Origin: Candidatus Saccharimonadia bacterium
GTDB taxonomy: Bacteria > Patescibacteriota > Saccharimonadia > Saccharimonadales > 2-12-FULL-41-12
Assembly: GCA_963717365.1 (NCBI GenBank)
Contig: OY970327.1
Span: forward strand, 139,599 to 203,598
Length of the DNA stretch: 64,000 nucleotides
Reading direction: 5' to 3'
In this document: positions 1 through 64,000 of the stretch, piece by piece
Position numbering within the stretch: position 1 is the stretch's first letter
How the letters are laid out: every line of letters starts with the position of its first letter
The notes under the pieces: generated by a model
Seen by the model: only the letters and a program-made list of their open reading frames with translations
What the model was told of the DNA's origin: nothing
Databases searched by the model: none
Translations under genes and position numbers: made by a program

Positions 1-28
1 CCCAGTTCGAGTCTGGGAGGAGCCACCA
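1..28 (+). tRNA. 3' fragment of a tRNA (T-arm, acceptor 3' strand, CCA), cut by the window edge
   Basis: cccag-ttcgagt-ctggg T-arm followed by aggagcc-acca. Confidence 0.6.
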
Positions 29-50
29 AGTTACAAATTAGTTTGTCGAG

Positions 51-115
51 GCGGGTGTAGCTCAGTTGCGCAGCTCTGCTGCAAAGTAATACATTTGCTC
101 TATCAACTGAGCGTG
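51..115. repeat. Duplicate of the first 18 nt of tRNA-Gly plus an inverted copy of its D-arm; not a foldable tRNA
   Basis: 51-68 gcgggtgtagctcagttg is identical to 143-160. 99-114 gctctatcaactgagc is the reverse complement of the tRNA D-arm. Confidence 0.5.
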
Positions 116-142
116 AACCTTAACAGTCAAGAATATGCACAT

Positions 143-218
143 GCGGGTGTAGCTCAGTTGATAGAGCGCATCCTTGCCAAGGATGAGGCCACGAGTTTGA
201 GTCTCGTCACCCGCACCA
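143..218 (+). tRNA. tRNA-Gly(GCC)
   Basis: Cloverleaf by eye: acceptor gcgggtg/cacccgc, D-arm gctc..gagc, anticodon stem catcc/ggatg with loop ttGCCaa, T-arm acgag-tttgagt-ctcgt, CCA. Confidence 0.9.
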
Positions 219-323
219 AATAAATTGCAGAACATGACCTCAAGAAAACGTCGAGTAAATCGGCGTTTTTTGCTTTCACCCAAACTAGGACTCTAACTAA
301 TATTATTTGATACACTTAAAGTA

Positions 324-680
324 ATGAAATTTATGTTAGCTATGTTCACTATTCCTGATGACGGCTCTGGCTTATCAGAGGCAGAAATTAAGGCTATTGA
401 AGACAAACATGCAATATTCCGTGATAAGCATGAAAAACAGAATATTTTGATTAACGGCTCTGGACTTGTGTATAGAAATATGAGCAAATCCGTAGAAATA
501 ATCGAAGGCAGCGTACATACCAATAGAGCGAGTGATGATGGAAGCAAACCGGAAATGACTGCATATTATATTGTTGAATGTATAGACCAAGAGCAAGCTG
601 AAACTATAGCTAAAGAATTATTAGATGACCATGTAATCCGCGTTGAGGTAAGAGAGATTCATCACTCAACCGGATTTTGA
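324..680 (+). CDS. Small protein, possibly YCII-related domain
   Basis: 118-aa ORF. The C-terminal pattern AYYIVEC..EQAETIAKEL...IRVEVREIH resembles YciI-like proteins. Confidence 0.4.
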   Translation: MKFMLAMFTIPDDGSGLSEAEIKAIEDKHAIFRDKHEKQNILINGSGLVYRNMSKSVEIIEGSVHTNRASDDGSKPEMTAYYIVECIDQEQAETIAKELLDDHVIRVEVREIHHSTGF

Positions 681-988
681 TAATAAGCTGTCGGATAAAT
701 TGAACTGATTTACGAGTTCTTTAAGTTTATAAACGTCTACTCCATCATCAGTGTTGGTTAGAAATATGCCAGCTATCCGGCACCATTCGCAACTTTGAGC
801 CCATTCAGGGCTCTTTTTTTTCTGTTAGTTTTCGGGTTTTAACATCTCCAATTCCTGAAAAAAGGAGATGAGACTAAAAAGCTAGAAAGCTAGCCATTTA
901 ACGGAGAGGTTAATTCTAATATGAATAGGTTTTAACATGCTTAGAAGCATTCAACCACCTCGTTTTAAGAGAATGTTATTATTGGGCT

Positions 989-1546
989 ATGCAAATTCTC
1001 ATATACGGCGCTCCTGGCGCAGGCAAAACTACTGCTAGCAAATTACTTAACAGTAAAACTGGCATTGAACTGTACGAGGGCGATTATTTGAGAGAGGTCA
1101 AACGACCAAACGAAGTTGGTGATTCCAAAGACCCGTTTTTATATATCGGTACAAAACAAGCATGGCGACTATTTGGCGGGCTGAATAGTGAGAATGCAGC
1201 CAAAGGTCTACGAGCCGTGCGTAAAAGCATGTGCCCGTATATAGACAAAGAGCTTGCAGAACGACCTAATGTGATTTTTGAAGCAGCCTTTTTAGACCCT
1301 AATGTACAACAAAATAGTGAATTATATCTTGTGGTTACAGATGATGAGTATAAACATCGGGAGCAGTTTTTTCGTGATAGGAAGTTTTTCCACCCACAAT
1401 ATGGGAGCACTGAACTTGAAGAAGGTTTCAGAGCAAGCAGGTTAATTCAAGACTATCTCATTGATGAATCAAAAAGACTTAAAGTGACGCTTATTTATAA
1501 TGACAAGAACCAGGAGGGGCTACTTAGCCAGTTTAAGAATCTCTAA
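989..1546 (+). CDS. P-loop NTPase / small-molecule kinase-like protein
   Basis: Walker A GAPGAGKTT at the N-terminus, 185 aa. Confidence 0.5.
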   Translation: MQILIYGAPGAGKTTASKLLNSKTGIELYEGDYLREVKRPNEVGDSKDPFLYIGTKQAWRLFGGLNSENAAKGLRAVRKSMCPYIDKELAERPNVIFEAAFLDPNVQQNSELYLVVTDDEYKHREQFFRDRKFFHPQYGSTELEEGFRASRLIQDYLIDESKRLKVTLIYNDKNQEGLLSQFKNL

Positions 1547-1547
1547 G

Positions 1548-1583
1548 AAGTAGCGTTTTAATTTCGTAGCTTAAAGCGCACCA
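1548..1583 (+). repeat. About 36-bp intergenic direct repeat, copy 1
   Basis: aagtagcgttttaatttcgtagcttaaagcgcacca differs from copy 2 at one position. Confidence 0.8.
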
Positions 1584-1596
1584 CGCTGAAACCAAA

Positions 1597-1621
1597 GAGA
1601 CGCTTATACGGCGTCTTTTTC
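1597..1621 (+). terminator. Intrinsic terminator
   Basis: gagacgc-ttatacg-gcgtctt hairpin followed by a T-run. Confidence 0.6.
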
Positions 1622-1721
1622 AATATATAACTATTTTTAACTACCTAACCACACAGGAATAATATAAATTGACATAAATATACAACGGTAGTATAATATA
1701 CCTAAATGTTTAGGAGATTTA

Positions 1722-1985
1722 ATGTTTGATGTTCTAAAAGACTCGCTTAATAGCTGGAATGTTCAAAAGAGCGAACGACAAAAGCTACAGCATGTTTATT
1801 TAGCTTTGACTGTATTTGTAGTATTGCTTGCAGGAACTATAAGCCTATTTGATGGTGAGTTGGGTCATAATATAGTACTTATAGCACTCGTTGCTATTGC
1901 AGCTTTTTTTATCAATTCGATTGTTTGGAATCTTTTACAGTCTTCACTCCTTGATAAGCTATCTACCAAGCCAAAAAGAAAATAA
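1722..1985 (+). CDS. Small membrane protein (2 predicted TM segments)
   Basis: 87-aa ORF with hydrophobic stretches, preceded by taggag. Confidence 0.4.
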   Translation: MFDVLKDSLNSWNVQKSERQKLQHVYLALTVFVVLLAGTISLFDGELGHNIVLIALVAIAAFFINSIVWNLLQSSLLDKLSTKPKRK

Positions 1986-2050
1986 GCTTACGCAGCTAAA
2001 TAGGAACGCAGGTGTTTTTATATTTCTGCAGATTTCTGGTATTTTCTAAT

Positions 2051-2086
2051 AAGTAGCGTTTTAATTTCGTAGCTTATAGCGCACCA
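2051..2086 (+). repeat. About 36-bp intergenic direct repeat, copy 2
   Basis: aagtagcgttttaatttcgtagcttatagcgcacca. Confidence 0.8.
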
Positions 2087-2112
2087 AAATTGTTCAAGAG
2101 AACCACTTCTGT

Positions 2113-2139
2113 AAAACGCTGAGAAAATCAGCGTTTTTT
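2113..2139 (+). terminator. Intrinsic terminator
   Basis: aaaacgctga-gaaaa-tcagcgtttttt. Confidence 0.6.
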
Positions 2140-2195
2140 CTTTATACACTAAGGAGGACGCTAACCCCAAGGTATTAAGTGATAATATAAAGCAT

Positions 2196-2654
2196 ATGAA
2201 ATCAAAAAAATCTAATCTAATAAGGATGGATAACGTCGGCATTGTGGTGGAATCCCTTGATGACGCCATTTCTTTTTTCACTGAGCTTGGCTTAAAGCTT
2301 GAAGGTCGTGCAATGATAGAAGGGGAATGGGCTGGACGTGTCACAGGATTAGGCGACCAGAAAGTGGAGATTGCTATGATGGTTACCCCCGATGGACATA
2401 GCAAATTGGAACTATCCCGTTTCATTAGTCCATCCGTTGTTGCCGACCATCGCAATGCTCACGTGAATGCTCTTGGCTATTTACGCACCATGTTTACCGT
2501 AGAAGACATTGACAACACGGTCTCCAGGTTACATAAGTACGGCGCAAAGCTTGTCGGTGAGATAGTTCAGTATGAGAACTCATATCGTCTGTGTTATATC
2601 CGTGGTCCTGAACAAATCCTGATTGGACTAGCAGAAGAACTAAGCGGGAAATAG
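2196..2654 (+). CDS. VOC (glyoxalase/bleomycin-resistance) family protein
   Basis: The N-terminal MDNVGIVVESLDDAISFFTELGL pattern is typical of VOC domains. Confidence 0.65.
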   Translation: MKSKKSNLIRMDNVGIVVESLDDAISFFTELGLKLEGRAMIEGEWAGRVTGLGDQKVEIAMMVTPDGHSKLELSRFISPSVVADHRNAHVNALGYLRTMFTVEDIDNTVSRLHKYGAKLVGEIVQYENSYRLCYIRGPEQILIGLAEELSGK

Positions 2655-2774
2655 GGATACGTAGGCTATTAATCAACCAATAAGGTTTTATACTCATCAA
2701 TAATGCTGCACCAAGCAAAAGCATCATCAACGAACTTTGTACCTTGTCCATTTTCTTCTGATATTATTAGTAGT

Positions 2775-3506
2775 ATGAAAACTCGGTCAACTGGAATAAG
2801 CGTAGAATCGTTTCTTGAGAGTGTAAGTGACAAAAGGCGTGAAGAAGCTCACACTTTAATTGATATGATGCAAAAAATATCCAATGAAAAACCGTATATG
2901 TGGGGGTCAAGTATAATTGGTTTTGGCTCAATGCATTATAAATATGACACAGGGCGTGAGGGAGATATGCCCCAGCTTGCTTTTAGCCCACGCAAAGCTA
3001 GCATAACGGTTTATTTTGAGGGATTTGATAGATATGCTGATGAGCTGGCAGCTTTAGGCAAACACAAGCATAGCGTATCGTGTTTATATATAAATAAGCT
3101 TGCTGATGTTAATCTCGATATTTTGCGCAAAATGCTCGAGCAATCATTTGCCCTTGCCACTAAGTCATCTATCAAACCGACAACTGTCGATCAATATATT
3201 GTTAGTGTTCCTGTGGCCTCGCGCCCAAAATTTGATGAACTGCGTCAGATAGTTAGAGATGCTGTGCCGAATGCAAAAGAGGTCTTAAGTTATGGAATAG
3301 TCGGTTACAAAATCGATGACAAACGAGCCCGTGTATTCATTTCAGGCTGGAAAGATCATGTGGCTATGTACCCCGTTCCTCGTGGCAAAGAGCTGCAAAC
3401 AACGCTAGCTCCTTACATAAAAGGCAAAGGTACTTTGTGGTTTAGACTAGATGAGCCTTTGCCAAAATCACTTGTAAAAAAGGCAGTTGAAGCGTTGGTA
3501 TCTTAA
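2775..3506 (+). CDS. Tandem DUF1801 (YdhG-like) domain protein
   Basis: MWGSSIIGFGSMHYKYDTGREGDMPQLAFSPRKASITVYF, plus a second DUF1801-like half. ATG at 2775 chosen over the upstream in-frame start. Confidence 0.55.
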   Translation: MKTRSTGISVESFLESVSDKRREEAHTLIDMMQKISNEKPYMWGSSIIGFGSMHYKYDTGREGDMPQLAFSPRKASITVYFEGFDRYADELAALGKHKHSVSCLYINKLADVNLDILRKMLEQSFALATKSSIKPTTVDQYIVSVPVASRPKFDELRQIVRDAVPNAKEVLSYGIVGYKIDDKRARVFISGWKDHVAMYPVPRGKELQTTLAPYIKGKGTLWFRLDEPLPKSLVKKAVEALVS

Positions 3507-3836
3507 ACAAATACATTTGGCTTGCGGGCTTATTAATAGAGCTAATTGTGTCTAGACATTTATTTCTATCTGTTTAATTATAAAAGATCCGGCGAGGTCA
3601 AAACCGGTTCGTTCGCTTGATGTAACTTTCTCCATCTTTAATTAGTTGTTGCATCTGTTATTGTATGCTTAAATACAGGTAAAGCGGTCGTCCCACTGCA
3701 ACCATGCGCTGCTCATTCGGCGAACAACATGGACGGACACACGGGACCACCGAAGACGAATGGGTAGGCTTGCGCCGCTCAGGGTATCGTCGAACCCAAG
3801 CGGCGACAGGCTCTTATCAATTAACAAAGGGACACT

Positions 3837-4025
3837 ATGCAAAAACAAGGCAAAAGTACCCAAGACTACGAAAAGGACTACGACTACAGTCACGAGAATA
3901 GCCTGAAACACTGGCGCTCGTGGGGTTCGTGGTTTAGCTGGGGCAGCCCAGTTGGTCTAGGCCTGTTCTTCATTTCCATCGCGGTAACGCTCTGGATTCT
4001 AAGCCAGGCCTTCGGTTGGAAGTAA
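3837..4025 (+). CDS. Small Trp-rich single-TM protein
   Basis: 62-aa ORF with aaggga RBS and a C-terminal TM segment, followed by a terminator at 4043-4075. Confidence 0.35.
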   Translation: MQKQGKSTQDYEKDYDYSHENSLKHWRSWGSWFSWGSPVGLGLFFISIAVTLWILSQAFGWK

Positions 4026-4042
4026 TACTTCCCAGAAGTCAA

Positions 4043-4075
4043 ACAGCACTGTCACCAAAGGCGGTGCTGTTTTTA
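4043..4075 (+). terminator. Intrinsic terminator
   Basis: acagcac-(14 nt)-gtgctgt followed by ttttt. Confidence 0.6.
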
Positions 4076-4160
4076 ATTATGTCAGAGCCCCATCCTTAGT
4101 TTAGCGTAAATATCCCCAACCTTCTTACGATAAACAGCTGTTAGCAAAAAGCGCAGATCA

Positions 4161-4952
4161 CTAAGCTTTATATTGGTGCATAGTAAGGCAAGCTTCGCCG
4201 AGTGCTACCGTCAGACCTCTAGTTTCAGCTAGTGATGCCAAACCATGTTGCAGCGCTTCGATAGGTGGTTCAGCCGGCTCTCCAGGAGCTAGGGTTCCTA
4301 CGGAGATATGGACTTGGTAGTTTAGTAGTCTTGATCTTTGTTTACCGAGCGCGGCTTGCAGATCGACAGTTTCAAATTCGGCGATATCGGCGTCTGTTCC
4401 TTGCAACTGGATGGCTAAAAATCTTTTACGCTTGGTGGCTTCATCATCTACGCCAAAGGTTATAACTTCACCAAGTGTAGGGTATAACACTGAACGATGT
4501 TCGTTAATGGCTTGCTGGTGGGCTGTCACAATATGATTAAATTGTGTCTCCTTACCAGCTGGCCGGTTAGCGTAGTTGCGCAGATAAAGCCACTCGGATT
4601 GCGAAGCTGTTAACAACGACGCACCTAGGTCAATATCGCGGGGCATGGCTCTGCGGCCATAGGGCGACAGAGCTTTCTTTGCTAATGCGGCCAGTACTAC
4701 GCTATCCTCTCTTCTTAAGCGACGCCTAAGAGAAGCAAACTCAAATGACCCTCTGCTGTGAGGCGTTGACGGTACGATGGATTGGCGTTTTCGTGAGCGC
4801 AATTCCTTCTTGGTTAGTTTGCCTGTATGGCGCTTTGCCGGATTTAAACCGTGCCTAGGATTTTGACTCGGGACAAATTTTTCATCTGGATCAAAACCCA
4901 TCTCCCCATAGTCGTTATCGTAACGGCTATCCAAATTTTCGTAATGAGCCAT
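4161..4952 (-). CDS. Hypothetical protein
   Basis: 263-aa ORF of intermediate GC. No motif recognised with confidence. Confidence 0.5.
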   Translation of the reverse strand: MAHYENLDSRYDNDYGEMGFDPDEKFVPSQNPRHGLNPAKRHTGKLTKKELRSRKRQSIVPSTPHSRGSFEFASLRRRLRREDSVVLAALAKKALSPYGRRAMPRDIDLGASLLTASQSEWLYLRNYANRPAGKETQFNHIVTAHQQAINEHRSVLYPTLGEVITFGVDDEATKRKRFLAIQLQGTDADIAEFETVDLQAALGKQRSRLLNYQVHISVGTLAPGEPAEPPIEALQHGLASLAETRGLTVALGEACLTMHQYKA

Positions 4953-5121
4953 ATTTATTCTGTCCTATAGTTTTACTTCACTGTTAAATCGATAAATAAT
5001 TATGAACTGCTGTCGCATAAAAGTCAAAATCTATTATAAGATATTATATTCTGTGGGTTAAACATAGATGTCTGCTTTAGAAAAAGAGGTTATTTGACCT
5101 TTCTTTGCTACCATTTAATAA

Positions 5122-5694
5122 ATGAATTTTGATCAAATTGTTAAAGCAATTGCGCAGCAGCCGGTTTCACACCGACCAATCATTATTGGCATAGATGGAT
5201 TTGGTGGGTCAGGTAAATCAACCTTTGCTGAAAAATTAAAAGTTGCTTTGGGCGACGCGTACGTCGTTCCTATTGATGATTTTTTCATTAAAGATAAGGC
5301 TACTGACGCTGATAAGTCTAATTTTGACAGAGACAGGCTGGAGCGCCAGGTGCTAATGCCTATCAGAGATGGCCAGCGCGCAGTGTATCATAAGCATAGC
5401 TCTAAAACAGACACGCCAGGTGAGTCTATTTCTGTTCCAGCTGCTACATATGTAATTATTGAAGGTGTGTCATCTTATCACCCAAACATTGAACATTATT
5501 ACGACTATAAGATCTTCATTGATACCCCAGCGGAGACCGCTAAACAAAGAGGCAGCTACCGCGATAAGAAGTTGGGGGATGGTAATGATACATTATGGCC
5601 TGTCTGGACTGCAACCTACGCAGAGTATAAAGAAATATATAAACCAGATGAAAGAGCTGACTTCATTTTAGATAACAAAAAGTCTGCAGCGTAA
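5122..5694 (+). CDS. Uridine kinase / PRK-family P-loop kinase-like protein
   Basis: IIIGIDGFGGSGKSTFAEKL P-loop, 190 aa. Confidence 0.55.
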   Translation: MNFDQIVKAIAQQPVSHRPIIIGIDGFGGSGKSTFAEKLKVALGDAYVVPIDDFFIKDKATDADKSNFDRDRLERQVLMPIRDGQRAVYHKHSSKTDTPGESISVPAATYVIIEGVSSYHPNIEHYYDYKIFIDTPAETAKQRGSYRDKKLGDGNDTLWPVWTATYAEYKEIYKPDERADFILDNKKSAA

Positions 5695-5864
5695 TCTCCT
5701 GTTCCTTACGTCGCCAGAAATACTCTTAACATAGACAGCTTCGGGTATTTTTCTATGCCAACTCACTACATCTCTAGCAGTACGATATTTTAAGAGCACT
5801 ATAATTGTAGTATTGTTAAATTAGTGATATAAATAACACTAGTTTTATTTTGGAGATTATTGGT

Positions 5865-6200
5865 ATGACCTACCTAGACATAAAAGGAAACGTAACAGCA
5901 GAATTTATACCTGAAAACCCAGGCACAGAGTTAAGTGCTGGCCGTCTAATTTTTAGATCACTTAGCTCCGAAGATAATACCTTTGCACATTTTGATCTGT
6001 TTTTTAAGGTAATGGCACGATATGCTTTAAACTGCGAGCCGCCAATTAGACTAGATCGTGGCGATACCAGACTGGTGTACTATGATGCCGATCAATCCGA
6101 AATGCACCCTAATACATTTGGGATCGAAGCCACCATTCCCGAGGGTCACTTAGTAAGCGCTGATTTTTATCGCCGCCAGCCAGAACCAAGTTTACGCTAA
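5865..6200 (+). CDS. Hypothetical protein
   Basis: ORF with ggag 9 nt upstream of the ATG at 5865. Confidence 0.4.
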   Translation: MTYLDIKGNVTAEFIPENPGTELSAGRLIFRSLSSEDNTFAHFDLFFKVMARYALNCEPPIRLDRGDTRLVYYDADQSEMHPNTFGIEATIPEGHLVSADFYRRQPEPSLR

Positions 6201-6219
6201 TTAGGAGACAAGTGAAACA

Positions 6220-7056
6220 ATGAAAGAATTAACGTCATTTTACGGTTTTCCAGAAAGAGAACGAGTCTTTGAATTTGTTAATCCCGACACATTTATTCGC
6301 AGAGCTTATGCGGAAACTGATTTAGCTGCTCTAGAACCAGATCCTGATACCTCAAAGTTTGTACTGTATGCTTCCCAACTAGCAATTGCAGTCCATCGCT
6401 CCCAAGAAGTTAGAGACCTAGAAGAAGTTAACGATGAAGACGAGACAGTACAGGATAGCGGAATACCCGAGGATACCGTAGACGTTGGAAACTTAAAAAT
6501 GCCTGTTTCTATATGGAGCCAACTTAACGAAGCCATGACCTGGCTTGACTCTATGCCTGTTATTGAAGACGATGTTCCCCAGGAGAAGCGGCCTGAGTGG
6601 TATAGAAACTCTAGTGGACGCCTCGTTTTAAATAACCCGGCGGTGTCTGCTCAAATTGCGGCCTGGGATAAAGAACCGGAGCCCTACCACCCATACAAAG
6701 GTTATTACCTGAGCATTGAACTTGAACACCTTGCAGCAGCAATTGCTGGTGATCCAAGAATGATTCAAAGCTGGGATGAAGGATTTGCATCCAGGCGAGC
6801 AACGCCCGATTACAGAGCTCGTTACGACGATTTTTTCGCTCCAGACTTTTACTTAAAAACTGCTGACGCCGACCTCCGACTAGACATGACGCAGTACGGC
6901 GAACAACGTCGTCGCATCGGACATCATGCGCTGACAGGGATTCTTGAGCAATATGGCCCCGGAACAAGGCAGAGACTGGCACGAGAAATACCCCGGCAGA
7001 TTAAAGCAGATGCTGAGCTAGCCCAACGAATTATATTTAGATCGCTTGATCCTTAA
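6220..7056 (+). CDS. Hypothetical protein
   Basis: 278-aa ORF with ggagac RBS. Confidence 0.5.
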   Translation: MKELTSFYGFPERERVFEFVNPDTFIRRAYAETDLAALEPDPDTSKFVLYASQLAIAVHRSQEVRDLEEVNDEDETVQDSGIPEDTVDVGNLKMPVSIWSQLNEAMTWLDSMPVIEDDVPQEKRPEWYRNSSGRLVLNNPAVSAQIAAWDKEPEPYHPYKGYYLSIELEHLAAAIAGDPRMIQSWDEGFASRRATPDYRARYDDFFAPDFYLKTADADLRLDMTQYGEQRRRIGHHALTGILEQYGPGTRQRLAREIPRQIKADAELAQRIIFRSLDP

Positions 7057-7179
7057 GAGTTTCGTACCATACCCATTGACTTCAATATTATCCGGCCAGA
7101 AGACTTTTTCTAGGTAAAGCCGTTAAGCTTTTTGCTTATGCTTGCAAATGCCTATAGTGTTCTTTATATTTGCTAGTCT

Positions 7180-7689
7180 ATGGCTGAAGCAAAAGAAGCT
7201 AGAAGGGGTAACATAATTATCCCAGACTTAATCGATGATTTTCGAGAACTCACAGAGCTCAATGCCTTTATGGAGGGTCATAATTTTAACGGTGCGACGG
7301 AGTTTAAGCGCAATGAATTATCAGACGCAATAGGAGCAAAAATAGTAGGGCGCACGATTGAAGTGGTTGAACTTCCTATTGCAAGAGAAACTAATGAACG
7401 AGCTATAGAACATATAACATTAGCTAATACATTACAGATTGAATCGTTAGCTAAAGCTGTAGGAAACTATAACTCCAGCAGACGCTTACACCCTGCCACG
7501 GGCAGAGAGTACGTCTGCCATGATTTTTTCAGATATCGACGGCATAGCCGCCAAAATAAAGTGGAAGCAATTGATAAAGTTCGAAGTAATATAGTGGCCC
7601 GGCCTCGAATAGCTTTGTTTGATAGGGCATGGATAAGACTGGTTAACGCTGATGGCGAACAGCTGGTCGACATAACAATTACGGATTAG
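7180..7689 (+). CDS. Hypothetical protein
   Basis: 169-aa ORF. Confidence 0.45.
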   Translation: MAEAKEARRGNIIIPDLIDDFRELTELNAFMEGHNFNGATEFKRNELSDAIGAKIVGRTIEVVELPIARETNERAIEHITLANTLQIESLAKAVGNYNSSRRLHPATGREYVCHDFFRYRRHSRQNKVEAIDKVRSNIVARPRIALFDRAWIRLVNADGEQLVDITITD

Positions 7690-7760
7690 GATTAGTCATC
7701 TCTTTACCTCACTACCACGAAATATAAAGGCTCTACCACCTCTTTTGTTACCATTAGATT

Positions 7761-8288
7761 ATGAAACCTTCCATTTACAACATTTCTATTCCCAAATATA
7801 AACCTGGCGAAGTCCCTGATCATACCGCTGTGGGTGCAAAACTGGATAGCTTGCTTGTACAACACTATATTGGCAGAGAAGTAGTGATCCGATGCATTGG
7901 TAGCCAAGATCACTCTGGCTTAACCTTGGATCAATTAACGGAAATCGTGGTTGAAACCGGAACCGATAAATACGATGTCTCGCTCATGGGAGTTGGCTAT
8001 GAGGAGTTTGTAAAGAGAGGCATCCACGTAGATTTTTACGGTGAAGAGGTAAAAATAACCGAAAATCTTAACTTTATGCCTCAACAAATCTGGGAAATGC
8101 ACCATAGCGCTATTGGTGACCGAGGCTATGGCGTGCATGTGGACCTTATCTTAATTTATGACGAAGCTCAACTTGATATGGTAATGAATTTATATACGCA
8201 TCATGAAACAAGTGACGGATATACGTTTAAAGACCCTGCTAATAAACCAGCTGCCTTGCTTGGGGTAATTAAAGTATCAACTGATTAA
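7761..8288 (+). CDS. Hypothetical protein
   Basis: 175-aa ORF. Confidence 0.45.
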   Translation: MKPSIYNISIPKYKPGEVPDHTAVGAKLDSLLVQHYIGREVVIRCIGSQDHSGLTLDQLTEIVVETGTDKYDVSLMGVGYEEFVKRGIHVDFYGEEVKITENLNFMPQQIWEMHHSAIGDRGYGVHVDLILIYDEAQLDMVMNLYTHHETSDGYTFKDPANKPAALLGVIKVSTD

Positions 8289-9147
8289 TACGCGCCAGGG
8301 TTTCGGCTGCTTCTTTTACTTCACCAGATTCTAGCTCCTCTACATAGTCGCTTAGTTCTTCAACGGCTCGCCACATTATGGCTTGGGCTATATCAACATG
8401 AATACCGGTCCTTTGCTCGTATAAGCCAGTAGCTTGGTGAAGCAAATTCCTTTGCATCAACTCGCTGGTTGCAAATTCACGAGCTAACGGAGCAATACAG
8501 ACGTCTGTCCAGTCAATAATCCCGCTAATCCTCTTTGAATCTGGGTCAACCAATAAATTATGAAACTGCAAATCGTTATGAATAAAGCGCTCCTGTAGTT
8601 TGATCTTATCAAGTGACTTAACTTGCTGGATTGTTGCTTGAGCGAAATCTAATATCTTCTGGTCAATACCCTTAAGTAATAATATTTTTTCAGCTGCACT
8701 GGTATCAAAACCATCAAAATCAGGCACGCCAAGCCGACGTGCTTCGTCAACAGTTATTGCCGTATGGATGGTGCTCGCGGCAGTAATCCAATCTTCTAGC
8801 AGATGCTCCCAATCATCCTTTTCAAAGTTTGCCGCTGCTTTCTCTAAGATTATGCCGTTAAGTTTTGGATAACCAAAGTAGGATTTATCTGGAGCAATAT
8901 ACTGTGGATCAGGAATAGTAATAGACAACTTGTTTTGCAGGCGGCGCAGTATCCCGGTTTCGTAGTGAACAGTGCTCGATAAGTCTTTAACATGTACTTC
9001 TCGCGGCAGCCTGAAAATAATAGTATCATTTACTTCCAGAGCTACATGGTGCCAGCCAACACCAATGAGTTGAATCGATTTTATATTAAGCGTAGAAAAA
9101 TCTGCCGCCAATTTTGATTTATATTTTTGAATTTGATCCTCATTCAT
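8269..9147 (-). CDS. Aminoglycoside/choline-kinase-type phosphotransferase (APH family)
   Basis: Catalytic motif HNDLQFHNLLV and IIDWTD. Confidence 0.7.
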   Translation of the reverse strand: MNEDQIQKYKSKLAADFSTLNIKSIQLIGVGWHHVALEVNDTIIFRLPREVHVKDLSSTVHYETGILRRLQNKLSITIPDPQYIAPDKSYFGYPKLNGIILEKAAANFEKDDWEHLLEDWITAASTIHTAITVDEARRLGVPDFDGFDTSAAEKILLLKGIDQKILDFAQATIQQVKSLDKIKLQERFIHNDLQFHNLLVDPDSKRISGIIDWTDVCIAPLAREFATSELMQRNLLHQATGLYEQRTGIHVDIAQAIMWRAVEELSDYVEELESGEVKEAAETLARINQLIL

Positions 9148-9369
9148 CGCCTACCATCATAGCAGGCGACTTGTGATATTTTGTATGTAAAAACGGACAG
9201 CTAGTACTTGTTCCTACTAGCCATATGAATAAACAAAGGCACTTATACCATGAGTGTATGTAAACTGATTAGCATCCCCCTGTTATTACCTGTAAGTATC
9301 TCGTAACCTTCCTACGATTCATACTTGGGTATTTACATTTCATTTCTACTGTGATAAAATTAAAATATT

Positions 9370-9828
9370 ATGAATAACATGATGTCGAGGGAAGCAGCTG
9401 AAGAAAATCTAAGGATGTTCTTTAAAAATACGTCAGCAAACGAAGTATCCGTAGAAGATGTCTATGCTGCCGCAGACCGACTTCAGTATCCCGAAGCCCA
9501 GAATAAGTCATGGTTGGGTAATAAGCTATGGTCAATGGGTTCTTATAACTTTATAAAGAGAAACTACGGCCTACGAAACAGTAAAAAGCAGCTTAAGAGC
9601 CTCTCATTGACTGAGGAAGGCATGAAAGTACTTCGACGACCTGGAACACCACAAGAGCTTTTCCCACCTGTAAATAACTTTAGAACTGTCCCTAGCGGTA
9701 ATTCTCAACCTGTAACTCTTCAGACTGTAACAGATATAGCAGATGAATTTCATAAGCAGAATCCTAGCTGGGTGATTAGAGTAATACCTGAGAGAGTTAA
9801 AGAGGAGGCGCCTAGATTAACAGAGTGA
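9370..9828 (+). CDS. Hypothetical protein
   Basis: 152-aa ORF. Confidence 0.4.
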   Translation: MNNMMSREAAEENLRMFFKNTSANEVSVEDVYAAADRLQYPEAQNKSWLGNKLWSMGSYNFIKRNYGLRNSKKQLKSLSLTEEGMKVLRRPGTPQELFPPVNNFRTVPSGNSQPVTLQTVTDIADEFHKQNPSWVIRVIPERVKEEAPRLTE

Positions 9829-10093
9829 TAATGTGCCTGTAAGTGCTGACGGGAGTGCTAGCCGGAATCTCTAGAGTGGCTACACGATGTTGCGCAACTG
9901 AGAACCGTCAGTACTTATAGATACATTATCAAGATACTCCTCTTATTATATATCATCTGATGTTATTTGTCAAAGTACGCTACTGATGTTGTAGCTAGCT
10001 GTTATAATGTGGTTATGAATAAGAAGGATAAACCTATTCCTCCTGTAACAAAAAATGAATTCTTTAGAGTGTTGAAGAAAGTTAGTCGTAAAA

Positions 10094-10948
10094 CTAAGAA
10101 GTCTTAGCTACTCTATTCATCAGTGACCAAAACATAGATTGACTTTTACGGTGAGAATACCTAAATGCATATTCATCAGCGTAAGCTTGTAGGTATTTAG
10201 CGTCAACATGCCTGTAAACACCTTTAATTCCACGCTTCATATTTGACCAGAGGTTCTCAACGTTCTGTGTATGAATATCACCGTGTACGTACTCTCTGTA
10301 TGAATGACGGATTTTACCATGTGTGTAGCCATGTTCTGAAAGTTTGCGGTATGAGCGATGTTCATCACTGTAGATCGTAGATTTTTCTTTTACTCCTGCC
10401 CAAATTAGAGGAGTTAAGACTTTTTCTTTAGCACTTTCTACATGTCGTACTTTAGCCTTACCCTCACGCTGTACCATTCCAAAAACAACTTGGTTATTTC
10501 CTGCTTTAACAGTACTCCGCCTAGAAGTATCGCCACCTATATACATCTCATCGACCTCAACCTCACCGAAAAGGCTATCACTATCATCGCTCATCATAGA
10601 GCGTATCTGGTGAAACATTCTCCAAGCAGTCTTATAAGTAACTCCTAGTGTTCTCTCAAGCTGCTTAGCGCTAACACCCGAGCGTGTGGCCGACATAATG
10701 AATATTGCTTCAAACCACAGCGTGAGTGGCGTAGAGGACTTATGGAAGATTGTGCTAGCTGTAGGATGGACATGGTGACCGCATATTTCACAAGAATAGC
10801 TTTTGCGTGTCTTCATAGCGTGGTGCGGGGTTATTTTTTTACATTTAACACATTCTATTCCTTCGGGATATATATAGTTAACAAGCCACTCTAAACAAGC
10901 TTCATCACTAGGGAAGTCGGTTCCTAGGTCTTTAATCGTATACTTCAT
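10094..10948 (-). CDS. IS1595-family (ISXO2-like) transposase
   Basis: N-terminal zinc ribbon CVKCKK...CEICGH, then the DDE region with EVDEMYIGG, 284 aa. Terminal inverted repeats were not identified. Confidence 0.7.
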   Translation of the reverse strand: MKYTIKDLGTDFPSDEACLEWLVNYIYPEGIECVKCKKITPHHAMKTRKSYSCEICGHHVHPTASTIFHKSSTPLTLWFEAIFIMSATRSGVSAKQLERTLGVTYKTAWRMFHQIRSMMSDDSDSLFGEVEVDEMYIGGDTSRRSTVKAGNNQVVFGMVQREGKAKVRHVESAKEKVLTPLIWAGVKEKSTIYSDEHRSYRKLSEHGYTHGKIRHSYREYVHGDIHTQNVENLWSNMKRGIKGVYRHVDAKYLQAYADEYAFRYSHRKSQSMFWSLMNRVAKTS

Positions 10949-11077
10949 ATTTACAGTATATACCCCTGATTACCTACTGTCAAGGGATAATTGCCTAAAC
11001 AAACAATATAAATATATTGTAAAACAATAAATAGTGTGCTAATAATAAAATCAACAATAAATACGAAAGGCACCCAA

Positions 11078-11548
11078 ATGAAACACGGATCAACACTTAT
11101 CTTACGGGTAGCTGTTATGCTTTTGGGACTTATAGTGTTGGCTATGTGTATTTTTGGTTTGCCGCATTTGATCAGTTCAGAGTTAAAAGGGGATTTTGAT
11201 TATGGCCCTATATTCCTAGGTTTATATGTAACGGCGATACCGTTTTTCTTTGCTCTGCATCAAACACTTAAACTACTGAGCTATATCGACAACAATAAAG
11301 CCTTTTCTGAAGTTTCAATAAAAGCTCTAAAGCATATAAAATATTGCGCACTCCTAATTAGTGGCCTATTTACAACTGGCATGCCATATATATTTTACGT
11401 AGCGGATAGAGACGATGCCCCTGGCGCCGCAGCGATCGGGTTTGTTATTATTGGTACTTCTTTTGTAATTGCAACTTCTGCTGCTGTGCTGCAAAAGCTG
11501 GTACAACATGCTGTTGATATAAAATCAGAAAACGAATTAACGGTTTAA
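11078..11548 (+). CDS. DUF2975-like multi-TM membrane protein
   Basis: 4-TM profile and synteny with the following short YozG-type HTH gene. Confidence 0.45.
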   Translation: MKHGSTLILRVAVMLLGLIVLAMCIFGLPHLISSELKGDFDYGPIFLGLYVTAIPFFFALHQTLKLLSYIDNNKAFSEVSIKALKHIKYCALLISGLFTTGMPYIFYVADRDDAPGAAAIGFVIIGTSFVIATSAAVLQKLVQHAVDIKSENELTV

Positions 11549-11555
11549 AGTTACT

Positions 11556-11777
11556 ATGGCAATAATCATCAACATTGACGTGATGCTGGCCAAGCGCAAA
11601 ATGAGCGTCACGGAACTAACAGAAAAGATTGGCATAACTATGGCTAATCTTTCCATACTGAAAAATGGGAAGGCTAAAGCGGTGCGATTATCAACGCTAG
11701 AAGCAATCTGTAAGGCTTTAGATTGCCAGCCTGGAGATATTTTGGAATATAAAAATGATAAAGTTCCGCGAAATTAA
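11556..11777 (+). CDS. XRE/YozG-type helix-turn-helix transcriptional regulator
   Basis: MLAKRKMSVTELTEKIGITMANLSILKNGKAKAVRLSTLEAICKALDCQPGDIL. Confidence 0.75.
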   Translation: MAIIINIDVMLAKRKMSVTELTEKIGITMANLSILKNGKAKAVRLSTLEAICKALDCQPGDILEYKNDKVPRN

Positions 11778-11779
11778 TT

Positions 11780-13276
11780 ATGTTTAAAAAGTCAAAAACA
11801 GCTCCGATTGTATTAGTTTCAGTATTTTTGGGATTAGGATTCGACTGGCTATTTTACGGTAAATTACCGGGTGTTTCTGTTTTTATATACACTTCCTTGA
11901 TTCTTGGCTTTATGTTTTATTTTGCTTATCGGTTTAAACAATCTCTTAATAAATCCATATTTTGGCTGGTTCCGGTCATTTTATTCTTTTCATTGATGGT
12001 CTTTGTCAGGGCAAATCCATTTTTGGCTTTCATAAATATTGTCCTGATAATCTATTTACTGATGCTAGTCGCGCGCTTGGCATATCAACCCAGCACCAAG
12101 CTAAGTCGGTATGAGGTGACTCAATATCTCAGCCCGATTAGCGGAGTGCCGTTGAGTGTCTGTAAAAAATTTCTTCAGGTCATCCAAAGCGTCTTTCGCA
12201 GTCGCAGTAAAAGCCAATCAAAATCGTCCTACCTGCCAATTATCCGAGGACTTATTCTCAGCCTACCTGTCTTATTCATTTTTTTAATACTTTTATCTTC
12301 GGCCGATTTAGTCTTTAAGGAGTATTTGGGCTCGCTAATTAACTTAAGTGTTAACCCCGAAACAGTCTTTAGGTGGGGACTTATTGGCTTTGTGGCCAGT
12401 TTGTTCACTGGCGCCTACGCTTTGATTTTTATGCCACCTTCAGTCTCTAAAACCCCAGTAAAAAGCAGTAAAAAATTTGATCTAGGGACAACCGAGTCGT
12501 CGATTATTTTAGGGTCAGTAAGTGTGTTGTTTTTAGCTTTTGTGCTGGTGCAGCTTACCTATCTTTTTGGAGGTTCGCAGCAGTTAGAGTCCACCGACTT
12601 TACCTACGCGGAATATGCCCGCAAAGGCTTTTTTGAGCTGATAGCGGTAGCTACTATCTCATTATTACTTATATGGATCATCAAGAAATGTACAAACTTT
12701 AAAACCCTCACCCAGACTACGATATTTAAATTGTTAAGCGGAGTGCTTCTAGTAGAGGTTATGCTCATTATGTTATCAGCTCACCTGAGACTAAATTTGT
12801 ATGAAGACACCTATGGTTTCACCACACTCAGGCTCATGAGTCATCTTTTCATTATCTGGTTGTCGGTCGCGTTTGTTTTACTTCTAATAAATATAGTAAA
12901 GGAAAAAAACGAAAATCAGTTTGCACTCCATATATTTGTAAGTGTTATAAGCTTTTTTGCGCTGTTTAATCTTATAAATCCAGACGCCTTTATCGCACAG
13001 CAAAATATTAATCGTTTTAATGACTCAGGTAAGCTTGATATTCATTATCTACGTAACTTATCGGAAGACGCCACTCCTAACCTGTCTAAGCTGCTTGATC
13101 ACCCCGATAAAGAAATACAAAGAAGCACCGCAGGTATTTTGTATGAGCAAAAAGAATTCTCGACCAATCAGTCATCACATTGGCAATCAGTTAACCTGGG
13201 AAGACACCAAGCCAACCAAATATTTCGTGATAAGTGGACCCAAATTGAGACCGGCAAGTTGTACATAGAATACTAA
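11780..13276 (+). CDS. Large polytopic membrane protein (DUF4153/DUF4173-like)
   Basis: 498 aa with many TM segments, third gene of the DUF2975-HTH operon. Confidence 0.45.
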   Translation: MFKKSKTAPIVLVSVFLGLGFDWLFYGKLPGVSVFIYTSLILGFMFYFAYRFKQSLNKSIFWLVPVILFFSLMVFVRANPFLAFINIVLIIYLLMLVARLAYQPSTKLSRYEVTQYLSPISGVPLSVCKKFLQVIQSVFRSRSKSQSKSSYLPIIRGLILSLPVLFIFLILLSSADLVFKEYLGSLINLSVNPETVFRWGLIGFVASLFTGAYALIFMPPSVSKTPVKSSKKFDLGTTESSIILGSVSVLFLAFVLVQLTYLFGGSQQLESTDFTYAEYARKGFFELIAVATISLLLIWIIKKCTNFKTLTQTTIFKLLSGVLLVEVMLIMLSAHLRLNLYEDTYGFTTLRLMSHLFIIWLSVAFVLLLINIVKEKNENQFALHIFVSVISFFALFNLINPDAFIAQQNINRFNDSGKLDIHYLRNLSEDATPNLSKLLDHPDKEIQRSTAGILYEQKEFSTNQSSHWQSVNLGRHQANQIFRDKWTQIETGKLYIEY

Positions 13277-13372
13277 TGCAATAATCTCCACATGACTGAA
13301 AAACTACTATAAAACTGGTAGATGATTGGGCAATATTTATTACCCTTCGTCTCTATTTGGTATAGTTGAGAT

Positions 13373-13615
13373 ATGAATACTCCTGATCCAGATTACGTAC
13401 CCACGCGTGCCTACTTCCTCCTTGGAGTTAAGGTAATAGTCGTAAATACGGAAAATAAGATACTACTGCTTCAACGCTCAGACAAGATTAGCAGGCCTCA
13501 CGGCTGGGAACATGAAAGTTTCCGCTGGGTAACCATAGTTGAACTAAAAAAGGTTAAGTTGCCGTCTGAACATACTGCTATTCTTGAAGCCTATGAACGT
13601 ATAGTAAGGACCTAA
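13373..13615 (+). pseudogene. NUDIX hydrolase remnant lacking the Nudix box
   Basis: The N-terminal VIVVNTENKILLLQRSDK...GW is followed directly by a C-terminal-like segment. No GX5EX7REUXEEXGU motif is present. Confidence 0.4.
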
Positions 13616-13654
13616 GAGACATGCCTTTGGGTTCTTTTGTTATGATAGTGAGAC

Positions 13655-14524
13655 ATGCCGGATAAAATAAGCAATCTTAAAATCGCCCTACTGCAAATTT
13701 TGCCGCCGATAATTGGTGATGAAGCGCATTTTATTGCTAAAGGTGAAGAATATTGCCGCAAGGCCGCTGAAGCGGGTGCTGATATTGTGCTGTTCCCGGA
13801 ACTTTGGAATATCGGGTATGAATTTCCAGCCGAAAAATCTAGAGATGCTATTAAGGTCTGGAATGATCGGGCCGTTACAAAAGATAGTAGTTTTGTTGCG
13901 GCATTCGCTGATCTTGCAAAAGAACTTGAAGTTGCAATCGCAATCACATATCTAGAAGACTTTGAGACAGGTCATCGACCGCGCAACTCTGTTACGATGT
14001 TTGATAGACATGGTATTGAGCGTTTGCACTATTCCAAGGTGCATATCTGTGATTTTACTGATGAAATTTTAACAGAACCTGGCGATACGTTTTCTGTTGG
14101 TACGTTGTCAACAAAGCATGGAGATATTGATATTGGCTTAATGATTTGTTTTGATAGAGAAATGCCCGAGAGTGCCCGAATTCTTGCGCTTAAGGGTGCC
14201 GAAATAGTATTAACGCCAAATGCTAGCAACTTGACCAAGCCTGCCACTGAGCAGTTCTCTACACGGGCGTTTGAAAATATGATGGGAGTCGCAATGGCTA
14301 ATTATCCAGCGCCAAAAAATAATGGCCGATCAATTGCCTTTAGCCCTATTGTCTTAGCTGAAGATAATTCCTCCCTTGATAACTGCCTAGTTGAAGCGGA
14401 TGACTCTGAAGGCGTGTTTATGTGTGAACTTGACTTGGACGCAATACGCACTTGGCGTAAAAAGATGATTTGGGGCAATAAATATCGTAAAGTATATACA
14501 TATGGCGAACTAACAAAGGATTAA
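13655..14524 (+). CDS. Carbon-nitrogen hydrolase (nitrilase superfamily)
   Basis: LFPELW, and the catalytic Cys context GLMICFDREMPE. Confidence 0.75.
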   Translation: MPDKISNLKIALLQILPPIIGDEAHFIAKGEEYCRKAAEAGADIVLFPELWNIGYEFPAEKSRDAIKVWNDRAVTKDSSFVAAFADLAKELEVAIAITYLEDFETGHRPRNSVTMFDRHGIERLHYSKVHICDFTDEILTEPGDTFSVGTLSTKHGDIDIGLMICFDREMPESARILALKGAEIVLTPNASNLTKPATEQFSTRAFENMMGVAMANYPAPKNNGRSIAFSPIVLAEDNSSLDNCLVEADDSEGVFMCELDLDAIRTWRKKMIWGNKYRKVYTYGELTKD

Positions 14525-14536
14525 ATAGTAAAACCT

Positions 14537-15121
14537 ATGAATGAAGCCACCATGCCAAAACAAGAATTTGATAAAAATCTAGTTACCATCGAACGGGCAG
14601 TACCGGCAGACGCCGAAACAATCTGCGATATTCGAGACAGAGCTTGGGTTGAAACTTATCCAAATGTTGAACTTGGTATTACAGCCGAAGACATTAAGTT
14701 GAACGCCCAGGGCCGCGACGGTGTGTTTGTCCCAAATAGAGTCGCTTACCTTAAGGAACAGTTAACAAAAGATGACGGCACAGGACTAACTACTTTTGTT
14801 GCAATATTAGACGACGAGACAATAGGTTATATTGAGCCAAAGATTGACGACGATAATCGACGTTGGATCAGTGCGCTCTACCTGTCACCGGACTGGCAGG
14901 GCATGGGCGTTGGTGGTAAGCTCATGAACTGTGCTTTAGACCAATTAGGTCGTGACCACGATATTTTTCTTGAAGTAGTCAGTTATAACCAAAACGCCAT
15001 AGATTTCTACAAACATTTTGGTTTTGAAAAAACTGATGCGGTTGTTCCGATTGACGACGATGCCCCAGATTACTTTAAGCATTTGCCACAAGTAGAAATG
15101 GTACTTAGGGCGCAAGAGTAA
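14537..15121 (+). CDS. GNAT family N-acetyltransferase
   Basis: YLSPDWQGMGVGGKLM acetyl-CoA binding motif. Confidence 0.7.
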   Translation: MNEATMPKQEFDKNLVTIERAVPADAETICDIRDRAWVETYPNVELGITAEDIKLNAQGRDGVFVPNRVAYLKEQLTKDDGTGLTTFVAILDDETIGYIEPKIDDDNRRWISALYLSPDWQGMGVGGKLMNCALDQLGRDHDIFLEVVSYNQNAIDFYKHFGFEKTDAVVPIDDDAPDYFKHLPQVEMVLRAQE

Positions 15122-15234
15122 AACAATAAAATTAATTAAGGTTTTCCGATTATCTTGTGGTGTTATGTAAAATCTATTTCCTATAATTGTGTCTGTTTTA
15201 GCTTTATGCTGGTTGTGTAACAAAAGGAGCCATC

Positions 15235-15567
15235 ATGGCACAAGGACACAATCCATAAGTATCAGTCGCACCAATTTCCCCAGAAGAAGTAACAAAGCTG
15301 CAAAAGGAATTACTACCAACTGAAGTCATAGAGACTTTCAATAGATTTATAGGCGAGACTGCCCTGAATGGCTACGCCGTAATACGGCAGGATGATGTAG
15401 TAAAAGAATTGGTCAAAAAAGGATTAAATCGGGGTGAAATTTATAAGAAGGGCTGGCTGAATATTGAAGAATTGTACATAGAAGCCGGCTGGAACGTAGA
15501 GTATGACAAGCCGGGCTATAACGAAACTTACCCCGCTACCTTCACCTTTAAAGCTCCTAGAAAATAG
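15235..15567 (+). pseudogene. Gene interrupted by an in-frame TAA at codon 8
   Basis: aaggag RBS, ATG at 15235, TAA at 15256-15258, then about 102 open codons in the same frame to TAG at 15565-15567. Confidence 0.5.
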
Positions 15568-15810
15568 CAAATGGAAATATATTGTATCCAATTTCTTACT
15601 TACAATAACAGTTAAGTCTGACTTACACTTTTACTCTGTTATATACTTGCAATATTATCCAATTTATGCTATCCTATATACTGCTTTGTAGCTTTTGCTT
15701 CAAATGCAACTTAAAAAGTAGGTAATCCAAGTTTTTTGCGCACTGATACCCGCGTACAACCCCCAACTTCGTAGTGCTCGCGCACCCAACGGCAACGTTA
15801 GGAGAAAGTG

Positions 15811-16368
15811 ATGGACGTACCGGAAGTACCGAAGTGGACGAAACGGCTGGCAGTCAAGATCGCCAAGTTCTTCATCCATATGACCATGAAGGTCAAGTGG
15901 CTGATCCTGGCGCTCTTTGTGACTCGCTTCGCCGCGGTCGTCATCTACCAGCCCATCGAGGACTGGAGCATGATCGACGCCTGGTGGTGGACGGAGGCTG
16001 CTTCGCAGACCATCGGCTACGGCGACGAAGCTCCTGCAACTGACCTCGGTCGCTTGCTGGCTGCTCCGTTCCACTACTTCTGGGTGTACTACACCGCACC
16101 GGCTCTGGTAGCCCACGTGGTGGCATACGTCTGGAAGAACAAGAACGAGTTCACCCATAACGAACAGGAGTGGTTGTTCAACACGATTGGCCGCATCTTC
16201 GAGTGGGTCCGCTGGCTGGTTCACGCCGTCCAGAAGATCGCCGAAGAGCGTGGCATCGTGCTTGACCCGCCGCCCAACGTCACGTCGGATGGCAGTCTCG
16301 AGACTCTCGCAGACCAAGCGCCCGACACTGACGACGGCAACCTCAACTTGCCGTATCCCGCCAAGTAG
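15811..16368 (+). CDS. Small potassium-channel protein (2-TM pore type), GC-rich block A
   Basis: Selectivity filter TIGYGD in WWWTEAASQTIGYGDEAP flanked by hydrophobic helices. aggaga RBS 5 nt before the ATG. Confidence 0.7.
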   Translation: MDVPEVPKWTKRLAVKIAKFFIHMTMKVKWLILALFVTRFAAVVIYQPIEDWSMIDAWWWTEAASQTIGYGDEAPATDLGRLLAAPFHYFWVYYTAPALVAHVVAYVWKNKNEFTHNEQEWLFNTIGRIFEWVRWLVHAVQKIAEERGIVLDPPPNVTSDGSLETLADQAPDTDDGNLNLPYPAK

Positions 16369-16426
16369 TTCCCCTCTCGTAACCACACCATCTACCCGGT
16401 TCATCTGAACCAGGAGGAGCACAAAC

Positions 16427-16768
16427 ATGCGTAAGTTCGGCATTTTCCTCGGCATCATCGTCATCCTGGCCATCATCGCCGCCATCGCTCTCGCCGCCAT
16501 GTCCAGTGGCATCAAGGGCACCGTCGTGGGCAAGACGTCCTCCAAGGGCACCGCCGTCTACAAGCAGAAGTGCAACAAGATGAAGGTCACGACGACCAAG
16601 AACGGCAAGAGGTCGACCAAGACCAAGAAGGTTTGCGGACCCAAGTCCTTCGCCGGCTACAAGACGAACTACCGGCTCCGCGTCAAGAACAAGAGCAAGG
16701 TCTCTACCGTCTCGGTCAGCCGCAGCACGTTCAACAAGAACCGCGTCGGGAGGAAGTACAAGAAGTAG
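16427..16768 (+). CDS. Small N-terminally membrane-anchored, Lys-rich protein, block A
   Basis: aggagg RBS, N-terminal TM segment, K-rich tail, G/C-ending codons. Confidence 0.5.
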   Translation: MRKFGIFLGIIVILAIIAAIALAAMSSGIKGTVVGKTSSKGTAVYKQKCNKMKVTTTKNGKRSTKTKKVCGPKSFAGYKTNYRLRVKNKSKVSTVSVSRSTFNKNRVGRKYKK

Positions 16769-16935
16769 CAACGCAGCAAGCTGGATCGCCAACTAAGTAG
16801 TCCTGACACAATCGGTGTCGGGCCGGCAGAGTGTCACAACATGAGCCCACGGACTCAAAGACACTCTGCCGAGGCAGGACTTTGTTAATTTGTTGATCCC
16901 CTGGATCCAAACCCAACTTACAAATTCCTGCCGCA

Positions 16936-16990
16936 TTTACCTACATAAATGTGTATTTATGCTGATGAGTCCAAAAGGACGAAAGGTAAA
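16936..16990 (+). ncRNA. Type III hammerhead ribozyme HHR1
   Basis: UUUACC-UA|CAUAAAU-GUGU-AUUUAUG-CUGAUGA-GUCC-AAAA-GGAC-GAA-A-GGUAAA. Predicted cleavage after 16943. Confidence 0.85.
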
Positions 16991-17028
16991 ATTACCAACA
17001 GAGTGTTCAATAAGGGGTTTATTTTTAT

Positions 17029-17080
17029 ACACTTTCGCCGTTTACGGCTCATCAGCATAGCTATAGTATCTATGGAGTGT
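17029..17080 (-). ncRNA. Type III hammerhead ribozyme HHR2 (divergent stems)
   Basis: Minus strand: ACAC-UC|CAUAGAUACUAUAGCUAUG-CUGAUGA-GCCG-UAAA-CGGC-GAA-A-GUGU. Stem I has one internal mismatch. Confidence 0.75.
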
Positions 17081-17260
17081 TGTACGGAAGAGCTGCATGT
17101 GTTTTTGTTGGTGGGTCGCTGGAATGCGATCCAAACACATGAGCCCTTCCGCAGGAGTTGATGGCTAACCTCCGAGCCAGTGTGATTTGTCTACTTCTCA
17201 GTAGAGAAGGACCTACTCACACGGTAGAATTTGTTGTACGTTATCCCGACTCAGACTGGA

Positions 17261-18340
17261 TCAGTCGAGGATGCGCGCTGCGTACAGGCCAGCCGGGACA
17301 TCCGGGTCATCCGCGTCGGGGACGAGCAGGACATCGATGCATCCCAGCGTGTGGTTGTACCGCGCGTCGACACCTTCGAGCTTGATGGACTGATCCTCAA
17401 GCGGTAGAAGCTTCACGAGGTTGCCCTCAGCGTCGATGACACCAACGATGCTGCCGGCGATCTGGCCCTTGATGGGTTCGAAATTCGCTTCGGCAGCTCC
17501 GGTGATGACCATGCGACCCTTGGGGTCCTCGTGCACCGAGTCGACATCGGTGAAATCCAGTTTCACCAAGTGACCTTCGTAGTCGGCGGAGCCGAGGTCG
17601 TACTGGCCGAGTTCTTCGAGCTCCAGCTGATCGATCTTGAGATCGGTGCAGAGACTCCACAGGAACTTGTCCAATGCGAGTCGGATCAGCATGTTCGGGG
17701 CAGGTGCACCGTCCTGGTCGAAGCTGTTGCCGCGCTGGGCGAGAACAAGCTGCGAGCCATGCACGGTGACTCCTTCGATGTTCAGCTCGCCGATGACGAT
17801 GTGCTCATCGAGGAACGTGTGCAGGCCTTCGAACGAGATCTTGGCGGGCAGGCCCCTGATGAGTCCGTTCTCGCCGAGCGAGTAGACCACACCAATCGAC
17901 CGGCGGACACCGCCCCAACTCATGCCACCCGATCCGACGATCAGGAGAAGGCCGTTCGGGAAACGTCTGGTCATCTCCATGCGAAGATTGCCATCGCTGA
18001 GGCGATTGATGTCGTCTCGCGTGATGATGGTCAGGGCCTCAAAATCGGCCTTGGCTTCGCTGCGTTCCCGGCCGCCAAGCGGCAGCACTTCGGGGATGAT
18101 GCGCTGCGCCGTGCCTGGCGACAGGATGTCGCGGTCTTCGCCGAGTCGCAATGCCTCTTGGACCTCTGTCCAGGCAATTGAAAACTCGGCCACCGCTGCC
18201 TGATCGTCACCGACCGAACGCAGAAGGCCCGATCGCGGCGACCATGCCACACCCGAGGCGGCTGACAGAAACGGCGGTTCGCCCGGATCCGGGTTAAGGA
18301 TGCGGTGCGTACCGAGTTGGATGAGTTTCAGCGATTGCAA
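17261..18340 (-). CDS. Hypothetical 359-aa protein, GC-rich block B
   Basis: TTG start preceded by aaggag-cacagc. G/C-ending codons. No family recognised. Confidence 0.6.
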   Translation of the reverse strand: MQSLKLIQLGTHRILNPDPGEPPFLSAASGVAWSPRSGLLRSVGDDQAAVAEFSIAWTEVQEALRLGEDRDILSPGTAQRIIPEVLPLGGRERSEAKADFEALTIITRDDINRLSDGNLRMEMTRRFPNGLLLIVGSGGMSWGGVRRSIGVVYSLGENGLIRGLPAKISFEGLHTFLDEHIVIGELNIEGVTVHGSQLVLAQRGNSFDQDGAPAPNMLIRLALDKFLWSLCTDLKIDQLELEELGQYDLGSADYEGHLVKLDFTDVDSVHEDPKGRMVITGAAEANFEPIKGQIAGSIVGVIDAEGNLVKLLPLEDQSIKLEGVDARYNHTLGCIDVLLVPDADDPDVPAGLYAARILD

Positions 18341-18403
18341 GCTGTGCTCCTTGATTGAGCGGGATAGGTACAGGAACTCTGCTTAGTGCAGCTCCATGAG
18401 AAA

Positions 18404-18432
18404 ATTATATAATTAAAGTGACTAAATATCAA
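18404..18432 (-). promoter_or_regulatory. Sigma70-like promoter facing block B
   Basis: Minus strand TTGATA, 17-nt spacer, TATAAT. Confidence 0.45.
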
Positions 18433-18469
18433 TGATGTAGTATTTATAAAAATATGGTATAATAATTTA

Positions 18470-19144
18470 ATGCACAGTAATCTTGAACATCTGCGTGTTC
18501 GCCATAGTACACCAGTCGGCGATGAATTATTGGCAAATAACGAAGTCCTGCAAACAGCAATGGGCTTATTTGCTGCCGCGCAGGAGCCGCATAAGGCCCA
18601 TGTTCCGGGCTCAAGGTTGTTAGGAGCAGGCGAGTTTGGTTTTACTTTTGAGATTGGTGGTATAGCCGTAAAAATAAGCAGCCCTACTTCTAGTCAGAAG
18701 TCTTTTGATCTAGGAAGACCACTTCCTCCAGAAGACTTACGTAAACAATTCCTAACCTTAGCCGCATTAAGAGAACACCTGCAAGGCAAAGAAGAGGGTA
18801 TTGTGACACCTGAACAATACTTTGTAGCAACAACACCATATAAAGCGTTCATACTTGCCCAGGAGTATATGAATGGCTGGGTATCGTATGAAGATCGTAC
18901 TTCTCAGGTATTTGGACCTGCTGTAGAGACAAACGCTACCGACAGGCAAGAAATCGCCCAAGTCTCAGCTGGCATACGTCAACGAATTTTCCGTGCCCTT
19001 GGTGGTTTTGCTTTAATTAATAACATAAATGATCTTGCCTTACATAAAGAATCAGGCGTTCACGGCGGCAACCTGTTAGTACCTGAAACAGCTAATTTCG
19101 ATACGAATATGCCGCTTTGCATAATTGATCAACCGGCACCCTAA
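18470..19144 (+). CDS. Protein-kinase-like protein (possibly a pseudokinase), low GC
   Basis: Gly-loop plus Lys LLGAGEFGFTFEIGGIAVKI and hinge EYMNG. The catalytic loop reads HGGNLLV, lacking the usual Asp. Confidence 0.45.
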   Translation: MHSNLEHLRVRHSTPVGDELLANNEVLQTAMGLFAAAQEPHKAHVPGSRLLGAGEFGFTFEIGGIAVKISSPTSSQKSFDLGRPLPPEDLRKQFLTLAALREHLQGKEEGIVTPEQYFVATTPYKAFILAQEYMNGWVSYEDRTSQVFGPAVETNATDRQEIAQVSAGIRQRIFRALGGFALINNINDLALHKESGVHGGNLLVPETANFDTNMPLCIIDQPAP

Positions 19145-19171
19145 AAAATAAATATAGTCTATAAAATACTA

Positions 19172-19201
19172 TTGACTAAATAGTACTAATTATGATATAA
19201 T
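19172..19201 (+). promoter_or_regulatory. Sigma70-like promoter facing block C
   Basis: TTGACT, 18-nt spacer, TATAAT, ending 4 nt before the GC-rich DNA starts. Confidence 0.45.
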
Positions 19202-19241
19202 CTTGCCGTGCACCACTGTCCAACAAACAAGGGAGAAGCAC

Positions 19242-19700
19242 ATGTCGGAGCATCAGAGGCACTGCCCAGATTGCGGCACGCCCATGCAGAAGTACAAGGA
19301 ACGCGGTGAGACGGTGGATCGCTGCCCGCGCGATGGCATCATCGTGCTGGATCACGGCGAACTGCCGCGGATCATCGCGTCCGTCGCCAGCCAGCCCGGC
19401 TTCCGCCCGCCGCCCCCGCAGCAGGTGAAGCGACGCCCGTTCCGAGGTCTCGGCGCCGGTGTGTTCCACCACAGCTCGTCCTCGGACAAGCACTCGAGTG
19501 GCCATCACGCGCAGGTGTTCCACCACCACAGCTCGTCGGGCCACCAGGTCCATCACGCGCCGGTGTTCCACCACGTCACCTCGGACCACCACGGTCACCA
19601 CGGCTCGCACCACCACAAGTCCCACGACAGCATCTTCGAGGACATCTTCGAGGGCTCGGAGGACGACGGCGGCGGCTGGGAGGACTCGGGCGACGAGTAG
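19242..19700 (+). CDS. Zinc-ribbon (zf-TFIIB-like) protein with His-rich, acidic C-terminus, block C
   Basis: CPDCGTPM...DRCPRDGIIVLDHGEL, then repeated VFHH/HHxxSS/HGHHGSHHHKSH. gggaga RBS. Confidence 0.6.
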   Translation: MSEHQRHCPDCGTPMQKYKERGETVDRCPRDGIIVLDHGELPRIIASVASQPGFRPPPPQQVKRRPFRGLGAGVFHHSSSSDKHSSGHHAQVFHHHSSSGHQVHHAPVFHHVTSDHHGHHGSHHHKSHDSIFEDIFEGSEDDGGGWEDSGDE

Positions 19701-19731
19701 CGACGCAGGCAACAGCCTGATACTCCGCGCA

Positions 19732-19771
19732 GGGGGCACCAGATTGAGTGGTAACACTCGCTGGTGCCCCC
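19732..19771 (+). terminator. GC-rich hairpin without U-tract (high-GC-style terminator)
   Basis: gggggcaccag-(18 nt)-ctggtgccccc. Confidence 0.5.
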
Positions 19772-19848
19772 ATCGGAGGTAAGAAAAGTAAAATTTGTTG
19801 TCCTAAATTGACTCCCAACACATTTTTTACAATTCTTACCTCCACATA

Positions 19849-19899
19849 TGCCTTCATGAATGTGTATTCATGCTGATGAGTCCTAAAGGACGAAAGGCA
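19849..19899 (+). ncRNA. Type III hammerhead ribozyme HHR3
   Basis: UGCC-UU|CAUGAAU-GUGU-AUUCAUG-CUGAUGA-GUCC-UAAA-GGAC-GAA-A-GGCA. Predicted cleavage after 19854. Confidence 0.85.
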
Positions 19900-20011
19900 A
19901 TGTAAAAACTTTTTAAAACATGCTACTACATCAAATTGATTTAATCCGCTCATGCTTGCAATCTATACAAGCCAGGTGTTAAATATTCTTTTAAAAGGGA
20001 CAGCTACACGT

Positions 20012-20440
20012 ATGGCAAATTATGAAGTAACTGATTGTAAATCGATATATAAAATCGTGGAAGTGGCATATACCGATGGACTCGAAGGTAGCTACGAAAC
20101 ACCCCAAGAGACAACCGTATACAAAGTGGAGCCACCGTTTAATCCTGGCGAAGGTTTTACAAAACTGGCACTCGGTGCGTTCTCGTTAGTAACTACATAC
20201 CGTGGGTGCCCTGAGTTCACTCATCTGGCCACAACAGACGAGGCAACCTATTTTGTCTATCGAAACACCGAAGATAGGCCGACACTTCGGATCCTAAGCG
20301 ATAGTTTTCATCTGCAATTAAGTGAATTGCTCGGAAAAGTTAGCAATGATGACCATAAAATGAATACCCTTAGTCTTGCTACGATCGCCGCAAGCAGTGA
20401 AGTTAGTAACGGACGTCCACATATCTCTAGACGTTTCTAA
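20012..20440 (+). CDS. Hypothetical protein (low GC)
   Basis: ORF. ATG at 20012 preferred over the upstream start. Confidence 0.4.
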   Translation: MANYEVTDCKSIYKIVEVAYTDGLEGSYETPQETTVYKVEPPFNPGEGFTKLALGAFSLVTTYRGCPEFTHLATTDEATYFVYRNTEDRPTLRILSDSFHLQLSELLGKVSNDDHKMNTLSLATIAASSEVSNGRPHISRRF

Positions 20441-20506
20441 GTAACAATTCTATATTGACCGTAACAGTTAATAACTTATACTTTATGGTAACTAATAAGG
20501 ATTATT

Positions 20507-21133
20507 ATGGATCAAGATTTTAATAGACAAAAAGCAACGCCTTCAAGCGATGAACCGCCGAAGTATACTCCAGAATCTGCAGTAACCCCTTCCGTACCGC
20601 CCTCAAAGTCAAAATTTTCTGCAACACCAAAATCTAGTCGGCGAAAGGTTTTTGCAATAGTTATAAGCATAACGGTCCTTCTGGCATTAGTTGTTGCAGT
20701 CGCAAGTCTTGTTATGGCAAATAATAAAGCTGACAAGGCTCTCCTGACTGCACAGACAACTAAGTCAGAAGACTTGGAAAAACGCTTGTTGGCCATTGAG
20801 GAAGCAGAAGCCTATAGCGAGAAACAGATCAACCAGAACCAGAATCAGGCGGTATTCCTAGAAGGCGGCCAGGTTTACTTTGGCAAAATTACCGAAATTA
20901 CCAAAGATACCATGAAACTCAAGGATATTTACTATCTTAAAACCGGATCGGTTGATAAAACTGGAAATGTAGTTGGTGGCGCTGATGTCAGCTTAGTAAA
21001 ACTAGGCAATGAATTACATGGACCGGAAGATGCTATGATTATCGAGCGTAAAAATGTGACATTTTGGGAGAATTTGAAGGACGACGGGGAAGTATCCAAG
21101 GCGATTGCTGAATATAAAAAAGCCGGTAGGTAA
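20507..21133 (+). CDS. Membrane-anchored hypothetical protein (low GC)
   Basis: 208 aa with a single TM segment after a Pro/Ser-rich N-terminus. Confidence 0.5.
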   Translation: MDQDFNRQKATPSSDEPPKYTPESAVTPSVPPSKSKFSATPKSSRRKVFAIVISITVLLALVVAVASLVMANNKADKALLTAQTTKSEDLEKRLLAIEEAEAYSEKQINQNQNQAVFLEGGQVYFGKITEITKDTMKLKDIYYLKTGSVDKTGNVVGGADVSLVKLGNELHGPEDAMIIERKNVTFWENLKDDGEVSKAIAEYKKAGR

Positions 21134-21382
21134 TTCGTTAAAATATTTCAAGAATTTTTACAATAATAATTACTTTCACATAAGCATTTTACCCTTGTTA
21201 ACCTATATTTTATTAGCATATAAACATTTCATGTAATTATGTAGCTTTAACAACAAAAAACTGTTAAAATTTTATTAGCTCTCAGAAGCTAGAGGTGAGA
21301 CCTAGTTAACTCCTTGGTTTGTAATTCCTTGAGTGGAAGTATCTGAGTGCACATTAACACTCTAGTCGATTGGAGATCGACG

Positions 21383-22417
21383 ATGATGGCTAACGCCAAC
21401 ATTCCGCAGTTCCCGGTGAACGTGTTCACCCAGCGTGGCGAAACGGTCTACTCGCTCGTCATGAGCGCAAGCGACCTGGCGAAGTACGCCCGAGTCGAGC
21501 GGTACGAAGACACGTCTGACGGCGTCAATCGCAAGCTTGACGAGCGGCACGCCATGAGGATCGCCGAGTACATGCTCGAGCCCAAGGCTGTCATGTTGGA
21601 CGCCATCTGCGGCGACCTGCGTGGCGACTGGCAGATCATCAACAACATGCTGGTCGGCGACGAGGACTCCTACCTGTCGATCGACGATGGCCAGCACCGG
21701 TGGTGGGCAGTAACCAACCTGTTGGTCCCGGAAGAGCGTTCGCGGTGGTCATTCCCGACCGTTGCGACGATGGGTCTCGACTACGAGACTCGCATGGCCA
21801 TCTTCCTGCAGCAGTCGCAGCGGAAGTCGGTCGACAGCAAGCTCAGCCTGGCCATGAAGCACGAACTGGGTCGCTGGAACAACGATGCCGAGCGCGAGTC
21901 CTACACCCTCCTGCTGGCGCTGAACTCCGAGACTGGCTCGCCCCTCCAGGGCAAGATCATCCTCGGAGAGACGCTCCGGCGTTCCTACGAGTCCAGGTAC
22001 CGTCCCGAGGGCATTAACGCCAACGGACTGTGGAACACGCTTCGGTCCGTCATGGGCTCGAAGTCGCCACTGGCGCAGCTGTCCATGGAGAAGCGGATCG
22101 AAGTCGTCCGCAACATCATCTGGGTGGCAAAGGAGACGTGGCCAAAGGACTGGGAGTCTGACCACAGCATCCTGACGACAGCACGGGGGATCAACTCGAT
22201 CATCACGATGATCAGACGGAGGCCGTCGGAGTTCCAGGTCGCCATCAACAACGACTTCAGCATCGACAACCTGCGTCGCGTGTTCCGCTACGCCAAGTCG
22301 TTCAAGTGGCACGCCAACGAGCACAAGAACGCCAGCGACAAGACCATCACCGAGGCGCTCGACAAGGCCATCGGTGCCGGTATGAGGCGTGACAGAAGCG
22401 TTCAGCTCGTCGCGTAA
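21383..22417 (+). CDS. DGQHR-domain (DndB-like, ParB/Srx-fold) protein, block D
   Basis: Literal DGQHRWWA motif. ggaga RBS before ATGATG. Confidence 0.7.
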   Translation: MMANANIPQFPVNVFTQRGETVYSLVMSASDLAKYARVERYEDTSDGVNRKLDERHAMRIAEYMLEPKAVMLDAICGDLRGDWQIINNMLVGDEDSYLSIDDGQHRWWAVTNLLVPEERSRWSFPTVATMGLDYETRMAIFLQQSQRKSVDSKLSLAMKHELGRWNNDAERESYTLLLALNSETGSPLQGKIILGETLRRSYESRYRPEGINANGLWNTLRSVMGSKSPLAQLSMEKRIEVVRNIIWVAKETWPKDWESDHSILTTARGINSIITMIRRRPSEFQVAINNDFSIDNLRRVFRYAKSFKWHANEHKNASDKTITEALDKAIGAGMRRDRSVQLVA

Positions 22418-22495
22418 TCCCAAACGCACTAGTACGGCACCTTCCTTCACGGATGAAGTAAGGTGTCTGTACTAGGGCATGAAAGAGGTAACTCT

Positions 22496-23800
22496 ATGGA
22501 GGAAACCAACGGAAAGGTGATGGCACGAAACTGGTTCTACCAGGATTACCTGCCATCCATCTTGAGCCCGCGGTCGCTTCGCGCGAGTAACTACCTCGTT
22601 CTACTTGGGGAAGACTTTCGCGAACTGCCGCTCTTTGAAGAGCTGGAGGTCCCACTGTACCGGATTTTCTCGGTAGAGAATGACCAAAAGATCTTCGCTC
22701 GTCAGCGTGCTCACGCTCGCCGCGAGGAACTGGATGTAGTCCTGCATCACGGTGCGCTCTCTGAGTACATCCAGGACTACCTCATGACCGACCACCGGAT
22801 CTCGGTGTTCAACCTAGATATCTGTGGCTCATACTTGAAGGGGATTGACCCAGTTCTTGGGAAACTCCTGCTGTTTGCCCGGCGCAATCCGAGCACAATT
22901 ATGGCCACCTACTCGAGCGCCGCCCGAGATCGTCCGCAGCTCATGGAAGGGCTGAAATCACTCGTGGTACTTCTCTGGCTTGCTCCGGAGGTGATCGACC
23001 GCTTGGTACGGCATCTGTACAGCCAGTATCGGACGGCGTCACTTTCGGATAGAGAACGGAGCAGGGACGAAGTCAGCGTCAATATGCTGCTTCGGCACCT
23101 GTTCTGGATGAGAAGTCACATGGAACACATCCTTGTCGGATCGTATACGTTGGGCATGACGTCCTACGAAACGCTCTGCCGGGTGATGACAGACCAGAAT
23201 AAGGTCTGGGAGGAGTTCCTGGCGGACGCCACATTCCCGTTGACGTACGAAGCGGTTGTGGAATGGATCCTGAGAAAGAAAGAACCCGATCTCAGGAAGG
23301 TCAGGATGGATGTCTCCTTCGGGGACGTGCAATTCCTGACCTATGCCGCCAATAGCGGTTTCTACCAGAACTGCTACTTCGCCACCTACGAGCATGACGG
23401 GTCAACCCTGTCGCTCAGTAACTGGCTGGTCGAATCGGCCAAGAACCTCCGTACCAACCGCATTGTCATCGTTGACACTAACGGTGAGCAGTACCCGACG
23501 ACCTTTGGTCGGATTGCGGTTGACACCGACAAAGCGGTGCTCTGGAGCAAGAATGATCTGACATCCGACCTACGTAATGTGGCAATTCCGCCTTCCTCCG
23601 TTCAGGAGCGCGTGGCAGATGAGTCACAAAACGGAGTGTCGAATGACATCATGGAGCTGACACCCGAAACGATCGAGCAGATTCATAAGCTCGCCCGTCT
23701 TGGACTGAACTCCAGGGAAATTAGCGAGAAACTCTCGCTGAAGCTTCCGATGCCACGGATCACTGCCCAGGTCGCTCTGGCCCGGAGAAAATCTCCATAG
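22496..23800 (+). CDS. Hypothetical partner protein with C-terminal HTH, block D
   Basis: About 434 aa. C-terminus IEQIHKLARLGLNSREISEKLSL resembles an HTH. The start could instead be 22463. Confidence 0.55.
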   Translation: MEETNGKVMARNWFYQDYLPSILSPRSLRASNYLVLLGEDFRELPLFEELEVPLYRIFSVENDQKIFARQRAHARREELDVVLHHGALSEYIQDYLMTDHRISVFNLDICGSYLKGIDPVLGKLLLFARRNPSTIMATYSSAARDRPQLMEGLKSLVVLLWLAPEVIDRLVRHLYSQYRTASLSDRERSRDEVSVNMLLRHLFWMRSHMEHILVGSYTLGMTSYETLCRVMTDQNKVWEEFLADATFPLTYEAVVEWILRKKEPDLRKVRMDVSFGDVQFLTYAANSGFYQNCYFATYEHDGSTLSLSNWLVESAKNLRTNRIVIVDTNGEQYPTTFGRIAVDTDKAVLWSKNDLTSDLRNVAIPPSSVQERVADESQNGVSNDIMELTPETIEQIHKLARLGLNSREISEKLSLKLPMPRITAQVALARRKSP

Positions 23801-23930
23801 ACAGGAGGTGTTAAGAAAACCCGCTACCCGTAACGGAAGCAACAAGGCACAAAGGGGCAAATGAGGACATGCCTACAACCTCCCGGGTGGAACAAGTTGA
23901 GCTATACGCTCCTTTTCCATCCGGTCCCTC

Positions 23931-23983
23931 GAATTTCGTAAAGTGTGTACTTTACCTGATGAGTCCAAAAGGACGAAAAATTC
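23931..23983 (+). ncRNA. Type III hammerhead ribozyme HHR4
   Basis: GAAUU-UC|GUAAAGU-GUGU-ACUUUAC-CUGAUGA-GUCC-AAAA-GGAC-GAA-A-AAUUC. Predicted cleavage after 23937. Confidence 0.85.
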
Positions 23984-24023
23984 CGCCCCAAGAAGCTTTT
24001 ACTATTACATCTATACTATACTA

Positions 24024-24052
24024 TTGACAATATAACTAAAATTTGCTATAAT
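24024..24052 (+). promoter_or_regulatory. Consensus sigma70 promoter
   Basis: TTGACA, 17-nt spacer, TATAAT, 40 nt after HHR4. Confidence 0.55.
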
Positions 24053-24159
24053 TATCAAATAAATCGCTCATGTTTATAGCGGGGCCTTTTAATGCAAGTT
24101 ATAATACATAGCGAAGGTATATATGAAATATAAATCCTTCAACAGAGTAAAACACCTAA

Positions 24160-26961
24160 ATGAATTTTGATCGTACCATTATGACCAACAGGGGTAAACC
24201 AGAACCAACCAATCGTGACGAAGAAATGGTGGTTCTTTTGTTGCAAGTCCCTCGTACGAACGACAAGAAAGAGCTGGCAGCCGAACAAATGTTTGCGTCG
24301 CTCCACGGCCTGTTAATGTTTCCGCCGCAAAAAAGATTCCAGGGTGCTAAGCGGGTACGTATTAGTTTTGAAATTGCCGTGCTACAAAAACGAATCGGCT
24401 TTTATGTTTGCGTTCCACAGTATCTTAAAGGCTTTGTAGAAGAGCAAATTTATGCGCAGTATCCAACCGTTCAAATTTCTGAAGTTATAGACTACTCTGT
24501 ACCAAACCAAGCCCACCAAAGCCGAACGCTTATGTCCGAGATGCGCCTGTCTAATAACGACGCTCTCCCAATAAAAACCTTCCAGAGTTTTGAAGTTGAC
24601 CCGCTTGCAGCCATCACTGCCACCTTGGCAAAATTTGAAGCCGGCGAAGAAGCCTGGATTCAATTAGTAATCCAGCCAGCTTCGAAGAACTGGCATAAAA
24701 AAAGCGAACGCTACATTGGTGGCTTACGCGAATCATCCGGCGGTACATCTTCCAAGGGACTTATTGCTGCACTATGGGCTCCACCGGAATACACTGCTTC
24801 TGGTTCAACAGCTGCAAAGCTAACCGAATATGAACAGTCACGAGCTAAAGGCGCCGAAGATAAAAGCCATAAACTATCGTTTGAAGCATCACTACGAATT
24901 GTCTATAAAGGTAACGTATCTCCGGATGAAGCTCGGTTGCGTCTTCAATCAATTGCGGCCAGCTTTAAGCAGTTCAATACCACTTATTTGAACGGTTTTG
25001 AACAAGGACGAATTAGCGAAGACTCAGCGGCATTATTACAGTATCAGGAACGCAAGTTAAACAAACGTCCTAACATCCTTAATATTGAAGAAATTGCTAC
25101 CTTATATCACTTACCCCACACTACCGTGGAAACCCCGTATATCTTATGGGCCTTGAGCCAGACGGCTGAGCCGCCGGCCAACCTGCCAATAGTGACAGAA
25201 AGCAATAAGGCCGACATTAGCCCTATTGCAGTTGCTAATTTCCGCGGCCATAACACCGCTTTTGGCATGCCGCGGTCTGATAGGGGACGTCACTTGTATA
25301 TCCTTGGACAGACCGGTGTTGGTAAGTCGGGTATGTTGGAACTACTGACTATTGCCGATATCGATAGTCCGTACGGCTTTGCCGTTATTGACCCTCACGG
25401 CGACTACGCTATTAATATTTTAAAACGCATTCCAGCGTCTCGTGCTAAAGATGTAATTTATTTCAACCCGTCTGATATGGACTTTCCAATTGCCTTTAAC
25501 CCAATGGAAGTATCAGATCCCAAGTTGCGCACTCACACCGTATCTGAGCTGATTGGCGTTTTAAAGCGTATGTTTGAGTCATGGGGACCACGCCTAGAAT
25601 ACATCCTGCGTTATAGTCTCTTGGCACTGCTCGAATATCCAAATGCTACTATGCTGGACATCACTAAGATCCTAACTGATAAAAACTTCCGCAAAGAAGT
25701 CCTAACTTACGTAAAAGATCCCGTAGTATATAACTTCTGGACGGTAGAGTTTGCCTCATGGAATGATAAGTTTGCCGCTGAAGCAGTTGCGCCAGTTTTG
25801 AATAAAGTCGGTGCCTTTACGGCCAACCCGATTATCCGCAATATTATCGGTCAGCCAAAAAGTAGCTTTAATATCCGTCAAATTATGGATGAACGCAAAA
25901 TCTTGATTGTAAACTTAAGCAGAGGACTGATTGGCGAAGACAATGCAGGACTACTGGGAGCACTACTTGTTACCAAGATCCAACTAGCAGCCATGAGCCG
26001 AGCCGATATCCCGGTAGAGGAACGTACCCCGTTCTACTTATATGTGGACGAATTTCAACATTTTGCTACCGACAGCTTTGCCACTATTTTGAGCGAGGCC
26101 CGAAAATACGGTCTTAACTTAACCGTGGCAAACCAATATATTGCCCAGATGTCCCAAGAAGTTAAAGATGCCGTCTTTGGCAACGTCGGCTCGATGATTG
26201 CCTTCCGTATGGGCGCCGATGATGCCCGCGGCATGCTGAAATACTTCGAACCAAAATTCCTGGAATACGACCTAGTACACATGCACAACCGCCACTTTGT
26301 TATTAATATGACCATTAATGGTGAAAAAACCCAAGCGTTCTCAGCCTTGAGTATTGACCTGCCCGACCGGCAGTTTGATGAAACGCTTACTATTATTGAT
26401 CATTCTCGCTCACAATACGCCCTGCATCGTGGTTCAGTAGAAGATCATATTGGCGGCCGCTATCTGCTTGAAAATAAACCTGCACCTGCCAAAATTACCG
26501 CGCAAGCTGGCACACCTGCGCCTAAGTCGGCGGCAACACGTAAAACGGTCGCCGCACAAAGCGAAGTTGCGCGTAAACCGGAAAGTCCTCAATCCGCTGC
26601 GCCGAAACTCGCCGAAACAAGTAAACCTCAAAAATCGTTAACAAACACCATCACCCTCAAAATGAAAGGCGCTGTTGCCAGTATGGGTCATGCCGCCTTA
26701 ATGAAGCCGACCGCCCTAAAACCTGCTATTAAGCCCAATCCCGTGATTGACGTTGTATCGGCTGAAACGGCAGTTGCAGAAGTTGCCGCCAAGCCGACCG
26801 ACATTGTTAAGCCGGAAATTCCAGTTCAAAAAGCAGCAACTCAACCCATCTCTGACGCCGAGCCAGCTCCTGAGAAAAAAAAGCGCAAACGAACCAGGCG
26901 AAAGAAAAAGAACTTTCAAAGTCTGGAAAATGACACTGAACATGTCATCTTCACAAGATAA
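24160..26961 (+). CDS. VirD4/TraD-like (type IV secretion coupling / DUF87-type) P-loop ATPase
   Basis: Walker A GQTGVGKSG, Walker B LYVDEFQHF, ARKYGLNLTVANQ. Low-complexity Ala/Pro/Lys tail. Confidence 0.6.
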   Translation: MNFDRTIMTNRGKPEPTNRDEEMVVLLLQVPRTNDKKELAAEQMFASLHGLLMFPPQKRFQGAKRVRISFEIAVLQKRIGFYVCVPQYLKGFVEEQIYAQYPTVQISEVIDYSVPNQAHQSRTLMSEMRLSNNDALPIKTFQSFEVDPLAAITATLAKFEAGEEAWIQLVIQPASKNWHKKSERYIGGLRESSGGTSSKGLIAALWAPPEYTASGSTAAKLTEYEQSRAKGAEDKSHKLSFEASLRIVYKGNVSPDEARLRLQSIAASFKQFNTTYLNGFEQGRISEDSAALLQYQERKLNKRPNILNIEEIATLYHLPHTTVETPYILWALSQTAEPPANLPIVTESNKADISPIAVANFRGHNTAFGMPRSDRGRHLYILGQTGVGKSGMLELLTIADIDSPYGFAVIDPHGDYAINILKRIPASRAKDVIYFNPSDMDFPIAFNPMEVSDPKLRTHTVSELIGVLKRMFESWGPRLEYILRYSLLALLEYPNATMLDITKILTDKNFRKEVLTYVKDPVVYNFWTVEFASWNDKFAAEAVAPVLNKVGAFTANPIIRNIIGQPKSSFNIRQIMDERKILIVNLSRGLIGEDNAGLLGALLVTKIQLAAMSRADIPVEERTPFYLYVDEFQHFATDSFATILSEARKYGLNLTVANQYIAQMSQEVKDAVFGNVGSMIAFRMGADDARGMLKYFEPKFLEYDLVHMHNRHFVINMTINGEKTQAFSALSIDLPDRQFDETLTIIDHSRSQYALHRGSVEDHIGGRYLLENKPAPAKITAQAGTPAPKSAATRKTVAAQSEVARKPESPQSAAPKLAETSKPQKSLTNTITLKMKGAVASMGHAALMKPTALKPAIKPNPVIDVVSAETAVAEVAAKPTDIVKPEIPVQKAATQPISDAEPAPEKKKRKRTRRKKKNFQSLENDTEHVIFTR

Positions 26962-27012
26962 CTCCATTGAAGTAATTGCGTTATAAAATTATATATGGTA
27001 TAATACACTTCT

Positions 27013-28218
27013 ATGCTTAGTAAATACTTTGACCGCGACCGGCGACCAGAAATTAACCGCGAACTTGAGCCCTATACAAATATGGCGGCCGATGCTGAAG
27101 TTGAGCAGAGACTTGATGCTATGCAGCAGGATCTAGAGCTATCAAACCGTAATTTATTAACTTCAAACGACCGCTATCAAGCCAGTGCCTGTTATCTGTC
27201 ATTAGCTCGTAATAAACATATCTTGATGGCTACTATTGCTGGGCGCGTTACTACCGAAGACGGTAATAAAGAACTCCGCAGCGAACCCCACAAAAAACAA
27301 ACAATAATTCAGTTTATGACCCAAGGCTTTCAATCAAGCCGTGACAGCTTGGAATTTGTAGATGAAATAGAAGGGCAGCCCGGTTTTAAGTTTAATGACG
27401 GTCACATGCAGGGAATTAGGACGGTTGCTTCATTGCAGTGGCCACCTGCCGAACAGATGCCCAAACAGGCTATCATTGGCATCGCCGAGGCAGCCGATAT
27501 TATTACCGCTCACGTCGCCACTCAATTTGGTGAACTTACTAAATCAAACTCTGTGCCAAACGACTTTAGAATGGCACTCAGAAAGCAAGTAGACCCGCTG
27601 CTGGCGCAGGTTAATGCCAAAGCCAAAGCTATTGAACGATCAACTGGCGGTATGCTTGACCGGATTGATTCCGCCGCGATACTCAAAGGTATATATGATG
27701 ATGCAAAACAAGCAATTATAAAATTAGATGAAATTACCGTTTGGGCCACCGCTCCAAAACTATATGACCGCCGCTTTGAACTTAGAAATCCGCTTGATGA
27801 AGTGAACCCTAATAAAAAATCGTTTGACGCGTCAGCTCTTGGCGGCCCGGTAGTACGTCAGCATACGCATCTATACATTACACCTAACCCAGTACCGGCG
27901 GCCCCGCCAAAGCCCAAAGCCAGGCCATTTAATGCCGCTGCGCTGCAGGCTGCCACACCGCTAACACCGCCAATTGAAACACGGGTTACCCGGCCATTTA
28001 ATCCTAGCATTCTCTCCACTCCTCCAACACCAAAAGCGCCCGTTTCTCAAAAAACAGCCGGTAGGCAGTTCAGTCTTGATAGTTTAGCTCCCAAACCACC
28101 GAAAGCTTCGCCGCCAAAACCGGTAAGACGCGAATTTAGTAACGAAGACCTAGGTCCAGCACAGCCGCCAAAGCCTGCCAGAAAAACATTTGATCCTGAG
28201 CATCTGAACAAGAACTAA
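27013..28218 (+). CDS. Hypothetical protein with Pro-rich C-terminal repeats
   Basis: 401 aa. Repeated PPKP...[RK]xF motifs. Confidence 0.5.
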   Translation: MLSKYFDRDRRPEINRELEPYTNMAADAEVEQRLDAMQQDLELSNRNLLTSNDRYQASACYLSLARNKHILMATIAGRVTTEDGNKELRSEPHKKQTIIQFMTQGFQSSRDSLEFVDEIEGQPGFKFNDGHMQGIRTVASLQWPPAEQMPKQAIIGIAEAADIITAHVATQFGELTKSNSVPNDFRMALRKQVDPLLAQVNAKAKAIERSTGGMLDRIDSAAILKGIYDDAKQAIIKLDEITVWATAPKLYDRRFELRNPLDEVNPNKKSFDASALGGPVVRQHTHLYITPNPVPAAPPKPKARPFNAAALQAATPLTPPIETRVTRPFNPSILSTPPTPKAPVSQKTAGRQFSLDSLAPKPPKASPPKPVRREFSNEDLGPAQPPKPARKTFDPEHLNKN

Positions 28219-28238
28219 GAATCTAAGCAATAAAAAAT

Positions 28239-28270
28239 AAATGACAGACTACATATGTCTGTCATTTTTA
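28239..28270 (+). terminator. Intrinsic terminator
   Basis: aatgacagac-tacatat-gtctgtcatt followed by ttt. Confidence 0.7.
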
Positions 28271-28282
28271 ATTATCAGGTTT

Positions 28283-28350
28283 TAAATTCGGGGGTTACTG
28301 GGGGATGACTTAATTTGGTGGCTGGATTGCCAGAAAAAAAGTCACCCCCC
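28283..28350 (-). repeat. Conserved hairpin element, copy 1 (3' of the vWA gene); left arm of an inverted pair
   Basis: Minus strand GGGGGGUGACUU...AAGUCAUCCCCC-AGUAACCCCCGAAUUUA, which aligns with 30110-30181. Confidence 0.6.
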
Positions 28351-28402
28351 ATGGGTTGTTGTTGGGACCCCGTGAGGGATCTCGTAATGCTGTTGTGCCT
28401 GG

Positions 28403-29224
28403 TTAGGCGGCGATGAGACCCTTCTGCTTGGCCGCCGCGAGATACGTTGGTACCTCGTCGAGCATGGCCTCGTAGAAGGCATTGTCCGACGTGCCGCCGA
28501 GCGATGCGAGCTGCTTGGCATCGACGTTGTCGATCAGGCGTCCGCCCTTGTCGTAGTCGACTCCGACCGGAATGTCGTCGTCGAGCGACTCCAGGTAGGC
28601 CCAGCCGCCGCGGTCGTTGCCGACGAAGATGAACTTCAGGAAGACCGCTCGGTAGCTGAGACGACGGATGACGTCGGTGGCTGCGTTCCGATCGTTGGGA
28701 GAGCCATCGGTGACGATGGTCACGAACGCCGGCGTCTGCATCGGTTTGATGGAGGGCTTGGGAGCTCCGCCACCGCGCTTCATGAAGCCACCGCCGCCGT
28801 TGGCGAAGAGGTCGCCGTTGCCGGTGATCTCCGCGACATGCTTCAGGGCGAGGGCCAGATCGGTCGAGCCGCGGGCGGTGATGCCGCTGCGCTTGACGTA
28901 CTGGTGGAAGTCGGTCAGCTTGACCAGCTTCTCCTCGATCTGATGGTCGAAGAAGATCGTTGGTACCTCGCCGTCGTCATCGACGATGACGGAGAAACCG
29001 AGCGTCCGGTCGACCGCGTCCTGTACGCTGCCGTCGCGGTACTCGTGGCTCATGGAGCCCGAGCGGTCGACGACGAGGATGCACTGCCACGCCTGGTTCG
29101 GGTTGACCTTGTTGGTCAGCATCACCTGGATGGCTGCGTTGACCTTCTTGGTCATCAAACCGCCGGTGTTCTGCTGGGCGTCAGCCGCGGCTGCCTTCTC
29201 TTTGATCGTCTTCATGTTGGCCAT
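28403..29224 (-). CDS. vWA-domain protein, TerY-like, block E
   Basis: MIDAS motif VVDRSGSMS. gaggag RBS before the ATG at 29224. Confidence 0.7.
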   Translation of the reverse strand: MANMKTIKEKAAAADAQQNTGGLMTKKVNAAIQVMLTNKVNPNQAWQCILVVDRSGSMSHEYRDGSVQDAVDRTLGFSVIVDDDGEVPTIFFDHQIEEKLVKLTDFHQYVKRSGITARGSTDLALALKHVAEITGNGDLFANGGGGFMKRGGGAPKPSIKPMQTPAFVTIVTDGSPNDRNAATDVIRRLSYRAVFLKFIFVGNDRGGWAYLESLDDDIPVGVDYDKGGRLIDNVDAKQLASLGGTSDNAFYEAMLDEVPTYLAAAKQKGLIAA

Positions 29225-29414
29225 GTGAATGGCTCCTCTCGACTTGGGAAACAGGTACAATTGTATGGATATTACCAACAACAATCTGTAAAATAACATA
29301 AACTAAGATAAATTACAATAATGTGTGAAAATGCTTGTAAAATATATAAAATAGTGTAAAATACCATTTGTATTCAGCATCCCGCTGCTTACAAAACAAA
29401 GGGGACAGATCTAC

Positions 29415-30041
29415 ATGTCACTCCAGACGAAGAAGATCCCGCTCGCCCAGGGCGACACCAAGGCACTCCCGACCAACAAGGGTCAGGTCTTCACCGCCGG
29501 TGTCGGCTGGGATCCCGCCGCGGGCCAGGACACGGTCGACCTCGACCTCTGGCTGATCCGGACGCAGAGCGACGGCAACGTCGAGTGCGCCTTCTGGGGC
29601 AACCAGAAGTGGCAGCGTCCCGATCTGGGCACCAACGGCTCCGGCAGCCCCTACATCGCGTCCCCCGAGGGAGACGTGGTCCACAAGGGCGACGACCTGA
29701 CCGGTGCCGAGTCGGACACGGGTTACGACGAGACCATCGCCCTCGACCTGTCGAAGGCGCCGGCCACCGTGACTCAGTACGCGCTGTTCGCCACGATCTA
29801 CAGCGACGCGAACGACAAGACGCTCGGCATGGCCACCAACGTCATCTGCGGCGTCAAGGAGGAGAACTCGGGCAACGAGTACACCACCGAGCTCGCCGAC
29901 GATCACGGCTTCGACCTCTCGGTCCTCATCTGCACCATCGACAACGTCGACGGCAAGTGGAAGATGACCAACAAGGACGAGGGCTACGACGACCCGATGC
30001 CGGAGATCGCCAAGAAGCTGGGCGTGGTCGGCTTCCCGTAG
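29415..30041 (+). CDS. terD: TerD-domain stress protein, block E
   Basis: GVGWD, DLDLWL, HKGDDLTGAESDTGYDETIALDL, GKWKM...GYDD. Collinear with the TerD family pattern. Confidence 0.8.
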   Translation: MSLQTKKIPLAQGDTKALPTNKGQVFTAGVGWDPAAGQDTVDLDLWLIRTQSDGNVECAFWGNQKWQRPDLGTNGSGSPYIASPEGDVVHKGDDLTGAESDTGYDETIALDLSKAPATVTQYALFATIYSDANDKTLGMATNVICGVKEENSGNEYTTELADDHGFDLSVLICTIDNVDGKWKMTNKDEGYDDPMPEIAKKLGVVGFP

Positions 30042-30109
30042 GGACGCAAGCGCTTCAGGTCTCCTGAAGAACTGCGGCGCCCTCGGTAGCTGACAAGTTC
30101 TGTCTCCTA

Positions 30110-30181
30110 GGGGGATGACTTATTTTTTTGGCCTTTCAGCCACCAATCTAAGTCATCCCCCGCTACCACCCCACGAATTTA
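30110..30181 (+). repeat. Conserved hairpin element, copy 2 (3' of terD); right arm of the inverted pair
   Basis: GGGGGAUGACUUA-(26 nt containing UGGC-N6-GCCA)-UAAGUCAUCCCCC-GCUACCACCCCACGAAUUUA. Confidence 0.6.
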
Positions 30182-30401
30182 TTCATTAATATTGATAATA
30201 TTACAAAAATACGGTACAATATCTCATGTGTGCCGTATTTTTTATGTGCACGTACCTTAACAGTGTGAGTAATAAACTACGTTTGTTGAGGAGGGTAAGC
30301 ACTTGCTATTGAGTAATATCAACTGCTTACCCTTTCCAAACTAGACAAATCTTTCTCTGACTTTCCATCTGAAGCAACGACCCAAAAGGAGCGCAGTTCC
30401 T

Positions 30402-31481
30402 GTGAGAAGCACCCTTTGGAAGTACTACAAGTACGACGTGCTGTTTGCCCTCGTGGTCACGATCGCGATCGGCTGGCAGTATGGCCTCCTGGCTGTACTC
30501 ACGTTGGGACTCGTTTCCGCCTTGGAGATCACTCTCTCTGGTGACAACGCGGTCGTCAACGCCCGAGTACTGGCCAAGATGAGCCCGTTCTGGCAGAAGA
30601 TGTTCATCACCATCGGCTACCTCATCGCCGTCGTTGGCATGCGGTTCGTCTTCCCAATCCTGATCGTGTCGCTGACCGCCGGACTTGGCTTCACCGAAGT
30701 CATCAACCTGGCATTCACCGACGTCGACACGTACGGAGACAAGCTGCATGACGCGCACGGCGAGATCGCCATGCTCGGCGGCATCTTCCTGTTGCTGGTC
30801 TTCCTGAACTACATGTTCGAAGAGAAGGAGACCACGTGGCTGGGACCGCTTGAGCGTCTGCTCGCACGCGGCGGCAAGCACGACAGTCTGTCGTACTTGA
30901 TCGCTGCGGTAGCGATTCTGGTGCTCAGCGCAACGCTCGGTGCAGACAAGCAGTATCCCGTGATGTTCGCTGGTTTCATCAGCTTGGCCGCCTTCATGGC
31001 AGTCAACATCTTCGCCGCGGCTTTCGAGCCAGAAGACGACGACGATGACATCGAGACGGTCAAGAGCAAGGTCGTTCAGAGGACGGGCATGGCGGCTTTC
31101 GGGCTGTTCATGTACCTGGAGTTTCAGGATGCTTCGTTCTCGTTCGACGGCGTGTCTGGCGCGTTCGCCATCACCGACAACATCGTCCTGATCACCGCTG
31201 GCCTGGCCATCGGCGCTCTGGCGGTTCGCTCGATGACGCTGCACCTGCTGCACACCAACAAGCTGGCCGAGTTCAAGTACCTCGAGCACGGCGCGCACTG
31301 GGCCATCGGCTCACTCGCCGTTTGTCAGCTGCTGACGATCCATTACCCGATCCCCGAGCCCCTCACCGGACTCATCGGCATCGTGTTCATCGGTCTCGCC
31401 ATCTGGTGGAGCAAGCGGGAAGAGAAGAAGGAAGCAGCCGAGCTGGCAGCAACTCCCGACCTGATGGTCGAGAAGGACTAG
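30402..31481 (+). CDS. DUF475 / TerC-like integral membrane protein, block F
   Basis: LEITLSGDNAVVNA and LEFQDASFSFDGVSGAFAIT paired motifs, multi-TM. Confidence 0.7.
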   Translation: MRSTLWKYYKYDVLFALVVTIAIGWQYGLLAVLTLGLVSALEITLSGDNAVVNARVLAKMSPFWQKMFITIGYLIAVVGMRFVFPILIVSLTAGLGFTEVINLAFTDVDTYGDKLHDAHGEIAMLGGIFLLLVFLNYMFEEKETTWLGPLERLLARGGKHDSLSYLIAAVAILVLSATLGADKQYPVMFAGFISLAAFMAVNIFAAAFEPEDDDDDIETVKSKVVQRTGMAAFGLFMYLEFQDASFSFDGVSGAFAITDNIVLITAGLAIGALAVRSMTLHLLHTNKLAEFKYLEHGAHWAIGSLAVCQLLTIHYPIPEPLTGLIGIVFIGLAIWWSKREEKKEAAELAATPDLMVEKD

Positions 31482-31508
31482 CCAGCCGCGGCTGACGAAA
31501 AGTGATGA

Positions 31509-31547
31509 GGGTGTGGTCTCTAATGCTCCGCAAAGGAGACCACACCC
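31509..31547 (+). terminator. GC-rich hairpin terminator
   Basis: gggtgtggtctc-(15 nt)-gagaccacaccc, flanked by gaaaag/cttttc. Confidence 0.5.
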
Positions 31548-31610
31548 CGCGCTTTTCGCCTTCTCAATTTTACTCACACTGTTATCTACCACCTTATTAC
31601 AACTAGTATC

Positions 31611-31652
31611 TAAACAAAAAAGAAGCCGTGCTGTATAGCCCGGCTTCTTTTT
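31611..31652. terminator. Bidirectional intrinsic terminator
   Basis: aaaaaa-agaagccg-(12 nt)-cggcttct-tttt. Confidence 0.6.
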
Positions 31653-31665
31653 AAGTCTGAGTATT

Positions 31666-31941
31666 TTACTCTTCTGTGTGTGGTTGGGGAACATCCGCAA
31701 CTAAGTACAATGTCTGTCTTCCTAGTTGATGAGTACCTCCGCCCATACTGTTTGTGCCCAGATTATTAATCTCTACTAGTGCGTGACTGCCAACTATTTT
31801 ACCGTCCTTGGCTGCTGCGTCTTCATAAGCTGCCTTAATATCAGCAGCTACATCTTCCGTGCTGCGTTCATCTATAGAATCATTTTCATCCCACTCTGCG
31901 AATAAGTGGGGACTCTTAATAACGTGTACTTCAAATGGCAT
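31666..31941 (-). CDS. Hypothetical small protein
   Basis: aggag RBS before the ATG at 31941. Confidence 0.4.
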   Translation of the reverse strand: MPFEVHVIKSPHLFAEWDENDSIDERSTEDVAADIKAAYEDAAAKDGKIVGSHALVEINNLGTNSMGGGTHQLGRQTLYLVADVPQPHTEE

Positions 31942-32130
31942 AGTAAATAAACTCCTAAAATTATGACTATAATTATAGCACATTGATATGATAGTGTCAA
32001 TATCAATATCATTATCGTCTAGGTTAGTCAAGCAGAAAAAACACGTAATAACTACTTGTATAGGAAAGAATATAATTTAGAAAACTATAATTGACAAATA
32101 TACAATACAATAATATAATGTAAGTTGATT

Positions 32131-32856
32131 ATGACTGAAAAATTAGTATCACCTCCAGAAGTGATGTTACGTTCACCCGACGTAGCAACGGTGAGTTTTG
32201 ACCTATGGCTGACCTTATTATCGTATCCTGATACAACTTTTCGGGATTGTCGTAATAAATTAGTGCAAGATATACTTGCGCCTGAGATGTCACCTGAAGA
32301 ATTTACCGCCACACTGCATACCCAAGATAAAATAGCCGATAATCTTGCTGAAGACCGAGAGTCAGACGTAACGTTTAACGAGCGCATCAATCGACTAGCC
32401 GCCGCGCTTGGAAAACCAGAACCAACACACGAAGAGCTAATATACTTATATTCTGAACAGGGTAAATTACTTGAAGAACATCCGCCGGTGCTGATTGAGC
32501 CGGAATTGCCGGATTATTTGGATGAGCTGGGTGAGAATCATGGTTTGGCTGTAATTAGCAACACGGGATTCTTACATGGTGACCAGATGAGAAAAGCACT
32601 TGGACAACTAGGTATTAGGGATATGTTTTCTGCTATTATCTTCTCTAATGAAGTTGGAAAGGCAAAACCGCATCCAGCAATTTTCCAAGAACTTACTAGC
32701 CTGAGTAACCAATCTCCTGAAAAAATTGTCCATATTGGCGATAATCGTAAAGCCGATTACCAAGGCGCCTTAGCGGCTGGCATGTCGGCAATACATATTC
32801 CTAGGCGCAGCGGAGTAATTACTGTTTTAAGGGAAACATTGCAACAGGAACACTAA
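32131..32856 (+). CDS. HAD-superfamily hydrolase-like protein
   Basis: VSFDLWLTLL (variant motif I), VISNTG, K...IGDNRKAD. Confidence 0.6.
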   Translation: MTEKLVSPPEVMLRSPDVATVSFDLWLTLLSYPDTTFRDCRNKLVQDILAPEMSPEEFTATLHTQDKIADNLAEDRESDVTFNERINRLAAALGKPEPTHEELIYLYSEQGKLLEEHPPVLIEPELPDYLDELGENHGLAVISNTGFLHGDQMRKALGQLGIRDMFSAIIFSNEVGKAKPHPAIFQELTSLSNQSPEKIVHIGDNRKADYQGALAAGMSAIHIPRRSGVITVLRETLQQEH

Positions 32857-32858
32857 TC

Positions 32859-33722
32859 ATGGATATTTATAAAGTTTCAACACATACCATAATCCCGCAA
32901 GAGGACGGTAGTCTTAGGCTGGAAAATGGCGATCCGTTTGATGCCGAAGCCTACAGTCTCATGAAATATGGCGATAGTCGGAGCGCCCAAATATATGGCA
33001 GTGAGCTCGGGCAAACTTTAATCGATGAAGTGACTGATTCGGTGAGCGGTGACCGCGCCGTATTTACTGTCCCTGCATTTACGTATGCTCCTAAACCAGC
33101 TCTAGCAATTGCCAGAGCAGCCTTAACTCATGTGAATGAATATCGTACCAGTAAGGGTCTAGAACCAGCCAGAATGATGCGTATGCATACCGATCAAATG
33201 GGAACTACAGCTTATGCACAGTCAAGTCTTGAAATGCGCGAAGCAGAAGTTAAGAAATGGCCTACCCAGCACCATATCCCCGCAAGTCTGGTAGAAGATG
33301 CCATTGTCTTTGCGGTTGACGACTGCGTTATTACAGGAGCAACAGAAAAAAAGCTTATTAACAGATTGTCCGCCTATAATCCTGGAACTATTGTGTGTGC
33401 ATATGCGCTCAAAGTCGACCCGGAAAAAGCACTCGAATTTCCGGGAATCGAGCATGTTTTAAATGTGGCTGCCAAGCCTGATCTTGGAACAGTGCTGGAG
33501 CTTATTAATGAGCGTCACTTTACCCTAAACTCACGCGTGCTTGACATGATTCTTGACACTGAGGATATAGATGAACTTAATACGTTTCTTAGAGATTGCC
33601 CGCAAGATATTAGAGCTGATATGTACGAAGCAACGATAAATAGCAGTCTTGAATTTATCGGACGATACCCTGACGCCATAGCCCTCCTCTCGCGGTATGT
33701 GTATGCAGCTGTAACAAACTAA
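32859..33722 (+). CDS. Phosphoribosyltransferase-like protein
   Basis: PRPP-loop-like AIVFAVDDCVITGAT. Confidence 0.5.
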   Translation: MDIYKVSTHTIIPQEDGSLRLENGDPFDAEAYSLMKYGDSRSAQIYGSELGQTLIDEVTDSVSGDRAVFTVPAFTYAPKPALAIARAALTHVNEYRTSKGLEPARMMRMHTDQMGTTAYAQSSLEMREAEVKKWPTQHHIPASLVEDAIVFAVDDCVITGATEKKLINRLSAYNPGTIVCAYALKVDPEKALEFPGIEHVLNVAAKPDLGTVLELINERHFTLNSRVLDMILDTEDIDELNTFLRDCPQDIRADMYEATINSSLEFIGRYPDAIALLSRYVYAAVTN

Positions 33723-33770
33723 CTATCCCAGTCTCATAACAAAAGGAGAGGCCAAGCTAGAGGTCAGTAT

Positions 33771-34754
33771 TTATAATACGGCCCTATCAAGTACTAAGTG
33801 AGTGGGTGCCAATTTTTCGGCAACTTGTTGGATGCGCCTTTGTCTGACTGATTGCTGCAAAGCGGTAAAGTTTTCAAAATATTCAGGTCGGGTATGATGG
33901 CCATCGCTAACTACACCGGCTAAGATAGCTCGTGCGTTAGCATAAGGGACGTTAGCAACGAATTCATGGATTTGCTCAGGAGTATGAGCTGCGTCCATGA
34001 TAAAACGACAGATACGGGCATTAACTTCAAAATCAGACCGTTTGGCAATGATTTCTAGTTCACTAAGGCCCGTAACATATACTTGGTTTAAATCTGACTC
34101 AATCTTTGGATAGCGGGCTGCCAGTTCCGGGTCAATTACCGCAGCGTAACAAAATACCATGCGTCCGACACCGGCGTCTGTGAGCGCTGCTGCAAATGAT
34201 CGCTCGTTGCTACCGGTGTTTCTAACGTCATCAAAGACAATAACCGTTTTATTTGCCACATCTTTGGCGTATACCGTCGGAACATGAACGTTATTATCTT
34301 CAATGTACGTTTTTCGGTCCGCTTCGGACATCGTGCTGTAATCGCCGCTTTTTATAACTGAGCGATCTATTCTAACTAGCCCCTTTGGTGGAAAGCCAGC
34401 TGATGCAAGCTCGCCTACCATCCGTCTGGTTACATAATACGCAGCAGTAGGAACGTGTTTGTAGGCAGAAGAGGTAATGTAGTAATCATCTAAAATATCT
34501 TCACCTTCACTTTCAAGGATGTTATCTCTCTCCACTAAAAGCTTGTCGGTTACCGAAAGAGCCATATCGTTAGCCGCTTCGCCACAACCGTATTTATATA
34601 AGCTGTAAGCATGGCCGTCAAAGGGTTGGCCTGACTCAAGATCCATTACCCGTTCATTAATAATTGCTAATTTAGCTACCGTGATTTCGCTATGTCTGGA
34701 ATTTTGGGCTGTACGTTCATACATAAAATTTATCCTTGTAATTTGGTGAAACAC
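33771..34754 (-). CDS. Phosphoribosyltransferase-like protein
   Basis: PRPP-loop-like TVIVFDDVRNTGSN. Confidence 0.55.
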   Translation of the reverse strand: MFHQITRINFMYERTAQNSRHSEITVAKLAIINERVMDLESGQPFDGHAYSLYKYGCGEAANDMALSVTDKLLVERDNILESEGEDILDDYYITSSAYKHVPTAAYYVTRRMVGELASAGFPPKGLVRIDRSVIKSGDYSTMSEADRKTYIEDNNVHVPTVYAKDVANKTVIVFDDVRNTGSNERSFAAALTDAGVGRMVFCYAAVIDPELAARYPKIESDLNQVYVTGLSELEIIAKRSDFEVNARICRFIMDAAHTPEQIHEFVANVPYANARAILAGVVSDGHHTRPEYFENFTALQQSVRQRRIQQVAEKLAPTHLVLDRAVL

Positions 34755-34813
34755 GAGTTTTTTTAATCAGGAGGGCCTGAAAGGAGAAAAACTCGCAAAA
34801 ACCTAATTCTGCC

Positions 34814-35488
34814 TTACTTCTTCGCCCTCAGGGTGAACTCATGCCAGTGCACGGAGTCGCCTTCGACGCCGGCGGTGTTCGTGACGCACTGGGCGTAGTC
34901 GATCACCTGGAAGCCGGCGGCTCGGAACAGTCGTTCGATGTCGGCGCGCTGCCAGAACACGAACAAACGTGTGCTCTCCATGCCGAGTGACCGCTTGTCC
35001 CACATGAGGCGGGAGCAGAAGGGGTTGTTCTCGGGATGGTGAGCGACCGTGCAGAACGCATGGGCGTCCGGCTCGAGCACCCGGTGGGTCTCGGTCATGA
35101 CGGCAGGCAGATGCTGGCGCTCGATGTGCTGAAGCACGTTGAGGGCAAGCCAGCCGCCGAAGCTCTCGTCTGCGAAGTCGAGGGCGTCTGCAGTCATGTT
35201 CAGGATCTCGAGACTGGGGTCTCGTTCCTGCGCGAGTTCCACGAAGTGGCTGCTGATGTCGGTGCCGACGTACGAGAAACCACGAGTGTGGAGCAGGTCA
35301 GCCGGATAGGCCTCGCCGCAGCCGATCTCGAGCACGCGTGCGCCAGGCGACAGGTACCTCATGAAACGCTTGACCCAGGGGTCCCAGTACCCAGGGGGGC
35401 GCTTCCAGTCCGTGTTGTTGTAGTACTCCACGGTCTGTGCTTCGTCTGCGGACAGCTGTGTGCCTACCGCTGGCGGAAGTATTGTCAT
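34814..35488 (-). CDS. Class I SAM-dependent methyltransferase, block G
   Basis: Motif I VLEIGCGEAY. gaggagagag RBS. Confidence 0.7.
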   Translation of the reverse strand: MTILPPAVGTQLSADEAQTVEYYNNTDWKRPPGYWDPWVKRFMRYLSPGARVLEIGCGEAYPADLLHTRGFSYVGTDISSHFVELAQERDPSLEILNMTADALDFADESFGGWLALNVLQHIERQHLPAVMTETHRVLEPDAHAFCTVAHHPENNPFCSRLMWDKRSLGMESTRLFVFWQRADIERLFRAAGFQVIDYAQCVTNTAGVEGDSVHWHEFTLRAKK

Positions 35489-35520
35489 CTCTCTCCTCTG
35501 TGGGGAAAAATACCTTTAAT

Positions 35521-35549
35521 ATCATACCAAATAATTGTAAAAAATACAA
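35521..35549 (-). promoter_or_regulatory. Sigma70-like promoter facing block G
   Basis: Minus strand TTGTAT, 17-nt spacer, TATGAT, 33 nt downstream of HHR5. Confidence 0.45.
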
Positions 35550-35582
35550 GTAAGTATAATATTATATTTTTTAGCCATTATT

Positions 35583-35635
35583 TTCACTTTCGTCCTTTTG
35601 GACTCATCAGCATAAATACGCATTTATGGAGTGAA
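35583..35635 (-). ncRNA. Type III hammerhead ribozyme HHR5
   Basis: Minus strand UUCAC-UC|CAUAAAU-GCGU-AUUUAUG-CUGAUGA-GUCC-AAAA-GGAC-GAA-A-GUGAA. Confidence 0.85.
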
Positions 35636-35983
35636 GAGAGGGTAGAAAAGAAAGATTAGGGAGTCAAAAAGACTCAGTAAAAATTAATTTCTACCCCTTA
35701 TCGGTAGAGTTAGGAAGAGGTAAGAGTCAAAAAAGACCCAAAACTATCCTGTCTCAACGGCCGGGTGACAACATGCGAGCATAGCTCACGAAGTTGACAA
35801 CCCGTGCCGGCCTGGGAACCCAGGGCTTTATCTAATCTAGGCATAGACTGCCTTGTTGCGGTCAGAACCACAGACCTTCGAGTAGAACGCTGATCACGAT
35901 CGAAATCCACCTTGACGGCAGAGATCAGCTGGCACTCGCTGACGTACAGTTCGCGTGAAGCGAGTCGACGTTAGCGTTTGTGC

Positions 35984-36691
35984 TTACCGCTCCTTACCAA
36001 CCGTGTATGACTGCATGGCCTTGATGATCTCCATGTAGGTGATGAGCGACATGTCGACTTCGTCAGCACTGCGAGGTGCCGGCGGATTGTCATCCGTGTC
36101 GTCATCCATCCACGCGTCGATGAACAGGTACATCAGGAACGGGTTGTTGCCCGGTCCGTAGAACCCGAAGTACTGGGGCCCGTAGGGATCCCGGTACAGG
36201 TACGTCGTTCCGCCGTGGCGGTACGAGCCCTTGCTCATCTTCCGGTAGTCCCGGTTGTAGTTCGCACCGCGAGGCACGTACTTCGGTCGGGTCTTCGGGT
36301 TGTTGTATCGCGCGATCTTTACCGGTGAGGCCTTGGGCACGAGCTTCGTGATTGGGGCCTTCAACGACGTGGGACCGCTGGTTGAGGTAGGAGTCCTGCT
36401 GGCACTCCGCGAGGGCGTGCTGGGACTGTTGCTCTTGCCGGAGCCACTGCTCTTGGTCGCGCTGCTGGGTGGGGTGCTGCTCTTGCCACCGAAACTGGCC
36501 GGCGGGGGAGTGACCTTCGTCGGATTCGAAGCCGGCGGCGGTGGGGGAGTGACTCTCACCGGCGGTGGCGGTGGCGGCGGACTGATCCTGACCGGCGGTG
36601 GCGGTGGCGGGCTGAACGCACCGAAGCTGACACCAGGGAATGCCACCAGTACTGCGATGAGCGACACTGCGAATGCACTACCGTGTCTCAT
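35984..36691 (-). CDS. Secreted proline-rich protein, block H
   Basis: Signal-peptide-like N-terminus, PPPPPPVRISPPPPPPPVRVTPPPPP repeats. gaggtg RBS overlaps the upstream stop. Confidence 0.55.
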   Translation of the reverse strand: MRHGSAFAVSLIAVLVAFPGVSFGAFSPPPPPPVRISPPPPPPPVRVTPPPPPASNPTKVTPPPASFGGKSSTPPSSATKSSGSGKSNSPSTPSRSASRTPTSTSGPTSLKAPITKLVPKASPVKIARYNNPKTRPKYVPRGANYNRDYRKMSKGSYRHGGTTYLYRDPYGPQYFGFYGPGNNPFLMYLFIDAWMDDDTDDNPPAPRSADEVDMSLITYMEIIKAMQSYTVGKER

Positions 36692-36701
36692 GTGTGTCAC
36701 C

Positions 36702-37145
36702 TCAGTACGCGTTGATGTTCCTGATGTGGCCGGCGATGGTCGTCTGGAGAGACTTGGTCGCGCGGGCGTAACCCTCGGGATCATCTCCGGGCGACTTCTG
36801 AACGAGGTCGGCGTAGTTCTTGATCGCCTGGCTCAGCTGCGCGGCCTCCGTCTCGAGCTCGGGCTCCGGCGCCTTGAGGGCGTCGATGTTCCGTGCTGTC
36901 TGGCGGAGGTTGTTGGCCACGGCCTGCATCGTCGAGACGTCTTCGCTGGACGAGGACGAGTCATTGGTGAGGGGGGCGAGCTTGGCGAGCTGAAGGCCGA
37001 ACTTGGCGTTCTGCTGGTTGATCTGCACCTTGAAGGTTCGCACCGGGTCGACGGCCGAGGCCACGTCCCTGACGGTGTCGCCACAGGCCGCGAGGCTTGC
37101 GGTGAGGGTGAAGATCAAAGCGGTGATGATGGTTCGACGGATCAT
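36702..37145 (-). CDS. Lipoprotein, block H
   Basis: Lipobox LTASLAAC, aggaga RBS. Confidence 0.6.
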   Translation of the reverse strand: MIRRTIITALIFTLTASLAACGDTVRDVASAVDPVRTFKVQINQQNAKFGLQLAKLAPLTNDSSSSSEDVSTMQAVANNLRQTARNIDALKAPEPELETEAAQLSQAIKNYADLVQKSPGDDPEGYARATKSLQTTIAGHIRNINAY

Positions 37146-37640
37146 TGGTTGTGTCTCCTGGTTCTATTTGAGCCGTGTATGGATGCACTGACGTCTTGCC
37201 GTATCGTCGTTGAACGATACAAAAAATCGATGGAAAGCGTGTTGCTAGGGGAGTTTACAAAGGCGTTGCCTTGTTACTCTCCTTTCTACTCTTGGGTTGT
37301 TAATGTTCAAGCTTATCAGTTTGAAAACTGACCGCTATACTCCTTTGTCGAGGTAATCGAATTACTGCTTCAGACAAAAAGCTATAAAATATTAACATAA
37401 AATTGATAAAAATGCAAGTATAAGCACTACTTTTTACATATTATTTGTATATCGATGAAGGCCGCCTGATTCTGCTAACCGTATGATACTAGTATGGCGA
37501 TATAACAGATGAAACGATAAATGTAATAGCGTAGACTAGTAGCTATGTAACGATACAAGATAATAAAAAACAAGCCAGATTAGTTCGAGCTTGATATACT
37601 CAGATTGAACCAGGGAATACACGTTAAATATTGCAATATC

Positions 37641-38435
37641 ATGCCAACTGATCCAAGAACCATTCAAGCCTACAATCAGCACGCTGAAGTCTATAATGCG
37701 CATGTACTGGATCCAGCAGATTCAATATTTCATGCTTACTATGAGAAACCTGCCTTACGGGCTGAACTACCCGACTTGCAAGGTCTAGATGTACTAAGTC
37801 TTGGCTGTGGCAGCGGCGTGGACGCACAATGGTTAGCTGATAACGACGCGGCGAACGTAACTGGCATAGATATATCAAGTGGCTTAATTGACATAGCCAA
37901 ACGCGAGCATACCGGTATAAATTTTCAGGTAATGGATATGGAAACGCTTGACTTGGCAAATAATAGCTTTGATGTTGCCTGTTCCAGTTTAGCCATCCAC
38001 TACCTGGACGATATGACCAAATCGCTCAAAGAAACATACCGAGTGCTAAAACCAAGCGGCTTATATGTATTTTCGTGTGGCCACCCGCTTAATACTGCTG
38101 TCGAGTATTATGACAACAACCAATCAAACGGTACCAGGCTAGGCAGAATAGTTATAAAGGAAACTGGTGAGCGGATTATTCACGGCGACTATATGGCTAC
38201 CACAGGCGGTGGAACAAGAATAGTTGAGGGTCATCTGGGTGATTTGGACGTGCAGGTGTACCACCGTACCTTCAGTGTTATGCTGGATCAGATCCAAGCT
38301 TCAGGTTTTACAATCGAAAAAATGGTGGAACCCCAACCAACCGAAGACATGAAACAAGCTAACATTGCGGTGTATGACCAGCTCATTAAAATTCCCAGCT
38401 TTATGATTTGGGTATTGCGCAAACAGCAAATATAA
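37641..38435 (+). CDS. Class I SAM-dependent methyltransferase
   Basis: VLSLGCGSGVDA motif I. Confidence 0.7.
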   Translation: MPTDPRTIQAYNQHAEVYNAHVLDPADSIFHAYYEKPALRAELPDLQGLDVLSLGCGSGVDAQWLADNDAANVTGIDISSGLIDIAKREHTGINFQVMDMETLDLANNSFDVACSSLAIHYLDDMTKSLKETYRVLKPSGLYVFSCGHPLNTAVEYYDNNQSNGTRLGRIVIKETGERIIHGDYMATTGGGTRIVEGHLGDLDVQVYHRTFSVMLDQIQASGFTIEKMVEPQPTEDMKQANIAVYDQLIKIPSFMIWVLRKQQI

Positions 38436-38483
38436 ATACATTAATTTCGCACGTCAACAATTGTAGTTTATAATCATCAGTAT

Positions 38484-39227
38484 ATGATGCCAAAAGAAGC
38501 TCGTTACTCCGCGGAAGTCTATCCAGCCTATAAAAGGGCAACAGAAACCCGTTTGCTAGTGGAAACCGACCCTGTTGCTTCACTGCTTATTAATCTGGCA
38601 ATAGAGACAATTGAAACTAAGTATGGCCCTGAAAGTCCAAACCCAAAACCCTACCATAATACTGAGCACACCATAGGTGTCATAAATGCTGCCAGCCATC
38701 TGGCAGACGCGGCATTACGTAAAAACATGATCCGTCCCCACGACAAAAATTTGCTACTTATCGCTGCTGCTTACCATGACACTGAGCAGGACAAAGGTAG
38801 TGGAGATAATGAACATGCCAGTGCTAAACTGGCCCTAGGGAGTATGAAGGAATTTGGAGATTTCTTGGCAGAAGACTGCCATCTTGTAAGAACGGCAATC
38901 ATGGGTACACAAGTTTATAGCGACGGCGCAGGCGTGATGCATCAGATGGCGAAATCTGGCAACTATCTTTCGCAGTTGTTAGCAGACGCAGATCTTGCCG
39001 CAATAGGACAGCCAACAGAAATATATCAAGCCACCGCTATCAACCTTTTTCGCGAATTGCATCCCGACGAGCTACTCGGTGGCGAAAGTTATAACCAATT
39101 TTTAGTTGGTCAATCTAACTTTCTAGCTAATCATAACTTTTTTACATCGATTGCCGACGAGCTGTTTCCTAATAAGTATGCCAATCAAACCACAGCTTTC
39201 CCAAACGTCTCAAACTTTGTAAACTAA
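38484..39227 (+). CDS. HD-domain phosphohydrolase
   Basis: YHNTEHT ... AAAYHDTEQ. Confidence 0.65.
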   Translation: MMPKEARYSAEVYPAYKRATETRLLVETDPVASLLINLAIETIETKYGPESPNPKPYHNTEHTIGVINAASHLADAALRKNMIRPHDKNLLLIAAAYHDTEQDKGSGDNEHASAKLALGSMKEFGDFLAEDCHLVRTAIMGTQVYSDGAGVMHQMAKSGNYLSQLLADADLAAIGQPTEIYQATAINLFRELHPDELLGGESYNQFLVGQSNFLANHNFFTSIADELFPNKYANQTTAFPNVSNFVN

Positions 39228-39250
39228 GCGTAGTAACTATAAGGAATACC

Positions 39251-39631
39251 ATGTCTGATTATACGATTATTAATTTGCGGGAACTCGAAAATATGGCGCT
39301 TCGCTATGGTCATGGTACAGATATGGAAGCTCGCTTCGCCACTAAGCCGTTACAGTTGAAAGAATCCGGACTTGGCTTTCAGAAGATTCATCCCGGCCGC
39401 ACTATCCCGTTCAAGCATAAACATGCCCATCAAGAAGAAGTATTTATTGTAGTAGCAGGCAGCGGCAAAATTCACCTGGACGATGAACCAGTTGAGCTGA
39501 AAGCCTGGGATGCTGTGCGCGTTCCGCCAGAAGTTGTCCGCACAATTGAAGCAGGGCCGGATGGACTTGAAATGATTATAGTCGGTGCGCCTTATGATGG
39601 TACCAACGACGCCATTATGATAAAGCAATAA
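39251..39631 (+). CDS. Cupin-domain protein
   Basis: HKHAHQEEVFIVVAGSG...WDAVRVPP. Confidence 0.65.
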   Translation: MSDYTIINLRELENMALRYGHGTDMEARFATKPLQLKESGLGFQKIHPGRTIPFKHKHAHQEEVFIVVAGSGKIHLDDEPVELKAWDAVRVPPEVVRTIEAGPDGLEMIIVGAPYDGTNDAIMIKQ

Positions 39632-39636
39632 ACTTT

Positions 39637-40470
39637 TTACGAGGTTTTTAGAGGAAGACGCTCAACAATAGTAACGGGTGTGTTCAGTTTAAAGGGCACG
39701 ATATAGCGCACCATGGTGCGGCCTTCGGTGCGGATGCAGCCATGGCTATCGCGGCCATTCGGATCAACCAGACCGGTATGAATAGCAATACCTGATTTAT
39801 GATTAATAAAATGTGCGTATGGCATGGCACCCAGAGGAGCTTGATAATTTTTTGGCTCTTCCCTTACGATCCTAAAGTTGCCGGTAGGAGTATCGCCGAC
39901 TTCACCGTCATCGCCATAAGGCAGTTCGGTACCGGTTGAGACCTTGAAGACATGAGTCGTTTTACCTTTATGCAAGGTGTACATTACCTGGTCTTCTTTA
40001 TCAACCAGTATCTTTTTCTTTTTCGTCCCGCTAGTATCTGGTGAAGGAACGTCAAGGCCAACCCCAAGTAAGACGCTTTTAGCAGTTCTAGGACCAACCA
40101 CGCCGTCAACACCACCGGGGACATTAGTAACCGCCTGATAAGCAGCCACACGAAGGGTCGTATCAGCATCATCAAATACAGAGTAATCAGTCAGTACGTT
40201 CATTACCAAGCCGCGACAGGTTGAGGTAAGGTTTTTACTGGTAATTTTATCGGGTTTTGGGCAAATCCCTTTTTTATCAATTACTGGAGTAGTTTCAGCA
40301 GTAACTGGGGCAACAGCAGAATTAGGTACGGCAGGTGCTGTAACGGGGGCAGGAGCATTATCAAAGGTTGCGCCGCCAGTTTGGGCTTCTGCAGTGCTGC
40401 TCATTACCAATGTCGCAACGAGGGCGCCAGCAGTAGCTATATGCCGATAGCGAGGTGTTCTTTCATACAT
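39637..40470 (-). CDS. L,D-transpeptidase (YkuD domain)
   Basis: IAIHTG...SHGCIRT catalytic motif, signal peptide. Confidence 0.75.
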   Translation of the reverse strand: MYERTPRYRHIATAGALVATLVMSSTAEAQTGGATFDNAPAPVTAPAVPNSAVAPVTAETTPVIDKKGICPKPDKITSKNLTSTCRGLVMNVLTDYSVFDDADTTLRVAAYQAVTNVPGGVDGVVGPRTAKSVLLGVGLDVPSPDTSGTKKKKILVDKEDQVMYTLHKGKTTHVFKVSTGTELPYGDDGEVGDTPTGNFRIVREEPKNYQAPLGAMPYAHFINHKSGIAIHTGLVDPNGRDSHGCIRTEGRTMVRYIVPFKLNTPVTIVERLPLKTS

Positions 40471-40548
40471 AACTATACACTATAGCATAAAATGTAAAAA
40501 AATGCAATAGCTACCGAATTCAAACAGGAAAATACTATATTCACATTA

Positions 40549-42240
40549 TCATTTAGTTGGCGCTTGTTTAACGCGGCCAAACTTCATGATGCTGGTAGAC
40601 GGATGGGTTTTGTAGTTAAAGTGTTTCATACCAACAGTGTCGCCGTTATAGTTCTGGCTATTGTCATCGCTAGTATTGCCCTCAATGGTTGTGATTATGT
40701 CACCGTCAACTTTAACTACTACACCGGTGTGGTTACCGCCGTACATAATGACGTCGCCAGCCTTAGGGCTGAATTCCTCTGACTGGGCGGTAAAATGTAT
40801 GCCGTTTTGGTCGAACCAAGCTGAAAGATTGTCAGTATGCGAGATGGTGCCATCTGGTCGAGCTAAATTACTACCTTCAAATGATAAACCGGCTTGATCA
40901 TATACATAGCTCACAAACCAGGCGCACCACGGAGCTCCCGGACCACTCTCGCCGTTAGTATATTTCTGCACCTGCGGTCCAGTATTTTCGCCGCCTGTTT
41001 CAAGGAACTTGCCGCCATTTTTGGCGTATTCTTTTTTAGCTGCTTCTACGATGTTGTCAGCAAAATTTTCACGAGCTTTAATCCTTGCTTCCTTGGCTTC
41101 CTTTTCAGCTTGTTTTTTCTCTTCAGCTTGAATACGCTTGGCTTCTGCTTCAGCCTTTTTCTTGATTTCAACAAAGGTACTCATTGCATTAACTAGCGGC
41201 TCCTCGGCAGTTGGGAGAATAGGCGATGTATCAGCTACAACCGGTAGCTGGTTATCAATATAATCCTCAATTTTAAATTCGCCATCGGCATCCCTGGTAA
41301 TAACGGTAGATAAGCCCTGGCTATGTCTTTGGCGTGCTATTTCCTGAATCTCATTGAGACTTAATTTTTTCTCAGGAGCTGCAACCGCTTCAGCCGGAAT
41401 TATCTCAGTATCAGCGACCGGTGTGGCTACTAATTCTGGCTGCTTTACAGTTTTAGTTTCAGTTTGGGGTTGTGTTGCTGGTGTCTGAAGATCGGAAATC
41501 AACTCTTTAAAAGTAAATTTATTGACCCTGTTTGCTCCTGTGGTGGGTGCTTCTGTTATTTTTTTAGTAGCGGAGGTCTGTTTCTGCTTACTCTCGGCTT
41601 TGGGACGAGTCGCATGCTTGGTTGATGAGGGCTTTTGTAAGGTAACTTTCTGGCCAGGTTTAATTTGATTCGGTTTATCACGGAACTGCGGGTTTAGTTT
41701 GAGTACTTTAGCCAGTGTTGTTTTATTGGTCTCGGCAATACCAATTAATGAGTCGCCATTCTTGACGATATATCGCTTTGGAGTTTGAGTTTTATCACTA
41801 TTTTTACTCCCAGCAGTATTTCTAACTGATAATACTATGCCTTTTTCAATGACATTAGGTGTAACTCGTTGCTTAGGATTCTTCTTAAGAAGCTGATTTA
41901 GGCTCATATCATGGCTCTCAGCAATCTGAGTTAGATTGTCACCACTGCGCACCTTATATGTGTCAGTGTCGGCTGAAGCGGTTGCAGTGAAAGCAAGGCT
42001 TCCAACTAATGCGGCTACTCCAATTACGCGACGACTTTTGTCTTTAATAATCTCTGCTGCGCTGCTAGCATAGGCAATTGCTGCTGCGACACGAGAAAAG
42101 CGGGCAGCTTCCTTCTCCGCTCGTTCTACATATTCTGTTGAAGCCACATTGCTAGATTGATGATTTGCGGCTAATTCATCATGCGCTGGTAATTGTCCAA
42201 TGGGGGGCATATTAGATGGGGATAAGCGATTCATTTTCAT
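40549..42240 (-). CDS. Peptidoglycan hydrolase with 2 LysM domains and a C-terminal CHAP domain
   Basis: YKVRSGDNLTQIA..., YIVKNGDSLIGIA..., CHAP Cys context PWCAWFVSYVY and HTGVVV. Confidence 0.75.
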   Translation of the reverse strand: MKMNRLSPSNMPPIGQLPAHDELAANHQSSNVASTEYVERAEKEAARFSRVAAAIAYASSAAEIIKDKSRRVIGVAALVGSLAFTATASADTDTYKVRSGDNLTQIAESHDMSLNQLLKKNPKQRVTPNVIEKGIVLSVRNTAGSKNSDKTQTPKRYIVKNGDSLIGIAETNKTTLAKVLKLNPQFRDKPNQIKPGQKVTLQKPSSTKHATRPKAESKQKQTSATKKITEAPTTGANRVNKFTFKELISDLQTPATQPQTETKTVKQPELVATPVADTEIIPAEAVAAPEKKLSLNEIQEIARQRHSQGLSTVITRDADGEFKIEDYIDNQLPVVADTSPILPTAEEPLVNAMSTFVEIKKKAEAEAKRIQAEEKKQAEKEAKEARIKARENFADNIVEAAKKEYAKNGGKFLETGGENTGPQVQKYTNGESGPGAPWCAWFVSYVYDQAGLSFEGSNLARPDGTISHTDNLSAWFDQNGIHFTAQSEEFSPKAGDVIMYGGNHTGVVVKVDGDIITTIEGNTSDDNSQNYNGDTVGMKHFNYKTHPSTSIMKFGRVKQAPTK

Positions 42241-42454
42241 AAGATATTTCCAACTAGTTATGCAAAAGCAGTATTTGCATTCTAGATGGAATTATAGCAT
42301 AATAAAGTATATTAGTCAATATAATAATGTATTTATAAAATATATTATATAAAATAATAACTAACTGGGGTAATAAGACGAACTGAATTTAAGTTACGTA
42401 TATTTAGAGAAATAGAACTAATCTGTTAAAATACGCAAGATACGGTGCCATTAA

Positions 42455-42541
42455 GCCGCGGTGGCGGAATTGGTAGACGCGCTAGTTTCAGGTACTAGTT
42501 GGGGCAACTCAGTGGAGGTTCAAGTCCTCTCCGCGGCACCA
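42455..42541 (+). tRNA. tRNA-Leu(CAG)
   Basis: Acceptor gccgcgg/ccgcggc, anticodon loop ttCAGgt, long variable arm, CCA. Confidence 0.9.
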
Positions 42542-42590
42542 TTGTTAGAATAATTATGAAATACATTAACTTATTAGGTAAAAACTTCTC

Positions 42591-43529
42591 ATGAATGAAC
42601 TAACTCCTTCTTGCGCAATTCTTTTTCCGGGCCAAGGGTCGCAGTATGCGGGTATGGCGGATAGCTGGGCTGAACACCCGGTGGGAAGAGCTGTTTTTGA
42701 AGAAGCTTCAGACATTATCGGTTACGATATTGAATTGGGTTGCCACGAAGAAACGCGGCTGGCAACCACGGATTTTGCACAACCGGCTATACTGGCATGT
42801 GAAGTAGCGGCTTTTCGAATTTTAGACGGCTTGGATATACCGTGCAAAGCTGTGGCCGGCCATTCGTTGGGCCAATTTAGTGCTCTGGTAGCAGCAGGCG
42901 TAATAACGTTGTCAGAGGCGTTAAACGTGGTCGGCATACGAGGTCTGGCTATGCAGCAGGCAGGCAAAGAACAGCCTGGAACCATGGCTGCGCTGCTGAG
43001 AGTAAATACAGAAGAGGCCAGAGAACTATGTAACGCGGCAGCCGATGATGACGTATTAATTGTTGCTAACGAAAATTCACCGACGCAAGTAGTAATTAGC
43101 GGATCCATTCCCGCAATTGAACGGGCTGAAGCTCTAGCACATAATAGAAACATTCGTGCCATTAGGCTGAATGTAGCGGGAGCCTTTCATTCGGTACTGA
43201 TGCAACCTGCAGTTCAGCCAATTATCGAAGCATTAAACAAGATAGAACTAAAAGAGCCGCGTTTTCCTATTGCCGAGAACGTAGCAGGCGTTTTAGTTAA
43301 TAATACTGTGAACATACGCTCGTTATTAGAGCGGCATGTTGTTTCGCCAGTTAAGTGGGAAGCATCCGTGAGGGCACTCGGTGCAATTGGGATTACTACA
43401 TTTATCGAAGCCGGACCAGGCAAAGCGTTAACTGGGCTTACTAAGCGCATACTTACCGATGTTCGACTATTAAATGTCGATTCGCCGCAAGCGGCTGTAT
43501 CGGTTGCTGCCGCTATCCGTGAGGGCTGA
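42591..43529 (+). CDS. fabD: Malonyl-CoA:ACP transacylase
   Basis: FPGQGSQ and GHSLGQFSA. Confidence 0.85.
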   Translation: MNELTPSCAILFPGQGSQYAGMADSWAEHPVGRAVFEEASDIIGYDIELGCHEETRLATTDFAQPAILACEVAAFRILDGLDIPCKAVAGHSLGQFSALVAAGVITLSEALNVVGIRGLAMQQAGKEQPGTMAALLRVNTEEARELCNAAADDDVLIVANENSPTQVVISGSIPAIERAEALAHNRNIRAIRLNVAGAFHSVLMQPAVQPIIEALNKIELKEPRFPIAENVAGVLVNNTVNIRSLLERHVVSPVKWEASVRALGAIGITTFIEAGPGKALTGLTKRILTDVRLLNVDSPQAAVSVAAAIREG

Positions 43530-43579
43530 GCCGGTATTGATCTGAGTTGATATAGTTCGTAATGGTAGGTGATCAAATA

Positions 43580-43653
43580 TGGAGGCGCGGACGAGATTCG
43601 CACTCGTGTACAAAGTTTTGCAGACTTTTGCCTAACTCCTCGGCCACCGCGCC
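43580..43653 (-). tRNA. tRNA-Cys(GCA)
   Basis: Minus strand ggcgcgg...ctGCAaa...acgag-tgcgaat-ctcgt-ccgcgcc-tcca. Confidence 0.9.
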
Positions 43654-43810
43654 GTTTCGATACCATTTAAACTGTTCAGCTGTTCTTATTTTGTGACAGT
43701 TGGCACATACTATTCTACACTTTTTTATCCCTTCTCGTAACCGATTAAAATATGTACACTTTCGTGCTAGATTTAATGATTCGTTAATCTTTAAGTTTTA
43801 TAATTTAAAT

Positions 43811-44296
43811 ATGGCAAAACTGAGATCATGGACCAACGAAGAACTGATAGATGCAGTCAAATATTCGCATAGCGTGCGAGCTGTAATCCAGAAGCTTAGG
43901 TTAGTCCCCGCAGGAGGGAATTACCGACATATTAACGAGACAATCAAGCGTCTGGGAGTAAGTACTGAGCATTTTTCAGGAAAAGGCTGGAATAGTGGGT
44001 GGTCGTTTGATCCGCGTGTTCCACGTAAGGAACTAGTTGAAATTTTAGTAAAAGATAGACTAACCCAAAGCCATAAACTTAGATTACGGCTTATTGCGGA
44101 AGGTTTAAAAAAGCCAGAATGCGAGTTTTGCTGCTGGCAAAAACTTTCGGCTGATGGTCGTTTACCGCTCGAGCTTGATCACATTAATGGTGATCATCGC
44201 GATAATCGTATCGAGAATTTACGTATATTATGTCCAAACTGTCATAGTTTGCAGCCAACTCACCGTGGTAAAAATAAGCGAATACGGTTAAAATAG
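43811..44296 (+). CDS. Free-standing HNH endonuclease
   Basis: LELDHINGDHRDNRIENLRILCPNCH. Confidence 0.75.
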   Translation: MAKLRSWTNEELIDAVKYSHSVRAVIQKLRLVPAGGNYRHINETIKRLGVSTEHFSGKGWNSGWSFDPRVPRKELVEILVKDRLTQSHKLRLRLIAEGLKKPECEFCCWQKLSADGRLPLELDHINGDHRDNRIENLRILCPNCHSLQPTHRGKNKRIRLK

Positions 44297-44303
44297 ATTA
44301 AAT

Positions 44304-44389
44304 GCGCGAGTGTTGGAACTGGTAGACAATCGACACTTAAAATGTCGTGCCCACAAGGCGTGCGGGTTCGAGTCCCGCCTCGCGCACCA
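44304..44389 (+). tRNA. tRNA-Leu(UAA)
   Basis: Acceptor gcgcgag/ctcgcgc, anticodon loop ctTAAaa, long variable arm, CCA. Confidence 0.9.
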
Positions 44390-44398
44390 TTTATGAAC

Positions 44399-45220
44399 TT
44401 AGACTACCTGATTTAGCTCTGGCAAGGGATAGTCGTGCTTTTTGCTTAATTCTTCTCGATAGAACTGCAGATACTTAAGCATATCATCGGCGGCTTTCTC
44501 GACTACATCGTTTTTACCCAGCACTTCGCCTATTTGAGATTCACTAATAAATTTATATAACACTGCGCCATCAGCCTTACACAATGCTAAATCGTAAATG
44601 TAAAATTCTGGCTGTGCACCGGGATTACCGGGAGGGGGTTGAACTAGTTCTGTAGCTTCAATAATGTACTTTTGTTCTCGATGAGCTGTTAATAGAGCAT
44701 CTAGCAACACAAAAATATTATGGCTCGCATATGTATTTACAGTAGCCCTAAATTCAGAAATGTCTTTATAGTCATTCAAGAAGGTGTTAATTTTTTCAAA
44801 TTCTACGATACAGCCAACAGAGTAGTTGTAGTCAAGTTTATCTGTGAATCGCTTTCCAAGTATTGTGCTTGGTAATACGTCTTTCCACGATGAAACATAT
44901 CGATTAACGGTGACTATTCGTGATGACATTTCTTGCGCAACTGCTTCATTTTGGAAGAGACCACTATATGAAGTGTCTCGTAGATACCAAGACGTATCAA
45001 AAGTGCCCAGATATTGCCCAGTAATAAAACCGACATTACTATTAAAATCTTCATTTTTAGCTAAAATTTTCTTGGCATCACTTACTAATCTCTGAAGAAA
45101 TTCATCTCTGTCGTTAAATTCTTGTGGCCGAGCCGAAATATCCCTCACAGAAAGAATTTTATTAGCTAAAGTATCAATATCGTGCTTGCTTGCGAGACCA
45201 AGCGTAATGTCATATCCCAT
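44399..45220 (-). CDS. Hypothetical protein
   Basis: 273-aa ORF. Confidence 0.5.
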   Translation of the reverse strand: MGYDITLGLASKHDIDTLANKILSVRDISARPQEFNDRDEFLQRLVSDAKKILAKNEDFNSNVGFITGQYLGTFDTSWYLRDTSYSGLFQNEAVAQEMSSRIVTVNRYVSSWKDVLPSTILGKRFTDKLDYNYSVGCIVEFEKINTFLNDYKDISEFRATVNTYASHNIFVLLDALLTAHREQKYIIEATELVQPPPGNPGAQPEFYIYDLALCKADGAVLYKFISESQIGEVLGKNDVVEKAADDMLKYLQFYREELSKKHDYPLPELNQVV

Positions 45221-45358
45221 ATATCTACAGAGTATATCGTAAAGCGCTTAATTTGTATTATCAGCTGGTTTTGATGCCGCATTTTACTTTGGCCATAATC
45301 GTATTCAAACCTGGTTATTACTGCTATAATATAGGGAATAACTAACGAGGAAAGACAT

Positions 45359-45925
45359 ATGACAGGTTTATTTATACTACTGGGAATTGTGGCGCTTATC
45401 GTCATTTTTGGAATTGTAATCTACAACAGCTTAGTACAAAGTAAAGTACGAGTTGAAGAAGCCTGGAGCGATATTACGGTTCAGCTTAAGCGCCGGTATG
45501 ATTTGATCCCTAATCTTATCAACACCGTAAAAGGCTATGCGGTGCATGAAAAAGATACATTGCAAAATGTGACTGAAGCTCGCACGAATGCCATGAACAC
45601 TCAGGGCAACCCCAAAGAGCAAGCTCAGGCTGAAAATGTTTTCCAAGACACGCTTAAAAGCTTGTTTGCTGTCAGTGAAAATTACCCAGACCTAAAAGCC
45701 GATGCAAACTTTAAGGCATTACAAGACGAACTGGTTGATACTGAAGACAAGATTCAAGCTGCTCGACGCTTCTATAACGGTTCTGCTCGTGATCTAAATA
45801 TTAAGATCAAGACATTTCCTAACATCCTTTTTGCTGGCCCGCTCGGCTTTAAAACTCGTGAATTCTTTGAAGTTGATGACTCAGAAACAGCTGCTATTGC
45901 CAAGCCAACTGAAGTAAAATTCTAG
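45359..45925 (+). CDS. lemA: LemA family protein
   Basis: N-terminal TM segment plus YNSLV...EAWSDI...QLKRRYDLIPNL pattern. Confidence 0.8.
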   Translation: MTGLFILLGIVALIVIFGIVIYNSLVQSKVRVEEAWSDITVQLKRRYDLIPNLINTVKGYAVHEKDTLQNVTEARTNAMNTQGNPKEQAQAENVFQDTLKSLFAVSENYPDLKADANFKALQDELVDTEDKIQAARRFYNGSARDLNIKIKTFPNILFAGPLGFKTREFFEVDDSETAAIAKPTEVKF

Positions 45926-45951
45926 TAACGAACAGGGAAGGCAAGTAGTAC

Positions 45952-46824
45952 ATGTACTCAAACATAGCCGCGAATAAACGCAAAACCGTATATATTTTCA
46001 TATTTTTTATCCTGCTGGTTGGCGGTCTTGGCTACCTTGTTGCTGCTTATTTAGGACATCCGGTAATTACGCCGTTTATTCTGGTAGGTGCCTTAATTTA
46101 TGCGATGGTTACCTACTACTCAGGGGCCAAGATGGCCTTGGCTGTGAATGGTGCCCAAGAAATACAGAAAAAAGACAACCCGCGTCTGTACCGAATTGTT
46201 GAAAACTTAGCTATTACTAACGGTTTGCCTATGCCTAAGGTATATATCATGCAAGACCCGGCACCAAACGCGTTTGCAACTGGCCGCGATCCTAAGCATT
46301 CAGCCGTTTGTGCCACCACTGGCTTGCTAGATATTATGACCGATACTGAACTAGAGGGCGTTATGGCCCACGAGCTAGGTCATGTTAAAAACTATGATAT
46401 CCGCGTATCAATGTATGCTTTCGCGTTGGTAGCAGTTATTTCACTTTTAGCTGACGTCATTTTACACATGACTTTCTTTAGTAATAACGATAATCGCAAT
46501 CCTTACGTCTTGGTGTTGGCCATAGTCGCTATTATTATCGCTCCGATAGCCGCTGGCTTAACTCAGGCCGCTATTTCACGTAAACGGGAATATCTTGCTG
46601 ACGCTACCGGTGCCTTAACTACCCGCTATCCGGAAGGTCTGGCCAGCGCACTTGAGAAGATTGGCCAGTACGGCGGTGGGACGTTGAAAAAGCAAAATTC
46701 TTCGACTGCTCACTTATTTTTTGCTAATCCGCTTAAAAAAGGTTCGTTCACTGCTATGTTCAGCACACATCCACCGCTTGAAGAGCGGGTACGTGTCTTA
46801 AGAGATATGGGCAGAAGCGAATAA
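45952..46824 (+). CDS. htpX: M48 zinc metalloprotease HtpX-like
   Basis: HELGHVKNYD, 4 TM segments. Confidence 0.8.
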   Translation: MYSNIAANKRKTVYIFIFFILLVGGLGYLVAAYLGHPVITPFILVGALIYAMVTYYSGAKMALAVNGAQEIQKKDNPRLYRIVENLAITNGLPMPKVYIMQDPAPNAFATGRDPKHSAVCATTGLLDIMTDTELEGVMAHELGHVKNYDIRVSMYAFALVAVISLLADVILHMTFFSNNDNRNPYVLVLAIVAIIIAPIAAGLTQAAISRKREYLADATGALTTRYPEGLASALEKIGQYGGGTLKKQNSSTAHLFFANPLKKGSFTAMFSTHPPLEERVRVLRDMGRSE

Positions 46825-46841
46825 GTCGTACTGAATAAGCA

Positions 46842-49813
<2,972 letters not shown>

Positions 49814-49837
49814 TTTAATGATTCGTTAATCTTTTGT

Positions 49838-50554
49838 TTGTACCTTGGGGGTATGTACACGCTAGCATTAAAGAAAAAAATCAGAAACCTCAGATCTAGC
49901 GGCTTTATGTATGCTGAAATTCAGCTTGAAGTTAATAGAAAAATCCCCAGAAGTTCACTGAATTATATCTGTAAAGGCATAGTCCTTTCCGATGAACAAA
50001 AAATACGCGTTGACGGTGTGGCCAAAGCTGGTCTGGTACGAGCTAGAAAAAAAGCACTAATCGTTAATAAGGCAATTTTCGATGCAAAAATTGCACAATA
50101 CAGAAAAAATAATCAAAATTTAAGGATCTTTATGCAGTCTCGAGAGGCTAAACTTGTTGCGCTTGCTATTCTTTATCTTGGAGAAGGGGCAAAATGGCAA
50201 GGTCATAGAGGTTTACATTTGGGTAGTACCAGCCCGCAGATTATACAACTTTATATACGGCTGCTGAATGATTACTTTGGGGTTGAAGTAAATAGTATGA
50301 AAGGTCGTATCCAGCATAGAGCCGACCAGAATCCCAATGAACTACTTAATTATTGGTCAAAAATAACAGGTATTAACGGAAGTAATTTTTATCCTTCTTA
50401 TTTCGATAAACGTACCGTAGGCAAGCCTACAGAAAAAGCTAACTACATGGGAGTATGTAAGATTAGTTGTGCTGGTGCTCATTTCCAACTTGAGCTAGCA
50501 GAAATTGCTGATATCATATATGAGTCGGTTTGGGGCATTGGCGCAGCTGGCTAG
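49838..50554 (+). CDS. LAGLIDADG-type homing-endonuclease-like protein
   Basis: LAILYLGEGAK motif. The 3' end overlaps tRNA-Ala by 23 nt. Confidence 0.5.
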   Translation: MYLGGMYTLALKKKIRNLRSSGFMYAEIQLEVNRKIPRSSLNYICKGIVLSDEQKIRVDGVAKAGLVRARKKALIVNKAIFDAKIAQYRKNNQNLRIFMQSREAKLVALAILYLGEGAKWQGHRGLHLGSTSPQIIQLYIRLLNDYFGVEVNSMKGRIQHRADQNPNELLNYWSKITGINGSNFYPSYFDKRTVGKPTEKANYMGVCKISCAGAHFQLELAEIADIIYESVWGIGAAG

Positions 50555-50608
50555 CGCGCTTCCGTGGCACGGAAGAGGTCATCGGTTCGAGTCCGATATG
50601 CTCCACCA
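50532..50608 (+). tRNA. tRNA-Ala(GGC)
   Basis: Acceptor ggggcat/atgctcc with G3:U70, anticodon loop gtGGCac, CCA. Confidence 0.85.
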
Positions 50609-50638
50609 TTTGTAGTAAATAGTTGTATAATACGCCCG

Positions 50639-52000
50639 ATGACTGAGTTGAGTTCTGATTGGTGGATGTCTGAGGCAACGGCCTTACGGGCACCGAAACA
50701 AGAGATAGGTGACTATGTAGAGTCGCAAGGCTTTGATGTGCCTCGACGTTTTGGCACGTTAGACGAAGCCCTTGACGTAGTTCGAGCTGATGGAGGCATT
50801 GTCATTCGTAGCGAACACCGCGAAGAGTATGATGGTCCGAGCGGCCTCTTGCAGACATATGTTATAGACGAACGCTCAGCAGATGATAGCACACGGGTAT
50901 TTGAGCAATATGGCAATTTTGATATTGATGAAGAAGTCTACGCCTCTCAAAATCGTTGTGCGGTTACCGCCTGGAGACAAGGCGACGGCCCAGGCTATCG
51001 CACGATGGCAGATGTTGTTTTAGGAGTAGCACTAAACACCCCGACAGACCTCACTATCCAGAGACTTATGCAGCTTACCAGTCAAGAATATATGGTGCGC
51101 CGCTATGCCCATCTGACAGACCGTGAGGTGCCAGAACTTATGCAAGAAGCTCAATTTTCGTTCTGGGAACATATACCAGGTAGTAATGTGACTGTTATTG
51201 CAGATAGCGCCATTGATGACCGTTACCATGTTTTAGCTAACAGCCCGAAACGGAAAAATATGCCGAGCTATTGCGGATGGCAAATTGCCGACGAGAGAGG
51301 TAACTCCATGATAGGCACAGAGAATGACAATGTCTTGACCCCCGAAGCTACAGAAAACTTAATAAAGACTTATGAAGCCATCCGGAATTTGCCACGCTTC
51401 GCTTCCGAACATTGCCCAATTATGGAGTTACAGTTAGACGAAAAAGGTCAAATCTGGTTTTTACAGTACCATAGAGCTCGAGACTTCCAAGCGGCAGGCG
51501 CTCCTCTCAATCCTGATGATTTTTCAGCCAAGGAAGGCTGGCAAAAAGTTGATGGTGTTCGGGGCGCTATCGATACTCCTAGCACGCTCAAGACAGCGCT
51601 TTGGTATCCTGACCATTATGGCTCCCGAAGGCGTGTGGCTAGACAGCTTCCTGAAGTTGAAGAGGGCTCAGCCGACTGGCATTATGACTGGTCATTAAGT
51701 GAAATATTATCCCGTCGTCGTCTAGGTTATATTGCTCAAGATAGCTATGCGAGGCACTACGACACAATGGCTGCCGCTCATGCTGCCCGTAGCAAATGGT
51801 TTAAGCCACTCGTAGCTGTTGCCTGCAACGATAGAGGCTTAGAAAATCTTATTCCAAAGATGGTCAAGAAAGAAATACTAAATACTGTTTATAGAGAAGG
51901 TGATTTCTCCCAAGTAGTTATAGACCTGGCCGCCGATGGTAATACTGGATATGTACGCCTCAATCCCGACAGCGAACAGCCATATTACGAGGCGTACTAG
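50639..52000 (+). CDS. Hypothetical protein
   Basis: ATG at 50639 chosen because the longer ORF start lies inside the tRNA. Confidence 0.5.
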   Translation: MTELSSDWWMSEATALRAPKQEIGDYVESQGFDVPRRFGTLDEALDVVRADGGIVIRSEHREEYDGPSGLLQTYVIDERSADDSTRVFEQYGNFDIDEEVYASQNRCAVTAWRQGDGPGYRTMADVVLGVALNTPTDLTIQRLMQLTSQEYMVRRYAHLTDREVPELMQEAQFSFWEHIPGSNVTVIADSAIDDRYHVLANSPKRKNMPSYCGWQIADERGNSMIGTENDNVLTPEATENLIKTYEAIRNLPRFASEHCPIMELQLDEKGQIWFLQYHRARDFQAAGAPLNPDDFSAKEGWQKVDGVRGAIDTPSTLKTALWYPDHYGSRRRVARQLPEVEEGSADWHYDWSLSEILSRRRLGYIAQDSYARHYDTMAAAHAARSKWFKPLVAVACNDRGLENLIPKMVKKEILNTVYREGDFSQVVIDLAADGNTGYVRLNPDSEQPYYEAY

Positions 52001-52113
52001 TCCGAGAGCTAGACTGTGGGTAGGCTCAGTTTTAAAAATATCCATCAAGTTCATTATATTTGCAAATTGATTACGGGAACCGCTGAGCGGTTCTTTTTGC
52101 TATAGTATCGGTA

Positions 52114-53229
52114 ATGAACAAGTCAAAACAAATAGTGGAGCAATTGTTAGCGTCGGGCGGCATAACAGTTAACGGTAACCAACCATTTGATATCCAGGTT
52201 CATGATGATCGATTTTACAAACGAGCGCTCGCCGACCGTGAAGTCGGTATCGGCGAATCCTATATGGATGGTTGGTGGACCAGTCGGCAGCTGGACGAGA
52301 CAGTCTCACGGTTACTCAGCGTCAATGTTCGTGAAGCCTTAAAACTTTCACCTTCTCTGGCTAAGACAGTTATTCTAGCAAATTTAACAAATCCTCAAAA
52401 TACCAACAAGGCATACAAAAACGCCTCAGCTCATTACGACATAGGAAATGATCTGTACGAACGTATGCTCGATCCCCTCATGATCTATAGCTGTGGTTAC
52501 TGGCAAAATGCTCAAACACTCGAAGATTCCCAGACTGCAAAACTTGACCGGATTTGCAAAAAACTACATCTCGAAAAAGGCATGACACTTCTGGATATTG
52601 GCTGTGGGTGGGGTGGGTTTAGTAAGTTCGCGGCAGAAAATTACGACGTCAAAGTAACCGGTATATCACCTGCCGCAGAACAAGTTAAGCTTGCTAAACA
52701 ACGCACAAAACATCTTGAAATAGAAATTTTGCAAAAGGATTTTAGGGAAATTACCGGAAAGTATGACCGCATCGTTTCAATTGGAATGCTGGAGCATGTT
52801 GGTCCTAAGAATTATCAAAAATTCTTTGAACTTTGCAACCAACATTTGAACGATGACGGTAGTATGCTCCATCATACGATTGGAAATATTCGCTCAACAA
52901 AGGCTGTAGACCCATGGACAAACAAATATATTTTTCCTGGCGGCGTAATTCCCTCCCTTACACAAATTTCTCAAGCCATAGAGGGTCTTCTTATCATAGA
53001 AGATTTGGAAAATTTTGGACCCGACTACGATAAAACACTTGTTGCCTGGTATGAAAACTTCAAAAGACATTACCCTGAAATCAAGGATAAATATGATCAA
53101 AGATTTTATCGAATGTGGGAATATTATTTGCTATCGTGCGCCGGAGCATTTAGAGCTAGAAAACTACAGTTGTGGCAGATAGTATTTACCAAGATAAGAC
53201 CTTCAGAAAAATATATTCCATATCGTTAA
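52114..53229 (+). CDS. cfa: Cyclopropane-fatty-acyl-phospholipid synthase family methyltransferase
   Basis: HYDIGNDLY, LLDIGCGWGGF, SIGMLEHVG. Confidence 0.8.
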   Translation: MNKSKQIVEQLLASGGITVNGNQPFDIQVHDDRFYKRALADREVGIGESYMDGWWTSRQLDETVSRLLSVNVREALKLSPSLAKTVILANLTNPQNTNKAYKNASAHYDIGNDLYERMLDPLMIYSCGYWQNAQTLEDSQTAKLDRICKKLHLEKGMTLLDIGCGWGGFSKFAAENYDVKVTGISPAAEQVKLAKQRTKHLEIEILQKDFREITGKYDRIVSIGMLEHVGPKNYQKFFELCNQHLNDDGSMLHHTIGNIRSTKAVDPWTNKYIFPGGVIPSLTQISQAIEGLLIIEDLENFGPDYDKTLVAWYENFKRHYPEIKDKYDQRFYRMWEYYLLSCAGAFRARKLQLWQIVFTKIRPSEKYIPYR

Positions 53230-53278
53230 AGACGGGCAGCTATATTCGTTGCACGTCGAAGCGTAGTACAATACATCT

Positions 53279-54235
53279 ATGAAAAATTCCATTTCCCGAT
53301 CCGGTGCCAAAATCAAAAGTGTAAATACACAAAAAACAGGCGCAAAACTAAGTTTTGGTCAATCAATCTTTTTATTGGTGGTTGCCAGCGTTGGCTTACT
53401 TGGCGGTAGTGGTTGGTACTGGTACCAGAGTGTCTTTACTGACCCTCAGCGAATTTTGAGCGATATGCTGGATAAAAGTATGCAAACTTCTAGTGTCTAT
53501 CGGACGGTCAGCCAGGCGAGTGACGATAGCAGAGTCAATCAATCAGTTTATTTGGCATTCACTCCTGTTACCGCCGCACAATCAAGTACTAAACTTGAAG
53601 AAAGATCTAACGATGGGGCGATTACCTCTGTGACCACCGAAACTATCGGTACAGCATCAACTGACTTCGTGCGGTATTCCGCCGTTAATATATCCGGAAA
53701 GAATGCTGACCAAAATTTTGAAAGTGTCCTGAACACTTGGGGCAAGCGGGAAACAGATCTGGAAACGGGCCAGCAAGTTTCCTTTCTAAATGACGCACTT
53801 TTTGTGGTTGTACCGTTTGGTAACCTTAACTCGCAGCAACGGGCTGATCTGAAACAAGAAATTCGTAACGTAAAGCTTTACGATAATTCTCAAGTTCAGA
53901 CAGATTTCAAAAACGGCCGCCCAACAACTAGCTATGATATTAATTTGGAGCCCAGTGCCTTGGTACGAGTACTGGCAAAGTACGTTAAATTAACAGGGGC
54001 GGGCGCTATGTCAGAACTTAACCCAGAGCAATATGAAGGTGCCCCTCCGATTCAGGTAAAAATTGAAGTTGATATGTTATCGCGACACATTAATTCAATA
54101 GCCTTTTCAGGTAGTGGTCGTCTAGAAACTTACAAAGGCTATAACGCAAAGCGTGAAATAACACTTCCTGCCCAAACCATCAGCGTAGATGAGTTGCAGG
54201 AACGTTTGACCAAAGTTGAAGAACAGCTGCAGTAA
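53279..54235 (+). CDS. Membrane-anchored hypothetical protein
   Basis: 318-aa ORF with one N-terminal TM segment. Confidence 0.5.
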   Translation: MKNSISRSGAKIKSVNTQKTGAKLSFGQSIFLLVVASVGLLGGSGWYWYQSVFTDPQRILSDMLDKSMQTSSVYRTVSQASDDSRVNQSVYLAFTPVTAAQSSTKLEERSNDGAITSVTTETIGTASTDFVRYSAVNISGKNADQNFESVLNTWGKRETDLETGQQVSFLNDALFVVVPFGNLNSQQRADLKQEIRNVKLYDNSQVQTDFKNGRPTTSYDINLEPSALVRVLAKYVKLTGAGAMSELNPEQYEGAPPIQVKIEVDMLSRHINSIAFSGSGRLETYKGYNAKREITLPAQTISVDELQERLTKVEEQLQ

Positions 54236-54295
54236 AATAACCACGGTAGTCCGATGTTTAGAAACCGTTAAACTCCTATATACTGATATATATCT

Positions 54296-55066
54296 ATGCA
54301 AATTATCGTTGAGAAACTTCTCACCAATTACTCACTCGTTGGGAGCGGCCCCAAAACCATTCTTTTTTTACATGGATGGGCTGATAATGCGCAGTCGTTT
54401 CAAGAGCTGGCAACAGAGTTAAATAAAACGGGGGATTACCAGGCCATATTGATTGATTTGCCCGGCTTTGGCGGTACACAAACACCAGATACAGCTTGGG
54501 ATCTACCGGATTATGCTGTTTTCTTGGCAGGTTTTTTAAAAAAAATAAACAAACGACCATCGATAATTATTGCCCATTCTAATGGCGGAGCTATTGCAAT
54601 CAATGGATTGGCAAATAATGTCATAAGCACAGATAAGCTAATTTTAATCGGCTCAGCCGGTATTAGAAGTAGCAGCTCAAAAAAACAAGCGCTGCGCCTG
54701 CTTGCTAAACCAGCTAAATTGGCGATCAAAGCAGCACCAAAGGCAACCCAAAAACGAATCAAACAAAAACTTTACTCAGCAATCGGGTCGGATTATTTAA
54801 TTGCCGACCACATGCTGGATACATTTAAGCGCATCGTCGCTTACGACGTCCGCACAGAAGCAGCTCACGTTACTGTGCCGGTTTGCTTAATTTATGGAGA
54901 AGATGATCAGTCTACGCCGCTGTCTTACGGCAAGGCGTTTGCGGAAATAATGCCGCATGCAACACTGCACATCATTCCCTTGGCCGCCCATTTTGTTCAC
55001 CATGAACAGCTCTACAAAGTGGCGCGCATAAGTAGTAAATTTATGGCTGAAACGGATGGTTCATGA
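54296..55066 (+). CDS. Alpha/beta hydrolase
   Basis: LHGW, nucleophile elbow AHSNGG. Confidence 0.7.
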   Translation: MQIIVEKLLTNYSLVGSGPKTILFLHGWADNAQSFQELATELNKTGDYQAILIDLPGFGGTQTPDTAWDLPDYAVFLAGFLKKINKRPSIIIAHSNGGAIAINGLANNVISTDKLILIGSAGIRSSSSKKQALRLLAKPAKLAIKAAPKATQKRIKQKLYSAIGSDYLIADHMLDTFKRIVAYDVRTEAAHVTVPVCLIYGEDDQSTPLSYGKAFAEIMPHATLHIIPLAAHFVHHEQLYKVARISSKFMAETDGS

Positions 55067-56475
55067 AACGCTACCTGACTTTTTTTCATCCCAAGTTGCC
55101 TATATTTCTTGTTTACATGTTGCAGCAAGTTGAATATAACCCTCACAAATTCTTACGTTGGGTAATGAGGGTATCAGATATTAGTAAGGTCATGCATCGC
55201 CAAAAACTGGTCTGGACGCTGAAAGCCCGCCTACTGGTACTAGTAATTGGTTTTCTGTGGTTAATTTATATTGCGTTAAGCGTCATAAATCTTATCCTGA
55301 ATCCATTGGCTGGCCTGTTGACCGCGCTGGTGTCGCCATTTATTCTGGCGCTGCTTACTTACTTGATGGTCTTAACGGCTTGGCTGTATATTGAAGAGCC
55401 GCGCCGTAGCAGCTTAATCAGGCGTGCTACAAAGGATTTTAAAGCCCATCCGGCCATAAAAATTGCCATCACTGGTAGTTACGGAAAAACTACAATGAAG
55501 GAATTGCTCCATATCGTACTGTCCGAAGGGCGGAATGTGGCCGCCACGCCAGGTAACCGAAATGTGCCAATTAGTCATGCGGCCTGGATTCAGAAGCTGA
55601 GCGGTGAAGAAGATATTTTATTGGTTGAATACGGCGAAGGTGCCCCTGGCGATATCAAAAAACTGGCTAAATTGAGTCAGCCGAAATTCGGCATTATTAC
55701 TGGTTTGGCTCCAAATCACCTGGGTGAATACAAGAGCTTGGACGCAGTTGCCAAAGATTTGCTAACATTAACTGATTTTGTTGAGGACGGTAGACTGTTT
55801 ATTAATGCTGATTCGGCGGCTTTTAAGAAATATGATACTCACGATACGACACCATATTCCAGTACTGCTGCACTTGGCTGGTCAATTAGCCGCGCCGCCG
55901 TAAATTATGAAGGTACTTCCTTTGTAATGAAAAAAGGAAACCTGACCATCAAAGTTATCAGTGGCTTACTGGGGGCGCATCAAGTAGGCCCGCTAGCCTT
56001 ATCTGCTGCCCTGGCTGACCGCCTTGGTCTGTCAATAAAGCAAATTGAAGCTGGTTTAGCTAAAACCAAAGCCTTTGAGCATCGCATGCAGGCTCGTCAC
56101 CTGCACGGTGCTTGGATCATTGACGATACTTACAACGGCAGCCTAGAAGGCTTGAGGGCAGGTCTAGAGTTGATGCAGGCACTTCCTGCAAAGCGCAAAA
56201 TCTATGTCACGCCAGGACTGGTTGACCAAGGTCATGAAACCGAGCGGGTTCATTTAGAAATTGGCGAACTGATTGGCAAAGCTAATCCTGAGCGAGCGGT
56301 ATTGATGCAAAATTCGACCACCCAATACATTATCAAAGGTATTGAAAATACCAATTATCAAGGCGATCTCCAGATCCAAGCCGATCCGCTGGCATTTTAT
56401 ACAAATCTAGAACACGTGGTCGCCGCCGGTGATTTAGTGGTGATGCAAAATGACTGGACCGATAATTATAGTTAA
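55063..56475 (+). CDS. Mur ligase family protein (MurF-like)
   Basis: ITGSYGKTTMKE P-loop, adjacent to ddl. Confidence 0.6.
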   Translation: MKRYLTFFHPKLPIFLVYMLQQVEYNPHKFLRWVMRVSDISKVMHRQKLVWTLKARLLVLVIGFLWLIYIALSVINLILNPLAGLLTALVSPFILALLTYLMVLTAWLYIEEPRRSSLIRRATKDFKAHPAIKIAITGSYGKTTMKELLHIVLSEGRNVAATPGNRNVPISHAAWIQKLSGEEDILLVEYGEGAPGDIKKLAKLSQPKFGIITGLAPNHLGEYKSLDAVAKDLLTLTDFVEDGRLFINADSAAFKKYDTHDTTPYSSTAALGWSISRAAVNYEGTSFVMKKGNLTIKVISGLLGAHQVGPLALSAALADRLGLSIKQIEAGLAKTKAFEHRMQARHLHGAWIIDDTYNGSLEGLRAGLELMQALPAKRKIYVTPGLVDQGHETERVHLEIGELIGKANPERAVLMQNSTTQYIIKGIENTNYQGDLQIQADPLAFYTNLEHVVAAGDLVVMQNDWTDNYS

Positions 56476-56531
56476 TTGTATGCCTTAATTGTATTATTGA
56501 ATTGTAATGCAGTTAATGATACGCTTATGGC

Positions 56532-57702
56532 ATGAAAACAATCGCAGTTATTTTTGGAGGACGCTCAACCGAGCACGATGTATCAGTTGTTACAGCGCTT
56601 GCGAGTATTGTCAAGCCGCTCGAACTTACCAAACAATATAAAGTCGAGGCGGTTTACATTGCAAAAGACGGTGCCTGGTATTGGGATGACAAATTAAAAG
56701 ATATTTTACTGTTCAGCTCTGGCCAGATTCAGGACTTTCTACATAAGACGCAGCCAGTCAGTGTGCAGTTTGACGGCGGTATGACACTGGTTAAAGCCAG
56801 CGGTATCGCCGGCCGCAAAACTGCCCGTCAGGTCGATATTGTATTCCCGGCCACCCATGGTACCTATGGAGAAGACGGCAGCTTAATGGGCTTGCTTAGA
56901 ATGGCCAACGTGCCGTTTGTTGGCTGCGATATGGATGCCAGCGTACTGGCAATGGATAAAGTCCTCGCCAAGTTAATTGTTGAGTCGCATGGCATTGCAA
57001 CACCAACCATGCAATTTGCCATCAAATCAGAATACTCGCGTCAGCCGCATCATTTTATAAAAGCCATCGAAGATAAGCTCGCCTACCCGTTATTTGTAAA
57101 ACCTGCCCACCTAGGTTCCAGTATCGGAATTGCTCAAGTAACAAATGCAAAAGATTTGGAAAATGCTCTGGAAGTAGCCTTTCACTACGACCAAAAAGTG
57201 TTAGTAGAAGAAGGCGGTCGGCAACTTGATTGAGGTGACCTTGCCCATTTTAGGCAATGACCAGCCCCGGCCGGCACTGCTAGAGCGTCCCATGACACAG
57301 CCAGAAGACTTCTTTGATTTTGAAACTAAATATATGCAGGGTGGTAAAAAAGGCGGCAAGAAGGGCGGTGGCATTAAGGGTGCTCAAGGCTACAGCGAAT
57401 TACCGGCTGATTTAGATGAAGATTTATATAAAAAAGCCGAACAAATCGGCCTTGATGTCTATAAGGCGTTGGGCTGCAGCGGTACAGCAAGAGTCGACTT
57501 GCTGATAGATAGCAGTACCAAAACTATATACTTTAACGAGGTAAACCCATTGCCTGGTAGTCTCTACGCCCATAATTGGCGCGCTGCGGGCGTGTCAAGT
57601 GTCGAGCTGGTGGAAACCCTGGTTCGGCTGGCAGAAGAGCGCTGGCAGCACCAGCAGCGTCAGAATACGGTCTTTTCTACCAACTATTTGCAGCAATTCT
57701 AG
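56532..57702 (+). pseudogene. ddl: D-alanine--D-alanine ligase split by a 1-nt frameshift near 57212-57233
   Basis: N-terminal part (56532-57233) ends VLVEEGGRQLD*. The continuation LIEVTLPILGN... (to 57702) is in another frame. Confidence 0.7.
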
Positions 57703-57705
57703 ATT

Positions 57706-58641
57706 ATGAAGCTGGAATTAGAAAAGACAGAAGTCTTTTTCAGAACTGATTTCGTGCCCTTTAATCAAGCTAATGTAAGCGTAGCTAGCTCGCCAGTATT
57801 GTATGGTCTGTCGGTTTATACCGTGTTTCCAGTTTGCTGGGATGTTCAGGCTCAAAAACTGTACATGTACCGTCTAAAAGATCATTATAAACGGCTGATA
57901 AGTTCCGCCAAGATTATGGACTTTCATAGCTTTGCTGAAGAGTGGAGCTATGAAAAATTTGAAAAGACGATGAACCAGCTGCTAACGCGTAACAATGTAC
58001 AGGAGGACGCGCTAGTACGCGTAACAATTTTTATTGATGAACTATGCGCTGGTACTAAAATCCATGGGCTAAATAATTCTGTGAGCGCTTATGTCTACCC
58101 ACTGGGCGAAATTTTGCCGCGCTCTGGCATACATGCTTGCGTTTCCAGCTGGCAGCGGACGCCTGACAATAGCCTGCCTTCACGGGCTAAAATCAACGGC
58201 AGCTACGTTAATGCCAGTTTAATGAAAAACGAGGCGCTGCTCAATGGTTATGACGAAGCAATTGCCCTCGATCAGCACGGGCATGTCAGCGAGGGCACAG
58301 TCGCCAATCTATTTATTGTAAGAGATGGCATGCTCGTAACTCCGGCCGATTCAAGTGATGTGTTAGAGGGAATTACCAGGCGCAGTGTATTGGAGATAGC
58401 CGGCTCGCTGGAGTTAACGTGTGATAGACGAAGTATTGACCGCAGCGAACTCTATATGGCGGACGAAGTCTTTATGTGCGGTAGCAGTGCTTGCATTACA
58501 CCAGTCTTATCAATTGATAAACGGCCGGTAGGTGATGGCCAAGCCGGGGAGTTGACAAAGCGACTATTAAAAGTCTACGAATCAATTCAATATGGTCATA
58601 ATCCAGACTTTAAGCACTGGTTACAGGAAGTTGACTGGTAG
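57706..58641 (+). CDS. Class IV aminotransferase (D-amino-acid/branched-chain type)
   Basis: EGTVANLFIV and the overall class IV pattern. Confidence 0.7.
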   Translation: MKLELEKTEVFFRTDFVPFNQANVSVASSPVLYGLSVYTVFPVCWDVQAQKLYMYRLKDHYKRLISSAKIMDFHSFAEEWSYEKFEKTMNQLLTRNNVQEDALVRVTIFIDELCAGTKIHGLNNSVSAYVYPLGEILPRSGIHACVSSWQRTPDNSLPSRAKINGSYVNASLMKNEALLNGYDEAIALDQHGHVSEGTVANLFIVRDGMLVTPADSSDVLEGITRRSVLEIAGSLELTCDRRSIDRSELYMADEVFMCGSSACITPVLSIDKRPVGDGQAGELTKRLLKVYESIQYGHNPDFKHWLQEVDW

Positions 58642-58813
58642 CGTTTGTGCTTTTCTGGCAAAGGGTGCTATAGTTTATGACTATGAAACGTGCCACGGCC
58701 CTAGCAGCCCTCACCACACTTATTCTACTCGCCCAGTAGGGCACTTTTACGTATACTAGATATATCTCTACTAATTTTTCCGCATATCCTATTGCAAAAG
58801 GACCTTTATTTCA

Positions 58814-61276
58814 ATGAAACGCTACAATCCAAAGGAAATCGAGCCGAAGTGGCAGAAGATTTGGGACGAACAAAAATTATTCCAGGCGGTTAATGATTCC
58901 AATAAGCCTAAGAAATATATAACCGATATGTTTCCGTACCCGTCAGGGGCGGCAATGCATGTTGGCCATGTCCGTAACTTCACAATAAGTGATGTACTGA
59001 GTCAGTACCACCGACAAAAGGGCTATAATGTGCTGCATACCATGGGCTGGGACACCTTTGGGTTACCTGCTGAAAACTTTGCCATAAAAACGGGGGTACC
59101 ACCTGCGATTTCTACCAAGCAAAACGTAGCCATGTTTAAATCCCAATTACAACGTTTAGGTATGAGCTACGACTGGGACCGTGAAATTAACACGAGTGAC
59201 CCAGAATATTATCGCTGGACCCAGTGGATATTTGCAAAATTGTTTGAAAACGGACTGGCCTATCAAAAAGAAAGTGGGCAGTGGTGGTGCGAAGAATGTA
59301 AGACAGTGCTCGCTAACGAGCAGGTAGTAAACGGCTGCTGTTGGCGCCACGAAGACCTACCGGTTATTAAAAAGAGTTTAAATCAGTGGTTCTTCAAGAT
59401 CACCGATTATGCCGACCGTTTGCTTGACGGCATAGATGCCCTTGATTGGCCTGAAAAAATTAAGACCATGCAGCGCAACTGGATCGGACGCAGCGAGGGC
59501 GTGGTTTATAAAAATAAAGTTCGTGATACTGGTCATGAGATAGAGTCATTTTCAGCTCACTTTGAAGCTTTTACCGCCAATACATTTGTAGTTATCGCAC
59601 CCGATCATCCGCGTCTGGCAGAATTGCTCGATGGTTTAAATAACAAAGATGATATTTTGACTCAGGCTCATGAAATGCTGATGCGCCGCGATGCTCTGGG
59701 GCAAAAAGGCTCAGATACACTGGAAGGCATTTTTACCGACCGCTATGCCATCGATGCGTTTGGTGATGAAGATTTACCGATCTGGATTGCTAGCTACGCC
59801 TTGGCAGATTATGGAACTGGCATTGTGTTATGTTCGGCGCATGATGACCGAGACTTTGCCTTTGCAAAAAAATACAACATTCGATTGAAGCCAACCATGG
59901 TGCCACCAGATCCAGTTGAAGCAGAAAAAGTAAAAAACCTTGAATACTGCTATAACGACATGAAACATGGTGTTTTGATTGAGCCAGCCGAGTTTGCAGG
60001 AAAGAACGCCCACGATAATCGTCAGATAATAGCCAACTACATGTTTGAACATAGCTTTGCTAGTCCTCAGGTCAGCTATAAAATTCATGACTGGCTGATA
60101 AGCCGTCAGCGTTACTGGGGCGCGCCGATACCTATTATTCATTGTCCTGATCATGGTGCGGTGGTTGTTGCGGAAGACCAGCTGCCCGTAATTTTGCCAG
60201 AAGTTGAAAACTATCAACCAAAAGGCGGCAGCGTATTAGCTAGTGTCACCGATTGGGTTAATACAACTTGTCCCACTTGCGGCGGTCCGGCTAAGCGTGA
60301 AACTGATACCATGGACGGCTACGCCTGCAGCAGTTGGTACTTCTTGCGCTATACTGATCCGCATAATAATAAACAAGCCTGGGATCCTGAGATTGCCAAT
60401 AAGTGGATGCCAATTGACTATTACTGCGGCGGTGATCATGCCGTCTCACATCTGCTATATGCTCGATTTTGGAGTTATTTCTTCGCCGACCAAGGCTGGA
60501 TAGCTGAAAAGGCGAAAGAACCAGTTAATAAACTTGTTTATAACGGCTATATTCTGGCGCCAGACGGCAATAAAATGAGCAAAAGCAAGGGCAACGTGGT
60601 TAACCCTGATGAACTCATTAGCCAAGGTTACGGTGCTGATGCGCTGCGCGTTTATGAAATGTTTATCGCTCCCTATGAACAGGGAACAAGCTGGAATACC
60701 ACCGGCGTACCCGGCTGCTATCGATTCTTGAACCGGTTGTGGACGTTAACTCAGGAATATCTGGAGCCCGCGGCCGACATGTCAACAAGCAACAACGATG
60801 TAATGCGCACCGCGCACAAAGCCATAAAGAAAGTAAGCAGCGATCTTGATAAACTGCAGTTTAATACGGCAGTATCAGCACTCATGGAAGCAGTTAATGA
60901 GCTCTATAAAATCAAGGCCAGTGATGGCTATGGCGCTCGCCAAGATTGGCTTTTTGCTCTATCAAGTTTAACGCAGCTGACAGCGCCATTCGCGCCGCAT
61001 ATTAGCGAGGAATTATGGCATGATCTGGGCAATGAAAGTTCGGTTCACGTTGCAAAATGGCCACAGTATGACGAAAAGCACCTAATATCAGATGAAATTA
61101 TAATCGTAGTCCAAGTAAATGGAAAAGTCAGAGCTAATTTAAAAGTTGCGGTTGATGCTGATAAAGATACGATTATAAATGCCGCTCAGACTGATGAAAA
61201 CGTTGCATCGTATTTAGTAAATGGCGCAAAGAAAACAGTGTATGTGCCGGGCAAATTAGTTAACTTTGTCGCATAG
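58814..61276 (+). CDS. leuS: Leucine--tRNA ligase
   Basis: HVGH and KMSKS signatures, 820 aa. Confidence 0.95.
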   Translation: MKRYNPKEIEPKWQKIWDEQKLFQAVNDSNKPKKYITDMFPYPSGAAMHVGHVRNFTISDVLSQYHRQKGYNVLHTMGWDTFGLPAENFAIKTGVPPAISTKQNVAMFKSQLQRLGMSYDWDREINTSDPEYYRWTQWIFAKLFENGLAYQKESGQWWCEECKTVLANEQVVNGCCWRHEDLPVIKKSLNQWFFKITDYADRLLDGIDALDWPEKIKTMQRNWIGRSEGVVYKNKVRDTGHEIESFSAHFEAFTANTFVVIAPDHPRLAELLDGLNNKDDILTQAHEMLMRRDALGQKGSDTLEGIFTDRYAIDAFGDEDLPIWIASYALADYGTGIVLCSAHDDRDFAFAKKYNIRLKPTMVPPDPVEAEKVKNLEYCYNDMKHGVLIEPAEFAGKNAHDNRQIIANYMFEHSFASPQVSYKIHDWLISRQRYWGAPIPIIHCPDHGAVVVAEDQLPVILPEVENYQPKGGSVLASVTDWVNTTCPTCGGPAKRETDTMDGYACSSWYFLRYTDPHNNKQAWDPEIANKWMPIDYYCGGDHAVSHLLYARFWSYFFADQGWIAEKAKEPVNKLVYNGYILAPDGNKMSKSKGNVVNPDELISQGYGADALRVYEMFIAPYEQGTSWNTTGVPGCYRFLNRLWTLTQEYLEPAADMSTSNNDVMRTAHKAIKKVSSDLDKLQFNTAVSALMEAVNELYKIKASDGYGARQDWLFALSSLTQLTAPFAPHISEELWHDLGNESSVHVAKWPQYDEKHLISDEIIIVVQVNGKVRANLKVAVDADKDTIINAAQTDENVASYLVNGAKKTVYVPGKLVNFVA

Positions 61277-61376
61277 GAGTAATACCTATTGCCTTGAGAA
61301 AAACTCTAAAATTTGCTATACTCAGAGCCAACTGTAAGTTTAGAGTAATTTTAATATCCAGAGAGGATGTATTTGT

Positions 61377-61532
61377 ATGGGTAAACCCAAGAAACAAACC
61401 AGTCATCGCCGGACAGGTGCGCGGCGTAGCCATTTAGTGCTAAAGCTGGCACGGGCGGTTAATGGAAAAAGTCCGGTTAAGGTGTATACCACGCGCCGAG
61501 AATCGGGCGCTATAAAAGTAGCCGCAAAGTAA
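61377..61532 (+). CDS. rpmF: 50S ribosomal protein L32
   Basis: MGKPKKQTSHRRTGARRSH..., 51 aa (below the ORF-track cutoff), gagagg RBS. Confidence 0.8.
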   Translation: MGKPKKQTSHRRTGARRSHLVLKLARAVNGKSPVKVYTTRRESGAIKVAAK

Positions 61533-61628
61533 ATTGCGGTAATTTTAAAAACCTGTCAGGGAATCATACGAAAGTACGATATACTTTGAGACAGGATTAC
61601 TAACTTTATCACTTAACAATATAGACAT

Positions 61629-62153
61629 ATGGCATCAAATCGACACCTAGGACGCATAGTAGTACTGCAAACGCTGTATGAATTAACCTTCCGTGAGGAA
61701 TGCGGCGATACAACGGTTCAAATTAGCGACATAATGCACCGTAATATCGGGCGCTATAAGGCGACGCTGGATGATATTACCTTCGTTGAATCTCTAGCTA
61801 ACGGTGTTGTTGCAAAATCAAAGGAACTTGATGACGCTATTCGGCCGCTGGCACCAGAGTGGCCACTTGAACAAATTGCTCGAATTGACCACTTGCTGTT
61901 AAAAATCGGTGCTTACGAATTGATGAACCATGACGATGTTCCACCAAAGGTAGTGATCAATGAGGCCGTAGAGTTGGCTAAGAATTTTGGTAACGATAAC
62001 TCCTCGAAATTTGTAAATGGTGTTTTGGGAACGCTTCTTCGTAAGCTCCACCCAGAACAGGCAGCCGCTCTAGATGCCGCACATAATCTTAAAAAGTCCC
62101 AAGCACAGAACGAAACAGATGAATCTCCAAAGAAAGAAGCAGCCAAAGAATGA
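61629..62153 (+). CDS. nusB: Transcription antitermination factor NusB
   Basis: RIVVLQTLYE..., ...NEAVELAKNFG..SSKFVNGVLG. Confidence 0.8.
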   Translation: MASNRHLGRIVVLQTLYELTFREECGDTTVQISDIMHRNIGRYKATLDDITFVESLANGVVAKSKELDDAIRPLAPEWPLEQIARIDHLLLKIGAYELMNHDDVPPKVVINEAVELAKNFGNDNSSKFVNGVLGTLLRKLHPEQAAALDAAHNLKKSQAQNETDESPKKEAAKE

Positions 62154-62650
62154 AAAAACCTAAACCAATCCAGGGCTTTAAGAAGTTTCTGCCTCGCCGT
62201 AAGCCAACAATAAGCGAGGTTGTTCGCGAACCTACCAGTGGTGGTATGGTATTTCGGCGTAATGTTAAGACCAAGCAGATTGAAATCCTATTAATTCAAG
62301 ACGCTAAAGACCGCTGGACTATTCCCAAAGGCCACATTGAAGAGGGTGAAACCGCTAAAGAAACTGCCGAGCGTGAAATTCGCGAAGAAACCGGCCTGCA
62401 AGAAATGTCCGTTATGAACTGGCTCGGTAAAATCAATTTCCGTTACCGTCGTGCCACTAGTCTGGTGCTAATGACTACTGAGATATTCTTGGTACAAGCT
62501 AAAGGTGATACCGATAAGCTACAGCCCGAAGATTGGATGAACGGTATTAAGTGGTTTAGTGCCAATGAAGCGCTTGATAAGATTGAGTATGAAGATATAG
62601 GTAAAATAATTCTGTTAGGACTCAAAAAAATCCGCCACGCCGGTCTGTAA
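62150..62650 (+). CDS. NUDIX hydrolase
   Basis: Nudix box GHIEEGETAKETAEREIREETGL. Confidence 0.75.
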   Translation: MKKPKPIQGFKKFLPRRKPTISEVVREPTSGGMVFRRNVKTKQIEILLIQDAKDRWTIPKGHIEEGETAKETAEREIREETGLQEMSVMNWLGKINFRYRRATSLVLMTTEIFLVQAKGDTDKLQPEDWMNGIKWFSANEALDKIEYEDIGKIILLGLKKIRHAGL

Positions 62651-62654
62651 CTAT

Positions 62655-63377
62655 ATGCAAGACGTATCAAAATACCAGCTATTTGCTAAAGAAGTACTAG
62701 GCGTAGAGTTCAACGATATTACCCTGCTAGTGACCGCCTTTACACATCGTTCCTATGTAAACGAACACAAAAAGACCGTTCGGGTTCATAACGAGCGTAT
62801 GGAGTTCTTGGGAGATGCTGTCCTTGAGCTGGCAGTGACCGAGTATCTGTACGCGACCTATGACGAACAAGAGGGCATACTAACAAACTGGCGCAGCGCC
62901 TTAGTGCGCACCGAAAGTATTGGCGCAGCTGCCGCTAAACACAACTTTGAACCGTTATTACGGCTAAGTCGCGGTGAAAAACACGGCACCCAACGTGCTC
63001 GCCTGCAGATTTTGGCTAACTGCTATGAGGCAGTTATTGGTGCTCTTTTTCTTGATCAAGGCTTTGAAGCGGCCCGCGATTTTATTAAGCAAAGCTTGCT
63101 TAGTACCTTACCTGAAATTTTAGAAACCGGTTCATGGATGGATCCAAAGAGCCATTTACAAGAATTGGCACAAAGTATAGAAGGTTTTACCCCCATCTAT
63201 AAAGTTCTGGAAGAAGACGGTCCAGACCACGACAAGATGTTTGTGATCGGTGCATTTGTAAATGGGGTTTTACGAGGCAAAGGCGAAGGCCCAAGTAAAC
63301 AAATTGGTCAACAGCAAGCCGCCGAACGGGCTTTAGCGTACTATAAAGCCCAATCAATTGAAAAGCTTGCTCAATAG
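62655..63377 (+). CDS. rnc: Ribonuclease III
   Basis: ERMEFLGDAVL signature, C-terminal dsRBD. Confidence 0.9.
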   Translation: MQDVSKYQLFAKEVLGVEFNDITLLVTAFTHRSYVNEHKKTVRVHNERMEFLGDAVLELAVTEYLYATYDEQEGILTNWRSALVRTESIGAAAAKHNFEPLLRLSRGEKHGTQRARLQILANCYEAVIGALFLDQGFEAARDFIKQSLLSTLPEILETGSWMDPKSHLQELAQSIEGFTPIYKVLEEDGPDHDKMFVIGAFVNGVLRGKGEGPSKQIGQQQAAERALAYYKAQSIEKLAQ

Positions 63378-63488
63378 AGTCCAGATTGACAACAGGGATG
63401 GCTGTACGTTATAATAAGTTCAAATTAAGTCAAAAAGACTATATTAATTGTAAAAATTTGGTTTTAAGAAAGTGAGAGTTATTTATAT

Positions 63489-64000
63489 ATGTTAGCAATT
63501 CGTATGCAGCGCTTAGGCCGTAAGGGCCACCCAACTTACCGTGTTGTAGTTCAAGATGTGCGTCAGACGCCAACCAGCGGTAAATACGTTGCTATGCTAG
63601 GAAGCTATGATCCTCACTCTAAGGCCACTACATTAGTCAAAGACAAGGCTGAATTCTATCTCACACATGGCGCTCAACCATCAGAGCGAGTAGCTCGTCT
63701 GTTTACAAGCGAGGGTATCACTTTACCATCATGGGTTAAACAGCCAAGCGACCATACGCGAACTATTCGTACACCAGATAAGTTGCGTAAAAATCGTCCG
63801 GCTGAAGAAAAGCCTGCTGAAGAACCGGCCGCAGAAACTACCGAGGAACCGGCAGCAGTTGAAAGTGCTGAAACAGAAACAGCTGTGGAAGAACCAGCTG
63901 AAGTCGCTGAATCCAACTCAGAAACAGACATAAGTTCTAATCCAACCGAAGAAACAGCTGCCGAAGTGCCATCAGAAGAATCAGCCGAAGTTGGTCCTGA
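63489..64000 (+). CDS. rpsP: 30S ribosomal protein S16 with an acidic C-terminal extension (runs off the window)
   Basis: MLAIRMQRLGRKGHPTYRVVVQD. A TTGACA / 18-nt spacer / TATAAT promoter lies upstream. Confidence 0.85.
   Translation, partial: MLAIRMQRLGRKGHPTYRVVVQDVRQTPTSGKYVAMLGSYDPHSKATTLVKDKAEFYLTHGAQPSERVARLFTSEGITLPSWVKQPSDHTRTIRTPDKLRKNRPAEEKPAEEPAAETTEEPAAVESAETETAVEEPAEVAESNSETDISSNPTEETAAEVPSEESAEVGP

Follow-up and report, generated by a model that had tools for sequence, protein, structure and literature searches.

Morons, as described in phages (Juhala/Hendrix 2000, summarized in PMC4378225), are units in which a promoter and a 3' signal accompany a single gene or a small number of genes of odd base composition, and the mechanism of their acquisition is still called mysterious. 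Prophages also carry clustered hammerhead ribozymes that flank single variable genes, and these ribozymes were proposed to process long transcripts into gene-length RNAs (Perreault et al. 2011, PMC3088659). Bacteria are known to have hundreds of hammerhead ribozymes, whose role has been unclear since 2011. In the present study, we analyzed a 64-kb stretch of DNA (the window) in which hammerhead ribozymes are tied to swapped genes. We consider it fairly likely that the GC-rich blocks of the window are moron-like, self-contained DNA expression cassettes, often with ribozyme 3' ends, that are gained, lost, and swapped among related ultra-small bacteria, and that their setting is a hypervariable island (approximately 15.7-37.1 kb) of a Saccharibacteria chromosome.

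The island and its GC-rich blocks

Judged from its sequence, the window looks like part of the chromosome of a member of Saccharibacteria (Patescibacteria) with a GC content of approximately 44%. Its 933-aa DUF87/TrwB-type ATPase shared 72-73% identity with genes of two Saccharibacteria loci (L008 and L009), synteny with L075 extended over three genes, and an identical copy of the DndB-like protein was encoded on a 1.19-Mb contig. Core chromosome genes flank the island. Two-state GC segmentation of the window revealed nine sharply edged blocks of 58-66% GC against a background of 41-45% GC, and all nine were located within 15738-37108. The GC content at third codon positions (GC3) was 0.69-0.94 in the blocks versus 0.34-0.48 in the backbone.

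A Pfam scan of approximately 65 ORFs identified an IS1595 transposase (10094-10948) as the sole recombination-type enzyme. It also revealed a Ter-type stress cluster, in which TerD, TerC/DUF475, vWA-TerF, two PRTase_3 genes, and a HAD gene are co-located; the same Ter gene set is carried by L119, L122, and the P0010 context. Within the island, PHROGs gave no phage structural or replication matches and one family of unknown function for the ATPase, while PADLOC gave only weak mads/HerA matches, for the ATPase and the methyltransferase. A megablast search of 19000-24000 against phage records gave no match. An identity as a defense island or a prophage was backed by neither PADLOC nor PHROGs. Type IV secretion coupling proteins are among the members of the family to which the ATPase of the island belongs.

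The features of the blocks are as follows. R1 is a ribozyme model built from 129 relatives, and L205 is a related locus.

15738-16878, plus strand: cassette A, with a K+-channel-like gene (15811-16368), a gene for a small Lys-rich membrane protein (16427-16768), and a stem-loop (16817-16880)
16928-16994, plus strand: hammerhead a, 76.1 bits (model R1), 50 nt past cassette A
17023-17090, minus strand: hammerhead b, 55.6 bits (model R1), after cassette B and converging on hammerhead a
17245-18432, minus strand: cassette B, with promoter TTGATA-17-TATAAT (18432-18404), GC-rich DNA from approximately 18395, and a DUF6910/DUF6929 gene (18340-17261)
19172-19901, plus strand: cassette C with its ribozyme, made up of the next seven features
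19172-19201, plus strand: predicted promoter, TTGACT (19172-19177), 18-nt spacer with TG, TATAAT (19196-19201), 11/12 consensus
19205-19779: block C, 66.1% GC
19205-19241, plus strand: GC-rich 5' leader, 57% GC, with the RBS GGGAGA at 19231-19236
19242-19700, plus strand: gene of 152 aa, GC3 0.89, stop codon ending at 19700
19723-19778 (core 19732-19771), plus strand: GC-rich stem-loop, -39.2 kcal/mol
19775-19843, plus strand: AT-rich spacer from stem-loop to ribozyme, 30% GC, with a 24-nt inverted repeat (I12)
19847-19901, plus strand: hammerhead c, type III, predicted cut after U19854, 34.3 bits (Rfam) and 73.3 bits (model R1), with covariation
21221-24153, plus strand: cassette D in the extent common to L205, from a conserved leader to the leader of the next gene
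21383-22417 and 22496-23800, plus strand: cassette D genes, DndB-like and 434 aa, respectively
23922-23988, plus strand: hammerhead d, 66.1 bits (model R1), followed by a perfect-consensus promoter (24024-24052)
28290-29265, minus strand: cassette E, with a vWA-TerF-like gene (29226-28403) and a 3' hairpin element (28290-28345)
29335-30171, plus strand: cassette F, with a weak promoter (29335-29362), the TerD gene (29415-30041, GC3 0.94), and a 52-nt hairpin (30110-30161)
30192-31584, plus strand: unit G, with a promoter (30192-30220), a leader, a DUF475/TerC gene (30402-31481), a GC stem-loop, and a 5'/3' inverted repeat (30258-30272 with 31570-31584)
34814-35550, minus strand: cassette H, with a -10-like promoter (approximately 35550-35522) and a methyltransferase gene (35488-34814)
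35578-35644, minus strand: hammerhead e, 78.4 bits (model R1), 114 nt beyond cassette I and ahead of the methyltransferase promoter
35758-37145, minus strand: cassette I, with a lipoprotein gene (37145-36702) and a gene for a secreted Pro-rich protein (36784-35984)

The DNA around the cassette C promoter (19140-19204) has a GC content of 17%. The GC-rich leader begins 4 nt past the -10 hexamer, approximately at the predicted transcription start, and 37 nt ahead of the ATG (19242). The tail of the stem-loop is GUAAGAAAAG; hence, it has no U tract. The preliminary description of this DNA had listed these elements, namely, an AT-rich promoter ending at 19201, GC-rich DNA from 19205 with its own RBS, a U-less GC hairpin, and a hammerhead behind it in AT-rich DNA, and all of them were confirmed. 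The encoded protein has an N-terminal zinc ribbon (Pfam Zn_ribbon_TFIIB, 3.6e-07), a Pro-rich linker, His/Ser-rich repeats, and an acidic tail. An exact-protein look-up of this product found none.

The preliminary description had also placed the starts of the other blocks approximately 25-100 nt upstream of the first start codon. The GC-rich leaders of A (73 nt), B (55 nt), E (30 nt), F (39 nt), and G (27 nt) agreed with this range and that of H was 20 nt, all approximate values, whereas the leaders of D and I were longer and of mixed composition. At the other end, the blocks stopped soon after a GC-rich hairpin, as described: the GC-rich 3' flanks of 58-226 nt contain stem-loops, and no U tract accompanies the stem-loops in A, B, C, D, F, and I. 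The 226-nt tail of cassette I is non-coding, with 56% GC and a stem-loop. Past its genes, the cassette D segment contains a 3' untranslated region, hammerhead d, and then the promoter of the next gene with its leader. In cassette H, the GC-rich DNA stops at the stop codon (GC edge at 34823 versus a stop codon at 34814-34816) and a native PRTase gene lies 59 nt further, which bears out the earlier view that this block is trimmed. The low-GC spacer noted between the divergent vWA and TerD genes was likewise found (29290-29385, 24% GC). The 52-nt hairpin of cassette F resembles that 3' of the vWA gene; this common hairpin was absent from all fetched loci.

A 20-kb scan detected 48 promoter-like sites versus 21.5 +/- 5.1 in shuffles. 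The predicted promoters of B and C are strong (11/12 consensus), and those of the other blocks are weaker. Two observations count against reading the blocks as cassettes: GC-rich DNA starts right at a strong -10 hexamer in B and C only, and the leaders of A, D, G, and I are 55-240 nt long and mixed in composition. The claim that the block limits are transcript-like stood in part: the limits match expression units, and the starts of A, D, G, and I are not those of transcription.

Ribozymes behind the blocks

Model R1 had five matches in the 64 kb, all within the island. Each of the five follows a GC block of its own strand at a distance of 50-155 nt. Under random placement, the chance of all five falling in 170-nt same-strand zones is approximately (9x170/128000)^5, or approximately 2e-10. 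Hammerheads a and b oppose each other between convergent units, and d and e are located upstream of the next promoter. However, four of the nine blocks (E, F, G, and H) have no hammerhead, which counts against the cassette reading.

All five copies contain the core CUGAUGA and GAAA, in agreement with the type III pattern CUGANGA ... GAAA, and three helices surround the core, with helix III open as in type III and backed by covariation. Across the 129 family members, 95.3% of cells pair versus 31-45% in slid controls, and the covariation score was 0.72 versus 0.05-0.10. Helix I (columns 30-34 with 49-53) and helix III together have ten pairs, of which nine changed on both sides and eight displayed all four Watson-Crick types. 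Helix II is uninformative because it was fixed by the search pattern. The A15.1-U16.1 pair is U-A in 123 of the 129 sequences and in every window copy, and the cleavage-site nucleotide 17 is not G (U, A, C, C, and C across the five). With the Rfam Hammerhead_3 model, which expects a longer helix II loop, the copies scored 22-34 bits, below the gathering threshold of 48.5 bits. At gathering thresholds, Rfam identified five tRNAs only, and the hammerheads emerged only at relaxed E-values. The five window RNAs are predicted type III hammerhead ribozymes, for which self-cleavage is predicted.

The main matches to the hammerhead core pattern were genomes of Patescibacteria and Saccharibacteria. At 102 hammerhead sites in other Patescibacteria genomes, the GC content was 0.515 upstream versus 0.463 downstream (Wilcoxon p = 4.8e-8). 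This excess persisted at loci that were already GC-rich (+2.7 points, n = 13), a persistence that random foreign origin would not predict. The same-strand ORFs upstream of the ribozyme belong to no common family. L147 contains the same GC-rich gene and ribozyme unit, and the architecture of the window recurred in 78 viral contigs and, beyond L205, in about 100 metagenome-assembled genomes; in the viral contigs, the same ribozyme family forms one-strand arrays with a spacing of about 956 nt. A general tie of hammerheads to the DUF87/TrwB-type ATPase gene was rejected because, among 80 loci with a related gene, a strict pattern detected only one hammerhead. A full-text literature search retrieved no study that connects hammerheads with Patescibacteria, CPR, or Saccharibacteria. 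The link of the ribozyme to GC-rich upstream genes and the co-exchange of gene and ribozyme were not found in the searched literature.

A full cassette begins with a predicted AT-rich promoter of the sigma-70 type, continues with a short GC-rich leader that contains an RBS, and has one or two high-GC3 genes, followed by a U-less GC-rich stem-loop, an AT-rich spacer, a type III hammerhead, and then the promoter of the next unit. RNA polymerase may read through the U-less stem-loop, and the hammerhead would cut the read-through RNA just beyond the cassette. The stem-loop may then stop 3' exonucleases, and that of cassette C is proposed to guard the 3' end of its mRNA. The downstream or convergent unit would thereby escape sense or antisense read-through. 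DNA uptake and recombination may be the vehicle, and recombination may be anchored in conserved flanks, for which the neighboring DUF87/TrwB-type ATPase gene, promoters of similar sequence, and the ribozyme itself are examples.

Exchange between relatives and the origin of the blocks

L205, which is from a different sequencing run, shares the mosaic of the window at 88% identity. It matched 21221-24153 at 80-100% per 60-nt window. The left edge of this segment is at a promoter, and its right side passes the ribozyme and the next promoter up to the next start codon. The dS of the block D segment was 0.35-0.38, whereas the flanking backbone genes were saturated (pS 0.78-0.79). The data support the conclusion that block D and its flanks were exchanged far more recently than the backbone diverged. 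L205 also contains a cassette X (about 2335-3985) consisting of a promoter, a 449-aa GC-rich gene, a hairpin, and a degenerate hammerhead. Its site in the window is a 78-nt spacer between the bb208 gene and block D; cassette X, like a moron, thus separates genes that are neighbors in a relative. L205 lacks the A-C region of the window, and L206 retains both D genes (D1 and D2) and the hammerhead with different neighbors. The suggestion in the preliminary description that cassette-type units were moved was borne out because the differences between L205 and the window consist of whole units from promoter to ribozyme. A single indel and a single exchanged segment, both involving L205, show that units were gained, lost, and exchanged by related genomes after backbone divergence. 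When locus pairs with a common gene upstream of the ribozyme were compared, no clear sign of mobility emerged.

Since Saccharibacteria live on Actinobacteria and take up DNA, the blocks may have come recently and directly from a high-GC host, with deletion bias trimming the fragments to the useful gene. Every named DUF475 match was from Actinobacteria, a 217-nt stretch of the DUF475 gene was 76% identical to a Nocardia replicon, and a high GC content extends to the non-coding leaders and tails of the blocks. The codon usage of the block genes (CTC approximately equal to CTG, GTC above GTG, ATC 90%, AAG 93%, third-position C 0.48 and G 0.34) is of the actinobacterial kind. U-less stem-loops are common in actinobacterial genomes. 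Nevertheless, we regard direct host uptake as rather unlikely. The preliminary description had assumed a high-GC donor; however, no close one was found for blocks C, D, F, and G in the very large collections searched. The cassette C protein had a single weak homologue, the DndB-like family of block D had 75 members, and TerD (block F) had nothing above 57% identity among 1.84 billion representatives. A plasmid tblastn search gave identities of at most 31% for TerD and 30% for DUF6910. The DUF475 protein (block G) shared only 44-50% identity with named Actinobacteria versus 53-60% with its closest relatives, which occur in Ter clusters on hammerhead-bearing contigs (L119, L120, and L122) and in P0010 with a gene like that for the 933-aa ATPase. 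D and G also share conserved AT-rich leaders, untranslated-region pairing, and ribozymes with other Patescibacteria. The block proteins have the amino acid make-up of the backbone (G+A+R+P 0.22-0.29), and GC3 alone differs. Actinobacterial host DNA was dropped as the main reading because the nearest relatives of D and G sit in the same kind of genome (Patescibacteria-type contexts) and the amino acid composition is backbone-like.

Alternatively, the genes may be long-term residents whose GC3 is kept high by gene-specific mRNA or codon selection, or by GC-biased gene conversion in recombining cassettes. This has a small but appreciable chance of being correct: the GC difference is almost wholly at third positions, the GC excess keeps its direction in hosts that are themselves GC-rich, and the DUF475 unit has conserved AT-rich flanks with compensatory change. 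In the distant clusters of L119 and L122, GC3 was 0.60-0.74 for TerD, vWA, TelA, and DUF475 versus 0.28-0.36 for the PRTases and HAD. Across three lineages, GC3 was 0.83-0.90 for D1 and 0.62-0.74 for D2, with D1 above D2 by about 0.17-0.21 in all three genomes; gene-specific selection could explain these D1/D2 and Ter patterns as well as repeated recent arrival. However, leaders and 3' tails without codon periodicity are also GC-rich, such as that after cassette I, whereas the spacer between the stem-loop and ribozyme of block C has 30% GC despite belonging to the same short unit. G-ending NCG codons are enriched, which indicates a composition bias rather than translational choice. The idea that high GC3 reflects high expression was weakened by L026, in which GroEL has a GC3 of 0.60 versus 0.84 for the gene upstream of the ribozyme. 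The presence or absence of cassettes between close relatives also argues against long residence. Under the exchange of cassettes among relatives, the GC-rich composition seems to be a property of the cassette pool, and the cassettes probably came in recently from Patescibacteria of higher GC content, or from mobile elements of these, and are now drifting towards the resident composition. The GC3 of the D copies was lower in the window than in L205 (0.87 versus 0.90 and 0.69 versus 0.74), as was that of the backbone (0.38-0.46 versus 0.55-0.61), which is consistent with such drift. A point against recent arrival is that no higher-GC genome holding these cassettes was found.

The preliminary description had raised RNA-mediated capture, in which an mRNA is reverse-transcribed and inserted, or RNAs are joined at hammerhead ends and then copied into DNA, with block boundaries as true transcript ends. 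The GC-rich DNA of B and C begins 4-9 nt after the -10 hexamer, approximately at the transcription start, the block ends are preceded by a stem-loop, and the segment shared with L205 has its left edge at a promoter. Hammerhead cleavage is, moreover, chemically reversible. However, the promoter itself is inside the L205 indel, the shared segment outruns the ribozyme to include the next promoter and its leader, and the 5' edge is the promoter of the recipient rather than a demonstrable donor start site. The incomplete fit of A, D, G, and I to transcription starts also argues against it. Poly(A) tracts and target duplications were not seen, and the enzyme check suggested earlier detected no reverse transcriptase, RtcB or LigT-type enzyme, or site-specific recombinase among the approximately 65 ORFs of the window. 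RNA-mediated capture is thus unsupported, and we regard it as highly improbable. The expression unit is what selection keeps and passes on; therefore, boundaries may resemble those of transcripts, and an RNA intermediate is not required.

An artifact, either a chimeric assembly or an engineered construct with codon-optimized genes and ribozyme insulators, is almost inconceivable. Consensus promoters and ribozymes are parts used in synthetic circuits, and the difference between blocks and backbone is mainly synonymous, as in recoded genes. However, a 14-kb contig from run ERR12037361 has the same gene order, although this run may share data with the genome assembly, and L205 presents the same mosaic in a different run. 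In a check for vector or synthetic sequences, 15000-38000 had no near-identical DNA among PLSDB plasmids, a database that need not hold cloning vectors or synthetic parts. The architecture in L205, the other genomes, and the viral contigs refutes the earlier suggestion of deliberate engineering. We also considered an undescribed cassette system of Patescibacteria in which promoter-to-hammerhead units circulate, their GC-rich, host-like codon use is actively maintained, and the ribozyme (or promoter-ribozyme pair) aids capture or exchange as a portable homology arm or via RNA ends. This appears quite unlikely; in a bolder form, the genes would be tuned for expression in a high-GC host cell after transfer.

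Relation to described systems

The exchange of cassettes among relatives joins two loose ends, the function of hammerheads and the acquisition of morons. The ribozyme consistently marks the 3' end of exchanged, compositionally foreign accessory genes, both in a major uncultured bacterial group and in phages, and gives a simple sequence tag for recently exchanged Patescibacteria genes. It would also have a testable role in the 3'-end formation of imported cassettes and the insulation of their neighbors. The puzzle is a resident-like protein make-up with 70-94% GC at third positions and no donor in public data. The cassettes bear on how gene content is renewed in reduced epibiotic genomes.

Integron cassettes are also single-gene units with a structured 3' element in arrays that vary between relatives. 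However, no IntI-type integrase was found in the window, and the window cassettes carry their own predicted promoters, lie on both strands, and are interleaved with resident genes. Retrozymes and processed retrogenes share a hammerhead at the unit boundary and transcript-end-like boundaries. In contrast to retrozymes, the window units have one 3' ribozyme and no flanking direct hammerhead repeats; they also include promoters, and no reverse transcriptase was found in the window. RiboJ-type synthetic insulators similarly place a self-cleaving ribozyme between transcription units and uncouple downstream RNA from its upstream context, whereas the window ribozymes are natural, divergent, and covary across hundreds of genomes, and precede the next promoter instead of lying between promoter and RBS.

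As in the hammerhead clusters of prophages, several ribozymes lie within a few kb and flank single genes or short blocks of varying identity, and the family also forms arrays in viral contigs. The window family differs in being type III and spread through Patescibacteria chromosomes, and each of its ribozymes follows a unit with its own predicted promoter. The likeness to phage morons consists of one or a few genes with a predicted promoter and a 3' signal, placed between genes that are adjacent in relatives, and a base composition, most clearly in GC3, unlike that of the neighbors. In contrast to phage morons, the window cassettes are in a chromosomal island without recognizable phage genes, and their compositional contrast is extreme and always towards GC. 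Furthermore, where a moron has its own factor-independent terminator, the window cassettes have a U-less stem-loop, which is followed by a hammerhead after five of the nine blocks.

GC-rich blocks and hammerhead ribozymes

Two-state GC segmentation delimited nine blocks of 58–66% GC, all within 15738–37108, in a window background of 41–45% GC: A (K+-channel-like), B (DUF6910/DUF6929), C (zinc ribbon), D (the DndB-like gene D1 and the 434-aa gene D2), E (vWA-TerF-like), F (TerD), G (DUF475/TerC), H (methyltransferase), and I (lipoprotein and secreted Pro-rich protein). A covariance model built from 129 hammerhead family members was searched over the 64 kb and detected exactly five type III hammerheads (55–78 bits), all within the island (approximately 15.7–37.1 kb). 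Each is located 50–155 nt downstream of a GC-rich block, on the same strand as the block:

16928–16994, +, hammerhead a, after block A
17090–17023, −, hammerhead b, after block B
19839–19905, +, hammerhead c, after block C
23922–23988, +, hammerhead d, after block D
35644–35578, −, hammerhead e, after block I

These copies score below the Rfam gathering score. Across the 129 family sequences, 95.3% of cells pair (31–45% in slid controls), the covariation score is 0.72 (0.05–0.10 in slid controls), 9 of the 10 pairs of helices I and III show both-sided changes, most with all four Watson-Crick pair types, and the U16.1-A15.1 pair is present in 123. We concluded from these sequence comparisons that the family is a real, selected ribozyme. 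Hammerheads d and e are upstream of the next unit's promoter, and a and b are oriented towards each other where two units converge; each ribozyme is therefore part of the 3′ end of the unit that precedes it.

Block C has the following layout, with a 30% GC spacer between the stem-loop and hammerhead c (19847–19901 in this reading):

19172–19201, +, predicted promoter (TTGACT, 18-nt spacer with TG, TATAAT) in 17% GC DNA
19205, +, start of GC-rich DNA
19231–19236, +, GGGAGA ribosome-binding site
19242–19700, +, coding sequence, zinc ribbon (Pfam, 3.6e-07) and His-rich tail
19723–19778, +, stem-loop without a U tract (−39.2 kcal/mol)

This agrees base for base with the promoter, GC onset, ribosome-binding site, U-less hairpin, and hammerhead of the preliminary description, which also proposed transcript-like boundaries for the blocks in general. 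The latter proposal stood in part. GC-rich leaders of approximately 20–73 nt, each with a ribosome-binding site, are present in A, B, C, E, F, G, and H, and the GC-rich 3′ tails (58–226 nt) contain stem-loops. As described previously, the GC-rich DNA of the methyltransferase block ends at the stop codon, and AT-rich DNA (21–24% GC) separates the divergent vWA and TerD genes. However, GC-rich DNA begins 4–9 nt past a strong −10 hexamer only in B and C; in F and H, it starts 14–15 nt past weaker −10 hexamers, and the leaders of A, D, G, and I are 55–240 nt in length with a mixed composition. The block observation is real and well beyond chance.

Other features of the island were noted. The block C gene contains imperfect 32–34-nt repeats, 48–54 nt apart (19461–19583, +), encoding His/Ser-rich units (VFHHHSSS...), and its protein, which ends in an acidic C-terminal tail, may bind metal. 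Three perfect 12/12 TTGACA-17-TATAAT promoters are present (24024–24052, +; 32091–32119, +; 32000–31972, −), two of which form a 34-nt inverted repeat (24022–24055 and 31969–32002). The promoters of cassettes A and I (15642–15671 and 37393–37422) are 83% alike over 30 nt and bracket the entire island.

The link between ribozyme and GC content extends to other genomes. At 102 usable hammerhead sites, mean GC was 51.5% in the 540 nt upstream of the ribozyme, 46.3% downstream, and 46.2% in whole loci; upstream exceeded downstream in 76 of the 102 (Wilcoxon p = 4.8e-8). The nearest same-strand ORF upstream is usually 60–180 nt away, often with a GC3 of 0.7–0.96, and the proteins of these ORFs share no common family. 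Members of this ribozyme family were also found in 78 IMG/VR contigs (141 model matches), often in one-strand arrays with a spacing of approximately 956 nt, and the upstream GC excess is smaller there (+2.5 points, p = 9e-6). Some of these loci (L220, L249, L263, L217, L234, and others) are phage-sized viral contigs of 35–65 kb and approximately 40% GC, carrying three to five hammerheads of the family on one strand approximately 1 kb apart.

Exchange of block D between relatives

Locus L205 is a close relative sequenced in a different run, and the proteins of its block D genes are 90% identical to those of the window. The nucleotide match is 0.8–1.0 per 60 nt from approximately 21221, just past the −10 hexamer of a promoter, to approximately 24153. 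This stretch spans the AT-rich leader, both D genes, hammerhead d (97%), and the promoter and leader of the next gene, and identity falls at that gene's start codon. In the D genes, dS is 0.35–0.38, whereas flanking backbone genes are saturated at synonymous sites (pS 0.78–0.79). At the position of a 78-nt spacer in the window, L205 contains an additional unit made up of a promoter, a 449-aa gene (64–66% GC), a hairpin, and a degenerate hammerhead; it has no counterpart of the window A–C region. D1, D2, and the hammerhead also stay together in L206 (61% protein identity), where the neighbours differ. These comparisons indicate that whole expression units, including the ribozyme, differ between these relatives and were exchanged.

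The degenerate hammerhead of L205 (3892–3954, 20 bits), with U apparently in place of A15.1, is probably an inactive or decaying copy. A leader of approximately 110 nt before the DndB-like gene is kept across 61% protein divergence (window 21275–21385, L205 4090–4195, L206 1915–2013). The leader is predicted to fold into a long CTCAGA/TCTGAG stem and a last hairpin over the ribosome-binding site, and it may be a cis-regulatory RNA, for which the three sequences give weak covariation evidence. At the left island edge, 15236–15567 (+) matches the end of a gene that is intact in L205 (L205 3–329) at 77% identity; early stop codons interrupt the frame in the window, and, thus, it is probably a decayed gene.

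Host chromosome, Ter genes, and origin of the GC-rich DNA

Several lines of evidence point to a Saccharibacteria (Patescibacteria) chromosome. In a pattern scan of a genome collection, the hammerhead core matched mostly in Patescibacteria genomes, Saccharibacteria foremost. The 933-aa DUF87/TrwB-type ATPase, whose family includes type IV secretion coupling proteins, matches genes in loci L008 and L009 of Saccharibacteria at 72–73% identity, and three genes at 45952–49813 share synteny with L075, also a Saccharibacteria locus. The DndB-like product has an identical counterpart on a 1,191,543-bp contig, and the stretch at 42–64 kb has the ordinary gene content of a core chromosome (LigA, Mur ligase, Ddl, LeuRS, NusB, and RNase III, the last at 62655–63377). 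The D-Ala-D-Ala ligase gene is split into overlapping ORFs (56532–57233 and 57226–57702, +), the first encoding the N-terminal half and part of the C domain and the second the remaining C domain, which could be a frameshift, pseudogene, or sequencing error. Genes for tRNA-Leu(CAG), tRNA-Cys, and tRNA-Leu(UAA) occupy 42455–44389, and an HNH endonuclease gene (43700–44296) sits between the latter two. Its homologue in a relative (L125) is near that locus's own DUF87/TrwB-type ATPase gene, which indicates that approximately 17 kb of the window is variable between the two.

Homologue searches of C, D, TerD, and DUF475 gave no nameable high-GC donor. The block C protein has one weak homologue, and the block D (DndB-like) family has 75 members. 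The best TerD identity was 57% among 1.84 billion representatives, and at most 31% to plasmid TerDs. DUF475 is 53–60% identical to Ter-cluster homologues on contigs with the same hammerhead (L119, L120, L122) or with a window-like DUF87/TrwB-type ATPase gene (P0010), versus only 44–50% to named Actinobacteria.

Block and backbone genes differ almost solely at third codon positions (GC3 0.69–0.94 vs. 0.34–0.48); the two sets of genes resemble each other at first and second positions and in amino-acid composition. Block codon use is of a high-GC kind, with C exceeding G at third positions. One puzzle is that non-coding leaders and tails within the blocks share the GC richness, which argues against codon selection alone. 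The GC3 of D1 is 0.87 in the window, 0.90 in L205, and 0.83 in L206; the window D copies are slightly below those of L205, and the backbone differs in the same direction. We tentatively infer that the cassettes came recently from a Patescibacteria pool of higher GC and are drifting to the resident composition. A further puzzle is that genes with high GC3 in the window also have it in distant lineages: D1 in the three genomes above, and the Ter genes of L119 and L122, where GC3 is 0.60–0.74 against 0.28–0.36 in PRTase and HAD genes.

Distant Ter clusters (L119, L120, L122, L204, and the P0010 context) show the same split as window 28.4–34.8 kb, with TerD, vWA-TerF, TelA, and DUF475 GC3-rich and two PRTase_3 genes and HAD AT-rich, at only 24–59% protein identity; L119, L120, and L122 also have a hammerhead downstream of TelA. 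In the window, the AT-rich flanks of the DUF475/TerC gene carry the two arms of a 15-nt inverted repeat (30258–30272, TAACAGTGTGAGTAA; 31570–31584, TTACTCACACTGTTA), which is conserved in homologous units (L204, L119, L120, L122), with a compensatory change in L119 and L122 (A to G in one arm, T to C in the other) and a T run after the repeat in the relatives. The 5′ and 3′ untranslated regions may thus pair with each other, which could serve RNase III processing or protect the ends. A hairpin element of approximately 50 nt (GGGGGATGACTTA ... TAAGTCATCCCCC, −28.9 kcal/mol) ends the vWA (28290–28345, −) and TerD (30110–30171, +) genes. Its copies, which are 80% alike, enclose the divergent pair as a long inverted repeat; it matched no Rfam family and was absent from all 284 fetched loci.

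Routes of acquisition and known systems

The preliminary description proposed RNA-mediated capture, cassette-type capture, or deliberate engineering. The last is refuted by the same mosaic in an independent run at 88% identity and by the recurrence of the architecture in approximately 100 other genomes and viral contigs; PLSDB plasmids, which need not include cloning vectors, showed no near-identical DNA. RNA-mediated capture is unsupported: promoters lie within both the L205 indel and the exchanged segment, and reverse transcriptase, RtcB, and site-specific recombinases were absent from the window ORFs scanned. Those ORFs did include an HNH endonuclease and an IS1595-family (ISXO2-like) DDE transposase (10094–10948, −). 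The transposase, which carries an N-terminal zinc ribbon, was the sole recombination-type enzyme that the window yielded. Cassette-type exchange is supported by the whole expression units that differ between relatives, and it probably proceeds via DNA uptake and recombination anchored in conserved flanks.

The arrangement offers a testable role for the ribozyme. Polymerase would run through the U-less stem-loop, the hammerhead would cleave the read-through RNA (e.g., after U19854), and the stem-loop would halt 3′ exonucleases. The next unit would then begin at its own promoter without read-through, and antisense RNA would be avoided at convergent pairs.

The closest known concept for the cassettes is the phage moron, which comprises a promoter, gene, and 3′ signal, differs in composition from its neighbours, and has an unexplained mode of acquisition (PMC4378225). 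Unlike morons, the cassettes have a stem-loop and a ribozyme as their 3′ signal and are located in a chromosome. Clustered prophage hammerheads flank single genes or short blocks of varying identity (Perreault et al. 2011, PMC3088659), which is the ribozyme-gene arrangement found here. The present finding is a variant of these two known systems and bears an unexplained compositional signature.

Follow-up and report, generated by a model that had tools for sequence, protein, structure and literature searches.

Each of the five hammerhead ribozymes encoded in the window, by which we mean the whole 64 kb stretch of Saccharimonadia DNA analyzed here, lies on the coding strand of a GC-rich gene, 129-347 nt past its stop codon and next to a stable helix. 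From their sequences, the five elements are predicted to be functional, self-cleaving type III hammerhead ribozymes. Why should accessory genes end in this way? We give roughly even credence to the reading that self-cleavage yields a helix-protected mRNA 3' end for these genes and cuts off read-through.

A covariance model trained on 87 independent family members finds exactly five matches in the 64 kb window (51-75 bits, E 1e-14 to 1e-21), the next-best match scoring 14 bits. A pattern search returned 8 matches, with 0.94 expected by chance: the five hammerheads, one longer match overlapping the last of them (HHR5), and two that are unrelated. By both searches, the hammerheads claimed in the original prediction are all present where it had placed them. 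The core that was looked for (C3 U4 G5 A6 N7 G8 A9 ... G12 A13 A14, with an A15.1-U16.1 pair) occurs in all five copies as CUGAUGA...GAAA, together with the U16.1-A15.1 pair. Model alignments and minimum-energy folds give the type III topology in every copy, with stems I and II closed by loops, stem III open, and the N-U-H site 5' of stem I (residue H17 is A, C, U, C, and C in HHR1 to HHR5); for four of the five, the three-way junction is the minimum-energy structure. Since all five are type III, with an open stem III, the cleavage site falls at the 5' edge of the motif, as had been proposed.

The ribozyme class is known, and so is its link to small nonconserved ORFs. Type III hammerheads of bacteria, phages, and plant virusoids are described by RF00008, with bacterial examples dating from 2010-2011, and prokaryotic hammerheads flank small nonconserved ORFs of unknown function (PMC6155905). 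The window copies share with natural type III hammerheads the core, the open stem III, a 7-bp stem I, and a GUGU-type loop facing a GNRA-like/NAAA loop 2, but they differ from the Rfam seed in their shorter loops. Because loops 1 and 2 are shorter than in that seed, four copies match RF00008 (Rfam Hammerhead_3) only below the gathering score (22-34 bits vs 48.5, HHR3 being the best at 34.3 bits). HHR4 is unmatched by RF00008, its only Rfam match being Hammerhead_1 at 20.9 bits, so that none of the window copies reaches the threshold.

The family as a whole is abundant in Saccharibacteria, other Patescibacteria, and phage contigs, the first two accounting for 60 of the 80 listed loci. In the alignment of 87 sequences, the catalytic core is invariant, as is the U16.1-A15.1 pair (87/87). 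The four pairs of inner stem III are 99-100% paired, and three of them show 38-55 double substitutions each, the fourth being the unvarying U16.1-A15.1; in controls with slid partners, pairing collapses to 32-44%. Stem I is 99% paired, though partly prefiltered, and stem II was set by the search pattern and is therefore uninformative for covariation. Loop 1 (GYGU) is conserved though it was not part of the selection. The design agrees with that of classic natural type III hammerheads, virusoid-sized records included. Core, stems, and loop 1 are intact in each window copy and in over 100 other members, compensatory substitutions included.

The five copies belong to five gene cassettes. Cassette A (15808..16768, plus strand) holds two GC-rich genes, one with an ion-channel domain (15808-16368) and one of 113 aa with a GC3 of 0.94 (16427-16768); its structured 3' UTR (16769..16935, fold z = -6.6) forms three hairpins, the third stopping ∼10 nt short of the cleavage site of HHR1 (16936..16990, plus strand; predicted cleavage after A16943; 74.3 bits with the family model). 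Cassette B, on the minus strand, is a DUF6910/DUF6929 gene of 61% GC (17261..18340) behind a host-type promoter (TTGATA-17-TATAAT, 11/12, 18404..18432). In its structured 3' UTR (17083..17260, z = -7.8), an 18-bp bulged stem abuts stem III of HHR2 (17027..17082, minus strand; predicted cleavage after C17075; 51.2 bits), whose stem I carries a single mismatch or else a larger loop. HHR1 and HHR2 are convergent and 36 nt apart, with no gene in between.

Cassette C, on the plus strand, encodes a zinc-ribbon protein (19203..19700, 66% GC, GC3 0.87) directly behind a host-type promoter with an extended -10 (TTGACT-18-TATAAT, 11/12, 19172..19201); its structured 3' UTR (19701..19846, z = -9.8) has a GC-rich hairpin followed by the stem GGAGGTAAGAA...TTCTTACCTCC, which ends ∼10 nt before the predicted cut after U19854 in HHR3 (19847..19901, plus strand; 71.2 bits). 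Cassette D (21347..23800, plus strand, 55-60% GC) pairs a DndB-like gene (21347-22417) with a 445-aa gene (22463-23800). A 10-bp stem in its 3' UTR (23801..23929), CCGGGTGGAA...TTCCATCCGG at 23884-23924, stops 6 nt before HHR4 (23930..23984, plus strand; predicted cleavage after C23937; 71.3 bits); this UTR is homologous, with compensatory changes, to that of locus L001 in another genome. Beyond HHR4 lie a perfect, TG-extended sigma70-type promoter (TTGACA-17-TATAAT, 24024..24052, plus strand) and the resident gene it serves, a VirD4/TrwB-like coupling ATPase (24160..26961, plus strand, 46% GC). Such a gene is the anchor beside cassette slots in several Saccharibacteria.

Cassette E (35984..37145, minus strand, 62-64% GC) consists of a lipoprotein gene (36702-37145) and a gene for a proline-rich secreted protein (35984-36784). 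The stem GGGGUAGAA...UUCUACCC in its 3' UTR (35637..35983, z = -3.7 over the last 150 nt) ends ∼10 nt before the cleavage site of HHR5 (35582..35636, minus strand; predicted cleavage after C35629; 74.8 bits). A weak, TG-extended promoter candidate (TTGTAT-17-TATGAT, 8/12, 35521..35549, minus strand) and a GC-rich methyltransferase gene (34814-35488, minus strand) follow. A long antisense ORF opposite cassette E was rejected, the minus-strand genes having a lipoprotein signal peptide, a GC3 of 0.88, and a proline-rich secreted product. With this ORF checked, the claim that each ribozyme is sense-oriented with its GC-rich block is confirmed for all five, and the gaps from the stop codon, given as 167, 180, 148, 130, and 348 nt, were recomputed as 167, 178, 146, 129, and 347 nt.

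Gene GC in the window is bimodal, and hammerheads stand behind 5 of the 12 GC-rich genes and 0 of the 56 others (Fisher p = 7.6e-5). The association had been proposed for a survey of related genomes, and it holds strongly among 134 copies in other genomes, chiefly those of Saccharibacteria and other Patescibacteria: the ribozyme sits in sense 3' of a GC-richer gene, with AT-rich DNA after it. Orientation was scored at 113 of these loci, and the upstream gene is co-oriented with the ribozyme in 108 (p = 3e-26); the five exceptions, with gaps of 197-1904 nt, look like missed small genes. The median gap between stop codon and ribozyme is 84 nt, and the upstream gene is ∼6 GC points above its neighbors. 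A GC-to-AT junction as such is only a by-product and not a requirement, for L001 carries a homologous cassette and ribozyme in DNA of uniformly 54% GC.

The gene on the other side behaves differently. At 63% of loci the downstream gene shares the orientation of the ribozyme, against a background of 67%; at 42 of 113 it runs on the other strand, and among the 108 loci with a co-oriented upstream gene it is convergent in 37. The element therefore serves the upstream transcript. The idea that a promoter regularly follows the ribozyme does not survive as a rule, given these reversed genes and the weakness of two of the three promoters cited for it. The hexamers of all three are present, and only that behind HHR4 is strong (12/12, extended -10); it is also found at L247. 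The candidate behind HHR5 agrees at 3 of 6 positions of the -35, that behind HHR3 has a -10 without the conserved A2, and both fail the promoter scan.

What, then, lies between the stop codon and the cut? Across the surveyed loci this interval has a mean fold z of -3.15, with 63% of values below -2, while the 90 nt past the ribozyme are weakly structured at 40% GC. All five window copies have a stem that ends 7-14 nt before cleavage. An inverted repeat of at least 10 nt joins the 30 nt preceding the ribozyme to the mRNA leader in 32% of loci, compared with 2-5% in controls. Fold z-scores and adjacent stems thus agree with the earlier suggestion that the upstream fragment would retain a stable helix near its new 3' end. 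Canonical hairpin-plus-U terminators are not enriched in these regions (5 vs 9.1 expected and 8 vs 8.3 expected); on the coding strand between stop codon and ribozyme in the window, only cassette A shows a weak terminator candidate (16865-16878). GC-rich units of the window that lack a ribozyme do carry terminator-like sites.

The mechanism we favor can be put as follows. Each ribozyme would close an accessory-gene slot. Such a slot opens with a resident sigma70-type promoter and holds one accessory gene or two, in many cases imported and GC-richer; a structured 3' UTR then leads into the hammerhead. RNA polymerase would transcribe through the 3' UTR, and the ribozyme would then fold and cut at its own 5' edge, leaving the mRNA with a 2',3'-cyclic phosphate end 7-15 nt past a stable helix. 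This helix would shield the end from 3' exonucleases; in the window it takes the form of a local hairpin, and in other lineages that of a long-range 5'-3' panhandle. The read-through RNA, starting with a 5'-OH and carrying the ribozyme body, would be uncoupled from the message and presumably degraded, so that downstream or convergent genes would be insulated. Cleavage in vivo, mRNA stabilization, and insulation of neighbors are steps that we infer. The 3'-end-forming or insulating role put forward in the original prediction fits a downstream orientation at background, convergent in a third of cases. Against it are 4 of the 9 GC-rich transcription units in the window, as well as homologous gene pairs in L002 and L250-252, all without a ribozyme. 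In phage contigs, where the same ribozyme occupies ∼60-nt gaps between co-transcribed genes, polycistronic RNA processing is a better description than termination.

Another question concerns where genes and ribozymes came from. The nearest named relatives of cassette B are in Actinomycetota (58-64% identity), so at least this cassette gene is foreign, as the earlier reading had supposed. Three loci carry relatives that are 63-64% identical (one named Acidimicrobiales; 54-74% GC), and no hammerhead is found at these donor-type loci. Because the actinobacterial relatives have none, the ribozyme, on sequence comparison, is to be assigned to the recipient genome rather than the imported gene. Behind the DndB-like pair it is kept, with compensatory changes, where the flanking protein is 62-70% identical, a retention that argues for selection.

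In related genomes the ribozyme is the right edge of a gene-replacement slot, and in many cases an inverted repeat that abuts stem III brackets this slot. Loci L094 and L063 have flanks 90-95% identical around a ∼590-nt segment with unrelated genes; their left breakpoint is identical against a third genome, similarity returns 16-50 nt before the cleavage site, and the breakpoints fall on a perfect inverted repeat, TGACAAGCAG...CTGCTTGTCA. The arm sequence is kept across ∼20 loci with divergent leaders. The same ∼100-nt ribozyme block occurs in three chromosomal frames, each with different upstream genes, and gene family c47 is present in several of them. Relative to the VirD4-like gene, the DndB-like cassette with its ribozyme is on one side in the window and on the other in L001, and homology between the two loci stops ∼8 nt past the ribozyme. 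At L073, three small genes each have their own hammerhead; tandem hammerhead copies are seen in L047 and L073.

The bracketed slot of the GACAAGCAG...CTGCTTGTC type was defined by an inverted repeat of at least 10 nt whose right arm stands 8-10 nt ahead of stem III and whose left arm precedes the ORF. The window has no GACAAGCAG arm within one mismatch; its long-range repeats reach no more than 7-8 nt, a length expected by chance, local stems hold that position instead, and its five copies share nothing outside the ribozyme itself. The alternative that ribozymes mark cassette installation gains support in so far as they form the right-hand edge of gene-replacement slots, and conserved bracketing arms with sharp breakpoints suggest that they may have a DNA-level role as well.

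This leads to the main rival of the 3'-end reading, namely that hammerhead and conserved flanks are primarily the right end of a gene-exchange slot. Genes would be swapped between a left module (promoter, leader, left arm) and a right module (right arm, hammerhead, tail). Homologous recombination among dispersed copies could achieve this, or else a site-specific or RNA-mediated step using the ribozyme-defined end, and RNA cleavage could be part of mobility or secondary. The swap inside near-identical flanks, the breakpoints on TGACAAGCAG...CTGCTTGTCA, the one block in three frames with c47 in several, the DndB-like cassette on either side of the VirD4-like gene, and the donor loci lacking a ribozyme all speak for such a module. 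However, no integrase, transposase, or reverse transcriptase is seen beside the slots, the window copies have only the ribozyme in common, strict sense orientation and a covarying catalytic fold denote selection at the RNA level, and recombination at conserved RNA elements could follow passively from their conservation. We consider it a possible but rather unlikely primary role. A modular slot of Saccharibacteria and other Patescibacteria that unites both functions is proposed with similar reserve: resident promoter and structured leader on the left, hammerhead on the right, often tied by an inverted repeat, would capture and express foreign genes, those of actinobacterial hosts included, the ribozyme making both a helix- or panhandle-locked 3' end and an exchange boundary, as a functional analogue of integron cassette plus terminator.

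Could the ribozyme instead act on the next gene, trimming its 5' leader to a defined 5'-OH end and shielding it from what lies upstream, as synthetic ribozyme insulators do? The genes after HHR4 and HHR5 are on the same strand, and the median distance from ribozyme to next gene start in phage contigs is 27 nt; but the background-level orientation of downstream genes tells against this, HHR1 and HHR2 face each other, and the perfect promoter between HHR4 and its neighbor means that the transcript of that gene would not contain HHR4. This function is highly improbable. Neutral persistence of relics of phages or mobile elements, with no present cell function, is very unlikely too: the same design is abundant in viral contigs and prokaryotic hammerheads are persistently associated with phages (review, PMC6155905), yet the region has no phage structural genes, the fold is intact with compensatory substitutions, orientation is near-invariant, and a foreign gene that has no ribozyme in its donors is followed by one in the recipient. 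A prophage-borne hammerhead was likewise rejected, the only PHROG matches being families with no assigned function and phosphohydrolase families, with no capsid, tail, or terminase genes. So was a retrozyme or viroid-like circular RNA, which calls for two hammerheads in direct orientation around the unit for the excised RNA to circularize, each window cassette having one ribozyme and HHR1 and HHR2 lying on opposite strands.

Like intrinsic terminators and hairpin-protected 3' ends, the proposed arrangement would offer a defined end past a stem and separation from downstream transcription; unlike terminators, it would do so by RNA self-cleavage with a cyclic phosphate, polymerase continuing and no U-tract being required. 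Self-cleavage of the glmS ribozyme leaves a downstream 5'-OH, in Bacillus a mark targeted by RNase J1, and engineered RiboJ-type insulators derived from hammerheads uncouple a gene from its transcriptional context. Both sit in 5' UTRs and act on the downstream gene, whereas the window element sits in the 3' UTR and would serve the upstream one; nor is metabolite control, as in glmS, apparent in the window hammerheads. In hok/sok, the hok mRNA is inhibited by fold-back pairing of its 5' and 3' ends. The cleaved mRNA 3' end of the GACAAGCAG subgroup would similarly pair with its own 5' leader, and this panhandle could stabilize or silence; the pairing is predicted only from inverted repeats, the genes are diverse and not one toxin family, and the window copies use local hairpins.

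The slots recall integron cassettes and attC in their small, diverse, often foreign genes with a structured imperfect-repeat 3' element, sometimes in arrays, and in replacement at fixed boundaries. They differ in having no attC-type R'/R'' architecture, in their own promoters, in the possibility of convergent cassettes, and in a 3' element that is a ribozyme; no tyrosine-recombinase integrase (IntI) domain was found among the scanned ORFs. RAGATH-10 (RF03147) belongs to the RNAs Associated with Genes Associated with Twister and Hammerhead ribozymes (Weinberg et al. 2017, PMC5737381). It lies directly 5' of a hammerhead-ended small ORF in 10 of 16 scanned loci from one Saccharibacteria subgroup (L006, L029, L035, L054, L060, L085, L086, L094, L095, and L113), a module of the kind that prompted the RAGATH search. 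In the window, RF03147 has no match at its gathering score, and relaxing the cutoff to E up to 10 over 14-40 kb gave none either; the window cassettes are larger, GC-rich, and driven by plain promoters.

A literature search found no prior description of the concentration in Patescibacteria, the quantified rule, or the helix or inverted repeat beside the cleavage site; the rule (3' UTR site, sense orientation, GC-richer upstream gene) and the slot architecture appear to be new. What the thousands of hammerheads and other small self-cleaving ribozymes do in bacteria and phages has been recognized as an open question since about 2011 (PMC6155905). To this question our data add a strict rule (in sense, ∼80 nt past the stop codon, beside a stable helix, and without regard to the downstream gene) and evidence that the ribozyme is owned by the recipient and stands at the edge of gene-replacement slots. 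Together, positional rule, recipient origin, and slot edge turn it into concrete tests in cultured Saccharibacteria. If the 3'-end or insulator reading is true, these elements would be ready-made parts for synthetic biology and a natural, protein-independent alternative to terminators in ultra-small genomes, and they would show how epibiotic bacteria domesticate genes from their high-GC hosts.

Five hammerhead ribozymes are present in the window: HHR1 at 16936-16990(+), HHR2 at 17027-17082(-), HHR3 at 19847-19901(+), HHR4 at 23930-23984(+) and HHR5 at 35582-35636(-). At the gathering threshold Rfam reports no ribozyme in the window, and with permissive settings it gives sub-threshold matches to Hammerhead_3 at four of these sites and to Hammerhead_1 at the fifth. 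Since real motifs fall below the Rfam threshold, a family covariance model was built from 87 independent relatives, and its matches in the 64 kb are exactly the five sites of the original prediction, with scores of 51-75 bits; the next best reaches 14 bits. This last match (E about 0.09), at 23595-23637 within the coding sequence of a 445-aa protein, has no catalytic core and is probably due to chance. The core pattern itself occurs eight times in the window, against 0.94 expected. All five ribozymes share one design: an open stem III, H17 with the cleavage site and a 7-bp stem I closed by GYGU, then CUGAUGA, a stem II of 4 bp with an NAAA loop, GAAA, and finally the strand that completes stem III. 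The three-way junction is the minimum-energy fold in four of the five. The topology is of type III in every copy, so that cleavage is predicted at the 5' edge of the motif, as had been proposed. In HHR4 the predicted cut is at C|G, following position 23937.

The DNA around these ribozymes is chromosomal, with about 43% GC overall, and encodes ordinary bacterial functions, i.e., an NAD-dependent ligase, LeuRS, a VirD4/TrwB-like ATPase, a LysM-CHAP protein and five tRNAs. The VirD4-like protein is 72-73% identical to proteins of two Candidatus Saccharibacteria contigs (L012, L013). No support was found for a prophage or a known defence island at the window. From 15.8 to 37.1 kb the genes fall into two GC classes: 56 lie at 0.34-0.51 and 12 at 0.55-0.66, the latter with GC3 values reaching 0.94. 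The products of the GC-rich class include an ion-channel domain, a DUF6910 protein, a zinc-ribbon protein, a DndB-like protein with its 445-aa partner, vWA-TerF, TerD, TerC, a methyltransferase, a lipoprotein and a proline-rich secreted protein; when a plasmid collection was searched for a donor, all matches were below 31% identity. A hammerhead follows five of the 12 GC-rich genes and none of the other 56 (p = 7.6e-5), at 167, 178, 146, 129 and 347 nt from the stop codon for HHR1-HHR5, respectively. The Ter cluster (vWA-TerF, TerD, TerC/DUF475; 28403-31481, GC3 0.83-0.94) is without one, and past the Ter-gene block and the methyltransferase block the covariance-model scan revealed no degenerate ribozyme. 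Homologs of TerC, 39-61% identical, occur in many other Saccharibacteria loci.

Each ribozyme lies on the coding strand of the GC-rich gene upstream of it, in agreement with the placement first described. For HHR5 this became clear once an antisense ORF favoured by the codon model (36300-37331) had been rejected on signal-peptide, GC3 and low-complexity grounds; the true genes ahead of HHR5 are on the minus strand and have a lipoprotein signal, a signal peptide and GC3 of 0.74-0.88. The GC-rich gene or gene pair upstream of HHR1-HHR5 is referred to here as cassettes A-E, respectively. The sigma70-like promoters that had been proposed after three of the ribozymes fared less uniformly: the one after HHR4 is strong (12/12), but the other two fail a promoter scan. 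Consensus-grade promoters are found directly upstream of cassettes B and C, and for this reason the imported genes appear to be driven by promoters of the resident type. Two perfect 12/12 sigma70-type promoters also diverge from a single AT-rich intergenic region, at 31972-32000(-) and 32091-32119(+).

Does this arrangement extend beyond one chromosome? A search of 185,579 species genomes for the pattern of core and stem II returned at least 119 matching stretches; the 80 that were listed comprise 41 titled Saccharibacteria and 19 from other Patescibacteria, proportions that apply to this sample. Nearly all matches have a 7+4+7 stem I, and the stems vary yet still pair. The core and stem II were fixed by the search pattern, whereas stem III was not used in selection: its inner four pairs are 99-100% paired, with three of them carrying 38-55 double substitutions each and U16.1-A15.1 being invariant. 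Genes around 134 copies were called with a self-trained codon model, whose calls are our own and imperfect. The sense orientation and the GC-richer upstream gene noted in the window hold in these other genomes, and neither position nor orientation is random: the upstream gene lies on the ribozyme strand in 108 of 113 cases (p = 3e-26), it ends a median of 84 nt before the ribozyme, it encodes a median of 148 aa, and its GC exceeds that of the rest of the locus by 5.9 points, with a positive difference in 84% (p = 2e-13). The five exceptions in orientation have gaps of 197-1904 nt, and at least one is a gene missed by the caller. The downstream gene is co-oriented in 63% of cases, against a background of 67%, and its GC does not differ significantly from that of the locus. 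A meta-profile independent of gene calls gives the same picture, namely an elevation of 6 GC points from -500 to -100 and AT-rich sequence past the ribozyme.

The upstream genes do not belong to a single family, given that for 104 upstream proteins each of the 25 Pfam families listed matches at most three. The short GC-rich block consists of coding sequence and 3' UTR, and structured RNAs such as RNase P RNA or tmRNA were ruled out, Rfam giving only RAGATH-10 and tRNAs there. With gene size matched, genes linked to a ribozyme are not significantly enriched in singletons (p = 0.43). Some layouts are more elaborate. L073:4140-5700 contains a run of three small genes, for 113, 67 and 95 aa, each followed by a hammerhead of its own, an organization that resembles a cassette array. 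On a Parcubacteria contig (L047:3380-3682 and 5914-6225) two pairs of hammerheads, with members about 280 nt apart, flank a gene for a 592-aa helicase; no credible ORF lies between the members of either pair, which may be processed non-coding RNAs.

The window design is also present in 65 of the 123 matches listed from IMG/VR viral contigs. In these (L122-L241) the hammerheads occupy gaps of about 60 nt between co-directional phage accessory genes, with a median of 32 nt after the stop and 27 nt ahead of the next start. The upstream genes, mixed accessory genes and not capsid genes, are GC-richer by 3.9 points (p = 3e-9). Horizontal transfer from high-GC hosts is not obviously the cause of this excess in phages, and such transfer does not fully account for the GC-richness of upstream genes overall. 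The viral collection also includes records as short as a plant virusoid or satellite RNA (L158, 366 nt; L169, 377 nt; L161, 457 nt). L158 and L169 share with the window ribozymes the 7-bp stem I, here closed by GUGU, and have GAAA or AAAA as loop 2; the window ribozymes therefore follow the classic natural type III design.

Cassette D (DndB-like and 445-aa genes) matches a homologous cassette in L001 from its genes to its ribozyme, 3' UTR included; compensatory changes are present, and the homology ends about 8 nt past the ribozyme; in L001 the cassette is on the opposite side of the VirD4-like gene. L247 keeps the window arrangement, including the perfect promoter followed by the VirD4-like gene, and has a hammerhead at the position homologous to HHR4 (L247:3084-3219, likewise in L248 and L249); its core and stems I and III are intact, but about 90 nt are inserted in stem II. 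The more distant homologs L002 and L250-252 have no hammerhead. In cassette B, the nearest named relatives of the DUF6910 gene upstream of HHR2 are from Actinomycetota (58-64% identity), and the three loci encoding relatives of 63-64% identity (54-74% GC) have no hammerhead; the HHR2 ribozyme thus belongs to the recipient.

Comparison of related genomes reveals a slot, a site of replaceable genes that ends at the ribozyme. L094 and L063 have flanks 90-95% identical around a segment of about 590 nt with unrelated genes, and a third genome, L107, has yet another gene in it. The three have a common left breakpoint, immediately 3' of TGACAAGCAG, and similarity returns 16-50 nt ahead of the cleavage site. 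The conserved right block opens with the reverse complement of TGACAAGCAG, CTGCTTGTCA, an arm that abuts stem III; the block then spans the ribozyme and ends about 30 nt past it. The swappable cassette is thus enclosed by a perfect 10-nt inverted repeat, TGACAAGCAG...CTGCTTGTCA (L094:848-1640), and the same bracketing occurs in L006, L035, L060, L063, L095, L107, L115 and others. The left flank is a repeated module of conserved promoter, structured leader and left arm; the leader reads CUUUC-AUUGACAAG...CUUGUCU-GAAAG and includes a further GACAAG/CUUGUC pairing, a potential competitor of the arms. Of the 16 loci scanned in this armed subgroup, 10 have a RAGATH-10 RNA (Rfam RF03147; 49-92 bits) past the left arm (L094:982-1066, L113:3584-3665, L060:2496-2584 and seven others) that immediately precedes the small variable ORF, giving the order RAGATH-10, ORF, hammerhead. 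The window has no RAGATH-10. One ribozyme block was found in three chromosomal frames, with differing upstream genes.

The interval between stop codon and ribozyme is strongly folded: its mean z is -3.15, z is less than -2 in 63% of cases, and the best hairpin has a median energy of -15.8 kcal/mol, whereas the 90 nt past the ribozyme have 40% GC and are weakly structured. For HHR1-HHR5 the z-scores are -6.6, -7.8, -9.8, -0.95 and -3.7, and in all five the stem ends 7-14 nt from the predicted cleavage site. An inverted repeat of at least 10 nt between the 30 nt before the ribozyme and a site 150-1500 nt upstream is present in 32% of loci, against 2-5% of controls. The arms TTTGACAAGCAG and CTGCTTGTCA are common to about 20 Saccharibacteria loci; in other loci the arms differ in sequence yet are complementary. 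The inverted repeats predict 5'-3' pairing, i.e., a panhandle, in GACAAGCAG-type transcripts, whose cleavage products would be possible substrates for RtcB. Upstream of the ribozyme no discrete pyrimidine-rich motif was found, only a mild compositional bias.

The ribozyme lies strictly in sense orientation just past a gene, is indifferent to what is downstream and has a helix beside its cut, and from these features we argue that it would act on the transcript of the upstream gene; that it processes the leader of the downstream gene is unlikely, and so is the view that these ribozymes are neutral relics of mobile elements. The most economical mechanism would be formation of the mRNA 3' end by the ribozyme, a reading to which we give about even credence. 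By cutting itself, the ribozyme would give the accessory mRNA a 3' end that lies a few nucleotides past a protective stem or pairs with the mRNA's own leader, and read-through RNA would be severed from the message. Such a role fits the finding that canonical terminators are not enriched in ribozyme-associated regions, while GC-rich units without a ribozyme have hairpin-plus-U sites: a perfect 11-bp bidirectional hairpin with U-tracts at 28239-28267, between a 401-aa gene and the GC-rich vWA-TerF gene, and a terminator-like site at 30101-30117, after TerD. Hammerhead-free GC-rich units therefore carry terminator-like sites instead. It also fits the convergence of HHR1 and HHR2, which face each other 36 nt apart (16991-17026): read-through from cassettes A and B would each run antisense into the other, and each ribozyme would block such read-through into the opposite cassette.

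The main rival holds that the ribozyme module is chiefly a boundary for cassette exchange. The sharp breakpoints and the arms conserved in sequence speak for it, but no recombinase is in sight, the window copies are without shared flanks and selection at the RNA level is clear, so that we consider it rather doubtful as the principal role. Formation of 3' ends and exchange of cassettes are mutually compatible.

The ribozyme class itself is already known. A 2017 review describes prokaryotic hammerheads as flanking small non-conserved ORFs and linked to phages, their function being open (PMC6155905), and the RAGATH work made use of the association between such genes and twister or hammerhead ribozymes (PMC5737381). 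In the limited literature covered, no report linking hammerheads to CPR or Saccharibacteria was found. As far as can be told, what these genomes newly offer is a quantified positional rule, a bias to GC-richer, foreign upstream genes, a helix or inverted repeat beside the cut, a recipient-side origin of the ribozyme and the architecture of the slot.

Follow-up and report, generated by a model that had tools for sequence, protein, structure and literature searches.

Twin hairpins behind the divergent genes vWA and terD on a Saccharimonadales-like chromosome as candidate 3'-UTR stem-loops

The vWA/terD locus and its twin hairpins

The window, by which we mean the whole 64-kb stretch of DNA analysed, contains two divergent genes whose Pfam matches (Table 1) agree with the vWA-TerF-like and TerD identities proposed in an earlier examination of the letters alone, hereafter the sequence-only reading. 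The intergenic region that separates these genes holds 5 promoter-like sites versus 1.4 expected, and each gene is followed by a long hairpin in its own sense orientation, the two hairpins lying 52 and 68 nt past the vWA and the terD stop codons, respectively, which positions coincide with those originally given. Farther out on either side is a second structure with the features of a terminator: the one beyond copy 1 was called by both the both-strand terminator scan and the perfect-stem scan, and the one beyond copy 2 overlaps a promoter-like site of the next gene.

Table 1. Coordinates of the genes, hairpins, tails, and terminators considered here (positions within the window)
Feature	Position	Strand	Description
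Bidirectional intrinsic terminator	28239–28267		Canonical; 11-bp stem, T-runs on both strands; 15 nt past the copy 1 tail
Tail of copy 1	28283–28299	-	AGUAACCCCCGAAUUUA; aligned with the copy 2 tail
Hairpin copy 1, 3' UTR of vWA	28300–28350	-	Lineage-specific terD-type copy; -30.4 kcal/mol, z = -4.5
vWA-TerF-like gene	28403–29224	-	273 aa; PF10138, E = 8e-32; GC3 0.87
Divergent promoter region of vWA/terD	29225–29414		AT-rich, ~32% GC
terD gene	29415–30041	+	208 aa; PF02342; GC3 0.94
Hairpin copy 2, 3' UTR of terD	30110–30161	+	Native copy; -30.3 kcal/mol, z = -6.7
Tail of copy 2	30162–30181	+	GCUACCACCCCACGAAUUUA; C-rich, G-poor, AU-rich motif at the end
Terminator-like hairpin	30205–30242	+	A-tract, 10-bp stem, T-run; 23 nt past the copy 2 tail
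Same-class hairpin, 3' UTR of TerC/DUF475 gene	31509–31547	+	12-bp stem; canonical terminator 31617–31652 downstream
Same-class hairpin after GC3-rich Zn-ribbon gene	19732–19771	+	Hammerhead 19847–19901 comes 75 nt later
Same-class hairpin after gene 16427–16768	16824–16871	+	Followed by hammerhead 16935–16992
Same-class hairpin after DUF6910 gene	17086–17150	-	Hammerhead 17031–17078 within ~8 nt

The alignment of the reverse complement of 28283–28350 with 30110–30181 was reproduced: copy 1 (minus strand, 28354–28280) and copy 2 (30106–30184) have a mean column identity of 87% over 79 columns, the high similarity being limited to some 72–76 nt that extend from GGGGG to GAATTTA, and ending before either flank. 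The same inverted repeat was found independently, with 49-nt arms of 80% complementarity; and a search of the 64 kb for the arm motif GGGGGATGACTTA, with at most 2 mismatches, returned the four arms of these two copies alone. Both copies fold into one RNA shape, in which a 13-bp outer stem leads through an internal loop and a 2-bp step to a UGGC-N6-GCCA inner hairpin, in keeping with the 12–13 bp stem around a small inner hairpin that had been described; in copy 2 the outer stem is GGGGGAUGACUUA/UAAGUCAUCCCCC, the internal loop is U-rich, and the inner hairpin reads UGGC-CUUUCA-GCCA. Considered as a whole, each copy is a long irregular helix of about 19–21 bp equivalents, interrupted by the internal loop and with an upper stem of only 4 bp, whose folding energy was matched by 0 of 200 shuffles. 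The differences between the copies fall mostly in unpaired columns (6 of 14, versus 2 of 38 paired; Fisher p = 0.003), and the aligned tails are identical in 12 of 20 columns. The sequences directly following the two stems, GCUACCACCCC and AGUAACCCCC, contain no adjacent U-tract.

The single stem difference of copy 1 from copy 2 is indeed a G-U pair on the gene-sense RNA, which pair the sequence-only reading had taken as favouring a function of the sense-strand RNA. That argument did not hold when 32 hairpins of the same class were compared: G-U pairs numbered 23 in the sense versus 16 in the antisense orientation, the folding energies of the two strands did not differ (Wilcoxon p = 0.37), and copy 2 itself folds better on the antisense strand. 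This lack of strand asymmetry leaves room, as far as the letters go, for a hairpin acting in single-stranded DNA.

Related loci and the origin of the two copies

The gene order consisting of a hypothetical gene, vWA on the minus strand, and terD on the plus strand is kept in 12 related loci, and in all 12 a long GC-rich hairpin follows both the vWA and the terD gene, the sequences differing each time; the synteny of the left neighbour, a 401-aa gene, is likewise conserved (E = 3e-60 and 2e-55). In 7 relatives the vWA-side hairpins share a 13-bp consensus helix in which 7 of the 13 pairs have undergone compensatory double changes and 93% of the cells are paired, which values were attained in 0 of 500 shuffles, slid controls being only 22–63% paired. 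On the terD side, the two window copies were made into a covariance model, which matched the 3' UTR of the L050 terD (39.7 bits, E = 1.7e-10). All the pairs of that hairpin are standard, both partners have changed at several places in the stem, and the MFE dot-bracket shape is identical to that of copy 2, whose architecture is also shared by L032 and L040. The elements are thus located in 3' UTRs and exhibit compensatory pairing among orthologs, as befits conserved 3'-UTR stem-loops; the earlier description of them as conserved structured elements in the sense orientation therefore stands, the relatives having hairpins with covariation at the same positions.

What is conserved beyond the pairing depends on the distance. 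The internal-loop sequences (the U-run and CAAUC) are common to the window copies and L050, though the stem has changed; the more distant orthologs of L039, L043, L045, and L030 form plain long hairpins with unrelated loops in which the inner part is not kept, and the only nucleotides constant across all the orthologs are the G-run and the C-run at the base of the stem. Within a genome the reverse may be found: the tandem terD paralogs of L043, at 51% amino-acid identity, have hairpin stems that are identical in 30 of 30 positions and loops that differ in 4 of 6.

These patterns bear on the proposal that the hairpins constitute a sequence-specific site on both mRNAs, recognized by an RNase III-type enzyme or a regulatory RNA-binding protein that co-regulates vWA and terD, the matching to one trans factor then explaining why the two hairpins were homogenized. 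The long irregular helix with its internal loop, the preservation of the internal-loop sequence between the window copies and L050 despite the changes in the stem, and the combination of identical stems with diverged loops within a genome, both in the window and in L043, all point in that direction. In addition, the RNase III processing sites located between genes in phage T7 are irregular hairpins whose lower and upper stems are split by an internal loop; and the present hairpins resemble those sites both in that form and in the predicted outcome, since the upstream mRNA would keep a protective hairpin at its 3' end after processing, but differ in having an upper stem of just 4 bp and in the absence of the internal loop from distant orthologs. 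We consider such a shared site unlikely, for the plain hairpins with unrelated loops in L039, L043, L045, and L030 indicate that there is no universal recognition motif, the proposal comes without a candidate factor, and slow evolution of the stem is equally to be expected under a purely structural constraint.

The two copies have different histories. The terD-side hairpin is native and vertically inherited, to judge by the L050 ortholog with the same fold and compensatory changes. Tails resembling that of copy 2 also follow terD in L030 and L034 (CCCACCCCAUGAUUUUA) and in L050 (GUAGUACCCC). On the vWA side, all the relatives carry a different hairpin, of the CGGGUUGGCCCGG type, and those hairpins are mutually homologous; the one in the window has accordingly taken the place of an ancestral hairpin of another kind, such a replacement being seen among the relatives in this lineage only. 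The closest relative for which sequence downstream of vWA was available, L036, retains the vWA-type hairpin, so that the replacement in the window lineage is recent. The vWA-side tails of L030, L034, and L036, which end in CC..GAAUUUA or CGAAUACUA, resemble the tail of copy 1, and part of that tail may therefore be native to the vWA 3' UTR. The ancestral vWA-side hairpin was thus overwritten with a terD-type copy, which event gave rise to the apparent 70-bp terminal inverted repeats; its mechanism would be gene conversion or re-copying over some 52–75 nt.

Those repeats had originally suggested MITE-like termini enclosing a 1.9-kb cargo, and the hairpins could on that basis be regarded as a DNA-level element: TIRs, either of a MITE or of a composite transposon with vWA and terD aboard, a mobile palindrome akin to REP, or a site at which the 1.9 kb could invert. 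Inverted repeats of about 70 bp that end in TAAATTCG...CGAATTTA do bound 1.9 kb without a transposase, as in MITE or TIR transposons, and the folding without strand asymmetry is also compatible with DNA; the TA found at both ends is uninformative with respect to a target-site duplication, since the flanks are AT-rich. We nevertheless regard such an element as very improbable. In contrast to a transposon and its cargo, the enclosed genes and the flanks constitute a conserved synteny, the gene pair and both neighbours being syntenic in the 12 related loci with dissimilar, unrelated hairpins at the same sites, an arrangement that refutes the reading as MITE or TIR cargo. The relatives, inspected for empty sites, keep the hypothetical gene, vWA, and terD as orthologs, each gene having its own hairpin, so that neither an empty site nor several copies—there are two in the 64 kb—were found; and the orientation of the segment is the same as in the relatives. 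No transposase, RAYT-type, or integrase domain occurs among the Pfam-scanned ORFs, none lies beside the element, and the Y1 transposase domain, which marks the RAYT gene that goes with the tens to hundreds of near-identical extragenic palindromes of REP or BIME families, is absent from the Pfam-scanned window proteins.

Other mobile structures fit no better. In integron attC sites, the relevant features are inverted R'' (RYYYAAC) and R' (GTTRRRY) cores, promoterless cassettes in one orientation, and an integrase; here the flanks bear direct CAACAAC or CAACAC-type motifs and not inverted cores, and the genes are divergent with their own promoter region. IS200/IS605 elements, which come with tnpA or tnpB, have a subterminal hairpin at each end, both on one strand; the present hairpins are on opposite strands, with neither gene between them.

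As regards further copies, none was found in the 64-kb window, in 185,579 species genomes, or, with the exact pattern, in the JGI metagenomes. Since the window covers 64 kb of a source contig of 1,191,543 bp, a dispersed repeat family may yet exist in this genome. The pattern GGGGRTGACTT-N15-45-AAGTCAYCCCC occurred at 26 loci in unrelated phyla among those 185,579 representative genomes, which apparently do not include the source species; none of the loci had the UGGC-N6-GCCA core or the tail. Random sequence would be expected to yield about 4 matches, and by a rough estimate natural palindromes should give more; the 26 loci, all different hairpins, were accordingly dismissed as chance matches and not as relatives of the element. 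It may still be said for a DNA-level element that some of the stem 11-mer palindromes from that genome scan are repeats present in multiple copies in certain unrelated genomes. In viral contigs the same pattern matched three contigs of one phage, which contain an unrelated perfect hairpin, and the exact 3'-half pattern GCCACCAANNTAAGTCATCCCCC gave 0 matches in the JGI metagenomes.

Same-class hairpins, hammerheads, and terminators

The vWA and terD genes, like most other GC3-rich genes of the clade, share as a conserved trait a long GC-rich hairpin 10–100 nt past the stop codon, fold scans of the window, L030, L032, and L033 having located such hairpins in clusters at the 3' ends of GC3-rich genes (for examples, see Table 1). 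The strongly GC3-biased, hairpin-bearing class includes Ter stress genes, a DndB-like gene, and an ion channel, among others. A type III hammerhead lies 5–120 nt 3' of a hairpin of this class in five blocks of the window, in L032 and L043 (TelA), in L045 (terD), and in L050. This arrangement implies that transcription would have to read through the hairpin and that cleavage by the ribozyme would leave the hairpin 3'-terminal.

The sequence-only reading had placed the vWA and terD hairpins in the slot that hammerheads occupy in other blocks, which placement raised the alternative that they represent a new class of self-cleaving ribozyme replacing the hammerhead there. Their 3'-UTR position in a hammerhead-rich region accords with that idea, as does the conservation both of the fold, internal loop included, and of the tail; and the hairpins do share the 3' UTRs of neighbouring GC3-rich genes with hammerheads of Rfam RF00008, type III. 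In every hammerhead block of the window, L032, L043, L045, and L050, however, the hammerhead is preceded by a long GC hairpin belonging to that block, so that the hairpin is a separate module and not a substitute for the ribozyme; unlike RF00008 it lacks the CUGAUGA...GAAA core, and wherever both occur it sits 5' of the hammerhead. Moreover, apart from the G-run and the C-run that form the base of the stem, no nucleotide is constant across all the orthologs, and neither a multi-helix junction nor a supported pseudoknot is present. Permissive cmscan searches against Rfam, with E <= 5 for positions 15–38 kb of the window and E <= 10 for the two elements by themselves, produced no match of the elements to any ribozyme family (hammerhead, twister, twister-sister, pistol, hatchet, HDV-like, hairpin, and others), in agreement with the earlier failure to recognize twister, pistol, hatchet, HDV-like, or hairpin ribozymes; what did match were generic miRNA and sRNA hairpin models at 8–21 bits, far under their gathering scores. 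The apical sequence being lost in the more distant orthologs and Rfam giving no match, a new ribozyme seems unlikely, and one that has taken the place of the hammerhead in both these blocks is in our judgment scarcely credible.

Two further structural candidates were considered. The tail CGAAUUUA might have been a fossil hammerhead stem III with its cleavage site, the hammerhead at 23931 beginning with CUCGAAUUUC, but this idea was dropped as unsupported: neither tail has a hammerhead signal behind it, and the window contains GAATTTA 12 times. An outer helix around the hairpin (GGUAGC...GCUACC for terD, the same in L032, and GGGGU...ACCCC for vWA) received no support from RNAalifold.

The hairpins could alternatively be U-tract-independent terminators or pause hairpins for vWA and terD, possibly relics from a GC-rich donor, the downstream canonical terminators serving as back-ups. 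As with intrinsic, Rho-independent terminators, a GC-rich stem is located downstream of the gene, here 50–70 nt past the stop codon at the end of a GC-rich block, and the hairpin is followed by C-rich, G-poor sequence and then by an AU-rich tail. In contrast to such terminators, neither copy has a T-run within 0–2 nt, and the terminator scan called neither long hairpin as a whole; the stem and the loop are far larger than those of the canonical terminators of this genome, and separate canonical terminators are present 15–60 nt beyond the long hairpins in the window and in most of the relatives. Since the conserved hammerheads directly 3' of same-class hairpins would also require read-through, termination or pausing at the hairpin itself strikes us as improbable.

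A predicted role at the mRNA 3' end

We are therefore inclined, with a confidence only somewhat above even, toward the interpretation that the two copies are 3'-UTR stem-loops belonging to two divergent genes, vWA and terD, on a Saccharimonadales-like chromosome, and that their function would be the protection or processing of the mRNA 3' end. According to this model the hairpin would be transcribed within the mRNA, the polymerase would continue past it, and the 3' end would be made downstream, by the canonical terminator at this locus and, in other blocks, by a hammerhead ribozyme; thereafter the long stem might either act as a barrier to 3'-to-5' exonucleases or serve as a processing site, in both instances giving rise to a mature and stable 3' end. 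The steps of read-through and of downstream 3'-end formation are indirectly supported by the downstream terminators and by the hammerheads located 3' of same-class hairpins. Beyond a generic block to exonucleases, the conserved internal-loop sequences and the identity of the stems within a genome hint at sequence-specific recognition.

The role in RNA stability or processing is inferred by analogy. The REP sequences in the 3' UTRs of Escherichia coli and the inverted repeats at the 3' ends of chloroplast mRNAs are stabilizing stem-loops of 3' UTRs or intercistronic regions. Like those elements, the window hairpins are stable imperfect palindromes some tens of nucleotides past a stop codon, predicted to be transcribed and not to terminate efficiently, in which pairing is conserved above sequence and copies can become near-identical within a genome. 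They differ in having longer stems (12–20 bp in this class), in being gene-specific, and in their association with GC3-rich genes and, often, with a hammerhead; and, unlike REP, neither hundreds of genomic copies nor a RAYT transposase is in evidence in the 64 kb searched.

More tentatively, and with a good deal of doubt, one may envisage an as yet undescribed transcript architecture extending across the clade, in which a subset of genes would be recoded to a GC3 of 0.7–0.94, each recoded unit beginning with some 30 nt of 5' UTR and closing with a long 3'-UTR GC hairpin, behind which would stand a minimal type III hammerhead, a terminator, or the two together. The products would be ribozyme-trimmed, hairpin-capped, long-lived mRNAs, a genome-specific trans factor keeping the stems identical. 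A literature search on hammerheads and self-cleaving RNAs in Saccharibacteria, Patescibacteria, or the candidate phyla radiation retrieved nothing relevant.

The twin hairpins are, in sum, a fairly ordinary feature of an mRNA tail and most likely neither a new ribozyme nor the end of a transposon. The vWA/terD pair taken alone is a tidy case of concerted evolution affecting the 3'-UTR stem-loops of neighbouring genes, and it warns that genes may be bounded by inverted repeats which are not transposon ends. The wider pattern is that, in these ultra-small, epibiont-type bacteria, GC3-biased genes consistently carry long 3' hairpins, often with hammerheads directly behind; and if the mRNA 3' end is defined jointly by hairpin and ribozyme, this would mean that bacteria naturally employ self-cleaving ribozymes to mature their mRNAs, and would provide a testable function for the bacterial hammerheads.

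The hairpin pair behind vWA and terD

An inverted pair of long hairpins had been described, in a sequence-only reading, behind the divergent vWA-TerF-like (PF10138; here vWA) and terD (PF02342) genes, and our alignment and folding confirmed that description in its identity, common fold, spacing from the stop codons, and orientation, each copy being sense relative to its own gene (see table). When 28354–28280 (−) was aligned with 30106–30184 (+), the mean column identity was 87% over 79 columns, and a repeat finder independently recovered 49-nt inverted arms for the same pair. The high similarity runs from the stem base nearest the gene to GAATTTA at the opposite end, the flanks being unrelated, and the arm motif has no site beyond the pair in the 64-kb window. 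Both copies form a 13-bp outer stem (GGGGG(G/A)UGACUU... / ...AAGUCAUCCCCC), an internal loop with U-rich and A-rich sides and a 2-bp step, and an inner hairpin UGGC-N6-GCCA, with fold energies of −30.4 (copy 1) and −30.3 kcal/mol (copy 2; z = −4.5 and −6.7, respectively), which none of 200 shuffles equalled for either copy. The differences between the copies fall on 2 of 38 paired and 6 of 14 unpaired columns (Fisher p = 0.003). Separate canonical terminators begin 15–23 nt beyond both hairpin tails, which arrangement makes it unlikely that the hairpins themselves serve as terminators.

Features of the hairpin pair, its surroundings, and the hammerheads
Feature	Position	Strand	Remark
Left neighbour gene	27013–28218		convergent with vWA; positional orthologs in L045 (E = 3e-60) and L030 (E = 2e-55)
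Canonical terminator, bidirectional	28239–28267	both	beyond copy 1 tail
Copy 1 hairpin; tail	28300–28350; 28283–28299	−	vWA 3' UTR
vWA gene	28403–29224	−	hairpin 52 nt past stop codon
terD gene	29415–30041	+	hairpin 68 nt past stop codon
Copy 2 hairpin; tail	30110–30161; 30162–30181	+	terD 3' UTR
Canonical terminator	30205–30242	+	beyond copy 2 tail
Hammerhead	16935–16992	+	core pattern, near 16962
Hammerhead	17031–17078	−	core pattern, near 17055
Hammerhead	19847–19901	+	core pattern, near 19873
Hammerhead	23931–23983	+	core pattern, near 23956
Hammerhead	35586–35632	−	core pattern, near 35610
Hammerheads in relatives	L032 ~3240–3290; L043 ~7680–7735; L045 ~3095–3150; L050 ~200–250

A new self-cleaving ribozyme, a possibility raised for the element, is improbable: in Rfam scans of each 220–240-nt region alone, with E ≤ 10 as the limit, neither element matched a ribozyme or any other family, and the sole hits, of 8–21 bits, were to models of miRNA precursors and sRNA terminators. 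Nor did the G-U wobble of copy 1 hold up as a sign of RNA function on the sense strand, since over 32 hairpins of the class G-U pairs numbered 23 on the sense strand and 16 on the antisense, and folding favoured the sense strand in 14 hairpins and the antisense strand in 17 (Wilcoxon p = 0.37). Because there is no such asymmetry, and because copy 2 folds better on the antisense strand, an RNA-level, sense-strand function is not established by sequence alone; better arguments for it are that such hairpins are coupled to hammerheads and that orientation was kept during copying.

Searches with exact patterns returned no further copies in 185,579 species-representative genomes or in the JGI metagenomes; 26 genome matches to the stem pattern were unrelated palindromes, about four being expected even in random sequence. 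Several unrelated genomes carry multi-copy palindromes with conserved flanks on a GGGG(G)TGACTT...AAGTCA(C)CCCC core: a Hyphomicrobiaceae MAG (matches L004, L008, L010, L012, L015, L026), two Verrucomicrobiales MAGs (L006, L018, L020, L029), and Actinoplanes (L007, L011, L019). That common core may be a coincidence, as the search pattern selected them.

Relatives and the origin of the twin copies

Comparison was made with the fetched loci L030/L031, L032, L033, L034/L035, L036, L037/L038, L040/L041, L042, L043, L045/L046, and L048/L049, plus L050, the identity of TerD homologs being at most about 61–64%. The divergent vWA(−)/terD(+) pair is kept in all of them except L050, usually within a full Ter cluster with TelA, TerC/DUF475, HAD, PRTase_3, C-C lyase, and ATP-grasp_Ter. 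Since the left neighbour gene is orthologous too (see table) and the 1.9-kb segment and both its borders are thus syntenic in relatives, the reading of the hairpins as MITE-like terminal inverted repeats around a cargo is ruled out, and a transposon or recombination role is improbable.

Every locus has a long GC-rich hairpin, with a stem of 12–20 bp, 10–100 nt past the vWA and terD stop codons, so that the elements are indeed conserved and structured, with covariation on the vWA side. There the hairpins of the relatives are homologous to one another (CGGGUUGGCCCGG... type), and the RNAalifold consensus of seven sequences is a 13-bp helix with 93.4% of cells paired and compensatory double changes at 7 pairs; none of 500 column shuffles matched the observed pairing or covariation, and sliding the partner by 1–3 columns reduced pairing to only 22–63%. 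In most relatives (L030, L032, L034, L036, L040, L042), as in the window at ~28352–28366 (−), the vWA-side hairpin has a CAACAAC-type motif before it and a gCAACAC-type motif after it; these direct, G-poor, C/A-rich flanks could be single-stranded spacers or rut-like sequence.

The terD-side hairpins have a common base, GGGGUGG...CCACCCC. A covariance model, R1, built solely from the two window copies and searched in the related loci, much as had been suggested, found a match in the L050 terD 3' UTR (39.7 bits, E = 1.7e-10) in which all pairs are standard despite changes on both sides at several stem positions, the inner stem being CGGC/GCCG versus UGGC/GCCA in the window; its minimum-free-energy helices of 13, 2, and 4 bp enclose the same internal loops as in the window, with an apical loop of 4 nt instead of 6. 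The terD hairpins of L032 and L040 are weaker matches of the same architecture (inner stems UGAC/GUCA and GAC/GUC), and the distant orthologs L039, L043, L045, and L030 have plain long hairpins.

We conclude that the terD-side copy is the vertically inherited element. L036, the closest relative with sequence downstream of vWA in hand, retains a vWA-type hairpin, while the window's vWA-side hairpin is unlike it and resembles that of its terD neighbour, for which reason we conclude that the vWA-side copy is a replacement specific to this lineage, produced by gene conversion or re-copying. The copying event that homogenised the two sides was recent; the 3' limit of its tract is uncertain because a CC..GAAUUUA-like ending is already present on the vWA-side tails of L030, L034, and L036. 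An independent parallel to the window pair occurs in L043, where two tandem terD paralogs, whose proteins are just 51% identical, have 3' hairpins (4630–4700, 5506–5570) with 30/30 stem nucleotides identical and 4/6 loop nucleotides different. Stem sharing between neighbouring Ter genes within a genome is therefore recurrent, which points to a strong stem constraint, homogenisation, or both. Such identity within a genome, together with the internal loops conserved in L050, would suit an RNase III site or a protein-binding site co-regulating vWA and terD, a suggestion that finds no support in the distant orthologs.

Hammerheads and GC3-rich genes

Hammerhead cores (CUGAUGAG...CGAAA) number exactly five in the window, all under the Rfam gathering threshold, with E-values down to 5e-4, and four fold as three-way junctions. 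Together with those of L032, L043, L045, and L050, they are minimal type III hammerheads with a short stem III and intact cores; stem II (UCCAAAAGGA) is near-identical in four of the five and in L045. In the window and these relatives they occupy 3' UTRs of GC3-rich genes, 5–120 nt past a long hairpin. Upstream of four of the five in the window the scans located such a hairpin (16824–16871, 17086–17150, 19732–19771, 35758–35809); upstream of the one near 23956 we saw by eye just a weaker long-range stem. Relatives show the same order: behind TelA in L032 and L043, where ~5 nt separate the two; behind the terD gene itself of L045; and, in L050, upstream. The hairpins, then, do not occupy the hammerhead slot, as had been thought, but constitute a separate module 5' of the hammerhead in the window and relatives alike. 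RNA polymerase would have to read through hairpins of this class, as the ribozymes downstream would otherwise never be transcribed, and the hairpins are accordingly unlikely to be efficient terminators. No paper in the library searched connects Saccharibacteria or the candidate phyla radiation with hammerheads. AU-rich long-range stems stand directly 5' of two hammerheads, at 19775–19843 (+; GGAGGUAAGAA...UUCUUACCUCC) and 35636–35700 (−; GGUAGAAA...UUUCUACC), and are candidates for accessory helices or insulators.

The window belongs to a bacterial chromosome, with genes for LigA, LeuRS, and a Mur ligase as well as five tRNAs, and the closest named TerD homolog is from a Candidatus Saccharimonadales bacterium. 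Its GC content of ~42% is broken by blocks of 58–66%, the difference being confined to third codon positions (GC1 and GC2 are equal), and GC3 is bimodal by gene: between 15800 and 37200, 12 genes, including vWA, terD, and the adjacent TerC/DUF475 gene, have values of 0.68–0.94, and all others 0.34–0.48. The Ter genes of L030 are likewise GC-rich islands (58–67% versus a background of 45–47%), and those of the other relatives measured have 60–69% GC. By eye, the GC-rich unit of terD and vWA takes in ~30 nt of 5' UTR and reaches as far as the hairpin on the 3' side. Within the Ter cluster, HAD and PRTase are low in GC3 in the window but GC-rich in L030. Because the GC3-rich state persists across lineages with only 50–60% amino-acid identity, recent horizontal transfer alone is insufficient to explain it.

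A scan for perfect GC-rich stems of at least 10 bp located them where GC3-rich genes end (16824, 19732, 30110, 31509) and elsewhere only as a tRNA-Gly-overlapping repeat (97–167) and a stem at 30292–30333. In a GC-corrected fold scan, the clearly outlying intergenic windows follow GC3-rich genes, alongside canonical terminators, and in L030, L032, and L033 long hairpins follow nearly all Ter-cluster genes. The 97–167 repeat is a perfect 16-bp inverted one that matches the 5' portion of tRNA-Gly (143–218) with a reverse-complement fragment of that tRNA just upstream, adjoining the gene. The 10-bp hairpin at 30292–30333, upstream of the TerC/DUF475 gene start and likely in its 5' UTR, matched neither the Rfam terC motif nor the yybP-ykoY riboswitch. 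A strong hairpin of the same 3' class (22426–22478; z = −4.7) fills the short gap from a DndB-like gene to a 434-aa gene, within a likely operon.

A proposed role at mRNA 3' ends

A conserved, covarying long stem-loop thus stands in these 3' UTRs, with canonical terminators or hammerheads downstream. We infer that the hairpin is carried on the mRNA, whose 3' end it protects or helps to process: once the transcript had been terminated, cleaved by a hammerhead, or cut endonucleolytically in the AU-rich tail, the hairpin would stop 3'-to-5' exonucleases, and hammerhead cleavage would leave it as the 3'-terminal structure of the message. REP sequences and chloroplast 3' inverted repeats are analogues of such a hairpin, to which we liken it in proposing that role.

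The hairpin pair is real but mostly ordinary, an unannotated member of a class of 3'-UTR stem-loops, and is conspicuous as an inverted pair through lineage-specific homogenisation. Less ordinary is its context, conserved across a Saccharimonadales clade: each GC3-recoded gene closes with a long hairpin, often with a minimal type III hammerhead directly behind it.
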